A DNA stretch of 64,000 nucleotides from the NCBI GenBank assembly GCA_964019335.1, contig OZ025713.1:436943-500942 (forward strand), in the 5' to 3' direction. The DNA comes from Diplonema japonicum. Lineage: Eukaryota; Protista; Euglenozoa: Diplonemea. The notes beneath the pieces were generated by a model that did not search any database, was not told where the DNA came from, and saw only the letters and a list, made by a program, of their open reading frames with translations. Positions within the stretch are counted from its first letter, which is position 1. Each line of letters begins with the position of its first letter. Both the position numbers and the translations under genes were made by a program. Positions 1-64,000 of the stretch are shown here, in pieces.

Positions 1-350
1 ATCGAAGGGCTACTAGGGGAGGCAGTCTAAACAACAGATAAAGTCAACTACAGAGCAGGCTGCCCCAATACCATGCCCCGAAACACAGAACGAGTGCTCT
101 GAGACCCCAATGCGCCGTGACAGTACCTTCTGGGGCCATTTCCCCGAAAAAGTAGTGCAACGTGCGGTGCAAGCATTTCAAGTCGAAAAGACCCCTATTT
201 CAGTGTTCAGCCTGCTTGGTACAACTTTGCGTGACTCCGTGCTTCAAAGACTGCCACCTTGCCGGGGATACCCCCAGAAACCCCTCCCGGGGTCAAAAAA
301 GAAGTCCCCCAGCCCTGGGGCACGTACGAACCGCGTCAAGAAGGCCTTAA
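1..350 (+). mobile_element. 3' end of decayed piggyBac transposase (Cys-rich C-terminal domain)
   Basis: RCKHFKSKRPLFQCSACLVQLCVTPCFKDCH; followed by TTAA at 347-350. Confidence 0.75.
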
Positions 351-1459
351 ATAGCTTTTTATAGAATTTTACAGTCGATTCTTTTTGACTTGTTTTTTGT
401 ACCCCCTCTCGGGCACTTCAGGAACGATATTTTTGACAATGTTGTGGGGGTGGGCCCTGCTGTGGGCACCCTCTCTCTAGAATTGGGACATCCCTTAGTA
501 GCCAAAAAAAAAAAAAGTGTAAAGTGTTAAACAGCCAGCAAAGCTTGTGGAAAGAGAACACCAAGAAAAAAAAAGAGAGAGAAAAAAAGACCAGGACCAC
601 CCCCGATAACGTATAATTAAGAATAAAAATTGTGGGGGGGGAAGGATACTGAGGTCTGGCACCAGCGGATGAGGATGCGGGAAAGGGGGTTGCACTGCTT
701 TCCCTGCCAAAGCTAGTCGAGGGTGCACACCTTGCGACATATGGGGCCCGACGGCACATGGTGACGACAGGAGACCACTTTTCTCCTCGAGCCAAACAGC
801 CCCTTACCTTGCATGACTCCATGTAATGTTCCTCGCCCAGATGCCGTCCATCTCATCACGACAAACAGCCACCGCAGGCACCAGACAGCAACCGCAGTAC
901 GGTGACCGATTAGTGTGGATTTCTACTTGAACAGTGAACACTCCCCTATGTGCACTGAAGCTTTATCGATTTTTTTAATTTTTTTTATTTGCTTCCAAGC
1001 TTTCTCTTGAAACTTTTGATTGTTACCTCAAGTTAGTTACCGTTCTTACTGAGCGCCGTTTGACTTTGTCACCTTGATGTTAAAAGATCGACTTTTTTTT
1101 TCTTCTTCTTTTTTTTATTTTTTATTTTCTTCTGATGACCGTGGTGGTCGAGCTTTCTTTACCTCTCCACTTTCGGGGCGAAGTTTAACAAGGGTGACCG
1201 CTGTGTCACATTCCGCATGGCACCACTAAAATCGAGTCCCCCCTCCCCCTTCTTCTTCTTTTTTTTTCTTTTTTTTTTTTTTCCAGTGTGTCTTCTCTTT
1301 TTGTTGTTCTTCTTTCACAAGCATTATTATTGTGCGCCTGTGGTGTGGGTTTACCTTCAACATGAATACAAGGGGGGGGGGGGGGGGGGGGAAGAAGAAG
1401 AAAAAAAATGGCGCCGGTGGGAGCATCAACGCCAACACAGTGCAAGTACCTGCCGATTT

Positions 1460-1696
1460 GGCAGGTTCGAAGCTCTGTGCCGGAGGTACCGCATCGTGAT
1501 CGGCGAGACGTCGGCTCCGTCACAGGTGGGTAGAGTCTTGGGTCTGGAGTTCGACCTCCAATGCAAGAGATGGAGGATGTGCAGCAAGTGGATCGAAGCC
1601 CTGAAACCGGTACTGGAGGACTTCGTGTTTGACAGACCCCTACAGCTTCGGAGGTGGTGGAGGCTCTGCGGTCTTGTACTTTGGCATCAGAGGATA
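1460..1696 (+). mobile_element. DIRS/TATE-like reverse transcriptase C-terminal relic (also 9582-9818, 17862-18098)
   Basis: QVGRVLGLEFDL...WRM and RRWWRLCGLVLW resemble RT motif 7 and the thumb of YR retrotransposons. Confidence 0.45.
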
Positions 1697-2509
1697 ATGG
1701 AAGAGTCGGAGCTAAGCCGGGAGAAGAAGAACAAAATGCTCGTATTTTTCAAGGGGCTGTTGGTGGCTCTCCTGCGGTGCAAACCGCGCAACCCCATCAG
1801 CTTCTGTGAGAAGTACGTTGAAGAAAAAGTAGAAGGCGACGAACTAGAAACCAGCCTGTGCAGAAGCTGGAGGGGAGACTTCAACACCTACGACTTCACC
1901 AGAGACACCTCAGACGTGTTCCAAGTAAATAACCGAGATGTCTATGGGGAGTACGAGACTATTAGAAAAACCCTCGACTTCAACTACCACGGTAACTACT
2001 CAAAAACCCGACAAGCAGTCCAAGACATAGCGGTCTCCGACGTTGTCCTGGGCGGTGAACTCAAATCCGAACCCTGGCTCGTCTACACAGCAGGAGCAAT
2101 GGGGGCTGGGAAGTCCCATGTTATCAGGTGGATGTCCGACCACGGGTATTTCCCACTACCGGACATCGTTCAAATAGACCCCGATCGGTTCAAAGAAATG
2201 CTCCCAGAATGGCAGGGCTACATGGAGCATGACCCCATGCAAGCTGGGGGTAGAATGCGCAAGGAATCCGGGTATCTAGTTGAAATCGCACAGCACAAGG
2301 CAATGGACATGGGCAAGAACGTGTGGGTGGACGGGTCCCTGCCCAGAGCACTGGCTAGGGTTGAGCTGCACACCACATGCATTAAGGACACAACGTGGAA
2401 CGCAAACGCGGCCGAGGTGCACCCTGTCACTGGTCTCCTTTACCTCTTTTATTGTTGCGTGGTTTATTTTGTCTTGAAACTACATTTCGCGTTAAAATTT
2501 TTGTTTTAA
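1697..2509 (+). pseudogene. 3'-truncated RIIa-like/zeta-toxin-like kinase fused to repeat-derived tail
   Basis: Same as 18099-18744 up to VDGSL, then PRALARVELH... from the amplicon junction. Confidence 0.85.
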
Positions 2510-2559
2510 TTGAAACCGGCAGGGTTGGCTTAAAATGAAATCAGATGGTCAAAATAGCA

Positions 2560-3560
2560 GCGAAAACGTGAGTCTCCCCCGACTGGTCAGATAAAGAGGA
2601 AAAAGACGATGAGGCGGTCAAAGAGGGGCCGGAAACGATGCTTGGGTGGGAGAAATACTCCCAAAGGCCTGAAACATATCATTTCCGTGAAAAGGTGGGC
2701 TTAGGACACCTCTAGGTGAAGCGGCCAATGAGGAGGGTGTTTTTAATCTTTTTTTGTTACACACGCTCATAGTTTCTTCCACGAACGGTCGTTTCGGTTC
2801 AAAAAAACAGCGGAATCTGAATCTTTCCATCCCAGAGTACAAAATTTGGCTTGGGTTGGTCCTGTTAATGGGTTTACACCCGGCACCGAATATGAAAAGC
2901 TACTGGGCAACAGATTCTATTTTAGCCATCCCGGCTTTTGAGAAAATGAGCAAACCGATTCGTTGACATACAGCGCTACCTCACCTTTGACAACCTGGAA
3001 AACATCAGTAAGGCTTGAAACTGCGCCTCATGCACAGGTTTCTTGACATCATTGTCAACCGGTGTAGGACTGTGCGGACCCCTGGCAAGTGGTTGTCTGT
3101 TGACGACAGTGTTATCCCGACAACAATAAAAGTCATGGCACCACGAAAAAAAACAACTCGGTGGGCATCAAGGTAATCGCTACATGCGACTCATAAAACG
3201 GTTACCTGGCGAATTTCAACATTTTCAGCAAGAAGTCCACAACACAGGACCTAGTCATGCATACTGTCGACTCCTATGGGTTTGCTGTCGACCCCTGACC
3301 GGCAAGACCAGCTCCAGGGGACTGGAGTTTGGCATATGAAAACCCGGAAGTAGTCGTTATTTATTGGGTTCTGGAAAGCTGTGTTGCCAACTCCTCCATA
3401 ATCTGGAAGAAGAGCAGGGAATGTGGCAAAAATTATGGCTTCCCGAGCTTCAAAGAAGAACTTGTTGGCAAGCTTCTCACCCATGCCAGGTGCAAACGTG
3501 GTGCCCCTGTTGCAACCCCCCCTTATGCAAAACGTGTTTTTTACCCTTGCATGCTACCCC
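2560..3560 (+). mobile_element. Decayed piggyBac (DDE_Tnp_1_7-like) transposase A (copy at 10682-11682)
   Basis: EYKIWLGLVLLMG..KSYW, RYLTFDN, LSVDDSVIP, GIKVIATCDS, YWVLESCVANSSIIWK across frameshifts and stops. Confidence 0.8.
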
Positions 3561-3948
3561 AGCTGGAAAAAAAACTCACAAGTTGCTTTTTTCATCCCAC
3601 AGCCCCAAAAAGTCTCCAGACTGACCTCAATCCTAGAGTTCAGGGCACCAAATAGGGCTGAATGCTGCCTTTTTTAGCCCAGCCATAACTCCACGGACCC
3701 CCCACGACAAGACCCCCCAAAATCGGACATAAAAAGTACACCCTCAACCCCCCTCTTACACACATAGTTAAGTGTTCTCATCTGAATCTGGCACCTGGAA
3801 TTGAAAATTTTAGTACCGTTTACCCTTTCCTTGCACCTTCCTATGGTTGCATGCTGCCCTTTTTTTTGAGTATTTAAAGCAACAACGAATGTGTCCTACC
3901 ATCGCAGCACCCACCTTCTCACGGAGGTGATGCCGTTGATCGGCGATC

Positions 3949-4137
3949 TCATCTACGGCAACAACGGGCGGAGGTGGGCCGCCTGAGGCACAGGTTGTTC
4001 TTCTCACACCACCCGCGCGCCCACTCGTAGCCCAGGTCGTCGTCCGTGAGCTGCTGGCAGGAGATTGCAAGCCCTTGGGCGAGGCTTGAAACCCTGCGGT
4101 AGCTCAACGGGGCGCCGGCCTGTATCTGCTCCTTCAC
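3949..4137 (-). mobile_element. pogo/Tigger CENP-B-type HTH relic (copy at 12071-12259)
   Basis: GAPLSYRRVSSLA...YEWARGWCEKNNLCLRRPT resembles the HTH_Tnp_Tc5 motif (GW..F..R..L.LRR.T). Confidence 0.55.
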
Positions 4138-4321
4138 TGTTTCCCGCGGAGCAGCCTGTCTGTCTCACTTCAGGTTTAGGTTTTAGGTTTTTTTATTTTC
4201 TAGAGGTTCTTCTTCTTCATTTGACTCCTGCAGCCTTCGAGACAAAGCACGCAGGGAAAATACATTAGAAAAAAAGAAAAAGAAAGAAAAAAAAAAAAAA
4301 AAAAAACAATATTAAAAGAAC

Positions 4322-5839
4322 ATGAATGGAAAGAGAGAGGGATCAGGTGAAGAGGTGAACGATATGACAGTGTTCGCGAAGACGGGAGGCGGGGTTCACG
4401 ATGTGGAAGTGTCGGGGAAGGAGACGGTGGGGATCCTGTACAAGAAGGCGGGGTGTGCTGCTGGTTTACTCGAAGGCAAGTTCGAACTGGTTTGGGAGGG
4501 AGAGGTCCTGGACAGGAACGGGGGTGAAGATATCCAGGAACTCGGGCTCGTGGAGGGCAGCGTGGTCCATGTGGAGGCGAAGAAGATGAGAACCGTTCAG
4601 CTGGAGGAGCTTGAGAGCTCAGAAGTGGTTTCAGAGCTTGAGGAGCTTGTGACAGCTGTCCCTGAGCTGGTTCTGGTGGTGGAGGTGGGGAACTCGCCAG
4701 CTGTCGAAGTCTTGTCCATGAAGACGACGGTCCTTCCTTCCGGACTTCGGTTCCTCGTTGTCACCGACTCCACAGGCTGTGTTACAAGGATAGGCTCTGG
4801 GTTTCTTCAAGAGTGCGACCACCTGACGTCTGTTGATCTCATCCTCCCCAATGTTTCCACCATTGATGATTTCTTTTTATATGAGTGCAAAAATCTAGAA
4901 ACCATCAACTTGAATGCGATGACCAATCTTTCTTCTATTGGTCATTACTTCTTGTATGGGTGCGAAAAACTAGAAACCATCGACTTGAATGCGATGACCA
5001 ATCTTTCTTCTATTGGTGATAGCTTCTTGCATGGGTGCGTAAAACTAGAAACCATCAACTTGAATGCGATGACCAATCTTTCTTCCATTGGTCATTGCTT
5101 CTTGTATGGGTGCGAAAAACTAGAAACCATCGACTTGAATACGTTGACCAATCTTTCTTCCATTGGTCATAACTTCTTGTCTTGGTGCGAAAAACTAGAA
5201 ACCATCAACTTGAATGCGATGACCAATCTTTCTTCCATTGGTCATTGCTTCTTGTATGGGTGCGAAAAACTAGAAACCATCGACTTGAATACGTTGACCA
5301 ATCTTTCTTCCATTGGTAATCGCTTCTTGTTTGAGTGCAAAAAACTAGAAACCATCGACTTGAATGCGATGACCAATCTTTCTTCCATTGGTATTGGCTT
5401 CTTGTCTTGGTGCGAAAAACTAGAAACCATCAACTTGAATGCGATGACCAATCTTTCTTCTATTGGTCATTACTTCTTGTATGGGTGCGAAAAACTAGAA
5501 ACCATCGACTTGAATACGTTGACCAATCTTTCTTCCATTGGTGATGGCTTCTTGTCTGGGTGCGAAAAACTAGAAACCATCAACTTGAATGCGATGACCA
5601 ATCTTTCTTCCATTGGTGATGACTTCTTGTCTGGGTGCGAAAAACTAGAAACCATCGACTTGAATGCGATGACCAATCTTTCTTCCATTGGTCATAACTT
5701 CTTGTCTTGGTGCGAAAAACTAGAAACCATCAACTTGAATGCGATGACCAATCTTTCTTCCATTGGTGATGGCTTCTTGGAGGGGTGCGTAAAAGTAGAA
5801 ACTGTCGACTTGAATTTAAAAAGAAAAGTCGGTGTTTAG
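4322..5839 (+). CDS. Ubiquitin-like domain + BspA-like LRR protein (12 core 25-aa repeats)
   Basis: N-terminal beta-grasp pattern (MTVFAKT..DVEVSGKETVGILYKKA..FELVWEGEVL..IQELGLVEGSVVHV); repeats LETIxLNxxTNLSSIGxxFLxxCxK; no signal peptide. Confidence 0.9.
   Translation: MNGKREGSGEEVNDMTVFAKTGGGVHDVEVSGKETVGILYKKAGCAAGLLEGKFELVWEGEVLDRNGGEDIQELGLVEGSVVHVEAKKMRTVQLEELESSEVVSELEELVTAVPELVLVVEVGNSPAVEVLSMKTTVLPSGLRFLVVTDSTGCVTRIGSGFLQECDHLTSVDLILPNVSTIDDFFLYECKNLETINLNAMTNLSSIGHYFLYGCEKLETIDLNAMTNLSSIGDSFLHGCVKLETINLNAMTNLSSIGHCFLYGCEKLETIDLNTLTNLSSIGHNFLSWCEKLETINLNAMTNLSSIGHCFLYGCEKLETIDLNTLTNLSSIGNRFLFECKKLETIDLNAMTNLSSIGIGFLSWCEKLETINLNAMTNLSSIGHYFLYGCEKLETIDLNTLTNLSSIGDGFLSGCEKLETINLNAMTNLSSIGDDFLSGCEKLETIDLNAMTNLSSIGHNFLSWCEKLETINLNAMTNLSSIGDGFLEGCVKVETVDLNLKRKVGV
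4870..5815 (+). repeat. 75-bp coding tandem repeat array (LRR)
   Basis: Unit aaactagaaaccatcRacttgaatRcgWtgaccaatctttcttcYattggtNNNNNNttcttgNNNNNNtgcNNa. Confidence 0.95.
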
Positions 5840-6301
5840 AAGAAGAAGAAAAAAAGAGGGGAAAAAAAAGAAGAAAAAAGAACACCCTGGCGCTGAGAAA
5901 CATCTTTGTGGAAAAACCAACGAAAAGCAATCCAATACCTCGAAGACACCGGGGACCTGCCCCCCTCCGCAACAACTCCACAACAACCATCTAACCTGCT
6001 GAAGTAGCATGCCGATCAGAAGGCGGCTGAGGCACTTGTCATTTAATCAGAATCCCGAGATCCCATCCCTGATCCCCAAATAGAGAGTGTACCATCCTGT
6101 TTCTCGAGGAAACAGAGAACCTACCCCCTCCCCACCACAGCACCCGACCAATCAGATGCAGCAGTGTGAAAAAAAAAAAAGCCCCCCTCTCCCCAAACAA
6201 AACAAACAAACAAACAAACAAACATTTCCCCACCCCCGATAACGTATAATTAAAAAAAAATATGGGGGGGGCAGGATACTGAGGTCCGGCACCCTTAGTA
6301 A

Positions 6302-6352
<51 letters not shown>

Positions 6353-6707
6353 GTAAAGTGTTAAACAGCCAGCAAAGCTTGTGGAAAGAGAACACCAAGA
6401 AAAAAAAAGAGAGAGAAAAAAAGACCAGGACACCCCCTCCCCGGTCGTGAGAGGCCTATGGGTGTGGCACGCCATGTCTGAAACGTTTAGCTCCCTTGAA
6501 GCTCACACCAGTGTGCGAGTTTGGCCCATTTTATTTTGGCACGTTGGCGATGGCTGTGGTGGTCGTCGCAAGAGCGCCTGCAGGAAGTATTGGACGATAA
6601 CAGTTAATGGGTTTCGTTTTTCTTCTTTTTTTCTTCTTTTTCTTCTTAGTTTATCACCGTTCTTACTGAGCGCCATTTGACTTGTCACCTTGATGTTAAA
6701 AGATCGA

Positions 6708-6743
<36 letters not shown>

Positions 6744-7215
6744 TGCAGGCCGTTGCTAACCACTTCGTTCTGTTATTTTCATTATTCTTTCCGGCGATAG
6801 ACTGATACGGGCCATGGAAGCAACCTCTGCTTAATTCCTGGTACGTGGGAGGCTCCTCTGAGGATGTCAGTCACCTTTTTCCCTTTTTTATTCGACTCTC
6901 TGTTTTCGTATGCAGTATTTATTCTTTTCCACCCCTTTTTATCTATTTTTTCGCTTCTCTATTCTAACTTAACCATCTATCAACGAGCGTCTATATATAG
7001 ACGATTTGAAAAAAAATCTTTTACGCAAAGGGCTTTCAATGCAATACGGCCCGGCTCTTTCTTGCCGGCGGGGTCCTGGAAAATATGAAAAATATAAACT
7101 AAATGCTGCCCTAACTTAACAAGAAAATGAAAAAATAAAAAAAACGCCAGCCCAAATTTACCCTTAAAAATCACTTCAAAAAAAGGCGCCCGGAAAGAGG
7201 CCGGAAGAGGACGTC

Positions 7216-8472
7216 ATGAGTGATGGCAGCACTGATGGCTCATCCCTATTATGCAATTTTGATACAAACAGTGATTCTGACACGAATTCGACCGATTCCG
7301 AGTCACAGCAGGGTGATTGGACGGCAAAGCCGGAGCAGTTGGAAGGCATCCGGTTTCGTGAAGATCGGAATCCTTGTGGACCCTGTTTTGACATCAAAGG
7401 CTCAACGCCATACCATATATTCTCCCAAATGCTCGTCCCAAACTTTATTCGGGTCATAACTTCGAACAATGTGGCAAATGCGGCTAAAAAAGGTGTCTCC
7501 CTGGATCTTGGATATCAAGTCAGATTATTCTGATTACTGGTGCACTGGCTCCACGTTTCTCAACTACACCCCTGGGTACGCCACCGTCATGTCAAGAGAC
7601 CGCTTTTTGACTATTCTGGGAAATCTGTGTTTCCACAGCGAAACAAACAAGCGTGCTGACTTCTACCTATCGCCAAGGCCTCCCGGAGATCATGGATGCC
7701 CCAAAGAAGCGAGGCCGCAAGCCCAAGGACGCGCATCCCGTGGGGACACAGTTCCACCAGCACGCGAGCATCCTTTGCACCACAACGTGGCATGACATCA
7801 AGCCTGTGTGCTTTCTATCGACGTTGGATGTTCCAGTGAAGTCAAATTTGACCGTCCGCCAAAAGAGAATGAAAGCCGGAAAGGACATCTTGTTCCCACC
7901 AAGTGCATATTTACAACACCGCAATGGGCGGAACCGACGCTGGGTGATGCTGTGACAAAACGCCATAAACGCACCCTTATGACTTAAAAGTGGCCCCTAA
8001 AAGTATTTTCGTACTTGTTAGGTAAATCTCTGGCGAATGCTTGGCTTGTTTGGAAAGAAGCCTTGCCCCCCAACACCCTGAGTACGAACGACAGTGTATT
8101 GACGCCTTTCAGAGAGGCAGTCATCGAAGGGCTACTAGGGGAGGCAGTCTAAACAACAGATAAAGTCAACTACAGAGCAGGCTGCCCCAATACCATGCCC
8201 CGAAACACAGAACGAGTGCTCTGAGACCCCAATGCGCCGTGACAGTACCTTCTGGGGCCATTTCCCCGAAAAAGTAGTGCAACGTGCGGTGCAAGCATTT
8301 CAAGTCGAAAAGACCCCTATTTCAGTGTTCAGCCTGCTTGGTACAACTTTGCGTGACTCCGTGCTTCAAAGACTGCCACCTTGCCGGGGATACCCCCAGA
8401 AACCCCTCCCGGGGTCAAAAAAGAAGTCCCCCAGCCCTGGGGCACGTACGAACCGCGTCAAGAAGGCCTTAA
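7216..8472 (+). mobile_element. Decayed, internally deleted piggyBac transposase B (copy at 15496-16752)
   Basis: Acidic N-terminus, TPYHIFSQML, DYW..VMSRDRFLTILGNLCF, WHDIKPVCFLST, YNTAMGGTD, KWPLKVFSYLL, C-terminal Cys-rich domain. Confidence 0.85.
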
Positions 8473-9818
8473 ATAGCTTTTTATAGAATTTTACAGTCGA
8501 TTCTTTTTGACTTGTTTTTTGTACCCCCTCTCGGGCACTTCAGGAACGATATTTTTGACAATGTTGTGGGGGTGGGCCCTGCTGTGGGCACCCTCTCTCT
8601 AGAATTGGGACATCCCTTAGTAGCCAAAAAAAAAAAAAGTGTAAAGTGTTAAACAGCCAGCAAAGCTTGTGGAAAGAGAACACCAAGAAAAAAAAAGAGA
8701 GAGAAAAAAAGACCAGGACCACCCCCGATAACGTATAATTAAGAATAAAAATTGTGGGGGGGGAAGGATACTGAGGTCTGGCACCAGCGGATGAGGATGC
8801 GGGAAAGGGGGTTGCACTGCTTTCCCTGCCAAAGCTAGTCGAGGGTGCACACCTTGCGACATATGGGGCCCGACGGCACATGGTGACGACAGGAGACCAC
8901 TTTTCTCCTCGAGCCAAACAGCCCCTTACCTTGCATGACTCCATGTAATGTTCCTCGCCCAGATGCCGTCCATCTCATCACGACAAACAGCCACCGCAGG
9001 CACCAGACAGCAACCGCAGTACGGTGACCGATTAGTGTGGATTTCTACTTGAACAGTGAACACTCCCCTATGTGCACTGAAGCTTTATCGATTTTTTTAA
9101 TTTTTTTTATTTGCTTCCAAGCTTTCTCTTGAAACTTTTGATTGTTACCTCAAGTTAGTTACCGTTCTTACTGAGCGCCGTTTGACTTTGTCACCTTGAT
9201 GTTAAAAGATCGACTTTTTTTTTCTTCTTCTTTTTTTTATTTTTTATTTTCTTCTGATGACCGTGGTGGTCGAGCTTTCTTTACCTCTCCACTTTCGGGG
9301 CGAAGTTTAACAAGGGTGACCGCTGTGTCACATTCCGCATGGCACCACTAAAATCGAGTCCCCCCTCCCCCTTCTTCTTCTTTTTTTTTCTTTTTTTTTT
9401 TTTTCCAGTGTGTCTTCTCTTTTTGTTGTTCTTCTTTCACAAGCATTATTATTGTGCGCCTGTGGTGTGGGTTTACCTTCAACATGAATACAAGGGGGGG
9501 GGGGGGGGGGGGGAAGAAGAAGAAAAAAAATGGCGCCGGTGGGAGCATCAACGCCAACACAGTGCAAGTACCTGCCGATTTGGCAGGTTCGAAGCTCTGT
9601 GCCGGAGGTACCGCATCGTGATCGGCGAGACGTCGGCTCCGTCACAGGTGGGTAGAGTCTTGGGTCTGGAGTTCGACCTCCAATGCAAGAGATGGAGGAT
9701 GTGCAGCAAGTGGATCGAAGCCCTGAAACCGGTACTGGAGGACTTCGTGTTTGACAGACCCCTACAGCTTCGGAGGTGGTGGAGGCTCTGCGGTCTTGTA
9801 CTTTGGCATCAGAGGATA

Positions 9819-10631
9819 ATGGAAGAGTCGGAGCTAAGCCGGGAGAAGAAGAACAAAATGCTCGTATTTTTCAAGGGGCTGTTGGTGGCTCTCCTGCGGT
9901 GCAAACCGCGCAACCCCATCAGCTTCTGTGAGAAGTACGTTGAAGAAAAAGTAGAAGGCGACGAACTAGAAACCAGCCTGTGCAGAAGCTGGAGGGGAGA
10001 CTTCAACACCTACGACTTCACCAGAGACACCTCAGACGTGTTCCAAGTAAATAACCGAGATGTCTATGGGGAGTACGAGACTATTAGAAAAACCCTCGAC
10101 TTCAACTACCACGGTAACTACTCAAAAACCCGACAAGCAGTCCAAGACATAGCGGTCTCCGACGTTGTCCTGGGCGGTGAACTCAAATCCGAACCCTGGC
10201 TCGTCTACACAGCAGGAGCAATGGGGGCTGGGAAGTCCCATGTTATCAGGTGGATGTCCGACCACGGGTATTTCCCACTACCGGACATCGTTCAAATAGA
10301 CCCCGATCGGTTCAAAGAAATGCTCCCAGAATGGCAGGGCTACATGGAGCATGACCCCATGCAAGCTGGGGGTAGAATGCGCAAGGAATCCGGGTATCTA
10401 GTTGAAATCGCACAGCACAAGGCAATGGACATGGGCAAGAACGTGTGGGTGGACGGGTCCCTGCCCAGAGCACTGGCTAGGGTTGAGCTGCACACCACAT
10501 GCATTAAGGACACAACGTGGAACGCAAACGCGGCCGAGGTGCACCCTGTCACTGGTCTCCTTTACCTCTTTTATTGTTGCGTGGTTTATTTTGTCTTGAA
10601 ACTACATTTCGCGTTAAAATTTTTGTTTTAA
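9819..10631 (+). pseudogene. Second truncated kinase copy
   Basis: Same as 1697-2509. Confidence 0.85.
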
Positions 10632-13600
10632 TTGAAACCGGCAGGGTTGGCTTAAAATGAAATCAGATGGTCAAAATAGCAGCGAAAACGTGAGTCTCCC
10701 CCGACTGGTCAGATAAAGAGGAAAAAGACGATGAGGCGGTCAAAGAGGGGCCGGAAACGATGCTTGGGTGGGAGAAATACTCCCAAAGGCCTGAAACATA
10801 TCATTTCCGTGAAAAGGTGGGCTTAGGACACCTCTAGGTGAAGCGGCCAATGAGGAGGGTGTTTTTAATCTTTTTTTGTTACACACGCTCATAGTTTCTT
10901 CCACGAACGGTCGTTTCGGTTCAAAAAAACAGCGGAATCTGAATCTTTCCATCCCAGAGTACAAAATTTGGCTTGGGTTGGTCCTGTTAATGGGTTTACA
11001 CCCGGCACCGAATATGAAAAGCTACTGGGCAACAGATTCTATTTTAGCCATCCCGGCTTTTGAGAAAATGAGCAAACCGATTCGTTGACATACAGCGCTA
11101 CCTCACCTTTGACAACCTGGAAAACATCAGTAAGGCTTGAAACTGCGCCTCATGCACAGGTTTCTTGACATCATTGTCAACCGGTGTAGGACTGTGCGGA
11201 CCCCTGGCAAGTGGTTGTCTGTTGACGACAGTGTTATCCCGACAACAATAAAAGTCATGGCACCACGAAAAAAAACAACTCGGTGGGCATCAAGGTAATC
11301 GCTACATGCGACTCATAAAACGGTTACCTGGCGAATTTCAACATTTTCAGCAAGAAGTCCACAACACAGGACCTAGTCATGCATACTGTCGACTCCTATG
11401 GGTTTGCTGTCGACCCCTGACCGGCAAGACCAGCTCCAGGGGACTGGAGTTTGGCATATGAAAACCCGGAAGTAGTCGTTATTTATTGGGTTCTGGAAAG
11501 CTGTGTTGCCAACTCCTCCATAATCTGGAAGAAGAGCAGGGAATGTGGCAAAAATTATGGCTTCCCGAGCTTCAAAGAAGAACTTGTTGGCAAGCTTCTC
11601 ACCCATGCCAGGTGCAAACGTGGTGCCCCTGTTGCAACCCCCCCTTATGCAAAACGTGTTTTTTACCCTTGCATGCTACCCCAGCTGGAAAAAAAACTCA
11701 CAAGTTGCTTTTTTCATCCCACAGCCCCAAAAAGTCTCCAGACTGACCTCAATCCTAGAGTTCAGGGCACCAAATAGGGCTGAATGCTGCCTTTTTTAGC
11801 CCAGCCATAACTCCACGGACCCCCCACGACAAGACCCCCCAAAATCGGACATAAAAAGTACACCCTCAACCCCCCTCTTACACACATAGTTAAGTGTTCT
11901 CATCTGAATCTGGCACCTGGAATTGAAAATTTTAGTACCGTTTACCCTTTCCTTGCACCTTCCTATGGTTGCATGCTGCCCTTTTTTTTGAGTATTTAAA
12001 GCAACAACGAATGTGTCCTACCATCGCAGCACCCACCTTCTCACGGAGGTGATGCCGTTGATCGGCGATCTCATCTACGGCAACAACGGGCGGAGGTGGG
12101 CCGCCTGAGGCACAGGTTGTTCTTCTCACACCACCCGCGCGCCCACTCGTAGCCCAGGTCGTCGTCCGTGAGCTGCTGGCAGGAGATTGCAAGCCCTTGG
12201 GCGAGGCTTGAAACCCTGCGGTAGCTCAACGGGGCGCCGGCCTGTATCTGCTCCTTCACTGTTTCCCGCGGAGCAGCCTGTCTGTCTCACTTCAGGTTTA
12301 GGTTTTAGGTTTTTTTATTTTCTAGAGGTTCTTCTTCTTCATTTGACTCCTGCAGCCTTCGAGACAAAGCACGCAGGGAAAATACATTAGAAAAAAAGAA
12401 AAAGAAAGAAAAAAAAAAAAAAAAAAAACAATATTAAAAGAACATGAATGGAAAGAGAGAGGGATCAGGTGAAGAGGTGAACGATATGACAGTGTTCGCG
12501 AAGACGGGAGGCGGGGTTCACGATGTGGAAGTGTCGGGGAAGGAGACGGTGGGGATCCTGTACAAGAAGGCGGGGTGTGCTGCTGGTTTACTCGAAGGCA
12601 AGTTCGAACTGGTTTGGGAGGGAGAGGTCCTGGACAGGAACGGGGGTGAAGATATCCAGGAACTCGGGCTCGTGGAGGGCAGCGTGGTCCATGTGGAGGC
12701 GAAGAAGATGAGAACCGTTCAGCTGGAGGAGCTTGAGAGCTCAGAAGTGGTTTCAGAGCTTGAGGAGCTTGTGACAGCTGTCCCTGAGCTGGTTCTGGTG
12801 GTGGAGGTGGGGAACTCGCCAGCTGTCGAAGTCTTGTCCATGAAGACGATGGTCCTTCCTTCCGGACTTCGGTTCCTCGTTGTCACCGACTCCACAGGCT
12901 GTGTTACAAGGATAGGCTCTGGGTTTCTTCAAGAGTGCGACCACCTGACGTCTGTTGATCTCATCCTCCCCAATGTTTCCACCATTGATGATTTCTTTTT
13001 ATATGAGTGCAAAAATCTAGAAACCATCAACTTGAATGCGATGACCAATCTTTCTTCTATTGGTCATTACTTCTTGTATGGGTGCGAAAAACTAGAAACC
13101 ATCGACTTGAATGCGATGACCAATCTTTCTTCTATTGGTGATAGCTTCTTGCATGGGTGCGTAAAACTAGAAACCATCGACTTGAATGCGATGACCAATC
13201 TTTCTTCTATTGGTCATTACTTCTTGTATGGGTGCGAAAAACTAGAAACCATCGACTTGAATGCGATGACCAATCTTTCTTCTATTGGTGATAGCTTCTT
13301 GCATGGGTGCGTAAAACTAGAAACCATCAACTTGAATGCGATGACCAATCTTTCTTCCATTGGTCATTGCTTCTTGTATGGGTGCGAAAAACTAGAAACC
13401 ATCGACTTGAATACGTTGACCAATCTTTCTTCCATTGGTCATAACTTCTTGTCTTGGTGCGAAAAACTAGAAACCATCAACTTGAATGCGATGACCAATC
13501 TTTCTTCCATTGGTCATTGCTTCTTGTATGGGTGCGAAAAACTAGAAACCATCGACTTGAATACGTTGACCAATCTTTCTTCCATTGGTAATCGCTTCTT

Positions 13601-14573
13601 GTTTGAGTGCAAAAAACTAGAAACCATCGACTTGAATGCGATGACCAATCTTTCTTCCATTGGTATTGGCTTCTTGTCTTGGTGCGAAAAACTAGAAACC
13701 ATCAACTTGAATGCGATGACCAATCTTTCTTCTATTGGTCATTACTTCTTGTATGGGTGCGAAAAACTAGAAACCATCGACTTGAATACGTTGACCAATC
13801 TTTCTTCCATTGGTGATGGCTTCTTGTCTGGGTGCGAAAAACTAGAAACCATCAACTTGAATGCGATGACCAATCTTTCTTCCATTGGTGATGACTTCTT
13901 GTCTGGGTGCGAAAAACTAGAAACCATCGACTTGAATGCGATGACCAATCTTTCTTCCATTGGTCATAACTTCTTGTCTTGGTGCGAAAAACTAGAAACC
14001 ATCAACTTGAATGCGATGACCAATCTTTCTTCCATTGGTGATGGCTTCTTGGAGGGGTGCGTAAAAGTAGAAACTGTCGACTTGAATTTAAAAAGAAAAG
14101 TCGGTGTTTAGAAGAAGAAGAAAAAAAGAGGGGAAAAAAAAGAAGAAAAAAGAACACCCTGGCGCTGAGAAACATCTTTGTGGAAAAACCAACGAAAAGC
14201 AATCCAATACCTCGAAGACACCGGGGACCTGCCCCCCTCCGCAACAACTCCACAACAACCATCTAACCTGCTGAAGTAGCATGCCGATCAGAAGGCGGCT
14301 GAGGCACTTGTCATTTAATCAGAATCCCGAGATCCCATCCCTGATCCCCAAATAGAGAGTGTACCATCCTGTTTCTCGAGGAAACAGAGAACCTACCCCC
14401 TCCCCACCACAGCACCCGACCAATCAGATGCAGCAGTGTGAAAAAAAAAAAAGCCCCCCTCTCCCCAAACAAAACAAACAAACAAACAAACAAACATTTC
14501 CCCACCCCCGATAACGTATAATTAAAAAAAAATATGGGGGGGGCAGGATACTGAGGTCCGGCACCCTTAGTAA

Positions 14574-14631
<58 letters not shown>

Positions 14632-14986
14632 GTAAAGTGTTAAACAGCCAGCAAAGCTTGTGGAAAGAGAACACCAAGAAAAAAAAAGAGAGAGAAAAAA
14701 AGACCAGGACACCCCCTCCCCGGTCGTGAGAGGCCTATGGGTGTGGCACGCCATGTCTGAAACGTTTAGCTCCCTTGAAGCTCACACCAGTGTGCGAGTT
14801 TGGCCCATTTTATTTTGGCACGTTGGCGATGGCTGTGGTGGTCGTCGCAAGAGCGCCTGCAGGAAGTATTGGACGATAACAGTTAATGGGTTTCGTTTTT
14901 CTTCTTTTTTTCTTCTTTTTCTTCTTAGTTTATCACCGTTCTTACTGAGCGCCATTTGACTTGTCACCTTGATGTTAAAAGATCGA

Positions 14987-15023
<37 letters not shown>

Positions 15024-18000
15024 TGCAGGCCGTTGCTAACCACTTCGTTCTGTTATTTTCATTATTCTTTCCGGCGATAGACTGATACGGGCCATGGAAG
15101 CAACCTCTGCTTAATTCCTGGTACGTGGGAGGCTCCTCTGAGGATGTCAGTCACCTTTTTCCCTTTTTTATTCGACTCTCTGTTTTCGTATGCAGTATTT
15201 ATTCTTTTCCACCCCTTTTTATCTATTTTTTCGCTTCTCTATTCTAACTTAACCATCTATCAACGAGCGTCTATATATAGACGATTTGAAAAAAAATCTT
15301 TTACGCAAAGGGCTTTCAATGCAATACGGCCCGGCTCTTTCTTGCCGGCGGGGTCCTGGAAAATATGAAAAATATAAACTAAATGCTGCCCTAACTTAAC
15401 AAGAAAATGAAAAAATAAAAAAAACGCCAGCCCAAATTTACCCTTAAAAATCACTTCAAAAAAAGGCGCCCGGAAAGAGGCCGGAAGAGGACGTCATGAG
15501 TGATGGCAGCACTGATGGCTCATCCCTATTATGCAATTTTGATACAAACAGTGATTCTGACACGAATTCGACCGATTCCGAGTCACAGCAGGGTGATTGG
15601 ACGGCAAAGCCGGAGCAGTTGGAAGGCATCCGGTTTCGTGAAGATCGGAATCCTTGTGGACCCTGTTTTGACATCAAAGGCTCAACGCCATACCATATAT
15701 TCTCCCAAATGCTCGTCCCAAACTTTATTCGGGTCATAACTTCGAACAATGTGGCAAATGCGGCTAAAAAAGGTGTCTCCCTGGATCTTGGATATCAAGT
15801 CAGATTATTCTGATTACTGGTGCACTGGCTCCACGTTTCTCAACTACACCCCTGGGTACGCCACCGTCATGTCAAGAGACCGCTTTTTGACTATTCTGGG
15901 AAATCTGTGTTTCCACAGCGAAACAAACAAGCGTGCTGACTTCTACCTATCGCCAAGGCCTCCCGGAGATCATGGATGCCCCAAAGAAGCGAGGCCGCAA
16001 GCCCAAGGACGCGCATCCCGTGGGGACACAGTTCCACCAGCACGCGAGCATCCTTTGCACCACAACGTGGCATGACATCAAGCCTGTGTGCTTTCTATCG
16101 ACGTTGGATGTTCCAGTGAAGTCAAATTTGACCGTCCGCCAAAAGAGAATGAAAGCCGGAAAGGACATCTTGTTCCCACCAAGTGCATATTTACAACACC
16201 GCAATGGGCGGAACCGACGCTGGGTGATGCTGTGACAAAACGCCATAAACGCACCCTTATGACTTAAAAGTGGCCCCTAAAAGTATTTTCGTACTTGTTA
16301 GGTAAATCTCTGGCGAATGCTTGGCTTGTTTGGAAAGAAGCCTTGCCCCCCAACACCCTGAGTACGAACGACAGTGTATTGACGCCTTTCAGAGAGGCAG
16401 TCATCGAAGGGCTACTAGGGGAGGCAGTCTAAACAACAGATAAAGTCAACTACAGAGCAGGCTGCCCCAATACCATGCCCCGAAACACAGAACGAGTGCT
16501 CTGAGACCCCAATGCGCCGTGACAGTACCTTCTGGGGCCATTTCCCCGAAAAAGTAGTGCAACGTGCGGTGCAAGCATTTCAAGTCGAAAAGACCCCTAT
16601 TTCAGTGTTCAGCCTGCTTGGTACAACTTTGCGTGACTCCGTGCTTCAAAGACTGCCACCTTGCCGGGGATACCCCCAGAAACCCCTCCCGGGGTCAAAA
16701 AAGAAGTCCCCCAGCCCTGGGGCACGTACGAACCGCGTCAAGAAGGCCTTAAATAGCTTTTTATAGAATTTTACAGTCGATTCTTTTTGACTTGTTTTTT
16801 GTACCCCCTCTCGGGCACTTCAGGAACGATATTTTTGACAATGTTGTGGGGGTGGGCCCTGCTGTGGGCACCCTCTCTCTAGAATTGGGACATCCCTTAG
16901 TAGCCAAAAAAAAAAAAAGTGTAAAGTGTTAAACAGCCAGCAAAGCTTGTGGAAAGAGAACACCAAGAAAAAAAAAGAGAGAGAAAAAAAGACCAGGACC
17001 ACCCCCGATAACGTATAATTAAGAATAAAAATTGTGGGGGGGGAAGGATACTGAGGTCTGGCACCAGCGGATGAGGATGCGGGAAAGGGGGTTGCACTGC
17101 TTTCCCTGCCAAAGCTAGTCGAGGGTGCACACCTTGCGACATATGGGGCCCGACGGCACATGGTGACGACAGGAGACCACTTTTCTCCTCGAGCCAAACA
17201 GCCCCTTACCTTGCATGACTCCATGTAATGTTCCTCGCCCAGATGCCGTCCATCTCATCACGACAAACAGCCACCGCAGGCACCAGACAGCAACCGCAGT
17301 ACGGTGACCGATTAGTGTGGATTTCTACTTGAACAGTGAACACTCCCCTATGTGCACTGAAGCTTTATCGATTTTTTTAATTTTTTTTATTTGCTTCCAA
17401 GCTTTCTCTTGAAACTTTTGATTGTTACCTCAAGTTAGTTACCGTTCTTACTGAGCGCCGTTTGACTTTGTCACCTTGATGTTAAAAGATCGACTTTTTT
17501 TTTCTTCTTCTTTTTTTTATTTTTTATTTTCTTCTGATGACCGTGGTGGTCGAGCTTTCTTTACCTCTCCACTTTCGGGGCGAAGTTTAACAAGGGTGAC
17601 CGCTGTGTCACATTCCGCATGGCACCACTAAAATCGAGTCCCCCCTCCCCCTTCTTCTTCTTTTTTTTTCTTTTTTTTTTTTTTCCAGTGTGTCTTCTCT
17701 TTTTGTTGTTCTTCTTTCACAAGCATTATTATTGTGCGCCTGTGGTGTGGGTTTACCTTCAACATGAATACAAGGGGGGGGGGGGGGGGGGGGAAGAAGA
17801 AGAAAAAAAATGGCGCCGGTGGGAGCATCAACGCCAACACAGTGCAAGTACCTGCCGATTTGGCAGGTTCGAAGCTCTGTGCCGGAGGTACCGCATCGTG
17901 ATCGGCGAGACGTCGGCTCCGTCACAGGTGGGTAGAGTCTTGGGTCTGGAGTTCGACCTCCAATGCAAGAGATGGAGGATGTGCAGCAAGTGGATCGAAG

Positions 18001-18744
18001 CCCTGAAACCGGTACTGGAGGACTTCGTGTTTGACAGACCCCTACAGCTTCGGAGGTGGTGGAGGCTCTGCGGTCTTGTACTTTGGCATCAGAGGATAAT
18101 GGAAGAGTCGGAGCTAAGCCGGGAGAAGAAGAACAAAATGCTCGTATTTTTCAAGGGGCTGTTGGTGGCTCTCCTGCGGTGCAAACCGCGCAACCCCATC
18201 AGCTTCTGTGAGAAGTACGTTGAAGAAAAAGTAGAAGGCGACGAACTAGAAACCAGCCTGTGCAGAAGCTGGAGGGGAGACTTCAACACCTACGACTTCA
18301 CCAGAGACACCTCAGACGTGTTCCAAGTAAATAACCGAGATGTCTATGGGGAGTACGAGACTATTAGAAAAACCCTCGACTTCAACTACCACGGTAACTA
18401 CTCAAAAACCCGACAAGCAGTCCAAGACATAGCGGTCTCCGACGTTGTCCTGGGCGGTGAACTCAAATCCGAACCCTGGCTCGTCTACACAGCAGGAGCA
18501 ATGGGGGCTGGGAAGTCCCATGTTATCAGGTGGATGTCCGACCACGGGTATTTCCCACTACCGGACATCGTTCAAATAGACCCCGATCGGTTCAAAGAAA
18601 TGCTCCCAGAATGGCAGGGCTACATGGAGCATGACCCCATGCAAGCTGGGGGTAGAATGCGCAAGGAATCCGGGTATCTAGTTGAAATCGCACAGCACAA
18701 GGCAATGGACATGGGCAAGAACGTGTGGGTGGACGGGTCCCTGC
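10465..18744. repeat. Tandem amplicon unit 2 (8280 bp)
   Basis: Differs from unit 1 by +150 bp in the LRR array, +7 A and +1 T in homopolymers, and one substitution noticed (4728 C vs 12850 T). Confidence 0.95.
12444..14111 (+). CDS. UBL-LRR protein, copy 2 (14 core repeats)
   Basis: As 4322-5839 plus a duplicated HY+DS repeat pair and one T->M change. Confidence 0.9.
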   Translation: MNGKREGSGEEVNDMTVFAKTGGGVHDVEVSGKETVGILYKKAGCAAGLLEGKFELVWEGEVLDRNGGEDIQELGLVEGSVVHVEAKKMRTVQLEELESSEVVSELEELVTAVPELVLVVEVGNSPAVEVLSMKTMVLPSGLRFLVVTDSTGCVTRIGSGFLQECDHLTSVDLILPNVSTIDDFFLYECKNLETINLNAMTNLSSIGHYFLYGCEKLETIDLNAMTNLSSIGDSFLHGCVKLETIDLNAMTNLSSIGHYFLYGCEKLETIDLNAMTNLSSIGDSFLHGCVKLETINLNAMTNLSSIGHCFLYGCEKLETIDLNTLTNLSSIGHNFLSWCEKLETINLNAMTNLSSIGHCFLYGCEKLETIDLNTLTNLSSIGNRFLFECKKLETIDLNAMTNLSSIGIGFLSWCEKLETINLNAMTNLSSIGHYFLYGCEKLETIDLNTLTNLSSIGDGFLSGCEKLETINLNAMTNLSSIGDDFLSGCEKLETIDLNAMTNLSSIGHNFLSWCEKLETINLNAMTNLSSIGDGFLEGCVKVETVDLNLKRKVGV

Positions 18745-19391
18745 GGGACGGGGAGTGGTACGCAAGGCAGCTAAAGATCATCAAGGAAAAATACCCGCAT
18801 TACAGGGTGGCCATCATACACGTGTTGGCGGACTTCGACATCGTTGTGAACAGAGCAGATGAACGAGGGGTGTCGACTGGGAGGTACGTACCTGTTGAGG
18901 AGATCAAGGACAGTTTTGAAAGAGTCCCTCTTGTTGAGGAACTCTCAAAGTTGTGCGATTTCGTTGCGCACATCCGTAACAACGGAGGCGATCCAAAGCT
19001 TGAGGTATACTGTCACGACAGCGAACGACACACCGCCGGGGACTGGGAGGCCGTTCGTAACCGGTTCGCCACCCACAACGAACTGACCCAAAGCTGGTCC
19101 GCGCACGTCCACGAAACCCTGCGCACCCACGACGTCGTCCTGTTCACGAAATCCTACTGTAGTTACTGTAAGAAGGTCATCAAGCTGCTACACGACTACG
19201 TAGATCTTCCTGGTGCGCTTCACATTGTGGAGCTGGACACCCTTGCCATAGGCGGGGTTGGCATACAGCTGGAGCTCGGAAAGATTACAGGCGTGCGCAC
19301 TGTTCCTCTGTTATTCTACAAGGGTGTTTTTCGTGGGACGTGTGACGACGCTACCTATTATGCTAATTTTTGCAGGAAAATGCTCTTTTGA
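18099..19391 (+). CDS. RIIa/Dpy-30-like docking domain + zeta-toxin-like P-loop kinase + glutaredoxin
   Basis: LLVALLRCKPRNPISF; Walker A TAGAMGAGKS; IDPDRFK; VDGSLRD; Grx FTKSYCSYC, TVP, GTCDD. Start at MEES inferred (the reading frame is open from 17619). Confidence 0.8.
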   Translation: MEESELSREKKNKMLVFFKGLLVALLRCKPRNPISFCEKYVEEKVEGDELETSLCRSWRGDFNTYDFTRDTSDVFQVNNRDVYGEYETIRKTLDFNYHGNYSKTRQAVQDIAVSDVVLGGELKSEPWLVYTAGAMGAGKSHVIRWMSDHGYFPLPDIVQIDPDRFKEMLPEWQGYMEHDPMQAGGRMRKESGYLVEIAQHKAMDMGKNVWVDGSLRDGEWYARQLKIIKEKYPHYRVAIIHVLADFDIVVNRADERGVSTGRYVPVEEIKDSFERVPLVEELSKLCDFVAHIRNNGGDPKLEVYCHDSERHTAGDWEAVRNRFATHNELTQSWSAHVHETLRTHDVVLFTKSYCSYCKKVIKLLHDYVDLPGALHIVELDTLAIGGVGIQLELGKITGVRTVPLLFYKGVFRGTCDDATYYANFCRKMLF

Positions 19392-22137
19392 TGCGGTCAA
19401 ACCTTACATCCTTCGAGTCTTGTGGTCTCAATGGTGCAGGTTCTTTGCCTCCGTGGTCTCACCATCTGGTGTCACGGACCAGGTTTTTTCGCCCCCCATC
19501 AACCTGCACACCAACAGCGGGGAAGGTCGCCTGGGCCTGGAATGCGGCTGGGCCGTCATAAACTGGTTGGCGGACTATGCTGGTGTGGACCGCATCCCCT
19601 TCTCTACAATGCAGGAGATCCAGGAGATGTACCACGGCTTCTCACGACTCATCTCCCCTTCCAGCACTGATGAAGCGCCCGATCCTCTTGGCAACTTTTC
19701 CCGCTCGACCTTGTCACGTGCTTGCCTCATGGTCGTTGGTGCAAACTTGGAGGTCTTCCGTGCGGGCATGAAAGAAAGCCCCTGCTTGATCGTTGGTCCC
19801 TTGAAACGAAGTCTCAGCGGCCACTGGTTCATCGCTCTCAGGAAGAAGGGAAGGTACATGGTCAAAGACACTGACGTACGGCTAAGGCTCCAGAGCTTCA
19901 AACACATCTGCGCGACATACTCCGAACACAACATCCTCTGCATCCCAGACGATGTGTGGGCCAGGACAACCCCAGGCAGGAAACACAACACACGTGTTCT
20001 AGACCCTGAGGCTGAGTTGCGCCAGTTTGAGCCGGTCATCACCCCGGCGGCACCCCAGGTAAGCGACTCGAGCGCGCGAAAGACTGAGACCGCTCTCAAC
20101 ACCCTGGAAGATCACACCCTCCTAACTTATGTCACCCTAGCTGCAGCTATAGCTACATATGCCGCACGCACCCGACGGCTCGACACAGGAGTCGCCGCAT
20201 CAGGTGTGGATGCGCACACCGCTCACTTCGGGCGGCCCGTCGCCACCGCCATCATAGCCCTAGCTGCCGCCGTGGCCGCGCGAGCCGTGCACACCGGATG
20301 CTCTGTCACCACCACGTCTACGGCAAGCCAGACTAACGTGGTCGGAACTGTCCCGCTCTTCCTGAAGGTCTCGAGTCTGCACAAGTCTACACCACAGACA
20401 GCAGTCGCAACCTGTCAGACGGACCGTGTCACAGCACCTGTACTGTTCTCGATATCATCGACGCTCCAGACGGATCCTCCCAGCAGTAGACTGCCCCCGA
20501 TGGACGCCGGACTGGGGTCGCCCTCGGCCGCGGCGGTCAGACTTACGAAGTCTGTCGAAATTCCGACGCCCCGCGCGACCCTGTCGAGGCGGCCGGTTAC
20601 TGAGCCTCGGTTGACACCATGCCTTCCACCGCCAATGGACGTGTCATCCACCCAGCTCGCGGCCTGCACTCAGTCCACCCGTCGGGACACCGGACACGGG
20701 AGTGACACACCGATGCCGTCGTCTACCATGGGACACGCGACACTCCAACCAGTGGTCGGCTCCCAGATTGTGACAACGTCGGCTGTGGAGTCATCGCTCG
20801 CCCGAGCCGTGACAACGCCCGTTCTGGCAGACGCCCCCCTCGGCGCCCGCCAGGTACAGCTCACTCCTTGCATCCAGTCCGTCCATGAGAACATCGGACT
20901 CGGGATGGATACGCCGATAGCTCCCGCCATGGGACACGCGACGCTTCAACCGGTGGTCAACGCCCAGAGAGACACGACGCTGACCCTGGAGCCGCCCGTG
21001 GCCCGAGCCGAGGCAGACGCTCCCCTAGACCCTCACCAGGCGGATGGTGGTTTAGAAATGATCGACCTCACGCAGGACTCCCCGGACAGACCCTCGCGCA
21101 AGAAGAAGCACGACGGCACTGCTTACGAGCACGAAAGCCGTCGTGGTAAGAGTTCCTCCACAGGCGATGGGGATCTTCTCATCCTGCGCGAGCAGTCACA
21201 GGGTTTTGATCAGGAAGCCCTCAACCGAAGGGCCCTCCAGAGACGGATGGATCGATACCTCAGTCTCTTGGTCTACTTCCGGCGACACCCGGAGCTCTTG
21301 GACGAACACCAGCGTCAGCTCCTGTCGGTCGGTCCCCTCCCGATGCACCTGGACACCTCTCCACATCAACTGCTGCTCGAGGCCCGTGACACGGATAGAA
21401 CTGCCGACCAACAGGCAACCGTCGCCAACCAGGAACAGCTTCTTCTGATTGCGCACAAGGCGTTGCCTACCACCGAACGTCTTCGGTTGTCTCACGAATG
21501 GCACTCGGGGCTGAACACCGCGGTACAGCAACAGTGGTGGTCGGAGTTCTTCGCCCAAGGCGGCTGGAAACACCCACTCTTCGGTTCCGAGGCCCCAAGA
21601 GGTGACGAGACTAGGACTCCAGGGAGGACCCCTCTCCTGCTCACCTACAACGGGCAGAGGAACAAATGCCCGGAACCCGAAGACGGCCCCGCCCTTCCCG
21701 CGGCCAAACGGGATCTCGCCGCGACGAGGCCGAACACCAGAGTCACTGGACTTGTCGCCCTTAAGAGGCTCACCAGGGAAGCAGATGTCGACGGCCCTGA
21801 GGACCTGGATGAGCTTCGACACCTGGGCTTCCTTTCCCAGGGCGAGGCCGTCTTTGACCTCAGCTGCATGTCCAGGGCTTGCACACACTTCCTGGGTGAG
21901 ACCCCCATGATCACGGTCCCCCTCGACACACGCGTCGCGATCCCGTGTCTGCTGGTCTGTTATGACTCGACGTGGCTCTACGCTTCCCGCCAGGAACAGG
22001 GCTTTCGGTTGCAGACCCAAGGGTTCAAGGACAAGTCGTATCCGACTGTGGCAGCCCTACTCGCTGACTTCGTGGGGGCAGGGACCCTCTACTACAGCGA
22101 GTCACAGTGGTCGACTGTGCTGAACTCCTACAACTAA
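19360..22137 (+). CDS. Josephin-like cysteine protease domain protein with low-complexity linker and degenerate second domain
   Basis: LECGWAVINWL (Cys), LGNFSRSTLSRAC, GHWFIALRK (His), MVKDTD (Asp). First in-frame ATG at 19360; acceptor-like gctaatttttgcag at 19362-19375. Confidence 0.6.
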   Translation: MLIFAGKCSFDAVKPYILRVLWSQWCRFFASVVSPSGVTDQVFSPPINLHTNSGEGRLGLECGWAVINWLADYAGVDRIPFSTMQEIQEMYHGFSRLISPSSTDEAPDPLGNFSRSTLSRACLMVVGANLEVFRAGMKESPCLIVGPLKRSLSGHWFIALRKKGRYMVKDTDVRLRLQSFKHICATYSEHNILCIPDDVWARTTPGRKHNTRVLDPEAELRQFEPVITPAAPQVSDSSARKTETALNTLEDHTLLTYVTLAAAIATYAARTRRLDTGVAASGVDAHTAHFGRPVATAIIALAAAVAARAVHTGCSVTTTSTASQTNVVGTVPLFLKVSSLHKSTPQTAVATCQTDRVTAPVLFSISSTLQTDPPSSRLPPMDAGLGSPSAAAVRLTKSVEIPTPRATLSRRPVTEPRLTPCLPPPMDVSSTQLAACTQSTRRDTGHGSDTPMPSSTMGHATLQPVVGSQIVTTSAVESSLARAVTTPVLADAPLGARQVQLTPCIQSVHENIGLGMDTPIAPAMGHATLQPVVNAQRDTTLTLEPPVARAEADAPLDPHQADGGLEMIDLTQDSPDRPSRKKKHDGTAYEHESRRGKSSSTGDGDLLILREQSQGFDQEALNRRALQRRMDRYLSLLVYFRRHPELLDEHQRQLLSVGPLPMHLDTSPHQLLLEARDTDRTADQQATVANQEQLLLIAHKALPTTERLRLSHEWHSGLNTAVQQQWWSEFFAQGGWKHPLFGSEAPRGDETRTPGRTPLLLTYNGQRNKCPEPEDGPALPAAKRDLAATRPNTRVTGLVALKRLTREADVDGPEDLDELRHLGFLSQGEAVFDLSCMSRACTHFLGETPMITVPLDTRVAIPCLLVCYDSTWLYASRQEQGFRLQTQGFKDKSYPTVAALLADFVGAGTLYYSESQWSTVLNSYN

Positions 22138-22142
22138 TTTGG

Positions 22143-22174
<32 letters not shown>

Positions 22175-22490
22175 TTTTTTTTTGTGCATTTACCGTGAAA
22201 GTACAATGCATAAAGGGAAACTCAAGACCAGTGTTGAAGAAATGGATCATTATGCCTAAAGCTCTCCCTGGTGCTTCGTACCTCAACTCTGCGAAACAAA
22301 CTGCGGATATGTATCCCTACTAGTCACTTTCTGTGTCCCCCTGCATACGTATTTTAGCTATGTGTAGACACTGCTGTGTACATAAACAACATGCTTGTCT
22401 GTCTCGTCGTCACTCGGGTCCTCTTCACAGTGCGATGCTTGAGTGCACGTTTCGTATGGACAGCCAGCTGTCCGTCTTCCTTTTTCCGTT

Positions 22491-24234
22491 AAAAAAAAAA
22501 AGAGACATTTAAGGGTACCTGCGGTATGTGGCAGGACGCCTGAAGAGTCTCAATCTATCTCTTGATCGAACCTTTCTGCTGTGGTGTGGCCTTCGGCCCC
22601 TCGTTCGCCCTCCTCGGTACCTTAGGTATAAAACCCTCAACCGAGTTGGTAAGGACACAATAGTTGTACAGTTGTTTCTCAAGGATGTGGTGGGTCGCCG
22701 GGGAGGCGAATACCGGTCTAGAGGAGTAGCCCCTTATGGAGCCGTTGTAGTAACCCAACGTGCGTAGGGAGTGGACAGAGGCTACCGAAGCAGCTGGAAT
22801 GAGGGGCGCTATGCGCTTATTGGTGTGGATGCGTTCTAGTGCCGCTATCACCCGGCCTATGACACGCACGCTCTCCTGGATGTCCTCACCCTCTCCACAA
22901 GGCGAGAGTCCCTCTGTGGCAATGAAGTCCACGGCCAGCTCAAGCTGGAGACCTGTCCACCTGTTGTGCCCCAGTGAAGGGCCGAGAGCCATCGGATGAC
23001 GTGCGGGAATAGCCGCGGGAGGTACTGTTGCCTCAAACCGTTGTCGTAGTACCACCTCAGTGACCGCGGCTTGAGCAAACTCCCCTTCTCGAAGGGCCTG
23101 TCACAAGTGAACACTGAAGTCCACTGTCTTCTTTCGTGCAAAGGCGAGTTGCAAGTTACCAGTAATCTCCGCCATCATTAGCTGTAACTCAGCTGTTTCC
23201 AGCACGAGTCCCCCCGTCGCAATGCCATGCAGTTGTGTGCACTGGGGCCACTGGTTACGTTGTGCGCATAGTGCCGCCCGCTTCTCGGATGCTGTCCTGA
23301 TGTGCTCGTGTGCCTGACAGTCCCAGAGGGTGTGCTCCAGGAGCCTTGATGTGTGTTGCGAAACGTTGAAAGTAGCATCGCATCCCATGCATTTCGTCCG
23401 CCCCCCGACCGTGTCATTGATGACCTTGGGGTGGAATGGGAAAACGGCCCCCACTATCACCTGTAGCACCCTTCGAGCTTCGGGCGGATTGCGAGTCGCC
23501 AGGTGTAAGTGTAGCCCGTTGGTGGCCTTCTCGTCGATGTTGCCCGTCCCCTGAAAGGAGGGTCTGCTCTCTTCTAGGGCCGTTCGCAGGTGGGCCTTCA
23601 GGAGCTTCCTGACCTCGTGCTTCAGGGCCCTTGGCTCCAGGGGTACCCATTGCCACGCAAACTGTGCCCAGCTGTACCCCAGTTCCCCCAACAGTTCGTG
23701 GGTCTGTCCGAGCATCCCGCAAGGGCCGAGGGGGCTCCCGCCCCGGGCGGCTTCCTTGTACTTGTCCCTGCACGTCTTAACGAGTGCCCTGGACCCTTCG
23801 TCGCTCTGCATCATTCGCGCAAACGTCGTGATTCTGCGGTATGCGGCTGCTGAATAAGGGTCCAGCCTGTGACCTTTGAAAGCCACCCCAAGGAGGGCTC
23901 CCGATGAGCGAGTCGGGTTGTGTGGGCCCCATATGGGAGAGGTAATTTTCTTCCTGAGGGAGTCCAGAAGCGAGTCCGTGGGCGGTGTGTAGAGCACTCC
24001 ATAGAGCGCCGCTGGGAGGATGCAGTCCTCTATCAGTAGAGCCTTACGCGATCTCGTGATGTGGGTTACCGCGAGCCTGTCGACCGCATCCAGCGCCGTG
24101 GCAAACCTAGTGTTCTTCGTTTGGGTGGGCTGCAAGCACACTGTGCACCCCAGCATAGTAATGCTTTTCACTGTTTCAAATACGGTGTCCCTCATTGCCA
24201 GCTTGCCTCTGTATCCCTTCTTTTCCCCGGGTCT
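22491..24234 (-). mobile_element. 5'-truncated non-LTR retrotransposon (post-RT region + CCHC knuckle), frameshifted, T-tailed
   Basis: RKALLIEDCILPAALYG post-RT motif; CMGC...EHTLWDC zinc knuckle; stop at 22555, short 3' UTR, then T-run. Confidence 0.75.
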
Positions 24235-24513
24235 AAAAAAAAGCAAGTAAAAGAAAAGAAAGAATAAGATATTTGTACACACCTGAGCACCTTCCCATAC
24301 ATGAAGTAAAATGCCTGTTGGACCCTCAAAAAAAAAAAAATAGCCAAATCGCCTTTTTCTAGTTTGGCATCGTCATCAGACTGATACTAAAATTCTTCAT
24401 TCTTTTTTTTTTATTATTATCTCCCCCCCTCTTTTTTTTTTTCTCAGAGAAGTTGTAATCGTTTCATATTATATAATCCCCCCTAAACCCCTACCGACCC
24501 CTTACCCCAGGTT

Positions 24514-26505
24514 TCACACATAAACTCCACCTACTGAACATCCTATGTTTTTCCCTCTTGTGAAGGTGTCGGCTTTCTGATGCTTGGAGGGCACCCATTT
24601 TATCGTGAGCCTGGTATTGGCGACTTCAAGCAGGCGGGTTATTGACTGCATAATGTAATCCACTGGTTGGTGCACCACCGATTTAGTACCGCGGATGAGC
24701 TTGACGACTGACATGTTGTCTACTCGGAGGGTGATGGCCCTTGGGTTGCAGGTGCGTATAGCAAAGATGATGCCCTCCCTTGCAGCGAGCAATTCCTTCA
24801 AGAAGATGTCACTAGACTCGGATAGCAGCTGGGAGAAGGTCCCTTGTGCCACATGGGGCTTCGGCAACTCGAGCAGTACTCCCCAGCCCAAGTGAGAGGC
24901 ATCCGTCCACACCTCCAGTTCATCGGGATGCCTCTCTACCTCCGTCATCGGCTCGTCCTGGATATCTTGCAGCACTGACATAGCAGTCAAGGTCAGTTGC
25001 TCATATTCTTCTGCTGTCAGCCTTCTCTGCACGGGAGGTGTTTTTTTCTTTTTTGTTGGTGGTACTTTTGCAGTGGCATATTCCACTACAAAGGATACTA
25101 CGTCTGGCGAAAAATTTAGCAGAGCGTTTTTCACAGATTGCACGTCATTGTTTGTAAAGACCTTCCGTGTTACGTCATCTTTCTTTGACTTGTTCTGAAC
25201 TTGGTTACCAGCTTGTCCATCAGTTTTCGCCAGTATTTGCAGCTTCCTCAGAGATCGGATTTGAGCTTTTGGCAGAGCTTTCTGAGAGCTCAGGCTTTGT
25301 TTTTTTTTAGGCTTCAAACTCAGAACTTCGAGTCGTTTATCCAGAATATATTTAACAGTGTTTGCCTGGTCCCTAAGAGCTGCTTGTTCCTTCGGTTTAG
25401 GTTCTTCTTGGGCTTGCTGTTGTTCCAGATCTGTTGCCTGTTGCATTGCAGCTTTTTTCAGGGTATTCCTCAAATATTTTTCAGTGGTTCGTTGTGCTTT
25501 CTTCAGAGATAGCTGTTTCTTCTGAGTTGCCCGTTTCTTCAGAGCTGCCTGTTTCTTCAGAGCTGCCTGTTTCTTCTGCGTTGCCTGTTTCTTCTGAGTT
25601 GCCCGTTTCTTCTGAGCTTTTGACTGTTTTAATTTAGCTACTTTCTTCCGCAGAGCTTTTGCTGCAGTCTTCGCGGCTTGTTGTTTTTTAGCTTGTTTCT
25701 GTAATTTCAGAGCTTTTGCCTGTTTCTGCTTAATTAGAGCTTTCTTTTGTTTCTGTGTCATTGTGGCTTGTTTCTGTGATTTCTTCTGAGCTTTTGCCTG
25801 TTTCTGCTTAATTAGAGCTTTCTTTTGTTTCTGTGTCTTTGCGGCTTGTTTCTGTGATTTCTTCTGAGCTTTTGCCTGTTTCTTCATTTCAGCTTTTTTC
25901 CGAGTTTGCAGTTCCTCAAGTCGTTTTTTAGCTTCTGCCCGTTTCTTCAGGGCTCGACTTTCTTGTTTATTCAGAACTTGCGCCTGTTTCTTCCGGGCTT
26001 GTCCTTCAGTGTCTTCTAGTACGTTCAGTTGTTCTTTTGGAGCTTTTTTTCGGGCTTGTTGTTGGTTTGTCTGTTGCCTAGCTTTTTCCAGGGCTTGCTG
26101 GTTCTCCGTGGCTTTTGCTAACTGCCGTACTTCTTGTGCTATGGCCTGCGCCCGATCAGTTCTCTTTTGAGCCACACTTTCAGCTGACACAACTTGTTTC
26201 CGTAGTTCAGTCGGATTTGTTTGATCATTTTCTTTCCGTTTTCCAGCCATCACCGGCACTTGGTACACAACGTGCCTCTTTAGAGGTTGTTGTGCAACTT
26301 TTGCCAGTGCATCTTGCAGAGATAGGTTTCCAACTTTCGCCTTCTTTGGAGCTCCTTCAAGGTGCTTGGACAGCCGGGGTTGTAGACTATGAGTCACTTT
26401 TAATGACTCAGCCCTCGTGACCATAGCCGGTTGCTGTTGTTGTACAGGAACCTCAGGTGCCATCGGGGGCCGCCTGGGAACACATCGAAGGATCACCCGT
26501 GCCAT
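24514..26505 (-). CDS. Lys/Ala/Gln-rich protein with C-terminal DIRS-type RNase H (catalytic residues present)
   Basis: VWTDASHLGWG, IFLKELLAA, LRVDNMSVV, WVPSKHQKADTFTRG; first ATG at 26505 (MARVILRC...). Confidence 0.85.
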   Translation of the reverse strand: MARVILRCVPRRPPMAPEVPVQQQQPAMVTRAESLKVTHSLQPRLSKHLEGAPKKAKVGNLSLQDALAKVAQQPLKRHVVYQVPVMAGKRKENDQTNPTELRKQVVSAESVAQKRTDRAQAIAQEVRQLAKATENQQALEKARQQTNQQQARKKAPKEQLNVLEDTEGQARKKQAQVLNKQESRALKKRAEAKKRLEELQTRKKAEMKKQAKAQKKSQKQAAKTQKQKKALIKQKQAKAQKKSQKQATMTQKQKKALIKQKQAKALKLQKQAKKQQAAKTAAKALRKKVAKLKQSKAQKKRATQKKQATQKKQAALKKQAALKKRATQKKQLSLKKAQRTTEKYLRNTLKKAAMQQATDLEQQQAQEEPKPKEQAALRDQANTVKYILDKRLEVLSLKPKKKQSLSSQKALPKAQIRSLRKLQILAKTDGQAGNQVQNKSKKDDVTRKVFTNNDVQSVKNALLNFSPDVVSFVVEYATAKVPPTKKKKTPPVQRRLTAEEYEQLTLTAMSVLQDIQDEPMTEVERHPDELEVWTDASHLGWGVLLELPKPHVAQGTFSQLLSESSDIFLKELLAAREGIIFAIRTCNPRAITLRVDNMSVVKLIRGTKSVVHQPVDYIMQSITRLLEVANTRLTIKWVPSKHQKADTFTRGKNIGCSVGGVYV

Positions 26506-26812
26506 CTTGGTAGTCCTGTGAATGTGAATAGGCTTTGACAAGTGCTGAATGAAATATGGCAATTAGCATACTGCACTTGGTTTGACCTGCTCCATGGAAA
26601 CAAAGCAGATTCCCGTTTGCTGAGGGCATGTGTCTGAGGTATGGTTCGAAGGTGTTCGAGGCAAGAGGCAGAATAAAGACAAATAAGATGGAAGATACTA
26701 AAAGTGAAGGGCAAAAGAGGAAGAAAAAAGGCCTAAAGTGAAAGAAAGAGATAACCCAGGGGAGGATTCCTGGACACCCACACCCAACTCATTTACTTCA
26801 CTTAACTTCACT

Positions 26813-27730
26813 TCACTTCACCACTTCCGTCGAATCAGTTAAAGTGCTCAATCGCTGCTTGAAGGGGGGCATCCACTCCACCGTAAGGTCGGTATCGTTG
26901 ATGCTCAACATGTGAAATATACTCTTTATTATAAGGTTCGCCAGTTTGCTGTGTGCAGAACCCCTGCGAATGTCAGTGATGGCAGCCGCACCTGGGATGA
27001 AGAGGGTGATGGCCTTCGGGTGGTGGGCACGTATAGCAAAAGCAATACTCTCCTTTGCAGCAAGTAGTTCCTTTACATAAATATCATCTGACTCAGAGAG
27101 TAGGCCTGAGAACTTCCCTTGTACCACACGGGGCTTGTGTGCTTCGTGTCCAGGCAGCTCAAGCACCGTCTCCCAGCTGTTCAAACGAGTATGTGTCCAC
27201 ACCACTGCCAGCCTTGTGCCAGTAACGTTCAACTGTGTCACTTGCTTACCACGTCGAAGCATTACTAGAGCGGATTTTGCCTTGTGAGCCAGCTCTTTGT
27301 ACTCGTGTTTTTTTAGCTTTCTGAAGCCTTGTTTCTTCTTTAATCGTGGCCAAGCCTTTCTAGCGTTCAGGGAACCGGGTTTTAAATTGTAACACCGCAG
27401 CACATGCCAGGTTGGCATGAGCCTCCTGTAGCCCCGCCCACTCTGTGGCCGTACCCCAACAACAAGCTGCTGCAGGCGCCGTTTCCATGCCCTCTTCGGG
27501 GCCTTTTTTCCCTTCATGAACAGCATGGTGACTGGGTGCTCAGACAGTGGTCGGGAGCGGGTGCGGCGGTATGCACGGAGCCTAGCTACACGTAGGGTGT
27601 CCACATTGAGAAGGGGTGTGGACGCGGTTTCAGGTGCAGCTGCATCCCGCTCCTCCAGAGCAAGAGGAGGCTCGGGTTCAATGGCCTTTGGCTTTCTAGG
27701 TAACCGCCTTGTCGAAAGGTATCGAAGCAT
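26813..27730 (-). CDS. Paralogue with degenerate DIRS-type RNase H
   Basis: QGKFSGLLSESDDIYVKELLAAKESIAFAIRAHHPKAITL aligns with the neighbouring gene; TDAS->THTR, VDN->IPG, KAD->RLS; ATG at 27730 (MLRYLSTRR). Confidence 0.8.
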   Translation of the reverse strand: MLRYLSTRRLPRKPKAIEPEPPLALEERDAAAPETASTPLLNVDTLRVARLRAYRRTRSRPLSEHPVTMLFMKGKKAPKRAWKRRLQQLVVGVRPQSGRGYRRLMPTWHVLRCYNLKPGSLNARKAWPRLKKKQGFRKLKKHEYKELAHKAKSALVMLRRGKQVTQLNVTGTRLAVVWTHTRLNSWETVLELPGHEAHKPRVVQGKFSGLLSESDDIYVKELLAAKESIAFAIRAHHPKAITLFIPGAAAITDIRRGSAHSKLANLIIKSIFHMLSINDTDLTVEWMPPFKQRLSTLTDSTEVVK

Positions 27731-27884
27731 AACTCTTGTCAGCTTGGGGCATCCTGTCAGGTTGTGAATACGTTTTACACAAGAGAGTAAAGGGAGGGTT
27801 TCACCCAAAGTCAGATTGTAGTAAAATCAAAGCAGCGTTTTTAGGGGATAAGAAATAATATGAGAAAATATAAGAGCTAAAAGA

Positions 27885-28050
27885 AGCTGGTGTTGGTGGT
27901 GCCCTACACAAAACTGTCTGCTTGATTACAGTGGGCACACTGCAGCCGAGTTGTAGCTTCTTCTATGTTCTGCACTGTGTCCTTAATGCATGCAGTGTAA
28001 GTTCAACCCCAGCTACCCAGGTCGACCCAGGTAACCAAGATTCGGCACTT
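27885..28050. repeat. Dispersed repeat family R1 (also 37861-38060, 38130-38400, part at 29000-29100; inverted at 2343-2405 and 10465-10527)
   Basis: Shared ttgtagcttcttct...gtccttaatg...caacccYagc...caggtaaccaagattc. Confidence 0.85.
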
Positions 28051-28232
28051 GTGCAGTTTACTCTGTATGTGTGAAAAAAAAAAAAAAAAAAAAAAAAAAA
28101 AGTGGGGATTGGTTTTTTTACACAGATTAACAAAAAAAAGGGGGGGGTTAAAACCCAACTCACAGCCTTCACGTGGCACCTCCTGTAAGTAAGCTTTGGC
28201 TGAAACCAATGTGAGCTATGGTAAACAAAAAA

Positions 28233-28292
<60 letters not shown>
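28233..28292 (+). repeat. (AAT)n microsatellite
   Basis: About 19-20 perfect AAT units. Confidence 0.97.
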
Positions 28293-28294
<2 letters not shown>

Positions 28295-28552
28295 ACAAGG
28301 GTGAGAGGGTAGGTTTTAAATGATGAGAAGAGTTAACAGAAGGAAGCCAAAGAGAGCAGTAGTGAAAAAGTGAATTGACAAGGGGGGAAAGAGGGAGGAG
28401 AAGCAGACGAAAGGGAAAAGAAACATGCAAGAGTGACACGGGGGTAGGGAACAAGCCCTCCAAGCCAATCCCAAAGCATGGAATAACCCTACACTGCAGA
28501 TCCAAGCTTGAGTACCACCCAACATCAACACTTAGGCACTGCCAAGGCAGAC

Positions 28553-28683
28553 CAGGTGTTGGTCAGTCCCATCCCATCCCCTAAAACGGAATACAGGCCT
28601 GGATGGGAGGACTCGATGGGACTCATGGGACTCTCCCCAACACTGTCATTATTTTTGATTTATTTAAAAAAAGATAGTTTTGC

Positions 28684-28718
<35 letters not shown>

Positions 28719-28995
28719 CCCTTTGGAAAAAAAAAAAAAAAATGGGGGAAAAAAAAAAGAGAAAAAAATCCTTGATTTTTTTTGACATACATGATGTGCT
28801 TACCTTTTTTTTTTTTTTTTCCTTCTTTTTTTCTTGTCTTCTCACATTTTTTCGCACACCTAAGCCAAGCTGTTGTTTCTGCTTTCCACATCAAATGTTG
28901 TATTTGGATGTAATAGAAAAGAGGGGAAATAATAAATAATATGTACAAGAGGAGGGTGTGTATGTTTATACAACCTGTGTAAACAGACTGGTTTC
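28553..28995 (+). mobile_element. Non-autonomous derivative of internal hAT element sequence
   Basis: Homologous to 33131-33363 and 33617-33716. Confidence 0.7.
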
Positions 28996-29511
28996 TTGCT
29001 TTCAGCACTGCGCCCCTAATGTTCAATGTACAGCTCAACCCCTGCATCACACCCATATGCCTGTTTGTTGCACATATTTTCATGTTATCCCCACCCCACC
29101 TGAAAATAATATATAGGATCTCAGCAGCCACCACCACGTGTGTGCACCCACCAACCTCAGTCCATCACACATTTCTTTTCGCTGTCAAAAGGTATGTACC
29201 CCTTGTTGGGTAAAGGGGTTGGCGATTAAGGGTGTTGCTTGGGTTCTCGGGTGGGTCATCTCACGATTCTTGTTCATAACGAACTCATCTTTCGCCTTTT
29301 ACTAAAGATGACCGTGGACATGGATCACTAAGTGATAACGTAATTTTTATAAAGGTCCAGCACCTTTCTTTTTTTTTTTGCACAGAAGACACCTTCACCT
29401 TAAGTAAGGAGAGGAATGTGTTAACCCTTCACGAACGCCTCGTGGCTGTACCCCCGGGTTCCCCTGTCGGCATCTTTTCTTTTCCTTTTTTATTCTCGAG
29501 GGGGGTGAGGA

Positions 29512-30685
29512 TATTTGTACCGCACACTGTGTTTCAAAAGTAAATAGCGATTTGAAAACTAAAAGGTGAAAAAACAACAAGGTGTGCTGATGCACGCTCA
29601 GCCCGCCTCTTCGCACGTCCCAGAGCACATTCCTCTCCTTGTCATGTCCTCGTTGAATAATCGAAGATTACTAATCGTGTTATTGTGTTTAAGACAGACA
29701 TTCGGGTACATATCCATCTTATACTGGATTCTAAGGTTTTCGGGGGTGAGAAACTGAACAAGGTTTCGACTTTAGACAACAAGGGAAATCTCCTACCCCA
29801 AAAAGCAAAAATGGATCACTCAAGGCTATTCGAGATAAAAAATTAAAAAAAAAAAGAAAGATAAAAATAGAAAAAAGAAGCTCCCAAGAAGGGCAGTTAA
29901 AGCGCAGCACTCGGCACGGTTCTGGGCTTCCCCTTGCGGTAGCTGCACACAGACTGTCGCTGTGAGGTGGCCTTGATTGCTTAACCAATGGAAACTAGCG
30001 AGATTTTTTTTCTTTTTTTCTTTTTTAAACCAATGGGGGCGGGGTGGGGCGATTTTTTTCTATGTAAGGTACAACAGAAAACAAAGGAAAGCTGTTCCAA
30101 ATAGCTCAGGAACACTGCGTTGCGGTCAGGAATTAACCTTTTAAGGTTCCTGCATGACTGCAGCACAACGAGTATCCCGGTTCTATTCTAGTTGCAGCAA
30201 GAGCAAACTACCGTCAATCTTGAACTTGCTAGGGGGTCAAACGATTGGGCTACTTTAAAGCGATGGTTGCAAAGCGGCTTTACTGTTTTTGTTTTTTAAA
30301 AAGCTTCATGAAGGGTGGTGGACATTCTGACACAGGTGAACCTGGCAACCCCGTAGGGTTCCTTCATAGGTCTTTGCCGTGAGGTGGCTGTCTTCTGTTT
30401 TATGAGATCGACATTAAGCGAGATAAAAAGTTATTTTTTTTAAATTTAAGTGCAGGGCAAAATAGCAGGGAATACTGCATGGCACCACAGGGAATCAAAC
30501 AGCCATGTATCTGTTCTTATCTTATATCTGATACAGCACCTCGTTATTTGTACCACGCGCACTGTGTTTTGAAATAAGATAAATAAGGTTTTGAAAACTA
30601 AAAAGGGTGTAAAAACAGCAAAGTGTGCTGATGCACGCTCACAGTGCGTCATCCGCCCACCTCTTCGCACGTTCCAGAGCACATA
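29512..30685 (+). repeat. Diverged ~120-140 bp direct repeat pair (29512-29630, 30546-30683)
   Basis: atttgtacc...tgaaaactaaaa...gtgtgctgatgcacgctca...ctcttcgcacgt.ccagagcacat in both. Confidence 0.85.
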
Positions 30686-30879
30686 CCTTCAGTAATTGGA
30701 GATTACTTATCATTTTGTCGTTGGGGGTAGCTCAGGGCAATCTGAATCTAGGTGAGGTGTTGCCCTGGAGCTGCACAACATCCGGGAGTTTTTTTTAATC
30801 CATGATGTTCGTGCAGCGGAATTGTATTTTGCATCTGGTGAGGAAGAAGAGGAAGCTTCACAGAGCTACAGGAATATGT

Positions 30880-31354
30880 GAGTGGGTGTCCTTGATTCAC
30901 TGTGCGTACGACGCAAGGCCACTGTCCCACGAAACTCCTTCAACAAGTCTGGCCTTGTGAAGCTGCTAAAAGAAAAGGGAGAGAAGGAGAAGGCCGTTGA
31001 TACGTTCGGACGGGATGCACGTGCAGAACCTACCCGGGTCGCTGAGGACAAGTCAAGGACACGATGGATCCTACTGGACGGAATCTGTGGGAGGAAAGAA
31101 AAGGAAGATGGAAATTCTTTTCTCACCTAAAGGCTGCGATTGGCGGACAGGGTATACCAGACGGTTTCTTCGTTCTTTCTGACAGACAGAAGGGGCTGGA
31201 GGAGGGTGATAAAAGAAGAAGTCCCCCTGTCATGTGGGCAGATGCATGTATGGCATTTCTTCAAGTAATTTTGTTGAAGCTTAAGAGCAGCAACTGCAAG
31301 AAGTGTAAGTGGCACAATGGCTGCGACACTGTGTATCGGATCGATTCCGAGTAG
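30880..31354 (+). mobile_element. MULE (Mutator) transposase relic
   Basis: WKFFSHLKAAI...FFVLSDRQKGL motif typical of the MULE DDE domain. Confidence 0.65.
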
Positions 31355-31992
31355 ATTGCTTTTTCAGTTTTGGACAAACGTGTTTCTCAATACCCCTCTT
31401 GGTGAAACTGACAGAGGTATGGGTGCCAAACCAACATGCTTCATCATCTTAGCAGATTTAAACTCAACACTGAAGTTAAAACTCATCATCCACCAACTTT
31501 ACAGGTTTCTTGTAAAATTGTTGCTTCAACAAATGTGGGTGGGACTTGAGGGAACACCTTTGAGTTGCGCCTCGTTTTGAGGAACACAACCCGCTTTCAC
31601 GGACAAATGTGTCCCAGTAAAGCAAGTTAAATGTAATCTCTTGACAAGATTGACAACGACCCGATTTGACAGCCAAACGCACCACATCCTTGTGTGTATG
31701 TCTGGCAGTCAGATCAGTTATCAAACAAGCTCAGCAGACGACTTTTCACTACTTAAATATTAGAACTAGAAGAAACTTGGCATGTGGTGCTACCACCCAT
31801 TTTTTTACACCCGTTTTCATTCCTGCAGCTTTTGTAGCCTTTTTTACTGGTGGAAAAGGACAGCCACTCCAACGAAAAGCCCCTGCTGTCACCAATTCTG
31901 TCCAGAAATCCTCGTATCTTCCACAACACATCACCGTTTGACTCTTCTGTGTGAGTGAAGTAGAGGCTAGTACGTCTCCTGGGCATCGTCTA

Positions 31993-32161
31993 GTGTTTGT
32001 GAAGACGAAAGCAGGAGTTCACGATTTGGAGGTGGCTGGGACGGAGACAGTGGGGAACCTGTACAGGAAGGCGGGGTGTGCTGTGGTTTGCTGAATGGGA
32101 TGTTCAAACTAGTTTGGGAGAAGGAGGTCCTGAGCAGGTTCAGGGATGAGGATGTTCAGGG
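31993..32161 (+). pseudogene. UBL-domain fragment paralogous to the UBL-LRR N-terminus
   Basis: VFVKTKAGVHDLEVAGTETVGNLYRKAGCA, 1-nt deletion, then GLLNGMFKLVWEKEVLSRFRDEDVQ; cut by the hAT TIR. Confidence 0.85.
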
Positions 32162-35100
32162 CAGTGTTGTTACGAGAATGGGTTGCCCCCCCGAGATTTT
32201 CGGGGGGGCAAATCCAGGGGGGTGGGGGGCAAAAAAAATTTTTTATAGTGTCCAAAAAAAATTTTTTTCCACCCAAAAAAAGTTGTCAAAGACACCCAAA
32301 AATTGATTTTTTTTTCCAAAAAAAAATTTTTTTTTCCTCAAAAGTACCTATCCTAGGCCTTAATAGAGGCTTTTAGTGAAGTGGGGTGAAAGTGAGATGT
32401 TTGGGGGTCAAAAAAAGAGGTGCCCAAAAAAAATTATTTTTCACATGAACAAGTGGTCAAAAACACCTGAAAAGTGGTTTTTTACCTGTCCTGTGCCACC
32501 ATCTGGACATGTGTGCACTTCAGGGAGTGGGTAGAACAGTGTTGGTCCAGACCCTTGAGGGACTCAGGGGACTCCAAGGGACAGGACAGGAGTCCCCTGA
32601 AATTTTCAGGGGTCTGGAGGGGACTCAGGGGACTCAGGGGACTGAAGGGACTCAAGGGACTCAGGGGACTCAGGGGACTCTTGGGACCAAAAAATTTCTT
32701 TGTGTTTTTTGTGTCACAAAGACCCAAATTTAGGCTGGGGCTTGCATTTTTTTGGTACTTTTGGTTTCAAAAGTTCAAAATAAGAGGTCCTAGGTTTGGG
32801 TGGGATGTGAGGCAAGGCTCATACTACCTTGTTGTGACTATGTAAAAAAAAGAAAAAAAAAAAAAATTAAAAAAAATGTCAGGGGGTTTGGAGACCTGCT
32901 TTGAAAAAAATATTAAAAAGAGGCCTTTGCAAGAAAAGTACAATGCAAAAAAAAAAAAAAAAAAAGTAAAAAAAGGGATGGGCAGTGTTGGCCAGACTGG
33001 GGTCTGAGGGGTCTGGCCCACAAACCACCCCAACACTGCAAATTTTCGACCACACCATGTGGTGTGTTGTGACATATTTTACACCATATTTCACATACCT
33101 GATGTTCCACATGATGTATGCAACACAGGGCAGTGTTGGTCAGTCCCGTCCCGTCCCCTAAAACGGAATACAGGCCTGGACGGGACTCACGGGACTCCAC
33201 GGGATAGGACTCGACGGGACTCACGGGACTCCACAGGACTCTCCCCAACACTGTCATTATTTTTGATAGTTTTGCAACTTTTTTTTTTTTTTTTTTTTTC
33301 CCTTTGGAAAAAAAAAAAAAAAAATCCTTGATTTTTTTTTTTGACATACATGATGTGTTTACCCAGGGTTGGTCAGACCAGACCAGTCTGGTAAAACCGA
33401 AAATACAGGTCTGAGGGGTCTACTGACCAGTCTGGCCCCAACTTTTTTTTTCCTTCGTCAGGTGTCTTGCCACACACCACAGGTACCCTAAATGTCTTTC
33501 TTTTTCTTTTTCTTCTTCTTCATACCACAGACATGCACAGCTCCATCAAGCCATTTGACACATTTGCACCTATCTACTCCGGTTCACTGCAGCTGCAGGT
33601 ATGTACATATGTCCTGAAATGTTGAATTTGGATGTAATAGAAAAGGGTGGAAATGATAAATAATATGTACAAGAGGAGGGTGTGTGTTTACACAACCTGT
33701 GTAAACAGATTGGTTCCTTAATCGTATTTAAAAAAAGAAGGGGGGGAAGCAATATATTTTTACAGGTGGGTAATGGGTGAGTGTGTTTATGTTTTGAACA
33801 ACTGTGTAAAACAGTGCTCAGATATCGACCTGTGTAAACAGATCAGTTCCTTCCTTTCCAAGGTGCTCAGCTCTTTTCGAGCGGCTTGCCTTTTCTTTCT
33901 TCTCGCTCACAAAAAAATTAGGTTGAACCAACTTGTAGTTGATAGCAACACGGATTGATGCATTTAGAACATCCAATGACATTCTGCATCTGGCTTTTGA
34001 CAAAGTCTTTGAAATCACTTTAAAGTGACGCTCCGTTGGTGCCTCAGAGGTTAAACTGTGCCCAAGCGTCAGCACAAAGACAGCTAGCGTGTGAAGCATG
34101 CCAAGCTTCGAGTTCCAAAAAGCAAAAAAGTTTAACGTTGGGCTGCGACCTATTGCTAGGTACTCGTCAATCTGCATCCCCAGCTGCTGCCGATCTGCCA
34201 TCATTTTTCGCAATTCAGCGAACGGGACGAGGTGATCCAGCAGTGTGTTTCGCAGTGTGACCAAGTCTGAAAGTTCTCCAGTTGATACTTTGGGATTCAG
34301 AAAAGTATACAACCTGATACCAAGAAACGACATGTTTCGTTCGGCCCTTGCTTCATAAACCTTGATGACTTCAGAGACTGTGGTAGCATTGAGTTACCCC
34401 TCCACCTGGGATTCAAGGAATTTCTTCAAGCTCTTTCCAACAACGAAAATTTCATATGCCACCATAGCCATGCCAGATGTGTCCCCTTGCACACGATCTG
34501 TCGCAACTGCGAAGGGCGTGGAAATCTGTATCGCGAATTCCAGCTCTGCCCCAAACCCTGCCTCTATGCCTGGAAAGAATTCTAGGAGATCAAGGATGGA
34601 CTTCATCGTTTCGAAAAACGAATTCCATCTGGTCTTTGTGTACCTCTTGATCTGTCTCGTCTTTTCACGGCATACTCCATGTGAGACCTGTACGGTGTGG
34701 AGTGCCAACTGCCCAGCTTTCGAGGTCCATCTCTTGATCAGCGTTTTCACTTTGGCTCTAATGTTAGCCAGTCGCTCAATCTTGAAGATGTCACCAAGGG
34801 CAAGTTGCATGGAATGTGCAACACAACGATATGCTAGGACACCTTCACAACTCAGCATTGTAGTTGTATCGTTCAAAAGCTGGTCCATTCTGGCAGAGAG
34901 CTCAGTGTTGTCGGAGTTGGTGTCGGTTTCAGAGTTGGAGTCAAGGTCAGTGACACCTGAAGCATCACTACTGCTAATGTTGCTGCTAACATCCTCAGTG
35001 TCGTCGAGTGAGAGGTCGAGTTCCACTTCGAAGTCTCGATGTATCTTTGCAAGCGCTGCTTGCATCGCACTAGCATTATCAGCACATACTGAAAATACAT

Positions 35101-36502
35101 GTACAACATGGCTCCGAAGTTCCAGTATCATTTCACGGATGTGGGACGAAATGACAGCAGCAGTGGCACTCACTTTTGTAAGGTCTATCATCTTGCAAAA
35201 GTAGCTGTTCTTCCCATCTGACATACTAATGCCAAGGATGCTTCAACGGTTTATTGTGGCCCCATCAACAAGGAGGTACACATTCTGCCCTTGGAGCCTG
35301 TTTAGGACAGCAGCGTATGTCTCCTGTCCAAGTTCAACAACACAGCTTTGCACGTGTTTCCTGTTGATTCCTTTCAATTTGCCTGCATCGAAAAAGCTGT
35401 GAAAGAACTTTCGATCACACAAAACAAACGGCAGGCAATACAGGCAAAGGAAAATGGACACACGATCCACCATACTCAGGGCTCGCATCTCTTGGACAAC
35501 ACATCTCTTTGCTGCGAGATTTGAGCCTTGAGAATGAGGCGAACCCTGTGACAGCGACAACCCTGGCATTGGCTCAGAGATCAGACGGCACTTTTCTTTC
35601 ACTGGACTGCACTTTTCTTTTGCCAGCTTGGGGATCTTTGCAGCTGTCTTCTTCTTCAGCTTTTCTGCCAATTTCGCTTTCGCACCAGGGCTGTGTCTGC
35701 ACTCCCAGTGCTCCTTCAGCTTCCCCGATCTTGACCAGATAGTCACCGCACGTTCAACACACTCAGGGGCAAGACACAGCCGCTTCTCCATGACCGTGCC
35801 ATCCTTTTCCTTTGTCACTATCTTGCCAAAGTAGTACTCCTTAGAAGGGTCGATACCATGTGCATCACCAACAGACCATGTCTTGTTGTCCCAGATGGAT
35901 GTCTTGGGTGTTGTAGAACATTCCTTGGCAGGTGCTTCCAACATGACTAGTGCGTTTCCGGACGAGGTGTGTGTTGCCTTAGGTTGTAAGGCTTCAGCCT
36001 TCAGAACTTTGATGGTGTCTTGTAGCTCTGTGATTCGTGCTTTTGCAAGACCAAGTTTTGCCATGGTATCACGAAGCTGGTATGGGTTGTGGTTTATCGT
36101 CTTTATAGCCTCAAGACGATAAACCCGTTCATCTTCCACATTTGGGGGGAAGTGGTGCAGGTACCCAGGATCCTGTGCATACTCACACGAAACAGCAACA
36201 CCTGGCAAGATGCCAACAATCTTCCCATCCCAGACAGAAACCATGTCGTCCTGTGTTGGTTTCTTGTGTCGCTCCCCTCCAGTGCCCCAGAAGTGGGCTC
36301 TGAAGGTTGTGCCTTCTCCTTTCCCCTTCATGAAATGCAACATTTCATCATGGCTGAGGCCATTCTTGTTGCCAGTCTGGGTAAGGTCTTGTGTTTTCAC
36401 ATATTTCTGTGAGAACACAGTTGATGCCTTTTGCGTTGAGATGCGTCCATCGATGCTGCCACTGCTGCTGCTTGTACTTGAACTTTCTCTTTTGCGCTTC
36501 TT

Positions 36503-36538
<36 letters not shown>

Positions 36539-37248
36539 CAAATGTTTAAACCTTTCTCTTCATTTTTGTATTGATTTCCTCCTCTTCTTCCTCCTCCTCT
36601 AGTTCAGATTTACCTGAACATAGCCCATGCCATATTGAGTTGGCAGTCATGTTTCTGGTGCTTATCCTCTGCACCCTCTGCACCCCTTTCACCTTCTTCG
36701 CTACTTGGCACAGCTTCGGTGTCGGGAACGAAGAACAGAAGCAGAACAAGTACCACAATCATTTTATCTGTTAATTGTAAAAAATAATACAAAGAAAATG
36801 ATAAACAAAGGCTAAATACTGTATAAATACACATCGACTCTGACAGCAATGCAACACAATGTGAAGCAACATGATGTGTTTTCTGTTCACATTTCATTCA
36901 CTTGACACAAAAAATGTGAAGTAACACAACACAACACACCAAAGTGTCGTTTTATATTGTACCATACAGTGTATAAAATATTTTCTGTGTCGAAATTTCT
37001 AAAAAAAACTCCCAGAAGGGCTGCCCTTTCATAACTGAATGTTAGATTTTTTCTTCTTCTTTTTTTTTTTTTTTTTTTACATAATTTGTGTTGTACTTTT
37101 GTCATGATAAGGAATACATGCCAGGTCTTTTTTTTTTTTTTTTTTTTTTTTTTTTGCATTGTACTTTTCTTGCAAGCCTCTTTTTAATATTTTTTTTTCA
37201 AAGCTGGTCCCCAAACCCCAAGACATTTTTTTTAATTTTTTTTTTTTT

Positions 37249-37289
<41 letters not shown>

Positions 37290-37860
37290 TAGTCACAACA
37301 AGGTAGTATGAGCCTTGCCTAAGATCCCACCCAAACCTAGGACCTCTTTTTTTGAACTTTTGAAACCAAAAGTACCAAAAAAATGCAAGCCCCAGCCTAA
37401 ATTTGGGTCTTTGTGACACAAAAAACACAAAGAAATTTTTTGGTCCCAAGAGTCCCCTGAGTCCCCTCCAGACCCCTGAGTCCCTTGAGTCCCCTGAGTC
37501 CCCTGAGTCCCCTCCAGACCCCTGAAAATTTCAGGGGACTCCTGTCCTGTCCCTTGGAGTCCCCTGAGTCCCTCAAGGGTCTGGACCAACACTGCCCAAA
37601 CTTCTCACTTTCACCCCACTTCACTAAGGGCCTCTATTAAGGCCTAGGATAGGTACTTTTGAGAAAAAAAAATTTTTTTTTTAGAAAAAAAATCAATTTT
37701 TGGGTGTCTTTGACAACTTTTTTTGGGTGGAAAAAAATTTTTTTTGGACACTATAAAAAAAATTTTTTTTTTTTGCCCCCTGCCCCCCTGCCCCCCTGGA
37801 TTTGCCCCCCCGTGCCCCCCTGAAAATCTTGGGGGGCAACCCATTCTCGTAACAACACTG
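32162..37860 (-). mobile_element. hAT DNA transposon with ~750-800 bp inverted terminal arms
   Basis: TIR cagtgttgttacgagaatgggttgcccccc / ggggggcaacccattctcgtaacaacactg; arms ~32162-32965 and ~37128-37860. Confidence 0.92.
33818..36541 (-). pseudogene. hAT transposase with two in-frame stops (35243 TGA, 34394 TAA)
   Basis: BED-like CLAPEC...EHWECRH; LLVDG; CADNASAM; RCVAHSMQL; TRWNS; SEAPTERHF (hATC). The three ORFs share one frame. Confidence 0.88.
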
Positions 37861-38523
37861 CTGCAACCGAGTTGTAGCTTCTTCTGCATTCCGTGTCATG
37901 TCTTTAATGTGTGTGGTGTACAGCTCAACCCCAGCCAGAGTGTCCCAGGTAACCAAGATTCAGTGCTTGTGCAGTTTGCTGCCTGTTTGTCACCCTGAGC
38001 ATCTGCATTATGTTCTTCCACTTGGGAGCTACTGGTGATGACCAATGAGGAGGTCAACAGTGAACAACACATCTGATGTTTTTTCATGCTATCCCCACCA
38101 CCTTTGGAATAATATACAAGAGTTAAAGGAGGCTGGTGTTGGCAGTGCCCTGCACAAGAACTGTCTACTTGATTACAGGGGGTGCACCACAGCTGGGTTG
38201 TAGCTTCTTCTGCATTCTGCATTGTGTCCTTAATCACCATGGCCAAGTTGTAGCTTCTTCTGTGTTCTGTGTCGTGTCCTTAATGTGCAGTGTTCAGCTC
38301 AACCCTAGCCAGGGTGCCCCAGGTAACCAAGATTCTGCACTCATGCAGTTTGCTCATTGATGACCGATGAGGAGGTCAACAGCAAACACATCTGATGTTT
38401 TTCTTATATTCCCTCAGGCATCCTGTCACATACCACAGGTACCCTTAAATGTCTCTTTTTTTTCTTTTTTTTTTTTTTTTTTTTCTTATATTTTCATGTT
38501 ATCCCCACCACCTGAAAAAGAAG

Positions 38524-38559
<36 letters not shown>

Positions 38560-38691
38560 CTTCGTTTCTCATTGTTGTTGTTGTTGTCATCTCTCAGTAC
38601 CTGTGTAACATCTTTTCTTGTAGACATCTGTTTATACGTTTGAACTCTCAGCAAAAAAAAAAGGGGGGATGTGGTGTTGTGGTTGTATCTT

Positions 38692-38815
38692 GTCTGGTCT
38701 GGTTCAGTCCAGTCTGGTCCAGTCCAGTCCAGTCTGGTCAGTCCAGTCAGTCCAGCATAATTGGGTTGAAATTCACACTGGATCCAGTCCAGTCCAGTCC
38801 AGTCTGGTCTAGTCC
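38692..38815 (+). repeat. (CCAGT)n-rich MITE-like remnant
   Basis: Two blocks of ccagt/gtctg pentamers around a short spacer. Confidence 0.6.
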
Positions 38816-39090
38816 TAATTAGGATTCACCCATCACTGGTCCAGATGGTGGCACAGGACAACCCCGACATGCCCATGGAGGAGCTAATGCTGGACTCCAG
38901 GCACAAGGGTGTACTGTCGTATGAGACGTATGCAGGGGCAGAGGTGCTGAGGCAGCAGAAGAGCAGGAAAGTGGATCTGGTGAGGCATCGACTCCAAAAG
39001 AGGCAATGAGTGGTGTGAACCTGGGGCTGCCTGGAAATTCTGGGTGTGGCATGGGGGAATGCATGAAGAGCTGAAGGAGGAGGAGACACA

Positions 39091-39167
39091 GGGGTGATTT
39101 TCCACATATAGGGGTGATTTTCCACATATAGGGGTGATTTTCCACATATAGGGGTGATTTTCCACAT
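39091..39167 (+). repeat. 20-bp minisatellite x~4
   Basis: ggggtgattttccacatata repeated. Confidence 0.95.
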
Positions 39168-39199
39168 GGGGTTTGTGGAAGAGGATCCTCATGATGCTG

Positions 39200-39780
39200 G
39201 ATGTGAGGAACTATGATGAGGATCCTCTCCAGTTTGACAAGTATGAGGAATCGAAGGAGGCAAGGAAGGCAGGAGTGCTACAGCAGGAAGGAGACATGGA
39301 CACAGTTGTGACCAACACCATGTGGCTTGAGGTGATGCGTGGCTTCTAGATGGAGGATGGCAGCATCAACACAGTTATTCCTGATGTGGAGTGGCTCCTT
39401 GGTGGTGGAAAGGTGTTTGAGGATCTGTTTGAAGATGAAGATTTCTGGCTAGTAGGGGTGCCAGGAAAGAAGTCAACGCTCACCCATAGGCAGGTGCAGC
39501 AGCTGGAGGAGGCAGGTGTGCTGGAGAAGAAGGGATGGTTTGATGAGAAGGTGAAGAACATGGTGAAAGCCAAGTGGGAAGAGGAGGCTGGTGGTGGATA
39601 CATTGCTGGTGGGCAATGCACAGAGGAACCCTCCATCAGTTGATCTGCCATCTGTTGCTGATGTGAAGGAGATGGTGGTGCAAAACGAGTACATTGTGCA
39701 GCTGGATGGGAAGTTGTGGTTCTACCAGATTGGAGCTTGGCCCCTCTGTGAGTATTTTGCATTGCGTACAGTTGCAGGGT
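39200..39780 (+). mobile_element. DIRS/TATE-like RT relic
   Basis: VQQLEEAGVLE; VDLPSVADV..IVQLDGKLWFYQI (RT motif 3-like); frameshifted. Confidence 0.6.
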
Positions 39781-39795
39781 GGTATTTTTTTTTTT

Positions 39796-40049
39796 TTTTT
39801 AAATAAACCTCTTTTTTTTTAAGGCTGGCCAGACCATTCTCTCTTCTTTCTTTTTCCCTCCTCCCAGCCAGGGGGGTGTGTGGGGGGTGGGTGGGGTACT
39901 GGTTGGTTGTGCTGGCAATGGGCTGGTTGTGGAGCGTGTGGGTGGTACAGAGTGTGGCAGCATTGTTGGCAAGTGAGGCTTGTGTGAGGGTGGGAGGGAG
40001 AAAAAGAAAGGAGAGGGCTTGGCCAGCCAAAAAAAAAGAGGTTTATTTA
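39796..40049. mobile_element. MITE-like element with inverted ends (one end also at 51355-51400)
   Basis: ttaaataaacctcttttt..ggctggcca / tggccagccaaaaaaaaagaggtttatttaa. Confidence 0.55.
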
Positions 40050-40292
40050 ACGCTCCATATTTGCTAAGTGACCCACCAGAACCCGCATTTTGAAGAGCTA
40101 AAAAAATTTCTAATTGCTTTTTCTAGGGTTGGAATGGATTTATTTGCTTCCAGGGCCCAATGTTCGACATATGGAATTTTTTTTTGTAATTAAAATTTTT
40201 TTGGTGATTTGCCTTACTTTGTACTATACAAAATGAAGCAGCTCTGGTGGAAAAAACACGGCACAAGTGGGGTTCAAACCCTGATGAAAAAA

Positions 40293-40375
40293 CCACTGCA
40301 TTGGGATTCAAACCCACGACTCCTGGAACAAGGGGGCCTGACAGGTGAGTATGGTAACCACTCTACCACACAGGA
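40293..40375 (-). pseudogene. Degenerate tRNA-like sequence (Asp-like, GTC) or tRNA-SINE head
   Basis: TCCTGTG TGGTAGAGTGG (A box)...cctGTCa...GGTTTGAATCCC (B-box-like)...TGCAGTG then T6; imperfect stems, extra bases after the anticodon. Confidence 0.6.
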
Positions 40376-40800
40376 ATTCAAAACTCTTTTTTTTTTTTTT
40401 TTTTTTTTTTAAATACCAATGCAGGGCCGCCATGGAGGGCAACACCTGAGAAAAGGGGAAAAAAAAAGGTGAAGGGAAACCATGGGGAAATAGGGAGGGC
40501 AAAGGACCAGGCTTCTGCAAGCAGGAGGAGCCCTGGTCCCCCACCAACCCGTGCTCTGCTTTGGGACAGCCGAAGAGGGCTGAATTACATTATTCCCTCA
40601 GTCAAGTGAGAGAAAAACGGGGGCCTACCTTCCAGCTGGATGTCCTTCTTTGGCTGGAACCTCCGGCGGAAAGCCCCCCAGGGAGGTATTGCTCCTATTG
40701 AGCGAATCATAAAAGGAAAGGGGAAATGGGAAAACAAGGAGAGGAAGAGAGAATGGGGAGACACAACAATTCATTTCACACACACACGTGGGGCGGTCCC

Positions 40801-43800
40801 TTAGCGCAGCACGGGGGCCGCGGGACCGGCGTCAAGAGAGACCGGAGGAGGGGGCGGCACGTTTGAAGGTGCAGTGACGTCTGTAGACGCCAGGGATGAT
40901 GGCGAGGTGAACAGTCCGGAGCGTGACCAGGCGAGCAGGCCAGACTCAACAATGAGGTCGTAGATCTGGGTCACGCGTCTCGACAGGGAGAACGCTAGGG
41001 AGGGAGTACCAGCAGGAGTGTCGATCGCCCCCCTCCCGATCACAGGGCACCCACCGACAACATGCTCCCTGGACATCGGTGCTGCGTGGCAGGCTGGGCA
41101 CCGGAGCACACCCTTGTGCTTCCTGTTCGGGCCAGCAGTCTGCAGGAAGCCGAAGAAGAGAGCCGAGTGACCAATCCGCAGCCGCGAGATGACCGTTTCA
41201 GCTTGTCTGGGGAAGCCAAGGGGGAAGTGCGCGGACCGAAGCTCGGTCGCCACCGCGTAGTTGTGGGCGAGGGATGTTATGAGCTCCGCGGACCTCCGCA
41301 CCACCCACCGTCGCACCAGGGCCCTCACTGATCGGTAGTCAAGGGAGGGCCTGTCCTGCTTCCGCTTCGTTCCCTCCACGGCCAGAGCGTCAGCCTTCTC
41401 GTTCCCGTCCACCCCACAGTGGGAGGGCACAAACTGGAGGACCACCGGTGTCCCCTGCGTGCGCGCCGCGGTCACCAGCCGGCTCCACGTCTGGTGGTCG
41501 AGCTTCTCCCTCTGTCGCGTTGGGCCAGCTCGCAGCTGCTCGACGAGGGAGAGGGAGTCGGTGCAGATCGACAGCGGGGACTTCGCCAGCGAAGGGTGTG
41601 TTTTTCGGAGGGTGGCCACCATATCCAGCGCCGTTTTCACAGCCATGCCCTCTGCCCGAAAGGATGAACAGAAGTCGTTGACGCCATGGCACACAGACAC
41701 AGGGGTCAGGGGGGGAGGCAGCTGCAGATAAACCCCAGAGCCACCTTTCGCCTTCTGTCCGACCTGTACAACCGAGCCATCCGTGTAGGCATGGATGCCC
41801 GGGGGGAGAGCCGCAAGAGCAGCCTCGGCCGCCTTCCGCCTGTCCGCGTGGCGACGATCGCGTGACCCCACCGGGAAGGTCAGTCCTGAAGTCGACCATG
41901 CCTGTCTGCCACGGGGCCGCCAGGGGCGTAGCCGACAGGTACTCGAAGTGCACCTTTGGTTCCAACCCGCATCGACGCAGTGCTTGGTAGCCAGAGCGCA
42001 GCCACCCACACCCCAGCCTGTTCGCCTGCTTCAGCTTGACCGTCTCCCTGTGAACCGGGGAAGACTGCCAGCAGAAGGCCTTCGCCGTCATCGTCGCCGC
42101 AGCACCCTCAGCCATTCTTTCGAGGGGAAGCAGTCCTGCCTCAGCTAGGAGCTTGTACCCTCCGGAGCCACTCCAGCAGCCCGTGATCAGCACCGCCGCC
42201 TCCTGGTGAAGCCCAGCCAGGTCCTTCCTCCCGACATCATCGAGCCTGCTGTAGTAGACCCCCATGCAGTAGCGCAGCAGCGGGAGGATGTACGTAACGT
42301 AGAGAGACCGCAGAGTGTCCCTCTTGCTGCCCCAGGACGTGCCAGACAAGAGCTTCAGCACCCTCAGCCTTTTGCTGGCCCGCCGTAGGATGTCCTGTGC
42401 GTGTTCACCGAACGTGAGCCCAGAGTCCACCGTAACCCCAAGGTACCTCGCGTGTTCAGACAGAGGCAGGGGACGGGCCGCAACGTAATCCACGTCGGGC
42501 CGTCGCACGGCTGCATGCATGTCCCGCACGCAGCGGATCCGCACACCACCCGCCTCCACAACCTGAAGGCCCGCCAGCTCCTGGTCCCCGGAGATCGTGC
42601 CATCGGCGTTCACCCCCAGGCCGAAGAGCGGGTTCTGGAAGGCACCTGGCTGAAGGGGGACTCGTGACGAAGTGAAGTAGACCCCGAGACGTTTCTGGGG
42701 GGGGACACAGACTGCCTGCGTCTTGGACGTGCTCAGCAGCATGTCACGCTCCCTGCACCAGTCCTCAACCGCATCCACCACCGCCTGCGCCTTCCGCTCC
42801 AGCCCAGCCACGTCCCCTTGTCCAGAGGAGATCACGACCGCCACGTCGTCGGCGTAGAGCACCGAGACGTCCGCCAGTCCCTCCAGTCTCCTGGCGAGTT
42901 CGTCGACGTAGATGGTGTACAGGATGGGACCCAAGACAGAGCCCTGGGGGACACCCCGTCGCACCTTCGTCGTCGACCCCCTCGACCGTCCAATCGTGAC
43001 CGCAGCAGTACGGCCGCATAGAAAGGACCGCGTCCACTCCACGAAGGGTTCGGGGAGACCCTTCCCTCGCATCCTGTCCAGCAGGGCACCATGGGGCACC
43101 AGGTCGAAGGCAGAAGAGAAGTCGAACAGCAGAGCGGCCGAGAGACGCCGATCGTCCTTGTTCCTCGACATGCACTCAGTGAGGGTTGCCACCTGCTCCT
43201 CCGTGGAGCGGCCGCGTCTGAAACCAGCCTGGCTGTCGTGGAGTCCCTCGACTCCCGTCCCGTCCGCGTCAAGAAGAAACGTGAGCCTCTCCTCGATCAT
43301 CCTCTCCAGCAGCTTGCAGAGGCAGCTGGTCAGGCAGATCGGCCGGTAGGAAGCCAAGAGAGTCGCATCTTTTCCAGGTTTCGGTACCGGGACGATCACT
43401 CCCTTCTTCCAGGCGCCGGGGACGACACCCATCAGCCAGGAGCGATTGAGGAGTAGAAGGAGGACACCGAGGGAGTCCGAGTTCAGGTGAAGGAGCATCT
43501 CCGAGAAGATTCCGTCTTCCCCGGCCGCGCTGCGCGTCTTCATCCTTCTCAGGCCGCGGGTGAGGTCGTCCACGGTGAACGCTTGACACCCGAGTCTGCT
43601 TGCAGAAGGAGCGGCGTCCTTCGAGTTCCCGTCACCACGCCTGCCGTAGAGCTTAGCGAAGTGCGCCCCCAGCCGGTCGGCCTTCGCCTTGTCCGACACA
43701 AATCTTCCCTCGAGTACAGGAAGGTGTGTCTTTCGGTGCCTGCCGTCCAGCTTCTTCACCGCTCTGAACGCAGCCCCGAGGTCCTTGCTCCGGCTGAGGT

Positions 43801-43978
43801 CGGCCGCCATCCTTCCCCATGCCTCACGCTTCGTCTCGTCAAGAAGTCGGTTGACTTCTTTCACCTTCGCCCTGTACTCCTCCACCACGTCCGCCTCTTG
43901 AAGCAGGAGTTCGCGCAGGGTGTTCCGCTCTTCGAAGGCGTCCTCGAGCTCAGCAGTCCACCAGGGGGGTCGGGCCAC
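40801..43978 (-). CDS. RT + RNase H + C-terminal zinc-finger polyprotein (one +1 frameshift near 41850)
   Basis: PWW; YRPICLTS; QAGFR; DFSSAFD; GVPQGSVLGP; YADD; YLGV; RNase H YTDGS, SFRAE, TDSLS, FVPSHCGVDGNEKAD; CPAC..EHVVGGC. Confidence 0.9.
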
Positions 43979-43980
43979 GT

Positions 43981-44121
43981 CGCATAAAATTAACGTCCCG
44001 AGGGACGGGTTGCACTTGCCCCTGTACCCTAAGGCTCCTCCTAACGGGCTGCTGGGAGAATTGAACCGACGCTACTAGAAGGCTGCCCATGCGCTAACCA
44101 ACTAGACCACGATCGATCCCG
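43981..44121 (-). ncRNA. tRNA-derived SINE-like head (internal Pol III promoter)
   Basis: A box TGGTCTAGTTGG, B box GGTTCAATTC about 30 nt downstream; hairpin cgtccc-tc-gggacg near its 3' end. Confidence 0.7.
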
Positions 44122-46683
44122 ATTCAAAACTCTGACCTTTTTTTTTTTTTTTTTAAATTATTCCACTAGGGGGGATGGGGGGCAGAGAAAGTTGAAACCA
44201 TAAAAATTGGGAAGGGAAGGTTAAAAACAGTCTCTCTTACTGAGCCATATTGGGGGGGACCTCTTGCTCGTTTGCTCGACCTCTTGTATATTTTCCTGGG
44301 GCCCCTGACATCCACCTTTCTTATTTTTTCCCCATTCCCCCACCACACAGCTCTTGGGCCTCAAAGGCTTTGGCTGTCACCAAATAAAGACAACCCCAAA
44401 TATTAAAGGATGGTGATGAGATCCCTAATTTTGATTTATCCAGCCACAGGGACCCCACCATCTGCTGGTTTTGTTGGGCTGTGGGAGCCTAAATTATAAA
44501 TTTGAAAAGGAAGTGTAAAAGGAAAAGTCAAGTTCAGAACTCAACTTCCACAAAGAAGGGAGGAATGCATAACTAGAAAAGGAGCCTGGTAGGGAAAAAA
44601 AGAAAGGGAAACCAATGGGGGAGGGAAAAAAAGAATTACTGGTTACTATTTCTAAAAACCCCCCTTCTCAGCTGTGTAAGATGTTTTTCCAACGAGACTC
44701 CCTGTCACGTAATGACGCGGGTGCACCAGGTAGGCTGGTGAGTGCTGTGGAGTCAATCGTCAGCGGGGAGGAAGAGGTTGTGAGAGGCGAAGTAGAGGAG
44801 GGGGACACGTTGGCAGATAACCCACCAGCCTTGGGCTTTCCCCGTGTGCGACAGGTCACACAATGGTGTTCCTTACACCCCTATGCGGTTCTGCCTGCCT
44901 ACCCACCAGAAGTCAAACCTTTGCCAAGAGACTGTGTCACACAATGGACTTACATCCCTTGAGGTGGTCCACCATACTTGACGCCTCCGCTCCGATTCTC
45001 TCTCCACGGGAACCCAGCCTACAACTCTGGTGGCTGGAGGACCCACTTTGAAATCGAACCCCTCACGTGGAAAACACTGTTGTGCACTCTGGACATTTTG
45101 CATTAATCTTGTTTTCTGTCACTAGAATAGGTACTTTGGAGGAATTTTTTTTTTTTTTTGCAAGAATGAGTCTTTGACTTGTCTAAACAAAAGGGGAACG
45201 TTGGCAACGTGTTTTGGGTTGGCAAACTTCTCCAGGTTTTACCCAGCATGTACAAACAATGGCCAGTTCCTCTTTTTTGAGAAAAAATCAATTTCTGGGT
45301 GTTTTTGGGTGTTTTTGACCATTTTTTTTGTGAGGAAAAAAAAAGTTTTTAGGCACTTTTTTGGAAACCTTCGTCCTGCAACAGGAAGATTGATGCCTGT
45401 CTTGCAGCTGTCCTTTCAATGGTGAGTGTGAAGAGTTTTTCCTTTTTAATTTGCAACATTTTGTGATTATGTTTTCAACTTCTTTGCTTCTTATCATTTA
45501 CTCTGGATTTACGATCCAAGAATCGTATTTCAACTATCATTTTGTTTTCTTTTTCTGCAGTGGCTCCTCTGATGAATGGTAGGTATGCACCAGTGCCCTG
45601 ATAAAAGGGTGGGGACCATTTGCGAGTGTGAGATGTTGATGGTGAAGGTGTCCTGAATGCGTTTTTTAAGGGTCACAGGCTGGGGCTCACAGGTGGGTGG
45701 GTTGAGGCCAGGTTAGTTTGCCGATTGGCATCCCATTTGTGGGACCCAACTGATCTGTCTGAAATCCCTTGTTTGCAAGTACCCTTTTTTATATTGTATT
45801 GCAACATACTTGTGATGCCAAGAATACACAGGAGAAAATAGTTGCACCCCATGACCTGCAGGCACCTTCTGAAGCAGTCCCAGGTATTGGTACTCATTCT
45901 CAATTACTCAGGGAGTACCACCTGGGATGTGCAAAGAACAGGTGTGAGAAAGGGTCAAGGGAGGATCAGAAAGCTTTTTCTTTCATTCTTCTCTACTTTT
46001 TTACTTTCGATAAGAAGCAAAGCTGAAAACATAATCACAAATGCCACGTGAAGGCTGTGAGTTGGGTTTTATCCTCCCTTTTCCTCATATGAATTAGTTT
46101 CCACCTTTTCCACTTAAACTTTTTATTCCCCTTTTTCTTTTTTTCTTTTATTCAGGCATCCTGCCACATACTGCAGGTACCCTTAAATGTCTCTTTTTTT
46201 TTTTTCTTTCTTTTTTTTCTTTTTTTTTTTTCTTTTTCCTACATGTTTTCAGTCCTGGGTATGACGTTAAACTGCATCCACTGACGTGTTTGGGCCACCA
46301 TTTCCTGGCCAGGCCGCCTTTCCCGTCGTTCTGTTATTATTATTATTTTTTTTTTTAATTTTGAAAGAACGAAAGAAAGAAAGAAAGAAGATAAGGTCAG
46401 TGTGCAGGAGTGCTCACTGTCAAAGAGGATGGAAGGAAAGAAAAAAGAATAAGAAAAGAAGAATATGATTGATGCTGTGCTGTGGTCAATTTTCTTTTTC
46501 CTTTGCATTCTTCTATGTGTCTTGCTGCACTGGGTGGAAAGGGACACATCTGACCGTGTCAGCAAAGGAAGTGCTTTCTGAAATTCCCTTTTCTCCTCAG
46601 ACCTAAAAGGGATAATTCCCCACCACACGATTCAGAGGTACTACATTGAGAAACGAGATGCAAATAGTATTGTTATTTTTTTA

Positions 46684-47958
46684 GTTCACTCTTTGTCATT
46701 TTCTTCACTCACTAGGAGGCTCATTATTTAACGCAAAACAGCCATTATTTACGCGAAATGGCCATTATTTAAATAATGAGATTTTGCAGTTAAATAATAG
46801 TGCTTCAGAGCGAAAAAATGGGTTTCGTCGTGTTCTCACACCTGTTCTTTGCATGTCCCAGGTGGTACTCCCTGAGTATTGAGAATTACTTTAGTATTGC
46901 CTCTGAGAGGCGTCCTTCCAGGCCTGCCTTCATCACAGCAGACCCGCCCTTCTCGTCCACAATCATTTTGGTGATCTCCCTCGCCTCTGCCAGCTTCAAC
47001 TAGGTGCTGCTGCTGCCTCGCCTTTGCCACCAGCTCTAAGCTGTGGCTGCACACCTCACCCACCTCCCCTCTGACGTTGTTGAGCACCGAGGCCATCCTC
47101 TGCTGGTGCCTCCACTTTTCCTCCAGGCCAGATGTGAGGTCCTCCACATCCTTGAACACTTCATACTGCTACATTTTGCGAACAGGGATTTCGGACAGAT
47201 CACTGTATGGAAAGTAAAACTGCCAGAAAAATCACAAAAAGGGATCAATGAATAAAAGGCTATAAAAATATGAATGAAAACATTGAAGAAATCGAAAGTA
47301 AAAAAGCAGAGAGGAATGAAAGAAAAGCTTTCCAGTCCTCCCTTGACCCTTTCTCACACCTGTTCTTCACACATCCCTTATTTAAAAAATAGCTATTTAT
47401 TGCCAACAAATAATGAGTCATTATTTAACTCGAGTTCCCGAATTTTTTGCACGAGGGCCCACAGGGCCCGAGTGCAAAAAAACGGTAATGAGTGTTAAAT
47501 AATGGCTCATTTGGCGGCAAGTAAGTCGTTTTATTTCACTTTTCGTCATTTGAGTCACTTACTCTTCACTGCTTTCACTGCTGTTTTTTTTCACACAGGT
47601 CAGCTTTTTGGGGATTTTCCTAAGGTAATACAGGGTAGCTATTTCGCCGTGGCATTTAAAGGGGAAGTAAGGCACTTATTCCCACTTTTAAGGGCTGGAA
47701 TGGCCTCAGATGGCCAAAAATAGTCAAAATACCCCCACCCCAAAAAAAATTTTTCAAGGGGTTGGGTGCATTTTTTTCCACGACAAGACCCATTTTTTCA
47801 CTCTGAAGGGCCATTATTTAACTGCAAAATCTCATTATTTAACTAGTTAAATAATGGCGATTTCGCGTTAAATAATGGCCGTTTCGCGTTAAATAATGGC
47901 CATTTCACGTTAAATAATGAGGCCCCTAGTGAGTGAAGAAAATGACGAAGAGTGAAAT
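46684..47958. repeat. ~150-180 bp inverted repeat pair with 22-bp subrepeats (MITE/foldback)
   Basis: 46684-46832 is the reverse complement of ~47779-47958 (ccattatttaacgcgaaa subrepeats). Confidence 0.75.
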
Positions 47959-48085
47959 AAAAAAAAAAAAAAAAAAAGAAAAAAAAGTCCCAGGTGGTAC
48001 TCCCCAAGTAATTGAGAATTACTTTAGTTATTGTGGGGGCCAAAAAAAAAAAAAAAAAAAGGAAAAAAAAAGGAAAAAAAAGAAA

Positions 48086-48565
48086 ATGGGGAAAAGAATA
48101 CAGAACTGCTGTGAATGCCTCCGTGAGGGAGTGCTAATGGTGGTGGTGGTTGCAGAGCTAATGATGTTAACAGGGGTAGTGGTGTCCTGGGCGGTGGGAG
48201 GTGGGGGAACAGAGATGGTTAACATCGGAGCAATAGTAGGGGTTGCGTTATGCTTGCTCAGCTTTGGGGCTATGTGGAACAGGAAAAAATCAGTCACGTG
48301 TCAAATTATAGGGCTTGTAGGACTATGGGCACTGACAATACCAGCAGGTCACTCCACAGCTCTACTGGTCAACTGCAGTAAGCAAACAGACTCTTGCAAG
48401 CCTGACGCCGTTAAGGCCATCTCAGCAGGCCTTGCGTCGCTCTGTCATGTCCTTTACATCTACCTTCTCCAAAAGAAACCCCGGGCGAAAAAAACCGAAA
48501 TAAGCAGGCGAGAGGAAGCACAGCGTGACAGTGAAGATATAGAAATCGAAGAGGAGCGTGCATAG
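48086..48565 (+). CDS. Small multi-pass membrane protein (about 4 TM)
   Basis: ATG after a purine tract; four hydrophobic segments and a charged tail. Confidence 0.65.
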   Translation: MGKRIQNCCECLREGVLMVVVVAELMMLTGVVVSWAVGGGGTEMVNIGAIVGVALCLLSFGAMWNRKKSVTCQIIGLVGLWALTIPAGHSTALLVNCSKQTDSCKPDAVKAISAGLASLCHVLYIYLLQKKPRAKKTEISRREEAQRDSEDIEIEEERA

Positions 48566-48854
48566 AGTGTGTTGTTTGTGTGTGTGTGTGTGTGTGTGTG
48601 TTTTTATTTATTATTATGCCCTTTTTTTTTCTCGCCCTCATTTCTCCAGTGCATTCCCCCCCCCCCCTTTTTTTTCCATATTCTAACACCCACACTTTTT
48701 CTTTCTCCATACACCCCTTTTTTTTGTTTTCCTTTTGATCGTGCTAAAATTCTTTTTAAAAAAAAGCAACAATAAACGAGGGGGGAAAAAAGTGAGAACT
48801 TTATAATAATAAAAAACTCGATAAGATTTCAGTGTGCATGGGGGTGCTCACTCA

Positions 48855-48890
<36 letters not shown>

Positions 48891-50035
48891 AAAACACACA
48901 TGCACACACCGAGATAAACTTTTCTATTTTCAAAAAAAAAAAAAAAAATTAAAAAAAGAGGGAGGATAAAACCCAAGAAGTTTTCAAACCTTTTTTACAG
49001 CCCGATGTGTGCAAGCCGCAAGGCACAGTGGCTAGACCACCAGAGGGGCACCATGTTGCGCACACGGAGGCCAAGGAGGGTAGGAAACGGTGCAGTGCAG
49101 CATCATGCGTCTGCAAACCATGTCAGAGGCAGGCATGGGTTCCAACGTGAGGCAGCTGTGAACAAGATCGCCCAGGAGGTGTGGGAGGGCAACATCATGG
49201 GTCCCTACGGAACCAACACTCGCCAACCTCCTCCGATGGGTCCCTGAGGCGAAGGTTACCCTCAACGACACCCGGCTGTCATCATCTTTCAGATGTTATT
49301 ACCATATCCTCAAGCGGCATTACCGCAGCTGGAAACACAAGCATGATCCTTGTGAGGTGTATGCCATCCGTCTCGACGGCATGGTGACCTTCTTCAAGAT
49401 GGACATGACTCGTGAGGAGATCGAAGCAGTGTGCACAGCACCATCCCAGAGCAAACTAAGGGTGTGTACTTAGTCAACAACAACAATATCAACAGGTCGA
49501 CTTTGTTCCATCTGATGCATTGATTTCTGGTGAAGACTATGGGGTGAGCTTGCTAACCCCTAGGAACAGACTGTGGTTTGTCAAGAAGATGGCATGCATT
49601 CGTGCCAGAATCCTAGAGTGTGAGGCAGAGCCACCAACGTCATTCAAGTCGGAAACGTTAGGAAGGATGCTAACCCTGCTAAGCTGGTGATAGAAGTAGT
49701 TTTGAAGAGATCAACAGGTGTGTTGATCTCCTTTTTCTTTTTTTTCTCTCCTTTCCCTTCTTATACACAAACAGTCCGACCTTACATTATTTCATCGCAT
49801 CACAGGTACTACACAACATGTGCACAATACATACAGTTATCAATAACTGTATCTAAGGTCTATAAGCTTCGGGATGTATTTTTCCATCTTCATCACAAAT
49901 CAGCTTGTCGTCGTACGGCCCCTCATTGTCTTCCTCTTACCCGTTTCTTGTTTCGAGTGATTTAACTAATGCTGCTCCCAGCAATCAAAACAGCAAAGAG
50001 AAACCCCATCATAAAAAAAAAAAAAAGAAAGAAAA

Positions 50036-51030
50036 ATGAAGTGCCTTGCTATGATGCTTGCCCTTCCTGTGCTGATATGCGCACAGCAACCCACAAAAGG
50101 CCTCCCGATACCGCAATTCTACACGACTTCGGACTGCACTGGGAACATCGATGCGCAATCCCGCCTGTGGTCACAGCCGGCAAAGCACGGTGGTGATGTG
50201 AAGCCCTTCGCGGTGGACGGTTCGTATATGCAGACATGGGCAATGGAGACGTGCATGACAGACACGACAGTGGCATACTCTGTGATGCTGTCGGTGGACA
50301 CAACGGCGTGCAAGTCGGGCGACAAGACGAAGCAACTGGTGCTGAGTACTGGCAAGCAAGCAAGACGTGTCTCGGGGCCCCCACAACGACAACGCCGATG
50401 ACAATGTCGCAGTGCGTGGCATACGGACGGGGGTCCGTGAGGTTCTCACCCACCATCAGCGCGGACGACTTGTGCATCGGTACAACCTGGATTTCAGCGG
50501 TGCGAGGGGGCGGCATCATGACAAAGAGCTGGCTCAACAACGATTGCTCAGGCACACCGCAAAGCAGTATGGAGGATAAGGACAACCAGAAGGAATGTGC
50601 GACTGAGCCAGAATGCTCTGGGTGCTGCCGTGAGTACAGCAAGTGCAAAGCAGAGAACTACACCAGATCTGTTATGGCTTGCAGAAAAGTGGGCAGTGGG
50701 TACGAGTACGCGTTTGCAGCGCCCGGGTACACAGACAGCACCTGCACCACGCTGGACAAGTCCGCAGTGCTGGGCTTGCAGAAGATCGGTTACGACACGT
50801 GCGTCTCAACCATGGTGAATGGGCTGAACATCTCGCTGCGTCTCAGCTTCGTGGCACCCCTCACCGTGGACCTGCAGTGCCAGCTTGTCGATATGCTCCT
50901 CAGGAACAACCTCGATGACGGTGTGTTGTCCTGGGCCGCTTTCACTTCGCTCATCAACCCTGCGGCTGTGGCCTCCCCTGCCCACAGCCTAGTGGTAGGC
51001 ATCGTTTTGCTGTTCACCGTTTTTTTCTAG
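50036..51030 (+). CDS. Cys-rich secreted/GPI-anchor-like surface protein, one frameshift near 50330-50360
   Basis: Signal peptide MKCLAMMLALPVLICA in ORF 50036; Cys-rich body and hydrophobic C-terminus in overlapping ORF 50236. Confidence 0.65.
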
Positions 51031-52260
51031 AAACCAAGAGTTCGGTATTTGTCAGGAGATCCCAAATTTCCAAAAGAAAGAAAAAAGAAAAAGAAAAAAA
51101 CAGTACTTTCTGCAAGACTTTAGTTCCTGACATCCCAATTTCTTGGTGGTTTTTCAATTCCAGAGTCATTTACATTAGTCAATGACAAATACCAAATAAA
51201 ACAAGCTACTGTAAAGCGAAAAATCCCGGGGAGAAAAATACCGGAGAGTGATAAATCCCTGGGGGAAAAAAAAAAAAGCCCAGACATTTTTCTTCCCGGC
51301 ACCTTTTTCACTCTTACAAAAGGTTTTTTTTCCCCCTTTTTCTTTTTTTTTTTAAATAAATAAACCTCTTTTTTTTCAGGCTGGCTAGACCATTCTCTCT
51401 TTTTCTACTCTTGCTATGAAAGAAATGGAGGAGAAAAAGTGCGGAACACCTTCGTGCTTCTTGTCTTCCTTTAATCCCTCCCTTCTTCCTTTCTTTGAGA
51501 AAAATCTTTTTCCAATGCAGCAAACTTCAGTTTATTTTCTTTTCCCATACTTCCTTTTCGACCGTCTACATTCGATTCTCCTTACGAGTACCTGTACCTA
51601 GATTTGTTTCACACAAGTTTGTAAAATTCCCACCGGAATAAAAGGGTATTGCAAATTGCAAACAAGATCCTAGGTAGTAGAACTCAATCCTGTCTCTGAT
51701 TTTCTTTTCTTTCCATTGTGATAACACAACACAATTGTTCAACAATAAGTAAAAACGAAAAGAAAATGAAGTAGAAAACTTAAGAATGCCAAGTTTCCTC
51801 TAAGTTCAGTAAATAGGCTGCTTGGCCAAATCCTCTCAATGGTTTGAACTGCTACAGTTTCGGCCAACGTCCTCCAAAATTTCTCCCCCACAGGCCATTC
51901 ATCTGTGGTAACGAGGAAATTTGGTGGATCCCCCCCCCCCCCCCCCCCCCAGAAAGGTCTTACCGGAAGGTTTCTTTTTCTTGCTCCTCGGAGCTTTTCC
52001 TTTCTACAGTATTAAAAAAAAAATATATAAAAGATAAAGAAGATTGGTCTATAACTTTATACCAGACGTGTGTGCCGTGTGAAAAAGCCTTTTTTGAAAA
52101 AAGAAAGGAAAAGACCAAATCATCCCCCCTCCCCCCCAACCCAATTGCGGTTAGCTGTTTGGAGCCGTTACCTCCCTCTTCCTTCCTTTCTCCTATTTTC
52201 AAATCTTGCCTTCCTGTGTTCCTTTCATGTTCTATCACAAAAGGAGGGGAAGCAAGCTAC

Positions 52261-53548
52261 ATGATGGAACACAAAGCTGCGCCCGTGGCGTTGCAGGTGA
52301 TGCTCCCCAATTCTGTGTTCGTTGCTGTGCATGCAGAGGGGGTTGAGAGAGTGCTTGATGTGAAGGAGAAAGTGGCACAGGCAGTGGGTCTCCGAATTGA
52401 CAGTTTTATGTTAACCTTTGAAGGCGATGAGCTTGCTAATGGTGTGAAGGTCATGGATCTGCCATTTGTGGACCAGAGCGAGCTTGTCCTGACGATGACA
52501 GACGACTCCAGTATTTCAGAAACACTAAAAGAGCTCCACGAGAAGCTCAAGGTGGCACAGGTAAACGGTGGTGACAACTACAGCGTGGCCAAGGTGCTCT
52601 TTGCTATGGGCAAGGCTTGCTTCAAGGAAGCCGATAAAACCCCAAAATACAAGGATCGCTATGCACCAGCTTTAACATACCTCACTGAGTCTGCTGAAGT
52701 ATGGAAGCAGCTTGACAACGATGAAGGTGGGATGCACTGCCAGTACTACATCGCACGAACGCACCGCTACATGGGGAACCTCGACCTTGCCCTTACCTAC
52801 TCCACGCAAGCTGCTGATGCTGCAAGACGACTCAACGACCATAAGACTCTCATGCGGTGCCTCAACGACCTGGGGCACATCCACTCCGACAGGCTCGACT
52901 TCGCCTCTGCGCTGGTGGTGTACAAAGAGACCATCATTGTTGCGAAAGACACATCCGGTGCAGACCACATCGGAACGGCCATGCATGAGGAACTTAGCAT
53001 ACTGCTACAGAGAAATGCGGAAGTACTCCGCCTCGAGGACGTGCTATTCTAAGGCGGTGCTGATCTTCAAACGTGTTCTGCCCGACGGAGACCACGCCTG
53101 CATAGCCTCCTGCTACGAAAGCTTGGCAGTGGTGTGCGATAGGGAAGGCAAGTACACCATGGCCTTGGAAGCATGCGACAAGGCTGTGGAGATGTGGAGG
53201 CGGCTGCGCCCACACGAAGGCGGCGTGGCCCCCACTTTACTGCAAAGACGTGGCGAGCTACACGAGCACAAGGGGGACTTCAAGGCGGCACTAATAGATC
53301 TCGAAGAGGCCCTGCAGTTATACCCTTCCTCTTCCCTTAAGCACAGGGTAAAGATCCACTACGTCATGGGACACGCCTGCAGGAAGAGTGGTGACTATCG
53401 CTCCTCGGTTAGCCACTACGAGGAAGCTGTAATGATACAGCGAAAGCTGAACCCAAACGCAGTTGCTACGATTCTCCATCATCTTGCCACTGCTTACGAA
53501 CTAAAGGGTGACAGCGATGCTGCGCTGCGATGCAGCCAGGAGGCCTGA
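52261..53548 (+). pseudogene. UBL + TPR repeat protein, frameshifted by a 4-bp duplication (catgcatg at 52980-52987)
   Basis: UBL (LQVMLPNS..VLDVKEKVAQ..LTFEGDEL); TPRs (CLNDLGHIH, YESLAVV, HYVMGHAC). Removing catg joins the ORFs as TAMRNLAYC. Confidence 0.75.
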
Positions 53549-54048
53549 GCTACACTGGAGTGAGCACGATGCAACTAACCCCCGACCCCCGTTGGAAGGC
53601 ACGGCTATCACTTTTTCTATATTCTACAACAAACGAACCAGCCCACTCTGCAGTCTGACGCTGCATCTTTTATTTAAATTTATTCTTCTCTTCTGGTTCT
53701 TGGTTTTGACTCATACCTATCATACATCATATAACCCGATGAAAGACATCAAATTCCAAGGAGGAAAAAAAAAAAAAAGAAAAAAAAAAAAAAAAAAAAA
53801 AAAAGCACCTGCCTCAGAGTATTATCGAAACATAGAAGTATTCGCTGGCTTCCATATTGTGGATTTCTTTTTAGCGAAAATTCTTTTGGTCGATACCATA
53901 TATTACCCAAAGAGGGGTGCCACACGCACCAGCCTGTTTCATTTGAACCAAACTGGCAGCAGCCTTGAATACCACCGGTTTATTTAATGTGATGTATGTG
54001 TTACGTATTACAATTTCAGTTAACTAGTGATATTAGAGAAAAAGAAAA

Positions 54049-56178
54049 ATGATACGCCGAGTCTTGTTATTCGTTGCTGTCTTGAGCTGTGGGGCAGCAA
54101 CAGCACCTATGCCCCAACAGCTGCACATCGCATACGGGAACACAACCGACTCCATCCTCGTGCAGTGGGCGGTACCGACGAAGCAGCCGAAGGAGCTACC
54201 TGTGCCTGTGTTGAGGTACGGGCTTGCCAACGTCCCCCCTGCCCAGTGGACCGCTGTCCCACCGCAGCATACTATTGAGGGGCCTGGTTCATACTTGAAC
54301 TACCGTGCGCTCATCACAGGCCTGGCCCCTGGGGCAAAGTACCAGTACAGCACCGGCTGGGAAGGGACAGAGGAGTCGCAGGTGGTGTCTCACTTCACGG
54401 TGACCCCCAGGGACGACCTCAGCTTCGTCCCCAGGATGGTCTTCTTTGGTGACCTTGGGTGGACAGACAACCAGATCCTCCCCCTGCTGCAGGAGGAGTG
54501 CGAGGCAGGGGCTGTCGACACGGTAGTGATGTACGGAGACTTCGTGTACTGGGACAACGGTGAGAACGAGAACGCCTTCATGCGGGACCTGAACCGTGCT
54601 AGCGCTAACGGGTCTGTCCCTGTGATGGTGTGCCCTGGGAACGGCGACTATGACGATGGCAAGTACACACGCTACATGCAGCAGTGGGCAATGCCCAACT
54701 GGGAACAGACGCAGAGTATGTACTACAGCTTCAACTCCGGTAGAGCACACATTGTGGCGATCAACACTGAAGTGATTGAGTGGGGCGTCCCATACCCTCA
54801 GCAGAAAGCAGCGATGCTTGCCTGGCTTGAGGCTGACATGAAGCAGGCAAACACGGACAGGGCGACAAGGCCGTGGATCATCGTTCACTTTCATAGGCCC
54901 GCTTACAGCACAGGCGCTACGCAAGTCACCCCGTACCAGGTGTTTGAGCCCCTTATGTATAAGTACGGCGTGGATATCATATTCTCAGGGCATGTGCACA
55001 ACCAGGAGCGCACTCTTCCTGTTTTCAACAAGACCGTGCAAGCCGGGCCCGATGCCGCACACCCATATGCTGACGCCAAGGCGCCTGTGTACATTGTAAG
55101 CGGGAACCCTGGCAACGCAGAGGAAACCAACTACTTCGACAGGGGATTTGATGCGTGGACCGCATGGAGGTCGTACCACTTCGGTTACACACACGTCACG
55201 GTTGAGGATCAGAACACGCTCTCTGTGGACTTCATGTCCACTAACCTCGGTGGTGCCATCACAGACGCCTTCCAGATCACTAAGACAAAGGCCTGCAACT
55301 TCGGTGAATGGTGCACGCACACTGCAGCCACCATCGTCACCCCCACAAACAACGCTTCTTCCGTAGTGGCCGCGAAGCTCCAGAAGGAATGGCAGGTTAA
55401 AAACGATCCCGGGACAGCTATCCCTCCTACGCAGCTGACTGCTCTTAAAGACTTGTACACAGCAACAAATGGACAAAACTGGAGACACAATACGAACTGG
55501 ATGAACGGGAAGGACCCCTGCGATGGGAGCGCACCTTGGTACGGTGTGACGTGTATCAAGGTGACGGAGCGCACACTGCAGCACCTGTGGACAAAGGTAG
55601 GCGTTACTGCGATCCAGCTTCCTTCGAACAACTTGGCCGGGCCCATCCCGCCAACTCTGGGGACGGCGCTTGCCGACACACTGCAGATGCTGGACTTGTC
55701 AAGCAACTTTCTGGTAGGTGTGCTTCCTCAGAACCTGCTCCGCGGGCTGCCGTATCTGCACACACTATACATCGAGCCGCAGACTGGGGATGACAAGTAC
55801 GCCTTGAAGGGCACACTGCCAAGCGACATGGGCCTGACAACAGGGATCCCGAACCTGAGGTACATGGGGTTGAATAGGAATGCATTGACGGGTCCTATCC
55901 CTGCGTCATGGGGGGCGCTGCAGTGCCATTACACAACAGCCACAGGCGACAACACGTTGTATGACCCCACCCTTGGTGGGGAGGTGGCGTGTCAGTTGTG
56001 GGCTGTGGGTAACAACTTCACTGGGGGTATCCCTCAAGAGTACTGCCAGAGGTCCTATGCTGAGATCTATATTAATGGCAACCCGCTCATGCAGTGTCCT
56101 GGGGGTTCCCCGCCTTGTGTTGATATTGATTTTATTGAGTGGCCTGAAGGCTGCCGCAACACCTGCAAGAAATGCTGA
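54049..56178 (+). CDS. Secreted purple acid phosphatase-like metallophosphoesterase fused to plant-type LRRNT+LRR
   Basis: Signal peptide; PQQLHIA; GDLG, GDFVY, GNGD, HRPAY, GHVH; ALKDLY..W..DPC..WYGVTC; NNLAGPIP, NALTGPIP. Confidence 0.88.
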   Translation: MIRRVLLFVAVLSCGAATAPMPQQLHIAYGNTTDSILVQWAVPTKQPKELPVPVLRYGLANVPPAQWTAVPPQHTIEGPGSYLNYRALITGLAPGAKYQYSTGWEGTEESQVVSHFTVTPRDDLSFVPRMVFFGDLGWTDNQILPLLQEECEAGAVDTVVMYGDFVYWDNGENENAFMRDLNRASANGSVPVMVCPGNGDYDDGKYTRYMQQWAMPNWEQTQSMYYSFNSGRAHIVAINTEVIEWGVPYPQQKAAMLAWLEADMKQANTDRATRPWIIVHFHRPAYSTGATQVTPYQVFEPLMYKYGVDIIFSGHVHNQERTLPVFNKTVQAGPDAAHPYADAKAPVYIVSGNPGNAEETNYFDRGFDAWTAWRSYHFGYTHVTVEDQNTLSVDFMSTNLGGAITDAFQITKTKACNFGEWCTHTAATIVTPTNNASSVVAAKLQKEWQVKNDPGTAIPPTQLTALKDLYTATNGQNWRHNTNWMNGKDPCDGSAPWYGVTCIKVTERTLQHLWTKVGVTAIQLPSNNLAGPIPPTLGTALADTLQMLDLSSNFLVGVLPQNLLRGLPYLHTLYIEPQTGDDKYALKGTLPSDMGLTTGIPNLRYMGLNRNALTGPIPASWGALQCHYTTATGDNTLYDPTLGGEVACQLWAVGNNFTGGIPQEYCQRSYAEIYINGNPLMQCPGGSPPCVDIDFIEWPEGCRNTCKKC

Positions 56179-57382
56179 TTGCATTTACTTGTAAGCTTAT
56201 TGTTTCCCCCTCTCATCTTCTAAACGTTTCATTCAAGAAGCTGTTTTAACTGTTCTTACTCTGTTCTTGCAAACCTGTTCTGTGCCCGATATGCTACACA
56301 AGTATCGTGATGTTTAGTGATAGCTGGGATGTTTCTCTATTTGTTCTTCACACAAACCGGAGAGAAAGAAAGGAAAAAAAAAAAAAAGAAAAAAAAAAAA
56401 AAGAGACGTTGTATTCTTCCCCCCCCCTTTTTTTCTTTCTTCTTCTTTTTTTTTTTTTTTACATTTACTTTCTTATGTTTGTCGTATTTCCTCTCGTATC
56501 CTTCTTGCACCCTTCCGTTTTGCTTTCCGCCTTATTCCACTCTATTCTCCTTTTGCCCCTCCTTTCATTGATTCTTTACCGCATCAGATGGTAGAAAAGA
56601 CAGAAGAAGGGGTGAAGATGGGACGGAGGAGGAGGTATATTTCGTTCTGTTCTTTTTTTTTTTTCTTCCTTTTTTTTTTGTGATATTTCTTAGAAGAGTG
56701 AGAAAAAAAAAAAAAATAATAAAGAAAACAGATAGACTCCTGACAGCGGGCAAAGATGGACACTGTGATCAATGGTTCAAGCTGCAGAGGAGCCTGAGGA
56801 TGCGGTCATGGCAGCGAAGGGCGACATCGAGACAGAATGATGCGCTTTGACAGGGCGTCGTACTTCTTCAAACGTTCTTCACGCTGTACAGACTGTCAGG
56901 GAGCTGGGCTCTTGGGGAAACCCATGGCTTCGGAACACTCGTCGAGGGCGAAATATGATCGGAGGAAGTAAAGAATGCGGTTAGGCAACGGCCCTGTGAA
57001 CAGGAGAAGGACCGGCGGAGGCCCCCCTAAAGCTCAGGGACAAGCGAACGAGATAAACTGTCTTTCACATTTCCCTGTGTTTTTCCCTGTTCCCTGCACC
57101 CATGCACTAAGTCTGTGTAGCAACATCGACAGTTCATTTTAGCCACACAAAAAGTCCAAAAGTGCCCAAACCGGGCCAGGGGTGTTTTTTTAAGGCGTCT
57201 GGGCATGATACGGTTTGGACCATGTAGAACGTTTTGAGTCCCTCCCCCCGCGCCTATACCCCCTGCTGTCACACTAGCAGCCAGGAATTTTCCGAGGGGA
57301 GTTTCCCCTTTTCCTTTCCACTTGTTGTAGTGATAACATCCACATCCTTATTCGACAGGACTGCACAAAAAGAAACTAACAG

Positions 57383-59635
57383 ATGCGCGTCCCCACAGCA
57401 GTGGTAGGGGTGACTACGATGGCTACCTTGGTGGCGGTGTCGTCTGTGCTTGCTTTCGTGATCACGAAGAACAACGCAGAGGACAGCATCGATGAGGTGT
57501 CGAAGAGGCTGGCGACATCGATGATGCGTCAGGTGTCAAATGAGATTAATTTCAAGCTGCAGAGGGAACCAGAAGATGCGATCATGGCATCAAAAAGCGA
57601 CCTAGAGATGGGGCATGCGACCATGAACTTATCAACAATAGACTCGTGGGTGCGGAGGGCGTCGCACTTCTTCAAGCACTCAGTGTTCTTCAGCCTCTTC
57701 ATCGTGCTGACGACCACAGCACAGTACCGTGATGAGCTTGGAGGCGGTTTTATCGCTGACGCAGCCGGGCGAGCCATCTACCTGAACACTCCAGTCCCTA
57801 CCTTCAATCAGCCGTATTTTATTGAGAACGCAACGTGGAGTCGTGACATATCTGTCGACATCCCCATCAACGTGACCTATAGGGACTTTGTGAACATGTT
57901 TTACTCCGGTCCTGCCGAATACCTCATTGCTAACGAGGCAAGGTGGACGCCTATCAGCCTGTCTGTCAACCCGAACCTAAGGGGTGGTGGCGGGCCCCTC
58001 ATCAGTCTCTCTGTCCCAGTGTTCCGCACCCTTGTCCCCAACCCTGCTGACTTCATTGGGGTGAACGCTGTTAGTATCTACCTTTCGCTCTTCTCGCTCC
58101 ACCCCTTCCTCCTGTCCAACCAGTCGTCGCTACTCATTCTCGACGAGGACAGGATGCTCATCAGCTCCACTGACCTAGAGCAAACATTTTACGAGAACGG
58201 CACCCTCCCCACAGGGCAGCCGAACTATCAACGCCACACACTCCTCTCGACAAATGTCTCCATCTACCATGCTCTGGATCCTGCCCTCCCTGACCTGTCT
58301 CTTTTCACAGGTAACGAGGAGTACTTCGCGAGGCTCAGCCACGGTGGAACCCACTGGATAGAGATTCGTCCCGTGTACCACAAGAACCTCCGCTGGTACC
58401 TCATCGGGCTCATCCCTGAGAAAGAGTTCTTCCAGAAGATCTACGACTCGAACAGGGACACCACCATCATTGTGACCGTCTTGATAATCACCTCCACCAT
58501 CATCGCCACAATTGTGACGCTTGCCTTCACCATGAACCTCACACGGCTGGCGAAGGCCTTCGACAAGGTGGCGAACATGCAGCTTGAGCACTGCGATGTG
58601 ATGGCTGTAAGGAAGTCTCATTTCCTGTACGAGCTTGATTCCCTGTACCATGGGTTCTGGCATGCTGTGGAGATGGTGAAGCAGGTGCAGGCCTTCTTGC
58701 CTGACGCAGCACGGGATGAGACCGATGACTCCGAAACGTCAGAGGGACACACACAGGGGCAGGGGAGTAAAAACACAGGCCCCCGGAGTGACGGATCCTT
58801 CTCGAACGACGTTGTTACCACGAAGCAGTCCATGTTCGCGTTGGGGCTGAAGAGCTCGAGGCTGGCGACTAGCATGACAATCAACTTGACAGACTTCACA
58901 GTGGCGTGCAAGCAGGGCATCGACGATGCAGTCACGAAGCACAAGCAACTGTTCTTGCGTGCGGCAGACCTGGCGAAGACCTTCAACGGAGTCATCAGCT
59001 ACTTGGAGGGGAACAGGATAGTGGTGACGTGGAACACCGTTCGTTCTTGCCCAAGCACCACCAGCAGACAGTGCAGTACGACACTCGGGTTAGAACTGCA
59101 TGCTGCTGCGAAGGACATCACAAGGGTCGACATTGGTATCCACACAGCGTACAGCTTCCACGGGATCCTTGGGAGCACACAGCAGAGGTTCAGCGTGATA
59201 GGGTCGGATCTTGTTGATGTCGGGTCGCAACTGGCGCTGCATGCGAAGGAGCTCGGGCTCACGCCGTCTGTTTATGCCACTGACACCGTCACTGATGGAC
59301 TGCACGGAGTGGTTTATCATCTCGTGGACGAGATGCAACAGAACAAAACCGAACCTATAGTGCAAGTCTACTGGGTACGGAACAAGGTGCAAACAACAGA
59401 AGAGGAATGGATGTACCAGTTGGAGGCTCAACATGCTAGTAAAGACACGTTCCTTGATGCGTACTGGGCGGCGTGGGGGAAGAATGACTACGACAAGGCA
59501 ATGGAAGTGCTTGTGAAGTTTGAAGAAGGCAACGAGCAGTGTTGCAAGCTAGCCATGAAGCTCCGCCGCGACGCACGTGTTGCGAGGCACATGCTCACTC
59601 TCGATGGTGAGCAGGGGGGAGACAAGGAAGAATAG
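57383..59635 (+). CDS. Receptor-type nucleotidyl cyclase-like protein (TM, Cache-like region, TM, HAMP-like, degenerate class III cyclase)
   Basis: Two TMs; WYLIGLIPEKEFF; LYELDSL..F..AVEMVKQVQAFLP; DIGIH..HGILGS; EWMYQLE. Confidence 0.8.
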   Translation: MRVPTAVVGVTTMATLVAVSSVLAFVITKNNAEDSIDEVSKRLATSMMRQVSNEINFKLQREPEDAIMASKSDLEMGHATMNLSTIDSWVRRASHFFKHSVFFSLFIVLTTTAQYRDELGGGFIADAAGRAIYLNTPVPTFNQPYFIENATWSRDISVDIPINVTYRDFVNMFYSGPAEYLIANEARWTPISLSVNPNLRGGGGPLISLSVPVFRTLVPNPADFIGVNAVSIYLSLFSLHPFLLSNQSSLLILDEDRMLISSTDLEQTFYENGTLPTGQPNYQRHTLLSTNVSIYHALDPALPDLSLFTGNEEYFARLSHGGTHWIEIRPVYHKNLRWYLIGLIPEKEFFQKIYDSNRDTTIIVTVLIITSTIIATIVTLAFTMNLTRLAKAFDKVANMQLEHCDVMAVRKSHFLYELDSLYHGFWHAVEMVKQVQAFLPDAARDETDDSETSEGHTQGQGSKNTGPRSDGSFSNDVVTTKQSMFALGLKSSRLATSMTINLTDFTVACKQGIDDAVTKHKQLFLRAADLAKTFNGVISYLEGNRIVVTWNTVRSCPSTTSRQCSTTLGLELHAAAKDITRVDIGIHTAYSFHGILGSTQQRFSVIGSDLVDVGSQLALHAKELGLTPSVYATDTVTDGLHGVVYHLVDEMQQNKTEPIVQVYWVRNKVQTTEEEWMYQLEAQHASKDTFLDAYWAAWGKNDYDKAMEVLVKFEEGNEQCCKLAMKLRRDARVARHMLTLDGEQGGDKEE

Positions 59636-60985
59636 TTACCACTCTCCCCTTCATCTCGTATATTTGTTCTTTTCTTCCACAGCGGGTGTCATGTAATAAC
59701 CCTTCTACGTGAGAGTACATTTAAAACAAAAAGAGAGATTTCACGTTCATAAAATCAAATACACTCTGCTATACCAGTAGGTGCTTACGAAAGTACAAAA
59801 TGTTATTATAGTTGACACCCCCTTTTTTCCTCTCTTTCCTATTTCTTCTTCTTCTTCTTTTTTTTTTTTTTTGCACTCATATCTACACCCTTAACGGGCG
59901 ATTGCGTCTTGGCTTGGCCGACCTGGAGTATCTTTTTACGGGAAATGATAAACTTGCGAAATCGTTGTTGGCAACAGCCTGCAAAATGCGACTGCTGGCA
60001 CAACGTGGTCTAGTGCTACATACATAGGCACATTGGATGCAGGCCCTTTGACCCCCCCCCCCCCCCCCCCCTTCGCCTTCTTTCTTCCTGCCACACACCG
60101 TACCCTTAAATGTCTCTTTTTTTTCTCTTCTTCTGGGCGACTCCCCCCCTAAATAAAAAGAAAAAATAAAATCTGTTTCCCTCCTACAACCTGTTTGGTT
60201 ATCACCATGTGGGCACTACTATTCCTCTCAACTATAACCCTCTGTTACATTGTTCTTTTTTTGTTTTTGTTTTGTTTTTTTATAAATCTTTTTTGATGTT
60301 TTTCTCCTTGTACATATTAGCCTGCTCCCCTTAAGCAGGCAATCTAAGTAAACAACGGAAAATACGAGAAGAAAGATGAAAAAAGAAAAAACTGTAAAGC
60401 GAAATAGGAAAACGAGTGAGAGAGACGTGAACCCGATCTGTTATTATTATTGTGGCAGCAGCTACTTTTTTCAAATTTGTGGAATCAAAACGAAGAAATG
60501 AATGAAAGGATTCTAATGTCACCTACAGGTACAGGCTACGGGTCAAAGGGCTTACGTTGGACAAGAGGGGCAAATGTGAGTGGGACACAAAAATGGATGG
60601 AAGAGAGGGTGGGCGGCAGGCTTCATGCAAACACTTTTACACCCGATCCGTCTCCATTAGACGCCCTCTTCGTCATCAGGATCAGGCGCCCTGATGCAGG
60701 TCTTCCAACGCCAGTTCTGCCGCACGCCAGTAGTCTCTCACAAACTGCGTGCAGGTGAAACTACGTTTGCTGAAGTAGAGTTTGACCTGAATTATATCTC
60801 TGACAAGAATCAGCTTTGTCAAATCCCTACGGCCGATCTTTGGGCTTCCACCTTGAACGGTGCTGCCTTTTCCCCGAGCTCCACACACCGCAGGCCTGAC
60901 CCAAAAGCCTCATACCAATAGGTCGCAAGACACATGCCCAGTGAATATTGCCTTTGACCTTTGTTGAAGACCTTCCAAAATGAAT

Positions 60986-61090
60986 GCCGTACGCAAAAAA
61001 TGCGTACGCGTACGCAGCAAATCTAAAAAAAGTGCGTACGGCGTACGTTCGAAATACGCGTACGTACGGCCATACGCCGACAACGTAGCC
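60986..61090. mobile_element. CGTACG-rich MITE remnant
   Basis: Many cgtacg palindromes, ending in tagccc(ta). Confidence 0.5.
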
Positions 61091-61091
61091 C

Positions 61092-61263
61092 TAGGGCTAT
61101 ACTGGCAAGAAACGGGGAACGTTTCCGTTTCCTTATTTTTCAGATACTTAAGGAAACGTGTTCCCTTCTTAACGAAACGGCCCAAAGTAAGGAAACGTTT
61201 CCGTTCCGTTTCCTTATTTTCAGAAAAGTGCTTGGAAACGCGTTTCTTGCCAGCATAGCCCTA
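61092..61263. mobile_element. hAT-type MITE
   Basis: TIR tagggctatactggcaagaaacg / cgtttcttgccagcatagcccta; internal aaacg/cgttt subrepeats. Confidence 0.75.
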
Positions 61264-61286
61264 GGGGGGCCTTAAAAAGGGCCACC

Positions 61287-61583
61287 TTTTGCCATTATTC
61301 AGTATTCTTCGCTAAGGGCATTTTGGGCCCTTAGCAAAAAACTCTAACCACCCCAAAAGTGCCCACAAATCACCCAAACCCCCGTTTCCCCATGGTTTTC
61401 GGCCCCAGAAGTGCCCAGGATCATGTTCTAATTTTTGGGCCCCCGTTTGGTACAAACCCAGTGTAATCCTATGGAATCCCTTTTTAACGTTGGTTTGGGT
61501 GATTTGTGGGCACTTTTGGGATGGTTAAAGTTTTTTTTAAAGGCCTAAAATGCCCTTAGCAAAAAAACTGAATAATGGCAAAA
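61287..61583. mobile_element. Foldback MITE with ~95-bp inverted arms
   Basis: ttttgccattattcag...cacccaaacc / ggtttgggtg...ctgaataatggcaaaa. Confidence 0.8.
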
Positions 61584-62313
61584 AACGACACCCTTATGAC
61601 CCCCCCCCCCCCCCCCCCCCCCCCCCTACCTCCCCTACCCCCATATTTTCGATAGAAGCAGAGAATACTTTCTTCTTCTCCCCCCCCCCCTTTTTTTCAT
61701 AGTAGTGATGCAAATCGGATTTTCACATGATTCACATGGTCTTTTGGAGGAAAGTGCGAATCGTGTTGCGAAAATTTGTGCTCAGACCTGAAAATACGAA
61801 AATGTGCGGAAACCGATTCACAACACAGCATTCTGAAGTGCTCTTGACCACATAGTCCCACCCTTTATGGACAAACTGAAAAAGTGGCAAGGAACTTTGC
61901 GTGACAAGTCATACTCTTCCATTTCTTCCTTTAGATCAGCTTGCGGTCTCGTTGCTGTCTCCTGATCGTTCTCTTCTGCTCTCCTGTCGCTTTCAAATAG
62001 AATTCATTGGGGCACATGTGGTGGGGTGTTTTCTTCAAAGACACCTTTTTTTTTTTTTTTAATCAGACACATCCTGCTGGCTTGTCACTGCAAATGAAGT
62101 GGTTGAGTGCCTCAGGTACCAAGTCCACTTTTTCAGTTTCGGTATTTCTTTGTGTATGGGCATATGTGGTCAGGAGCACTTCAGAATGCATTCTTTTCGC
62201 GAAACTATAAAAAAACGCGCTTGTCTCACCCTTTAGTACCTCCCCCCCCCCCCCCCCTGATATCTCCTGCAAAATTGCGTTATCAGTTATGATCATGCTT
62301 CTTCTTTCCCCGT

Positions 62314-62347
<34 letters not shown>

Positions 62348-63378
62348 TGAACAAAGAAAAAAAAAGGAAGGAAAAAAAAAAAAAAAAAGGAAGGAAAAAA
62401 AAACCAATACTGAATTGTTATTTTCATGCTCGAGGATCCTTAGTTCTATTTTTATGGTAATTCTTTTTTTTTTTTTTATATTTGTATTCCCCCCTCCCCT
62501 CTTTTTTCTGTTTTCTTTTTGATGGTTTTCTCCTAGTGGCTGTCTTTTTTCTAAAGAAAAGAATTTCTTTGTTTGTGCAAGCAAAGATGTATTCACCTAA
62601 AGTAGGGGAGTTAACAGACAAAGCTGCCCTCCACCCCAACAATTTCCTTTTCTTCTTCTCCCCCTCATTTCATTAAAAGAACAGAAAAGAAACAAGGAAG
62701 CCCGAATAAATTCGCAATACGCGACTCGCACCCTCATAGGCTAAAGTGCTAGTGCTATAACTATTGCCTGAGTAGTTTTCTTGTTCTTCTTTTCTTCCTT
62801 CTTTTTTTTTCCTCTTTTTTTTTGAGGGGCAACACATGCCTAAGTCTCAGGTGTGTGACGTCACTCCCCTTAAGCCAGTCAAAGCCTTCACGGATGCCAT
62901 TATTGGCAGCGCAATGGATAGCAGAGGAAGGCAAGGGGTACTAAGATGATGAGTCTGCCGCTGAGTACCTTTTGTCTTCTGAAAATTCTGCCCAACAATG
63001 TTCAATAACCCCTTTTTTTCTTCTCCCCTTCCAGTGCTTTCTTAGCAATGCATGCAGTCATCCGTGCACGCTGAGCTGAACCCATCCCATTGATTTTCTA
63101 CTTTGTTTCCGTGTCGTATCGCATCCTCTTCGTCTGTCTGCCATCCCTGGGCTTCCAGCACTGGAGGGCAACAGATTCTTGATAAAGAAGCAGGAAAACC
63201 GCGAGGTATATGAAAAAATGGCAACAAAAAGTTTGAGAATAGTTCCGTTCTTTTTTATTCTTTCTTTTCTATCCCCCCCCCCTCCCCTTCTTTCTTATAT
63301 GACCAGTTACAAACCAAAGTTAGGTCTTTCTTTTCTCGCCCTGTTCCATTCCCAAATGTAAACTCACAAAGGGCGGAC

Positions 63379-64000
63379 ATGTCACTTCCTGCTACTGTCT
63401 TCGTTGGCAGTATTGCCCTCTTCACAGAGGCTAACCCGTATAACCTGACCGTGGGTCGCATGGAGATGTCCAACCTTTTACATGGCTCACGAGAGGGAGG
63501 GTTGCTGGGTGCCTGGTGCGCCAGCAAATGCTCCGATACGTTCAGTGGATACAAGTGTGCGGACCTGCTCGGCAACTATGACTGTCCCATGCTTGTAAAG
63601 ATGGGTGGGTGCAAGGAATGCACCTGTGCCCCTGGGACCTACGACGAGAAGGCAACCCCAAGGACAGGGAAGTGCACCGCGGCAAGCACCCCTTGCTACA
63701 CGGACCTCGCACAGTGGCAGATCGATAATGTAATCGCCAAGCATAATGAGTTCCGTGCCAAGCACGGGGCATGCCCCCTCACCTACAGCACTACTATTGC
63801 GGACTGGACTATTAAGAGCCAGGGTATGATTACCACTTGCACTACTGGGTCTCTCACTCACAACAAGGGGTGGCTACGGCGAGAACATCGCTATGGTCAG
63901 CGGCCGCATTGAGGTCCATGACTACGACCCTGCCAGTGGGACTACTGCGTGGTACTGCAGCGAGGAAGCATGCTGGAACTACGACACCGCCTCGAACACT
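63379..64000 (+). CDS. Cys-rich N-terminus + CAP/SCP (PR-1-like) domain protein, frameshift near 63868, runs off the window
   Basis: Hydrophobic N-terminus; VIAKHNEFRAKHGACPLTY; GYGENIA and WYCSEEACWNY in a shifted frame. Confidence 0.75.

Follow-up and report, generated by a model that had tools for sequence, protein, structure and literature searches.

Two neighboring minus-strand ORFs in a stretch of Diplonema japonicum DNA (64,000 nucleotides, here called the window) end in a shared RNase H module and, together with a third gene outside the window, probably constitute a small tandem family of host genes that stems from one capture of a retrotransposon RNase H and is furnished with a basic arm and an amphipathic head. 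Host genes from tyrosine-recombinase retrotransposons are rare; in the single euglenozoan case described, the enzymatic motifs are gone and no role is known (PMC5146736). What the D. japonicum family adds is an RNase H active site that survives in two paralogues, in combination with a new basic arm and a conserved, putative N-terminal signal; the family offers directly testable biochemistry (hybrid cleavage with and without the arm) and a natural active/inactive pair. Were the proteins mitochondrial, a mobile-element enzyme would have been recruited to organelle genome maintenance in a lineage with extreme mitochondrial DNA content; were they nuclear, they would be candidates for an element-derived defence against their own relatives.

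Layout of the genes

An earlier reading made from the letters alone (the sequence-only reading) had described an adjacent pair of minus-strand ORFs with a common RNase H end, and the coordinates (Table 1) as well as the C-terminal alignment agree with this description: over the C-terminal ~125 aa, genes 1 and 2 are 44% identical (E 6e-27). In gene 1 an Arg-rich head is followed by a Lys/Gln/Ala-rich arm, a helix and the RNase H domain, while gene 2 has, in this order, an Arg-rich head (MLRYLSTRRLPRK), an Arg/Lys-rich region, a helix and an RNase H-fold module without the catalytic tetrad. The third member, gene 3 (365 aa, G000:C66:407499-408596), lies outside the window, where it adjoins another copy of the pair, and the boundary of KKKK patch and helix before the RNase H is common to all three genes. 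A Pfam search with the arm of gene 1 gave no family match. Part of this arm is made of tandem repeats, for which units of 18 and 72 bp had been proposed; the 18-bp unit is correct, but the longer unit is 78 bp, and both (18 and 78 bp) are multiples of 3. The spacer between the genes may contain the trans-splice acceptor of gene 1, judging from its pyrimidine-rich tract and the AG dinucleotides behind it; an out-of-frame ATG is found 22 nt 5′ of the gene 2 start.

Table 1. Features at the locus (window coordinates) and the basis on which each was assigned
Feature	Position	Strand	Basis or remark
15-kb segmental duplication with gene pair	22151..37200		= G000:C66:408872-423902
Flank: high-copy LINE-like 3′ fragment, open 393-aa frame, outside the genes	22900..24270	-	depth 4 to 30x that of the pair, many variants
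Gene 1 CDS from first ATG	24514..26505	-	663 aa + stop; starts MARVILRCVPRR
Gene 1 RNase H domain, D535 (TDAS), E571 (KEL), D596 (VDN), D646 (KAD)	24517..24915	-	alignment, predicted structure
Gene 1 KKKK patch and helix preceding RNase H	24916..25119	-	tblastn to element family A starts here; helix in model
Gene 1 Lys/Gln/Ala-rich low-complexity arm, residues 121-462, net charge +74	25120..26145	-	composition
Gene 1 in-frame 18-bp tandem repeat, 6.6 copies	25498..25616	-	repeat analysis
Gene 1 in-frame 78-bp (26-codon) tandem repeat, 2.5 copies, 94% matches	25691..25883	-	repeat analysis
Gene 1 N-terminal 12 codons (MARVILRCVPRR): basic, acid-free, amphipathic, presequence-like	26470..26505	-	comparison with gene 3
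Intergenic spacer, ~90-nt pyrimidine-rich tract (about 26670-26760), then AG dinucleotides; candidate trans-splice acceptor region	26563..26812	-	read from sequence
Gene 2 CDS from first ATG	26813..27730	-	305 aa + stop; starts MLRYLSTRRLPRK
Gene 2 RNase H-fold module, H180/E221/P246/S295 at the D-E-D-D columns	26816..27205	-	alignment, predicted structure
Flank: ~200-bp dispersed repeat, outside the genes	27862..28062	+	about 100x baseline depth

Origin in tyrosine-recombinase retrotransposons

The nearest relatives of the module are RT-RH ORFs that adjoin Phage_integrase ORFs, in D. japonicum and in Diplonema ambulator; loci of the D. japonicum element family A carry PF00589, PF00078 and RH. 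In the tree, gene 2 branches next to the pair of genes 1 and 3 (99/79), and the clade of the three genes (98/92) is sister to element family A together with the RT-RH of D. ambulator (98/95). The assignment of the module to the RNase H of DIRS-order elements, made in the sequence-only reading, is thereby borne out, and the three genes go back to a single acquisition of the C-terminal RNase H portion of a DIRS-order (VIPER/TATE-like) pol. Gene 1 has the residues that do not vary in the RT-RH alignment (W-x-D-A-S...W, K-E-x-x-A, D-N and A-D-x-x-T-R-G), and its patch and helix are homologous to the segment that immediately precedes RNase H in the RT-RH ORF of the retrotransposons. An hhalign comparison of gene 2 with the RT-RH profile gave 98% probability over the RH part only. 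In the representative profile search two full RT-RH rows made the RT columns dominate; outgroups and the transcript-derived protein P0032 (see below) were still recovered.

Other parts of an element were looked for by several routes. Neither RT nor tyrosine recombinase was detected in or around genes 1 and 2 by Pfam, tblastn or profile-profile comparison, and a repeat search found no terminal repeats at the pair except homopolymers, all of which is in accord with what had been read from the ORFs. Each RH module is preceded, in frame, by 175 to 530 residues that do not come from an element, and these N-terminal parts are unique within the D. japonicum genome. Multicopy RT/YR elements elsewhere in the genome, an occurrence that had been named as speaking against domestication, do carry the module, but the objection holds in name only: their identity to the genes is 45% or less, so they are distant paralogues and not copies. 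Among these relatives are tyrosine-recombinase elements with open frames. GC and GC3 gave no separation of host genes from elements in D. japonicum.

Active site and fold of the module

All four acidic residues had been ascribed to gene 1 and the Glu alone to gene 2; an alignment whose tetrad columns were checked against CaMV and HIV RT gives the same result (Table 1). In gene 3, the D-E-D-D residues are D239, E283, D308 and D357 by alignment; the RH modules of genes 1 and 3 are only 39% identical, yet both have the tetrad. Both modules of the pair are predicted to adopt the type 1 RNase H fold of the retroelement branch. The AlphaFold model of the gene 1 module (pLDDT 85) has its best Foldseek matches in RNase HI and in the RNase H of HIV, Ty3 and CaMV RT; that of gene 2 (pLDDT 81) has the strand and helix order of gene 1 and matched RNase HI and the same three RT RNase H domains. 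A Pfam search of both ORFs at E up to 1 returned no family, curated RNase H models included, which is weak evidence because Pfam likewise misses the RH in RT-RH ORFs of the same genome. Atlas features point to PF17917/PF13456 clusters with a score of only 0.92.

In all three proteins an Arg-rich amphipathic head of 12-17 residues, devoid of acidic residues, precedes a very basic, long low-complexity arm (net +29 to +74); a single helix that comes from pol and the RNase H fold complete the chain. Having D-E-D-D, genes 1 and 3 most likely cleave the RNA strand of RNA:DNA hybrids, and the basic arm would provide the grip on nucleic acid for which the element has its RT part and cellular RNase H1 its hybrid-binding domain. 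Isolated retroelement RNase H domains can have poor activity, so enzymatic activity of genes 1 and 3 is not assured. The product of gene 2 is most likely a non-catalytic binder or regulator, because the fold is retained and the metal ligands are lost; that genes 1 and 2 form an active/inactive heterodimer is pure conjecture.

Copy number and flanks

A second, identical copy of the pair is found 50 kb upstream on the same contig (gene 1 at G000:C66:411236-413281). The pair is present twice, identically, because it is inside a 15-kb segmental duplication, in which positions 22273-36433 are the same in both copies save for one 1-nt indel. Since unrelated ORFs and a U5 snRNA gene are part of this one block as well, the two copies reflect segmental duplication and not transposition. 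Read depth over the pair is at baseline, without variants, and both flanks are high-copy: on one side is the LINE-like fragment, for which no Pfam match was obtained, and 130 bp upstream of gene 2 is the dispersed repeat of ~200 bp, which is oriented opposite to the genes and also occurs downstream of family A elements. Genes 1 and 2 are not copies of a YR retrotransposon; RT/YR remnants, terminal repeats and a multicopy distribution are all lacking.

Selection, conservation and expression

A dN/dS near 1 had been named as an observation that would speak against host genes. In every pair of genes pN (0.43-0.55) is below pS (0.59-0.71), and the pairwise ratio of 0.46-0.57 is a rough value because dS is near saturation. 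Open frames thus persist at near-saturated synonymous divergence; in simulations with as few as 0.2 neutral substitutions per site, the probability of no stop was 0, 0.006 and 0.001 for genes 1, 2 and 3, respectively. The duplicate copies of the pair are uninformative on selection because they are identical or differ too little.

No orthologues in other species, and hence none of the conserved synteny by which domestication is usually proved, were found in protein and metagenome searches of limited reach, the protein searches being restricted by length window and word index; those with gene 2, the gene 1 RH region and the gene 1 RH returned two RT-RH proteins at most, and the protein databases hold no record for genes 1 and 2. 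Expression of the family is weakly indicated, for gene 3 only, by a published transcriptome: P0032, a protein in the D. japonicum Trinity assembly of EukProt, is identical to the C-terminal 170 aa of gene 3, and its ORF begins at an internal Met and so covers the 3′ part only. Four sequencing runs on the locus, none of them recorded as RNA, look like DNA, with flat depth and one contig across the spacer, and gave no sign of transcripts from genes 1 and 2.

Domestication of the RNase H family is well supported. The genes are element-derived, of low copy number, chimeric with non-element sequence and free of other element parts nearby, as is expected of domesticated genes; and because low copy number and the missing element parts come together with long frames in which pN is below pS, co-option followed by duplication, as proposed in the sequence-only reading, is the best account.

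N-terminal head and compartment

The heads had been described as Arg-rich and acid-free, and they have net charges of +4 to +6, without any Asp or Glu among residues 1-17. Those of gene 3 (MARLILRCVPRR) and gene 1 (MARVILRCVPRR) are identical in 11/12 residues; in the DNA, 3/36 positions are exchanged, with 2 synonymous changes, whereas the flanks are unalignable, and the motif is present nowhere else in the genome. The combination of at least four K/R with an absence of D/E within residues 1-17 is confined, among 69 ORFs, to the three genes and those of Hsp60 and RNase H1. The hydrophobic moments of the three genes (0.83, 0.83 and 0.72) are the top three of the 69, the head of gene 1 being the highest; that of Hsp60, the only clean native presequence in the comparison since the ATP synthase beta and citrate synthase loci are split by introns or frames, is 0.71. 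Mitochondrial targeting of the family is, from these features, plausible.

Genes 1 and 2 gave no match to PF01693 or PF00075; the true RNase H1 (HBD + RH) is at G000:C1:1146088-1146963 and starts directly at the HBD, without N-terminal extension. RNase H is not mentioned in the main text of the diplonemid mitoproteome paper. A tentative scenario, which we consider doubtful in its full form, is that the retrotransposon-derived RNases H would be imported by short, conserved presequences, would be tethered to DNA by their histone-H1-like arms and might supply the very large, multipartite mitochondrial genome with RNase H activity, with dead gene 2 as partner or regulator and a canonical RNase H1 that shows no evident targeting sequence.

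Alternative explanations

The same domesticated family could also be nuclear or nucleolar and either remove R-loops or act in defence by destroying or blocking the RNA:cDNA of related elements, in which case gene 2 would serve as a catalytically inactive decoy to which element proteins or hybrids bind. A nuclear role is a live rival because of the Lys-rich, NLS-like patches: all three genes combine Lys-rich arms with a KKKK-type patch before the RH, similar to a classical NLS, but kinetoplastid mitochondrial DNA enzymes also have Lys-rich arms (PMC10719067, PMC2700280). Related elements with open frames are present in the genome, and domesticated element genes often oppose their relatives (discussed in PMC5146736); on the other hand, the genome already encodes an RNase H1 of the canonical nuclear type, complete with hybrid-binding domain, and a conserved acid-free amphipathic head is not needed for nuclear import. 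We judge the nuclear proposal as a whole to be unlikely, and of the two compartments the mitochondrion appears somewhat more likely.

It is improbable that the ORFs are no genes at all but dead, 5′-truncated pol remnants with frames that are open by chance. They do lie between repeats in a repeat-rich, recently duplicated region, three catalytic residues are gone from gene 2, and genes 1 and 2 have neither a record in the protein databases or as RNA nor orthologues in the searches made; however, frames of 305 to 663 codons are not expected at the observed divergence, and pN is below pS. Further points against decay are the in-frame non-element residues (175 to 530) upstream of RH, the derived head and layout that genes 1 and 3 have in common at 39% RH identity, the monophyly of the three genes and the presence of the 3′ part of gene 3 in a transcriptome. 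Very improbable, finally, is a non-autonomous mobile unit, or cargo of tyrosine-recombinase elements, with an RNase H gene only. The double occurrence of the pair on the contig, which would suit such a unit, falls within a single segmental duplication together with unrelated ORFs and the U5 snRNA gene, and the dispersed repeat that is shared with the downstream regions of family A is oppositely oriented to the genes, which are at baseline depth and without terminal repeats. A domesticated family of host genes is thus the preferred reading.

Comparison with known systems

The closest parallel is the VIPER-derived gene of Leishmaniinae, a euglenozoan host gene made of the C-terminal end of ORF 3, the RT/RH ORF, of a tyrosine-recombinase retrotransposon (Ludwig and Krieger 2016, PMC5146736). 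By its published description, it resembles the D. japonicum genes in occurring in one or few copies away from any other part of an element, and in the succession of a conserved short N-terminus, a variable low-complexity region and an element-derived region. The differences are that about 500 aa of RT + RH were kept there and both motif sets lost, whereas D. japonicum kept RH only, with the tetrad intact in 2/3 paralogues; that the low-complexity region is Ala/Pro/Ser-rich there and Lys-rich and strongly basic here; and that one gene with synteny across genera stands against a tandem family. The RNase H of DIRS-order elements (DIRS1/VIPER/TATE-like) agrees with gene 1 in motifs, fold and nearest position in the tree, but the D. 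japonicum genes lack RT, recombinase, gag-like ORF and terminal repeats, are not multicopy and are fused to a non-element N-terminus. Cellular RNase H1 follows a similar logic, with an N-terminal signal, a nucleic-acid-binding part, a linker and a type 1 RNase H fold with D-E-D-D; in genes 1 and 2, however, the hybrid-binding domain (PF01693) and a PF00075 match are missing and the RH is of retroelement ancestry.

In trypanosomatid KAPs, whose bodies are Lys/Ala-rich, the presequence is 9 aa long (PMC2700280); like gene 2 they start with M-L-R, and H1-like sequence rich in Lys and Ala comes next. The DNA enzyme Pol beta-PAK has a basic, low-complexity Pro/Ala/Lys arm of ~300 aa that places it on mitochondrial DNA (PMC10719067). 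The likeness to both is one of composition and layout only, between kinetoplastid and diplonemid proteins with no sequence homology detected. An inactive RNase H-fold copy beside an active one, as in genes 1 and 2, is known from retroviral and some Ty3/Gypsy pol (PMC4408406); there, both domains belong to one polypeptide within the element, whereas in D. japonicum they are found in separate host genes.

The RNase H Gene Pair

Genes 1 and 2 are adjacent on the minus strand, and the terminal RNase H (RH) module which they had been read to have in common is borne out by the ORF listing, by 44% identity over the last ~125 residues (E 6e-27), and by AlphaFold models in which strands and helices follow each other in the same order (pLDDT of the RH modules 85 and 81, respectively). 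In structure, both modelled modules match RNase HI from archaea and bacteria, as well as the RNase H domains of the HIV, Ty3 and CaMV reverse transcriptases (RTs). Gene 1 retains the catalytic tetrad as D535 (TDAS), E571 (KEL), D596 (VDN) and D646 (KAD), while the same columns of the multiple alignment hold H180, E221, P246 and S295 in gene 2; the Glu is thus the only acidic residue left there, as the sequence-only reading had it. In the family profile VDN falls on the TDSQ motif of HIV RT, and TDAS and KEL fall on RNase H motifs of CaMV RT; judged by alignment, the columns compared between the two genes are the catalytic ones. The 18-bp repeat described for gene 1 was recovered, but the unit thought to be 72 bp long measures 78 bp; both periods are divisible by three and expansions keep the frame. 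An 18-codon upstream ORF (window 27696-27752, minus strand), the out-of-frame ATG of which precedes the gene 2 start by 22 nt, overlaps the start codon; its relevance hinges on the site of spliced-leader addition.

Features of the RNase H gene family and its surroundings (window positions unless a contig or extract is named; C66, the contig of the window; C1, another contig; L005 and L048, genome extracts)
Feature	Position	Strand	Details
Gene 1 CDS, from first ATG	24514-26505	minus	663 aa, starts MARVILRCVPRR
Gene 2 CDS, from first ATG	26813-27730	minus	305 aa, starts MLRYLSTRRLPRK
Adjacent open frames with alternative starts	24514-26562 and 26813-27808	minus	ORF listing
18-bp repeat in gene 1	25498-25616	minus	6.6 copies
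78-bp repeat in gene 1	25691-25883	minus	2.5 copies
LINE-like 3' fragment, high-copy, left flank	22900 to about 24270-24282	minus	open 393-aa frame; from depth and variants
~200-bp dispersed repeat, right flank	27859/27862-28062		about 100 times baseline depth
Segmental duplication, 15 kb	22151-37200 = C66:408872-423902		carries the pair
U5 spliceosomal snRNA gene	29259-29366	plus	82 bits
Gene 3	C66:407499-408596 (L005:1501-2598)		365 aa; 276 bp outside the duplicated block, beside the upstream copy
Canonical RNase H1	L048:1489-2364 (G000:C1:1146088-1146963)		Cauli_VI hybrid-binding domain and PF00075

Element Origin of the Module

Across the D. japonicum genome (62.5 Mb, 132 contigs) the module recurs with 30-45% identity at the end of longer frames that contain RVT_1 and have Phage_integrase (tyrosine recombinase, YR) frames immediately upstream; these elements form three families of YR retrotransposons (A, B and C) with the ORF order gag-like, YR, RT/RH. 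In the databases the gene 1 module has no relatives other than RT-RH proteins, the best being from Diplonema ambulator, and a profile search returned thousands of them; W-x-D-A-S...W, K-E-x-x-A, D-N and A-D-x-x-T-R-G are invariant columns in their alignment. The assignment to the RNase H of DIRS-order elements, first made from the motifs, is upheld by these relatives, the linked Phage_integrase frames and the invariant columns. Pfam recognizes neither genes 1 and 2 nor the RH part of the genome's own elements.

The element-derived part starts at one common point in all three genes of the family, with a KKKK-type patch and one helix before RH. A maximum-likelihood tree of 76 RH domains groups the three genes in one clade (98/92) in which gene 2 branches outside genes 1 and 3 (99/79), and which is sister to D. 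japonicum family A plus D. ambulator RT-RH (98/95); the terminal branches of the three genes are long (0.71, 1.24, 1.59) and long-branch attraction is conceivable. The topology agrees with independent characters, namely the N-terminal head found in genes 1 and 3, the LLSES...KELLAA stretch of genes 1 and 2 (73% DNA identity across 135 nt), and the one start point of the element part. The family would thus go back to one capture, duplicated afterwards.

The Zeta-toxin-domain genes of the tandem Ubl-LRR/Zeta array each contain an in-frame 79-aa RT-RH piece (window 1463-1699, 9585-9821 and 17865-18101), 94% identical to residues 262-340 of family C RT-RH (family B 39%, family A 34%); these host-like ORFs appear to harbour a recent RT fragment.

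Duplication and Gene 3

By segmental duplication the contig carries the pair in two copies, 50 kb from each other. Over the central 14.2 kb (window 22273-36433) a single 1-nt indel is the only difference between the copies, and identity decays solely in the outermost stretches of ~120 and ~770 bp; the cause could be that the duplication is very recent, or else gene conversion or an effect of the assembly. The block also contains unrelated frames and the U5 snRNA gene, and it brackets the Ubl-LRR/Zeta-domain array; the duplication is uninformative on selection. Another contig carries a 99% identical U5 copy (L029:8071-8187).

Gene 3 has the full tetrad (D239, E283, D308, D357) and a Lys/Glu/Ala-rich arm, and its N-terminus, MARLILRCVPRR, agrees with gene 1 in 11 of 12 residues. 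Between the 36-nt heads there are three differences, two of them synonymous; the flanking sequence is unalignable and the head motif has no other occurrence in the genome. The LINE-like fragment, the frame of which ends in a Cys/His motif (CMGC...H...C), is inserted directly after the stop codon of gene 1 and, in the other copy, separates genes 1 and 3. From the place of gene 3 beside the upstream copy, the ancestral order is taken to be gene 2, gene 1, LINE fragment, gene 3, all head to tail.

Element Copy or Host Gene

The gene family is not an element copy. That the pair lacks RT, tyrosine recombinase and terminal repeats had been noticed from the sequence and stands: element proteins of this genome, used as tblastn queries, found neither RT nor recombinase within window 22-30 kb, in profile-profile comparison the match of genes 2 and 3 to the RT-RH alignment is confined to their final 120-130 residues, and the search for terminal direct or inverted repeats gave none but homopolymers. 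The N-terminal parts of genes 1 and 2 have no other match in the genome. When contigs of public runs were mapped to window 22900-28000 (5,101 letters), the pair had baseline depth and zero variant letters, whereas both flanks had 4 to 100 times that depth and many variants. Copies of the ~200-bp dispersed repeat, 76-81% identical, occur ~1.1 kb downstream of the family A RH end (L026:6504-6648, L029:3626-3823); the repeat may mark the end of an element or be a short repeat in its own right. Run X11, labelled as another organism, contains at low depth the flanking repeats and two short contigs that match the 5' end of gene 2 and its upstream region (window 27559-28000) with full identity; D. 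japonicum itself or some very close relative is probably present in it at low abundance.

In the RH part pN is 0.43-0.55 and pS 0.59-0.71 (pairwise Nei-Gojobori); the resulting ratio of about 0.46-0.57 is a rough upper-side estimate only, because dS is close to saturation. In a simulation of 0.2 neutral substitutions per site, well below the per-lineage synonymous divergence and ignoring indels, genes 2 and 3 had chances of 0.006 and 0.001, respectively, of remaining free of stops, and for gene 1 the figure was 0/2000. Genes 1 and 3 retain all four catalytic residues despite 39% identity. A 170-aa EukProt entry from a Trinity transcriptome (EP01064_Diplonema_japonicum_P008460) is identical to the gene 3 C-terminal end; its ORF begins at an internal Met, so the transcriptome covers the 3' part. 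No record, whether of RNA or of protein, turned up for genes 1 and 2, and the sequencing runs examined behaved like DNA. Taken together, pN below pS, the unlikely survival of the frames, the kept tetrad, the in-frame repeats and the gene 3 transcript favour a domesticated host gene family as the best reading, and domestication as such is probable. Co-option followed by duplication, as once suggested, is the best reading of the low copy number, the missing element parts, the open frames and pN/pS; protein and metagenome searches of limited reach returned no orthologue in other species.

Proposed Function and Location

In the element, RNase H is the tail of RT, and it is RT that grips the hybrid; cellular RNase H1 has the hybrid-binding domain (HBD) for this. 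Pfam finds neither RT nor HBD in genes 1 and 2, and all three proteins are strongly basic (pI 10.2-11.0), with arm net charges of +74 in gene 1 (residues 121-462; K 24%, Q 18%, A 15%), +33 in gene 3 and +29 in gene 2. As RT and HBD are both absent, the basic arm may serve as the nucleic-acid grip in their stead, and genes 1 and 3 would cut the RNA strand of RNA:DNA hybrids. Gene 2, having kept fold and open frame but lost three metal ligands, is most likely a non-catalytic binder, and a gene 1-gene 2 heterodimer is possible as a conjecture.

If the family is domesticated, a mitochondrial location is plausible and somewhat more likely than a nuclear one, favoured by acid-free amphipathic heads, a canonical RNase H1 apparently devoid of a targeting extension, and analogy to kinetoplastid proteins. 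The first 17 residues of genes 1-3 contain 4 to 6 Arg/Lys and zero Asp/Glu. Among 69 distinct ORFs of at least 250 aa in the sequence examined, a small sample that includes element and chance ORFs, only five have such an N-terminus: genes 1-3, mitochondrial Hsp60 (MKKAATSTVMRTGRRTY) and RNase H1, the latter starting within the basic HBD. In helical hydrophobic moment, too, genes 1-3 take the top three places (0.83, 0.83, 0.72; Hsp60 0.71; median 0.38). RNase H1 opens directly with the HBD, preceded by just 15 open codons with no in-frame ATG; a visible targeting extension thus seems to be missing, an upstream exon being conceivable. Kinetoplastid KAPs have a cleaved 9-residue presequence starting M-L-R and Lys/Ala-rich bodies (PMC2700280), and Pol beta-PAK, located on the kDNA disc, has a ~300-aa Pro/Ala/Lys arm (PMC10719067). 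The text of the diplonemid mitoproteome paper makes no mention of RNase H. Against the mitochondrion, the Lys-rich arms and KKKK patches also resemble nuclear or nucleolar signals, and a nuclear role in R-loop removal or against elements is only a little less likely than the mitochondrial reading. Dual or other locations account for the remaining probability.

Comparison with Known Systems

Membership in cellular RNase H1 was rejected, as the family differs from it in ancestry and in the absence of an HBD. The nearest precedent known is the VIPER-derived gene found in Leishmaniinae, a single-copy host gene that starts with a conserved region, goes on to a variable one of low complexity and ends in ~500 aa from the RT/RH ORF of a YR element, with no other element parts nearby (PMC5146736). 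The D. japonicum family follows the same logic of N-terminal region, low-complexity region and element-derived C-terminus, but it retains RH alone, the active site is kept in two members, the arm is Lys-rich instead of Ala/Pro/Ser-rich, and it forms a tandem family including an inactive member; its host is a diplonemid, within the euglenozoan frame assumed from the start.
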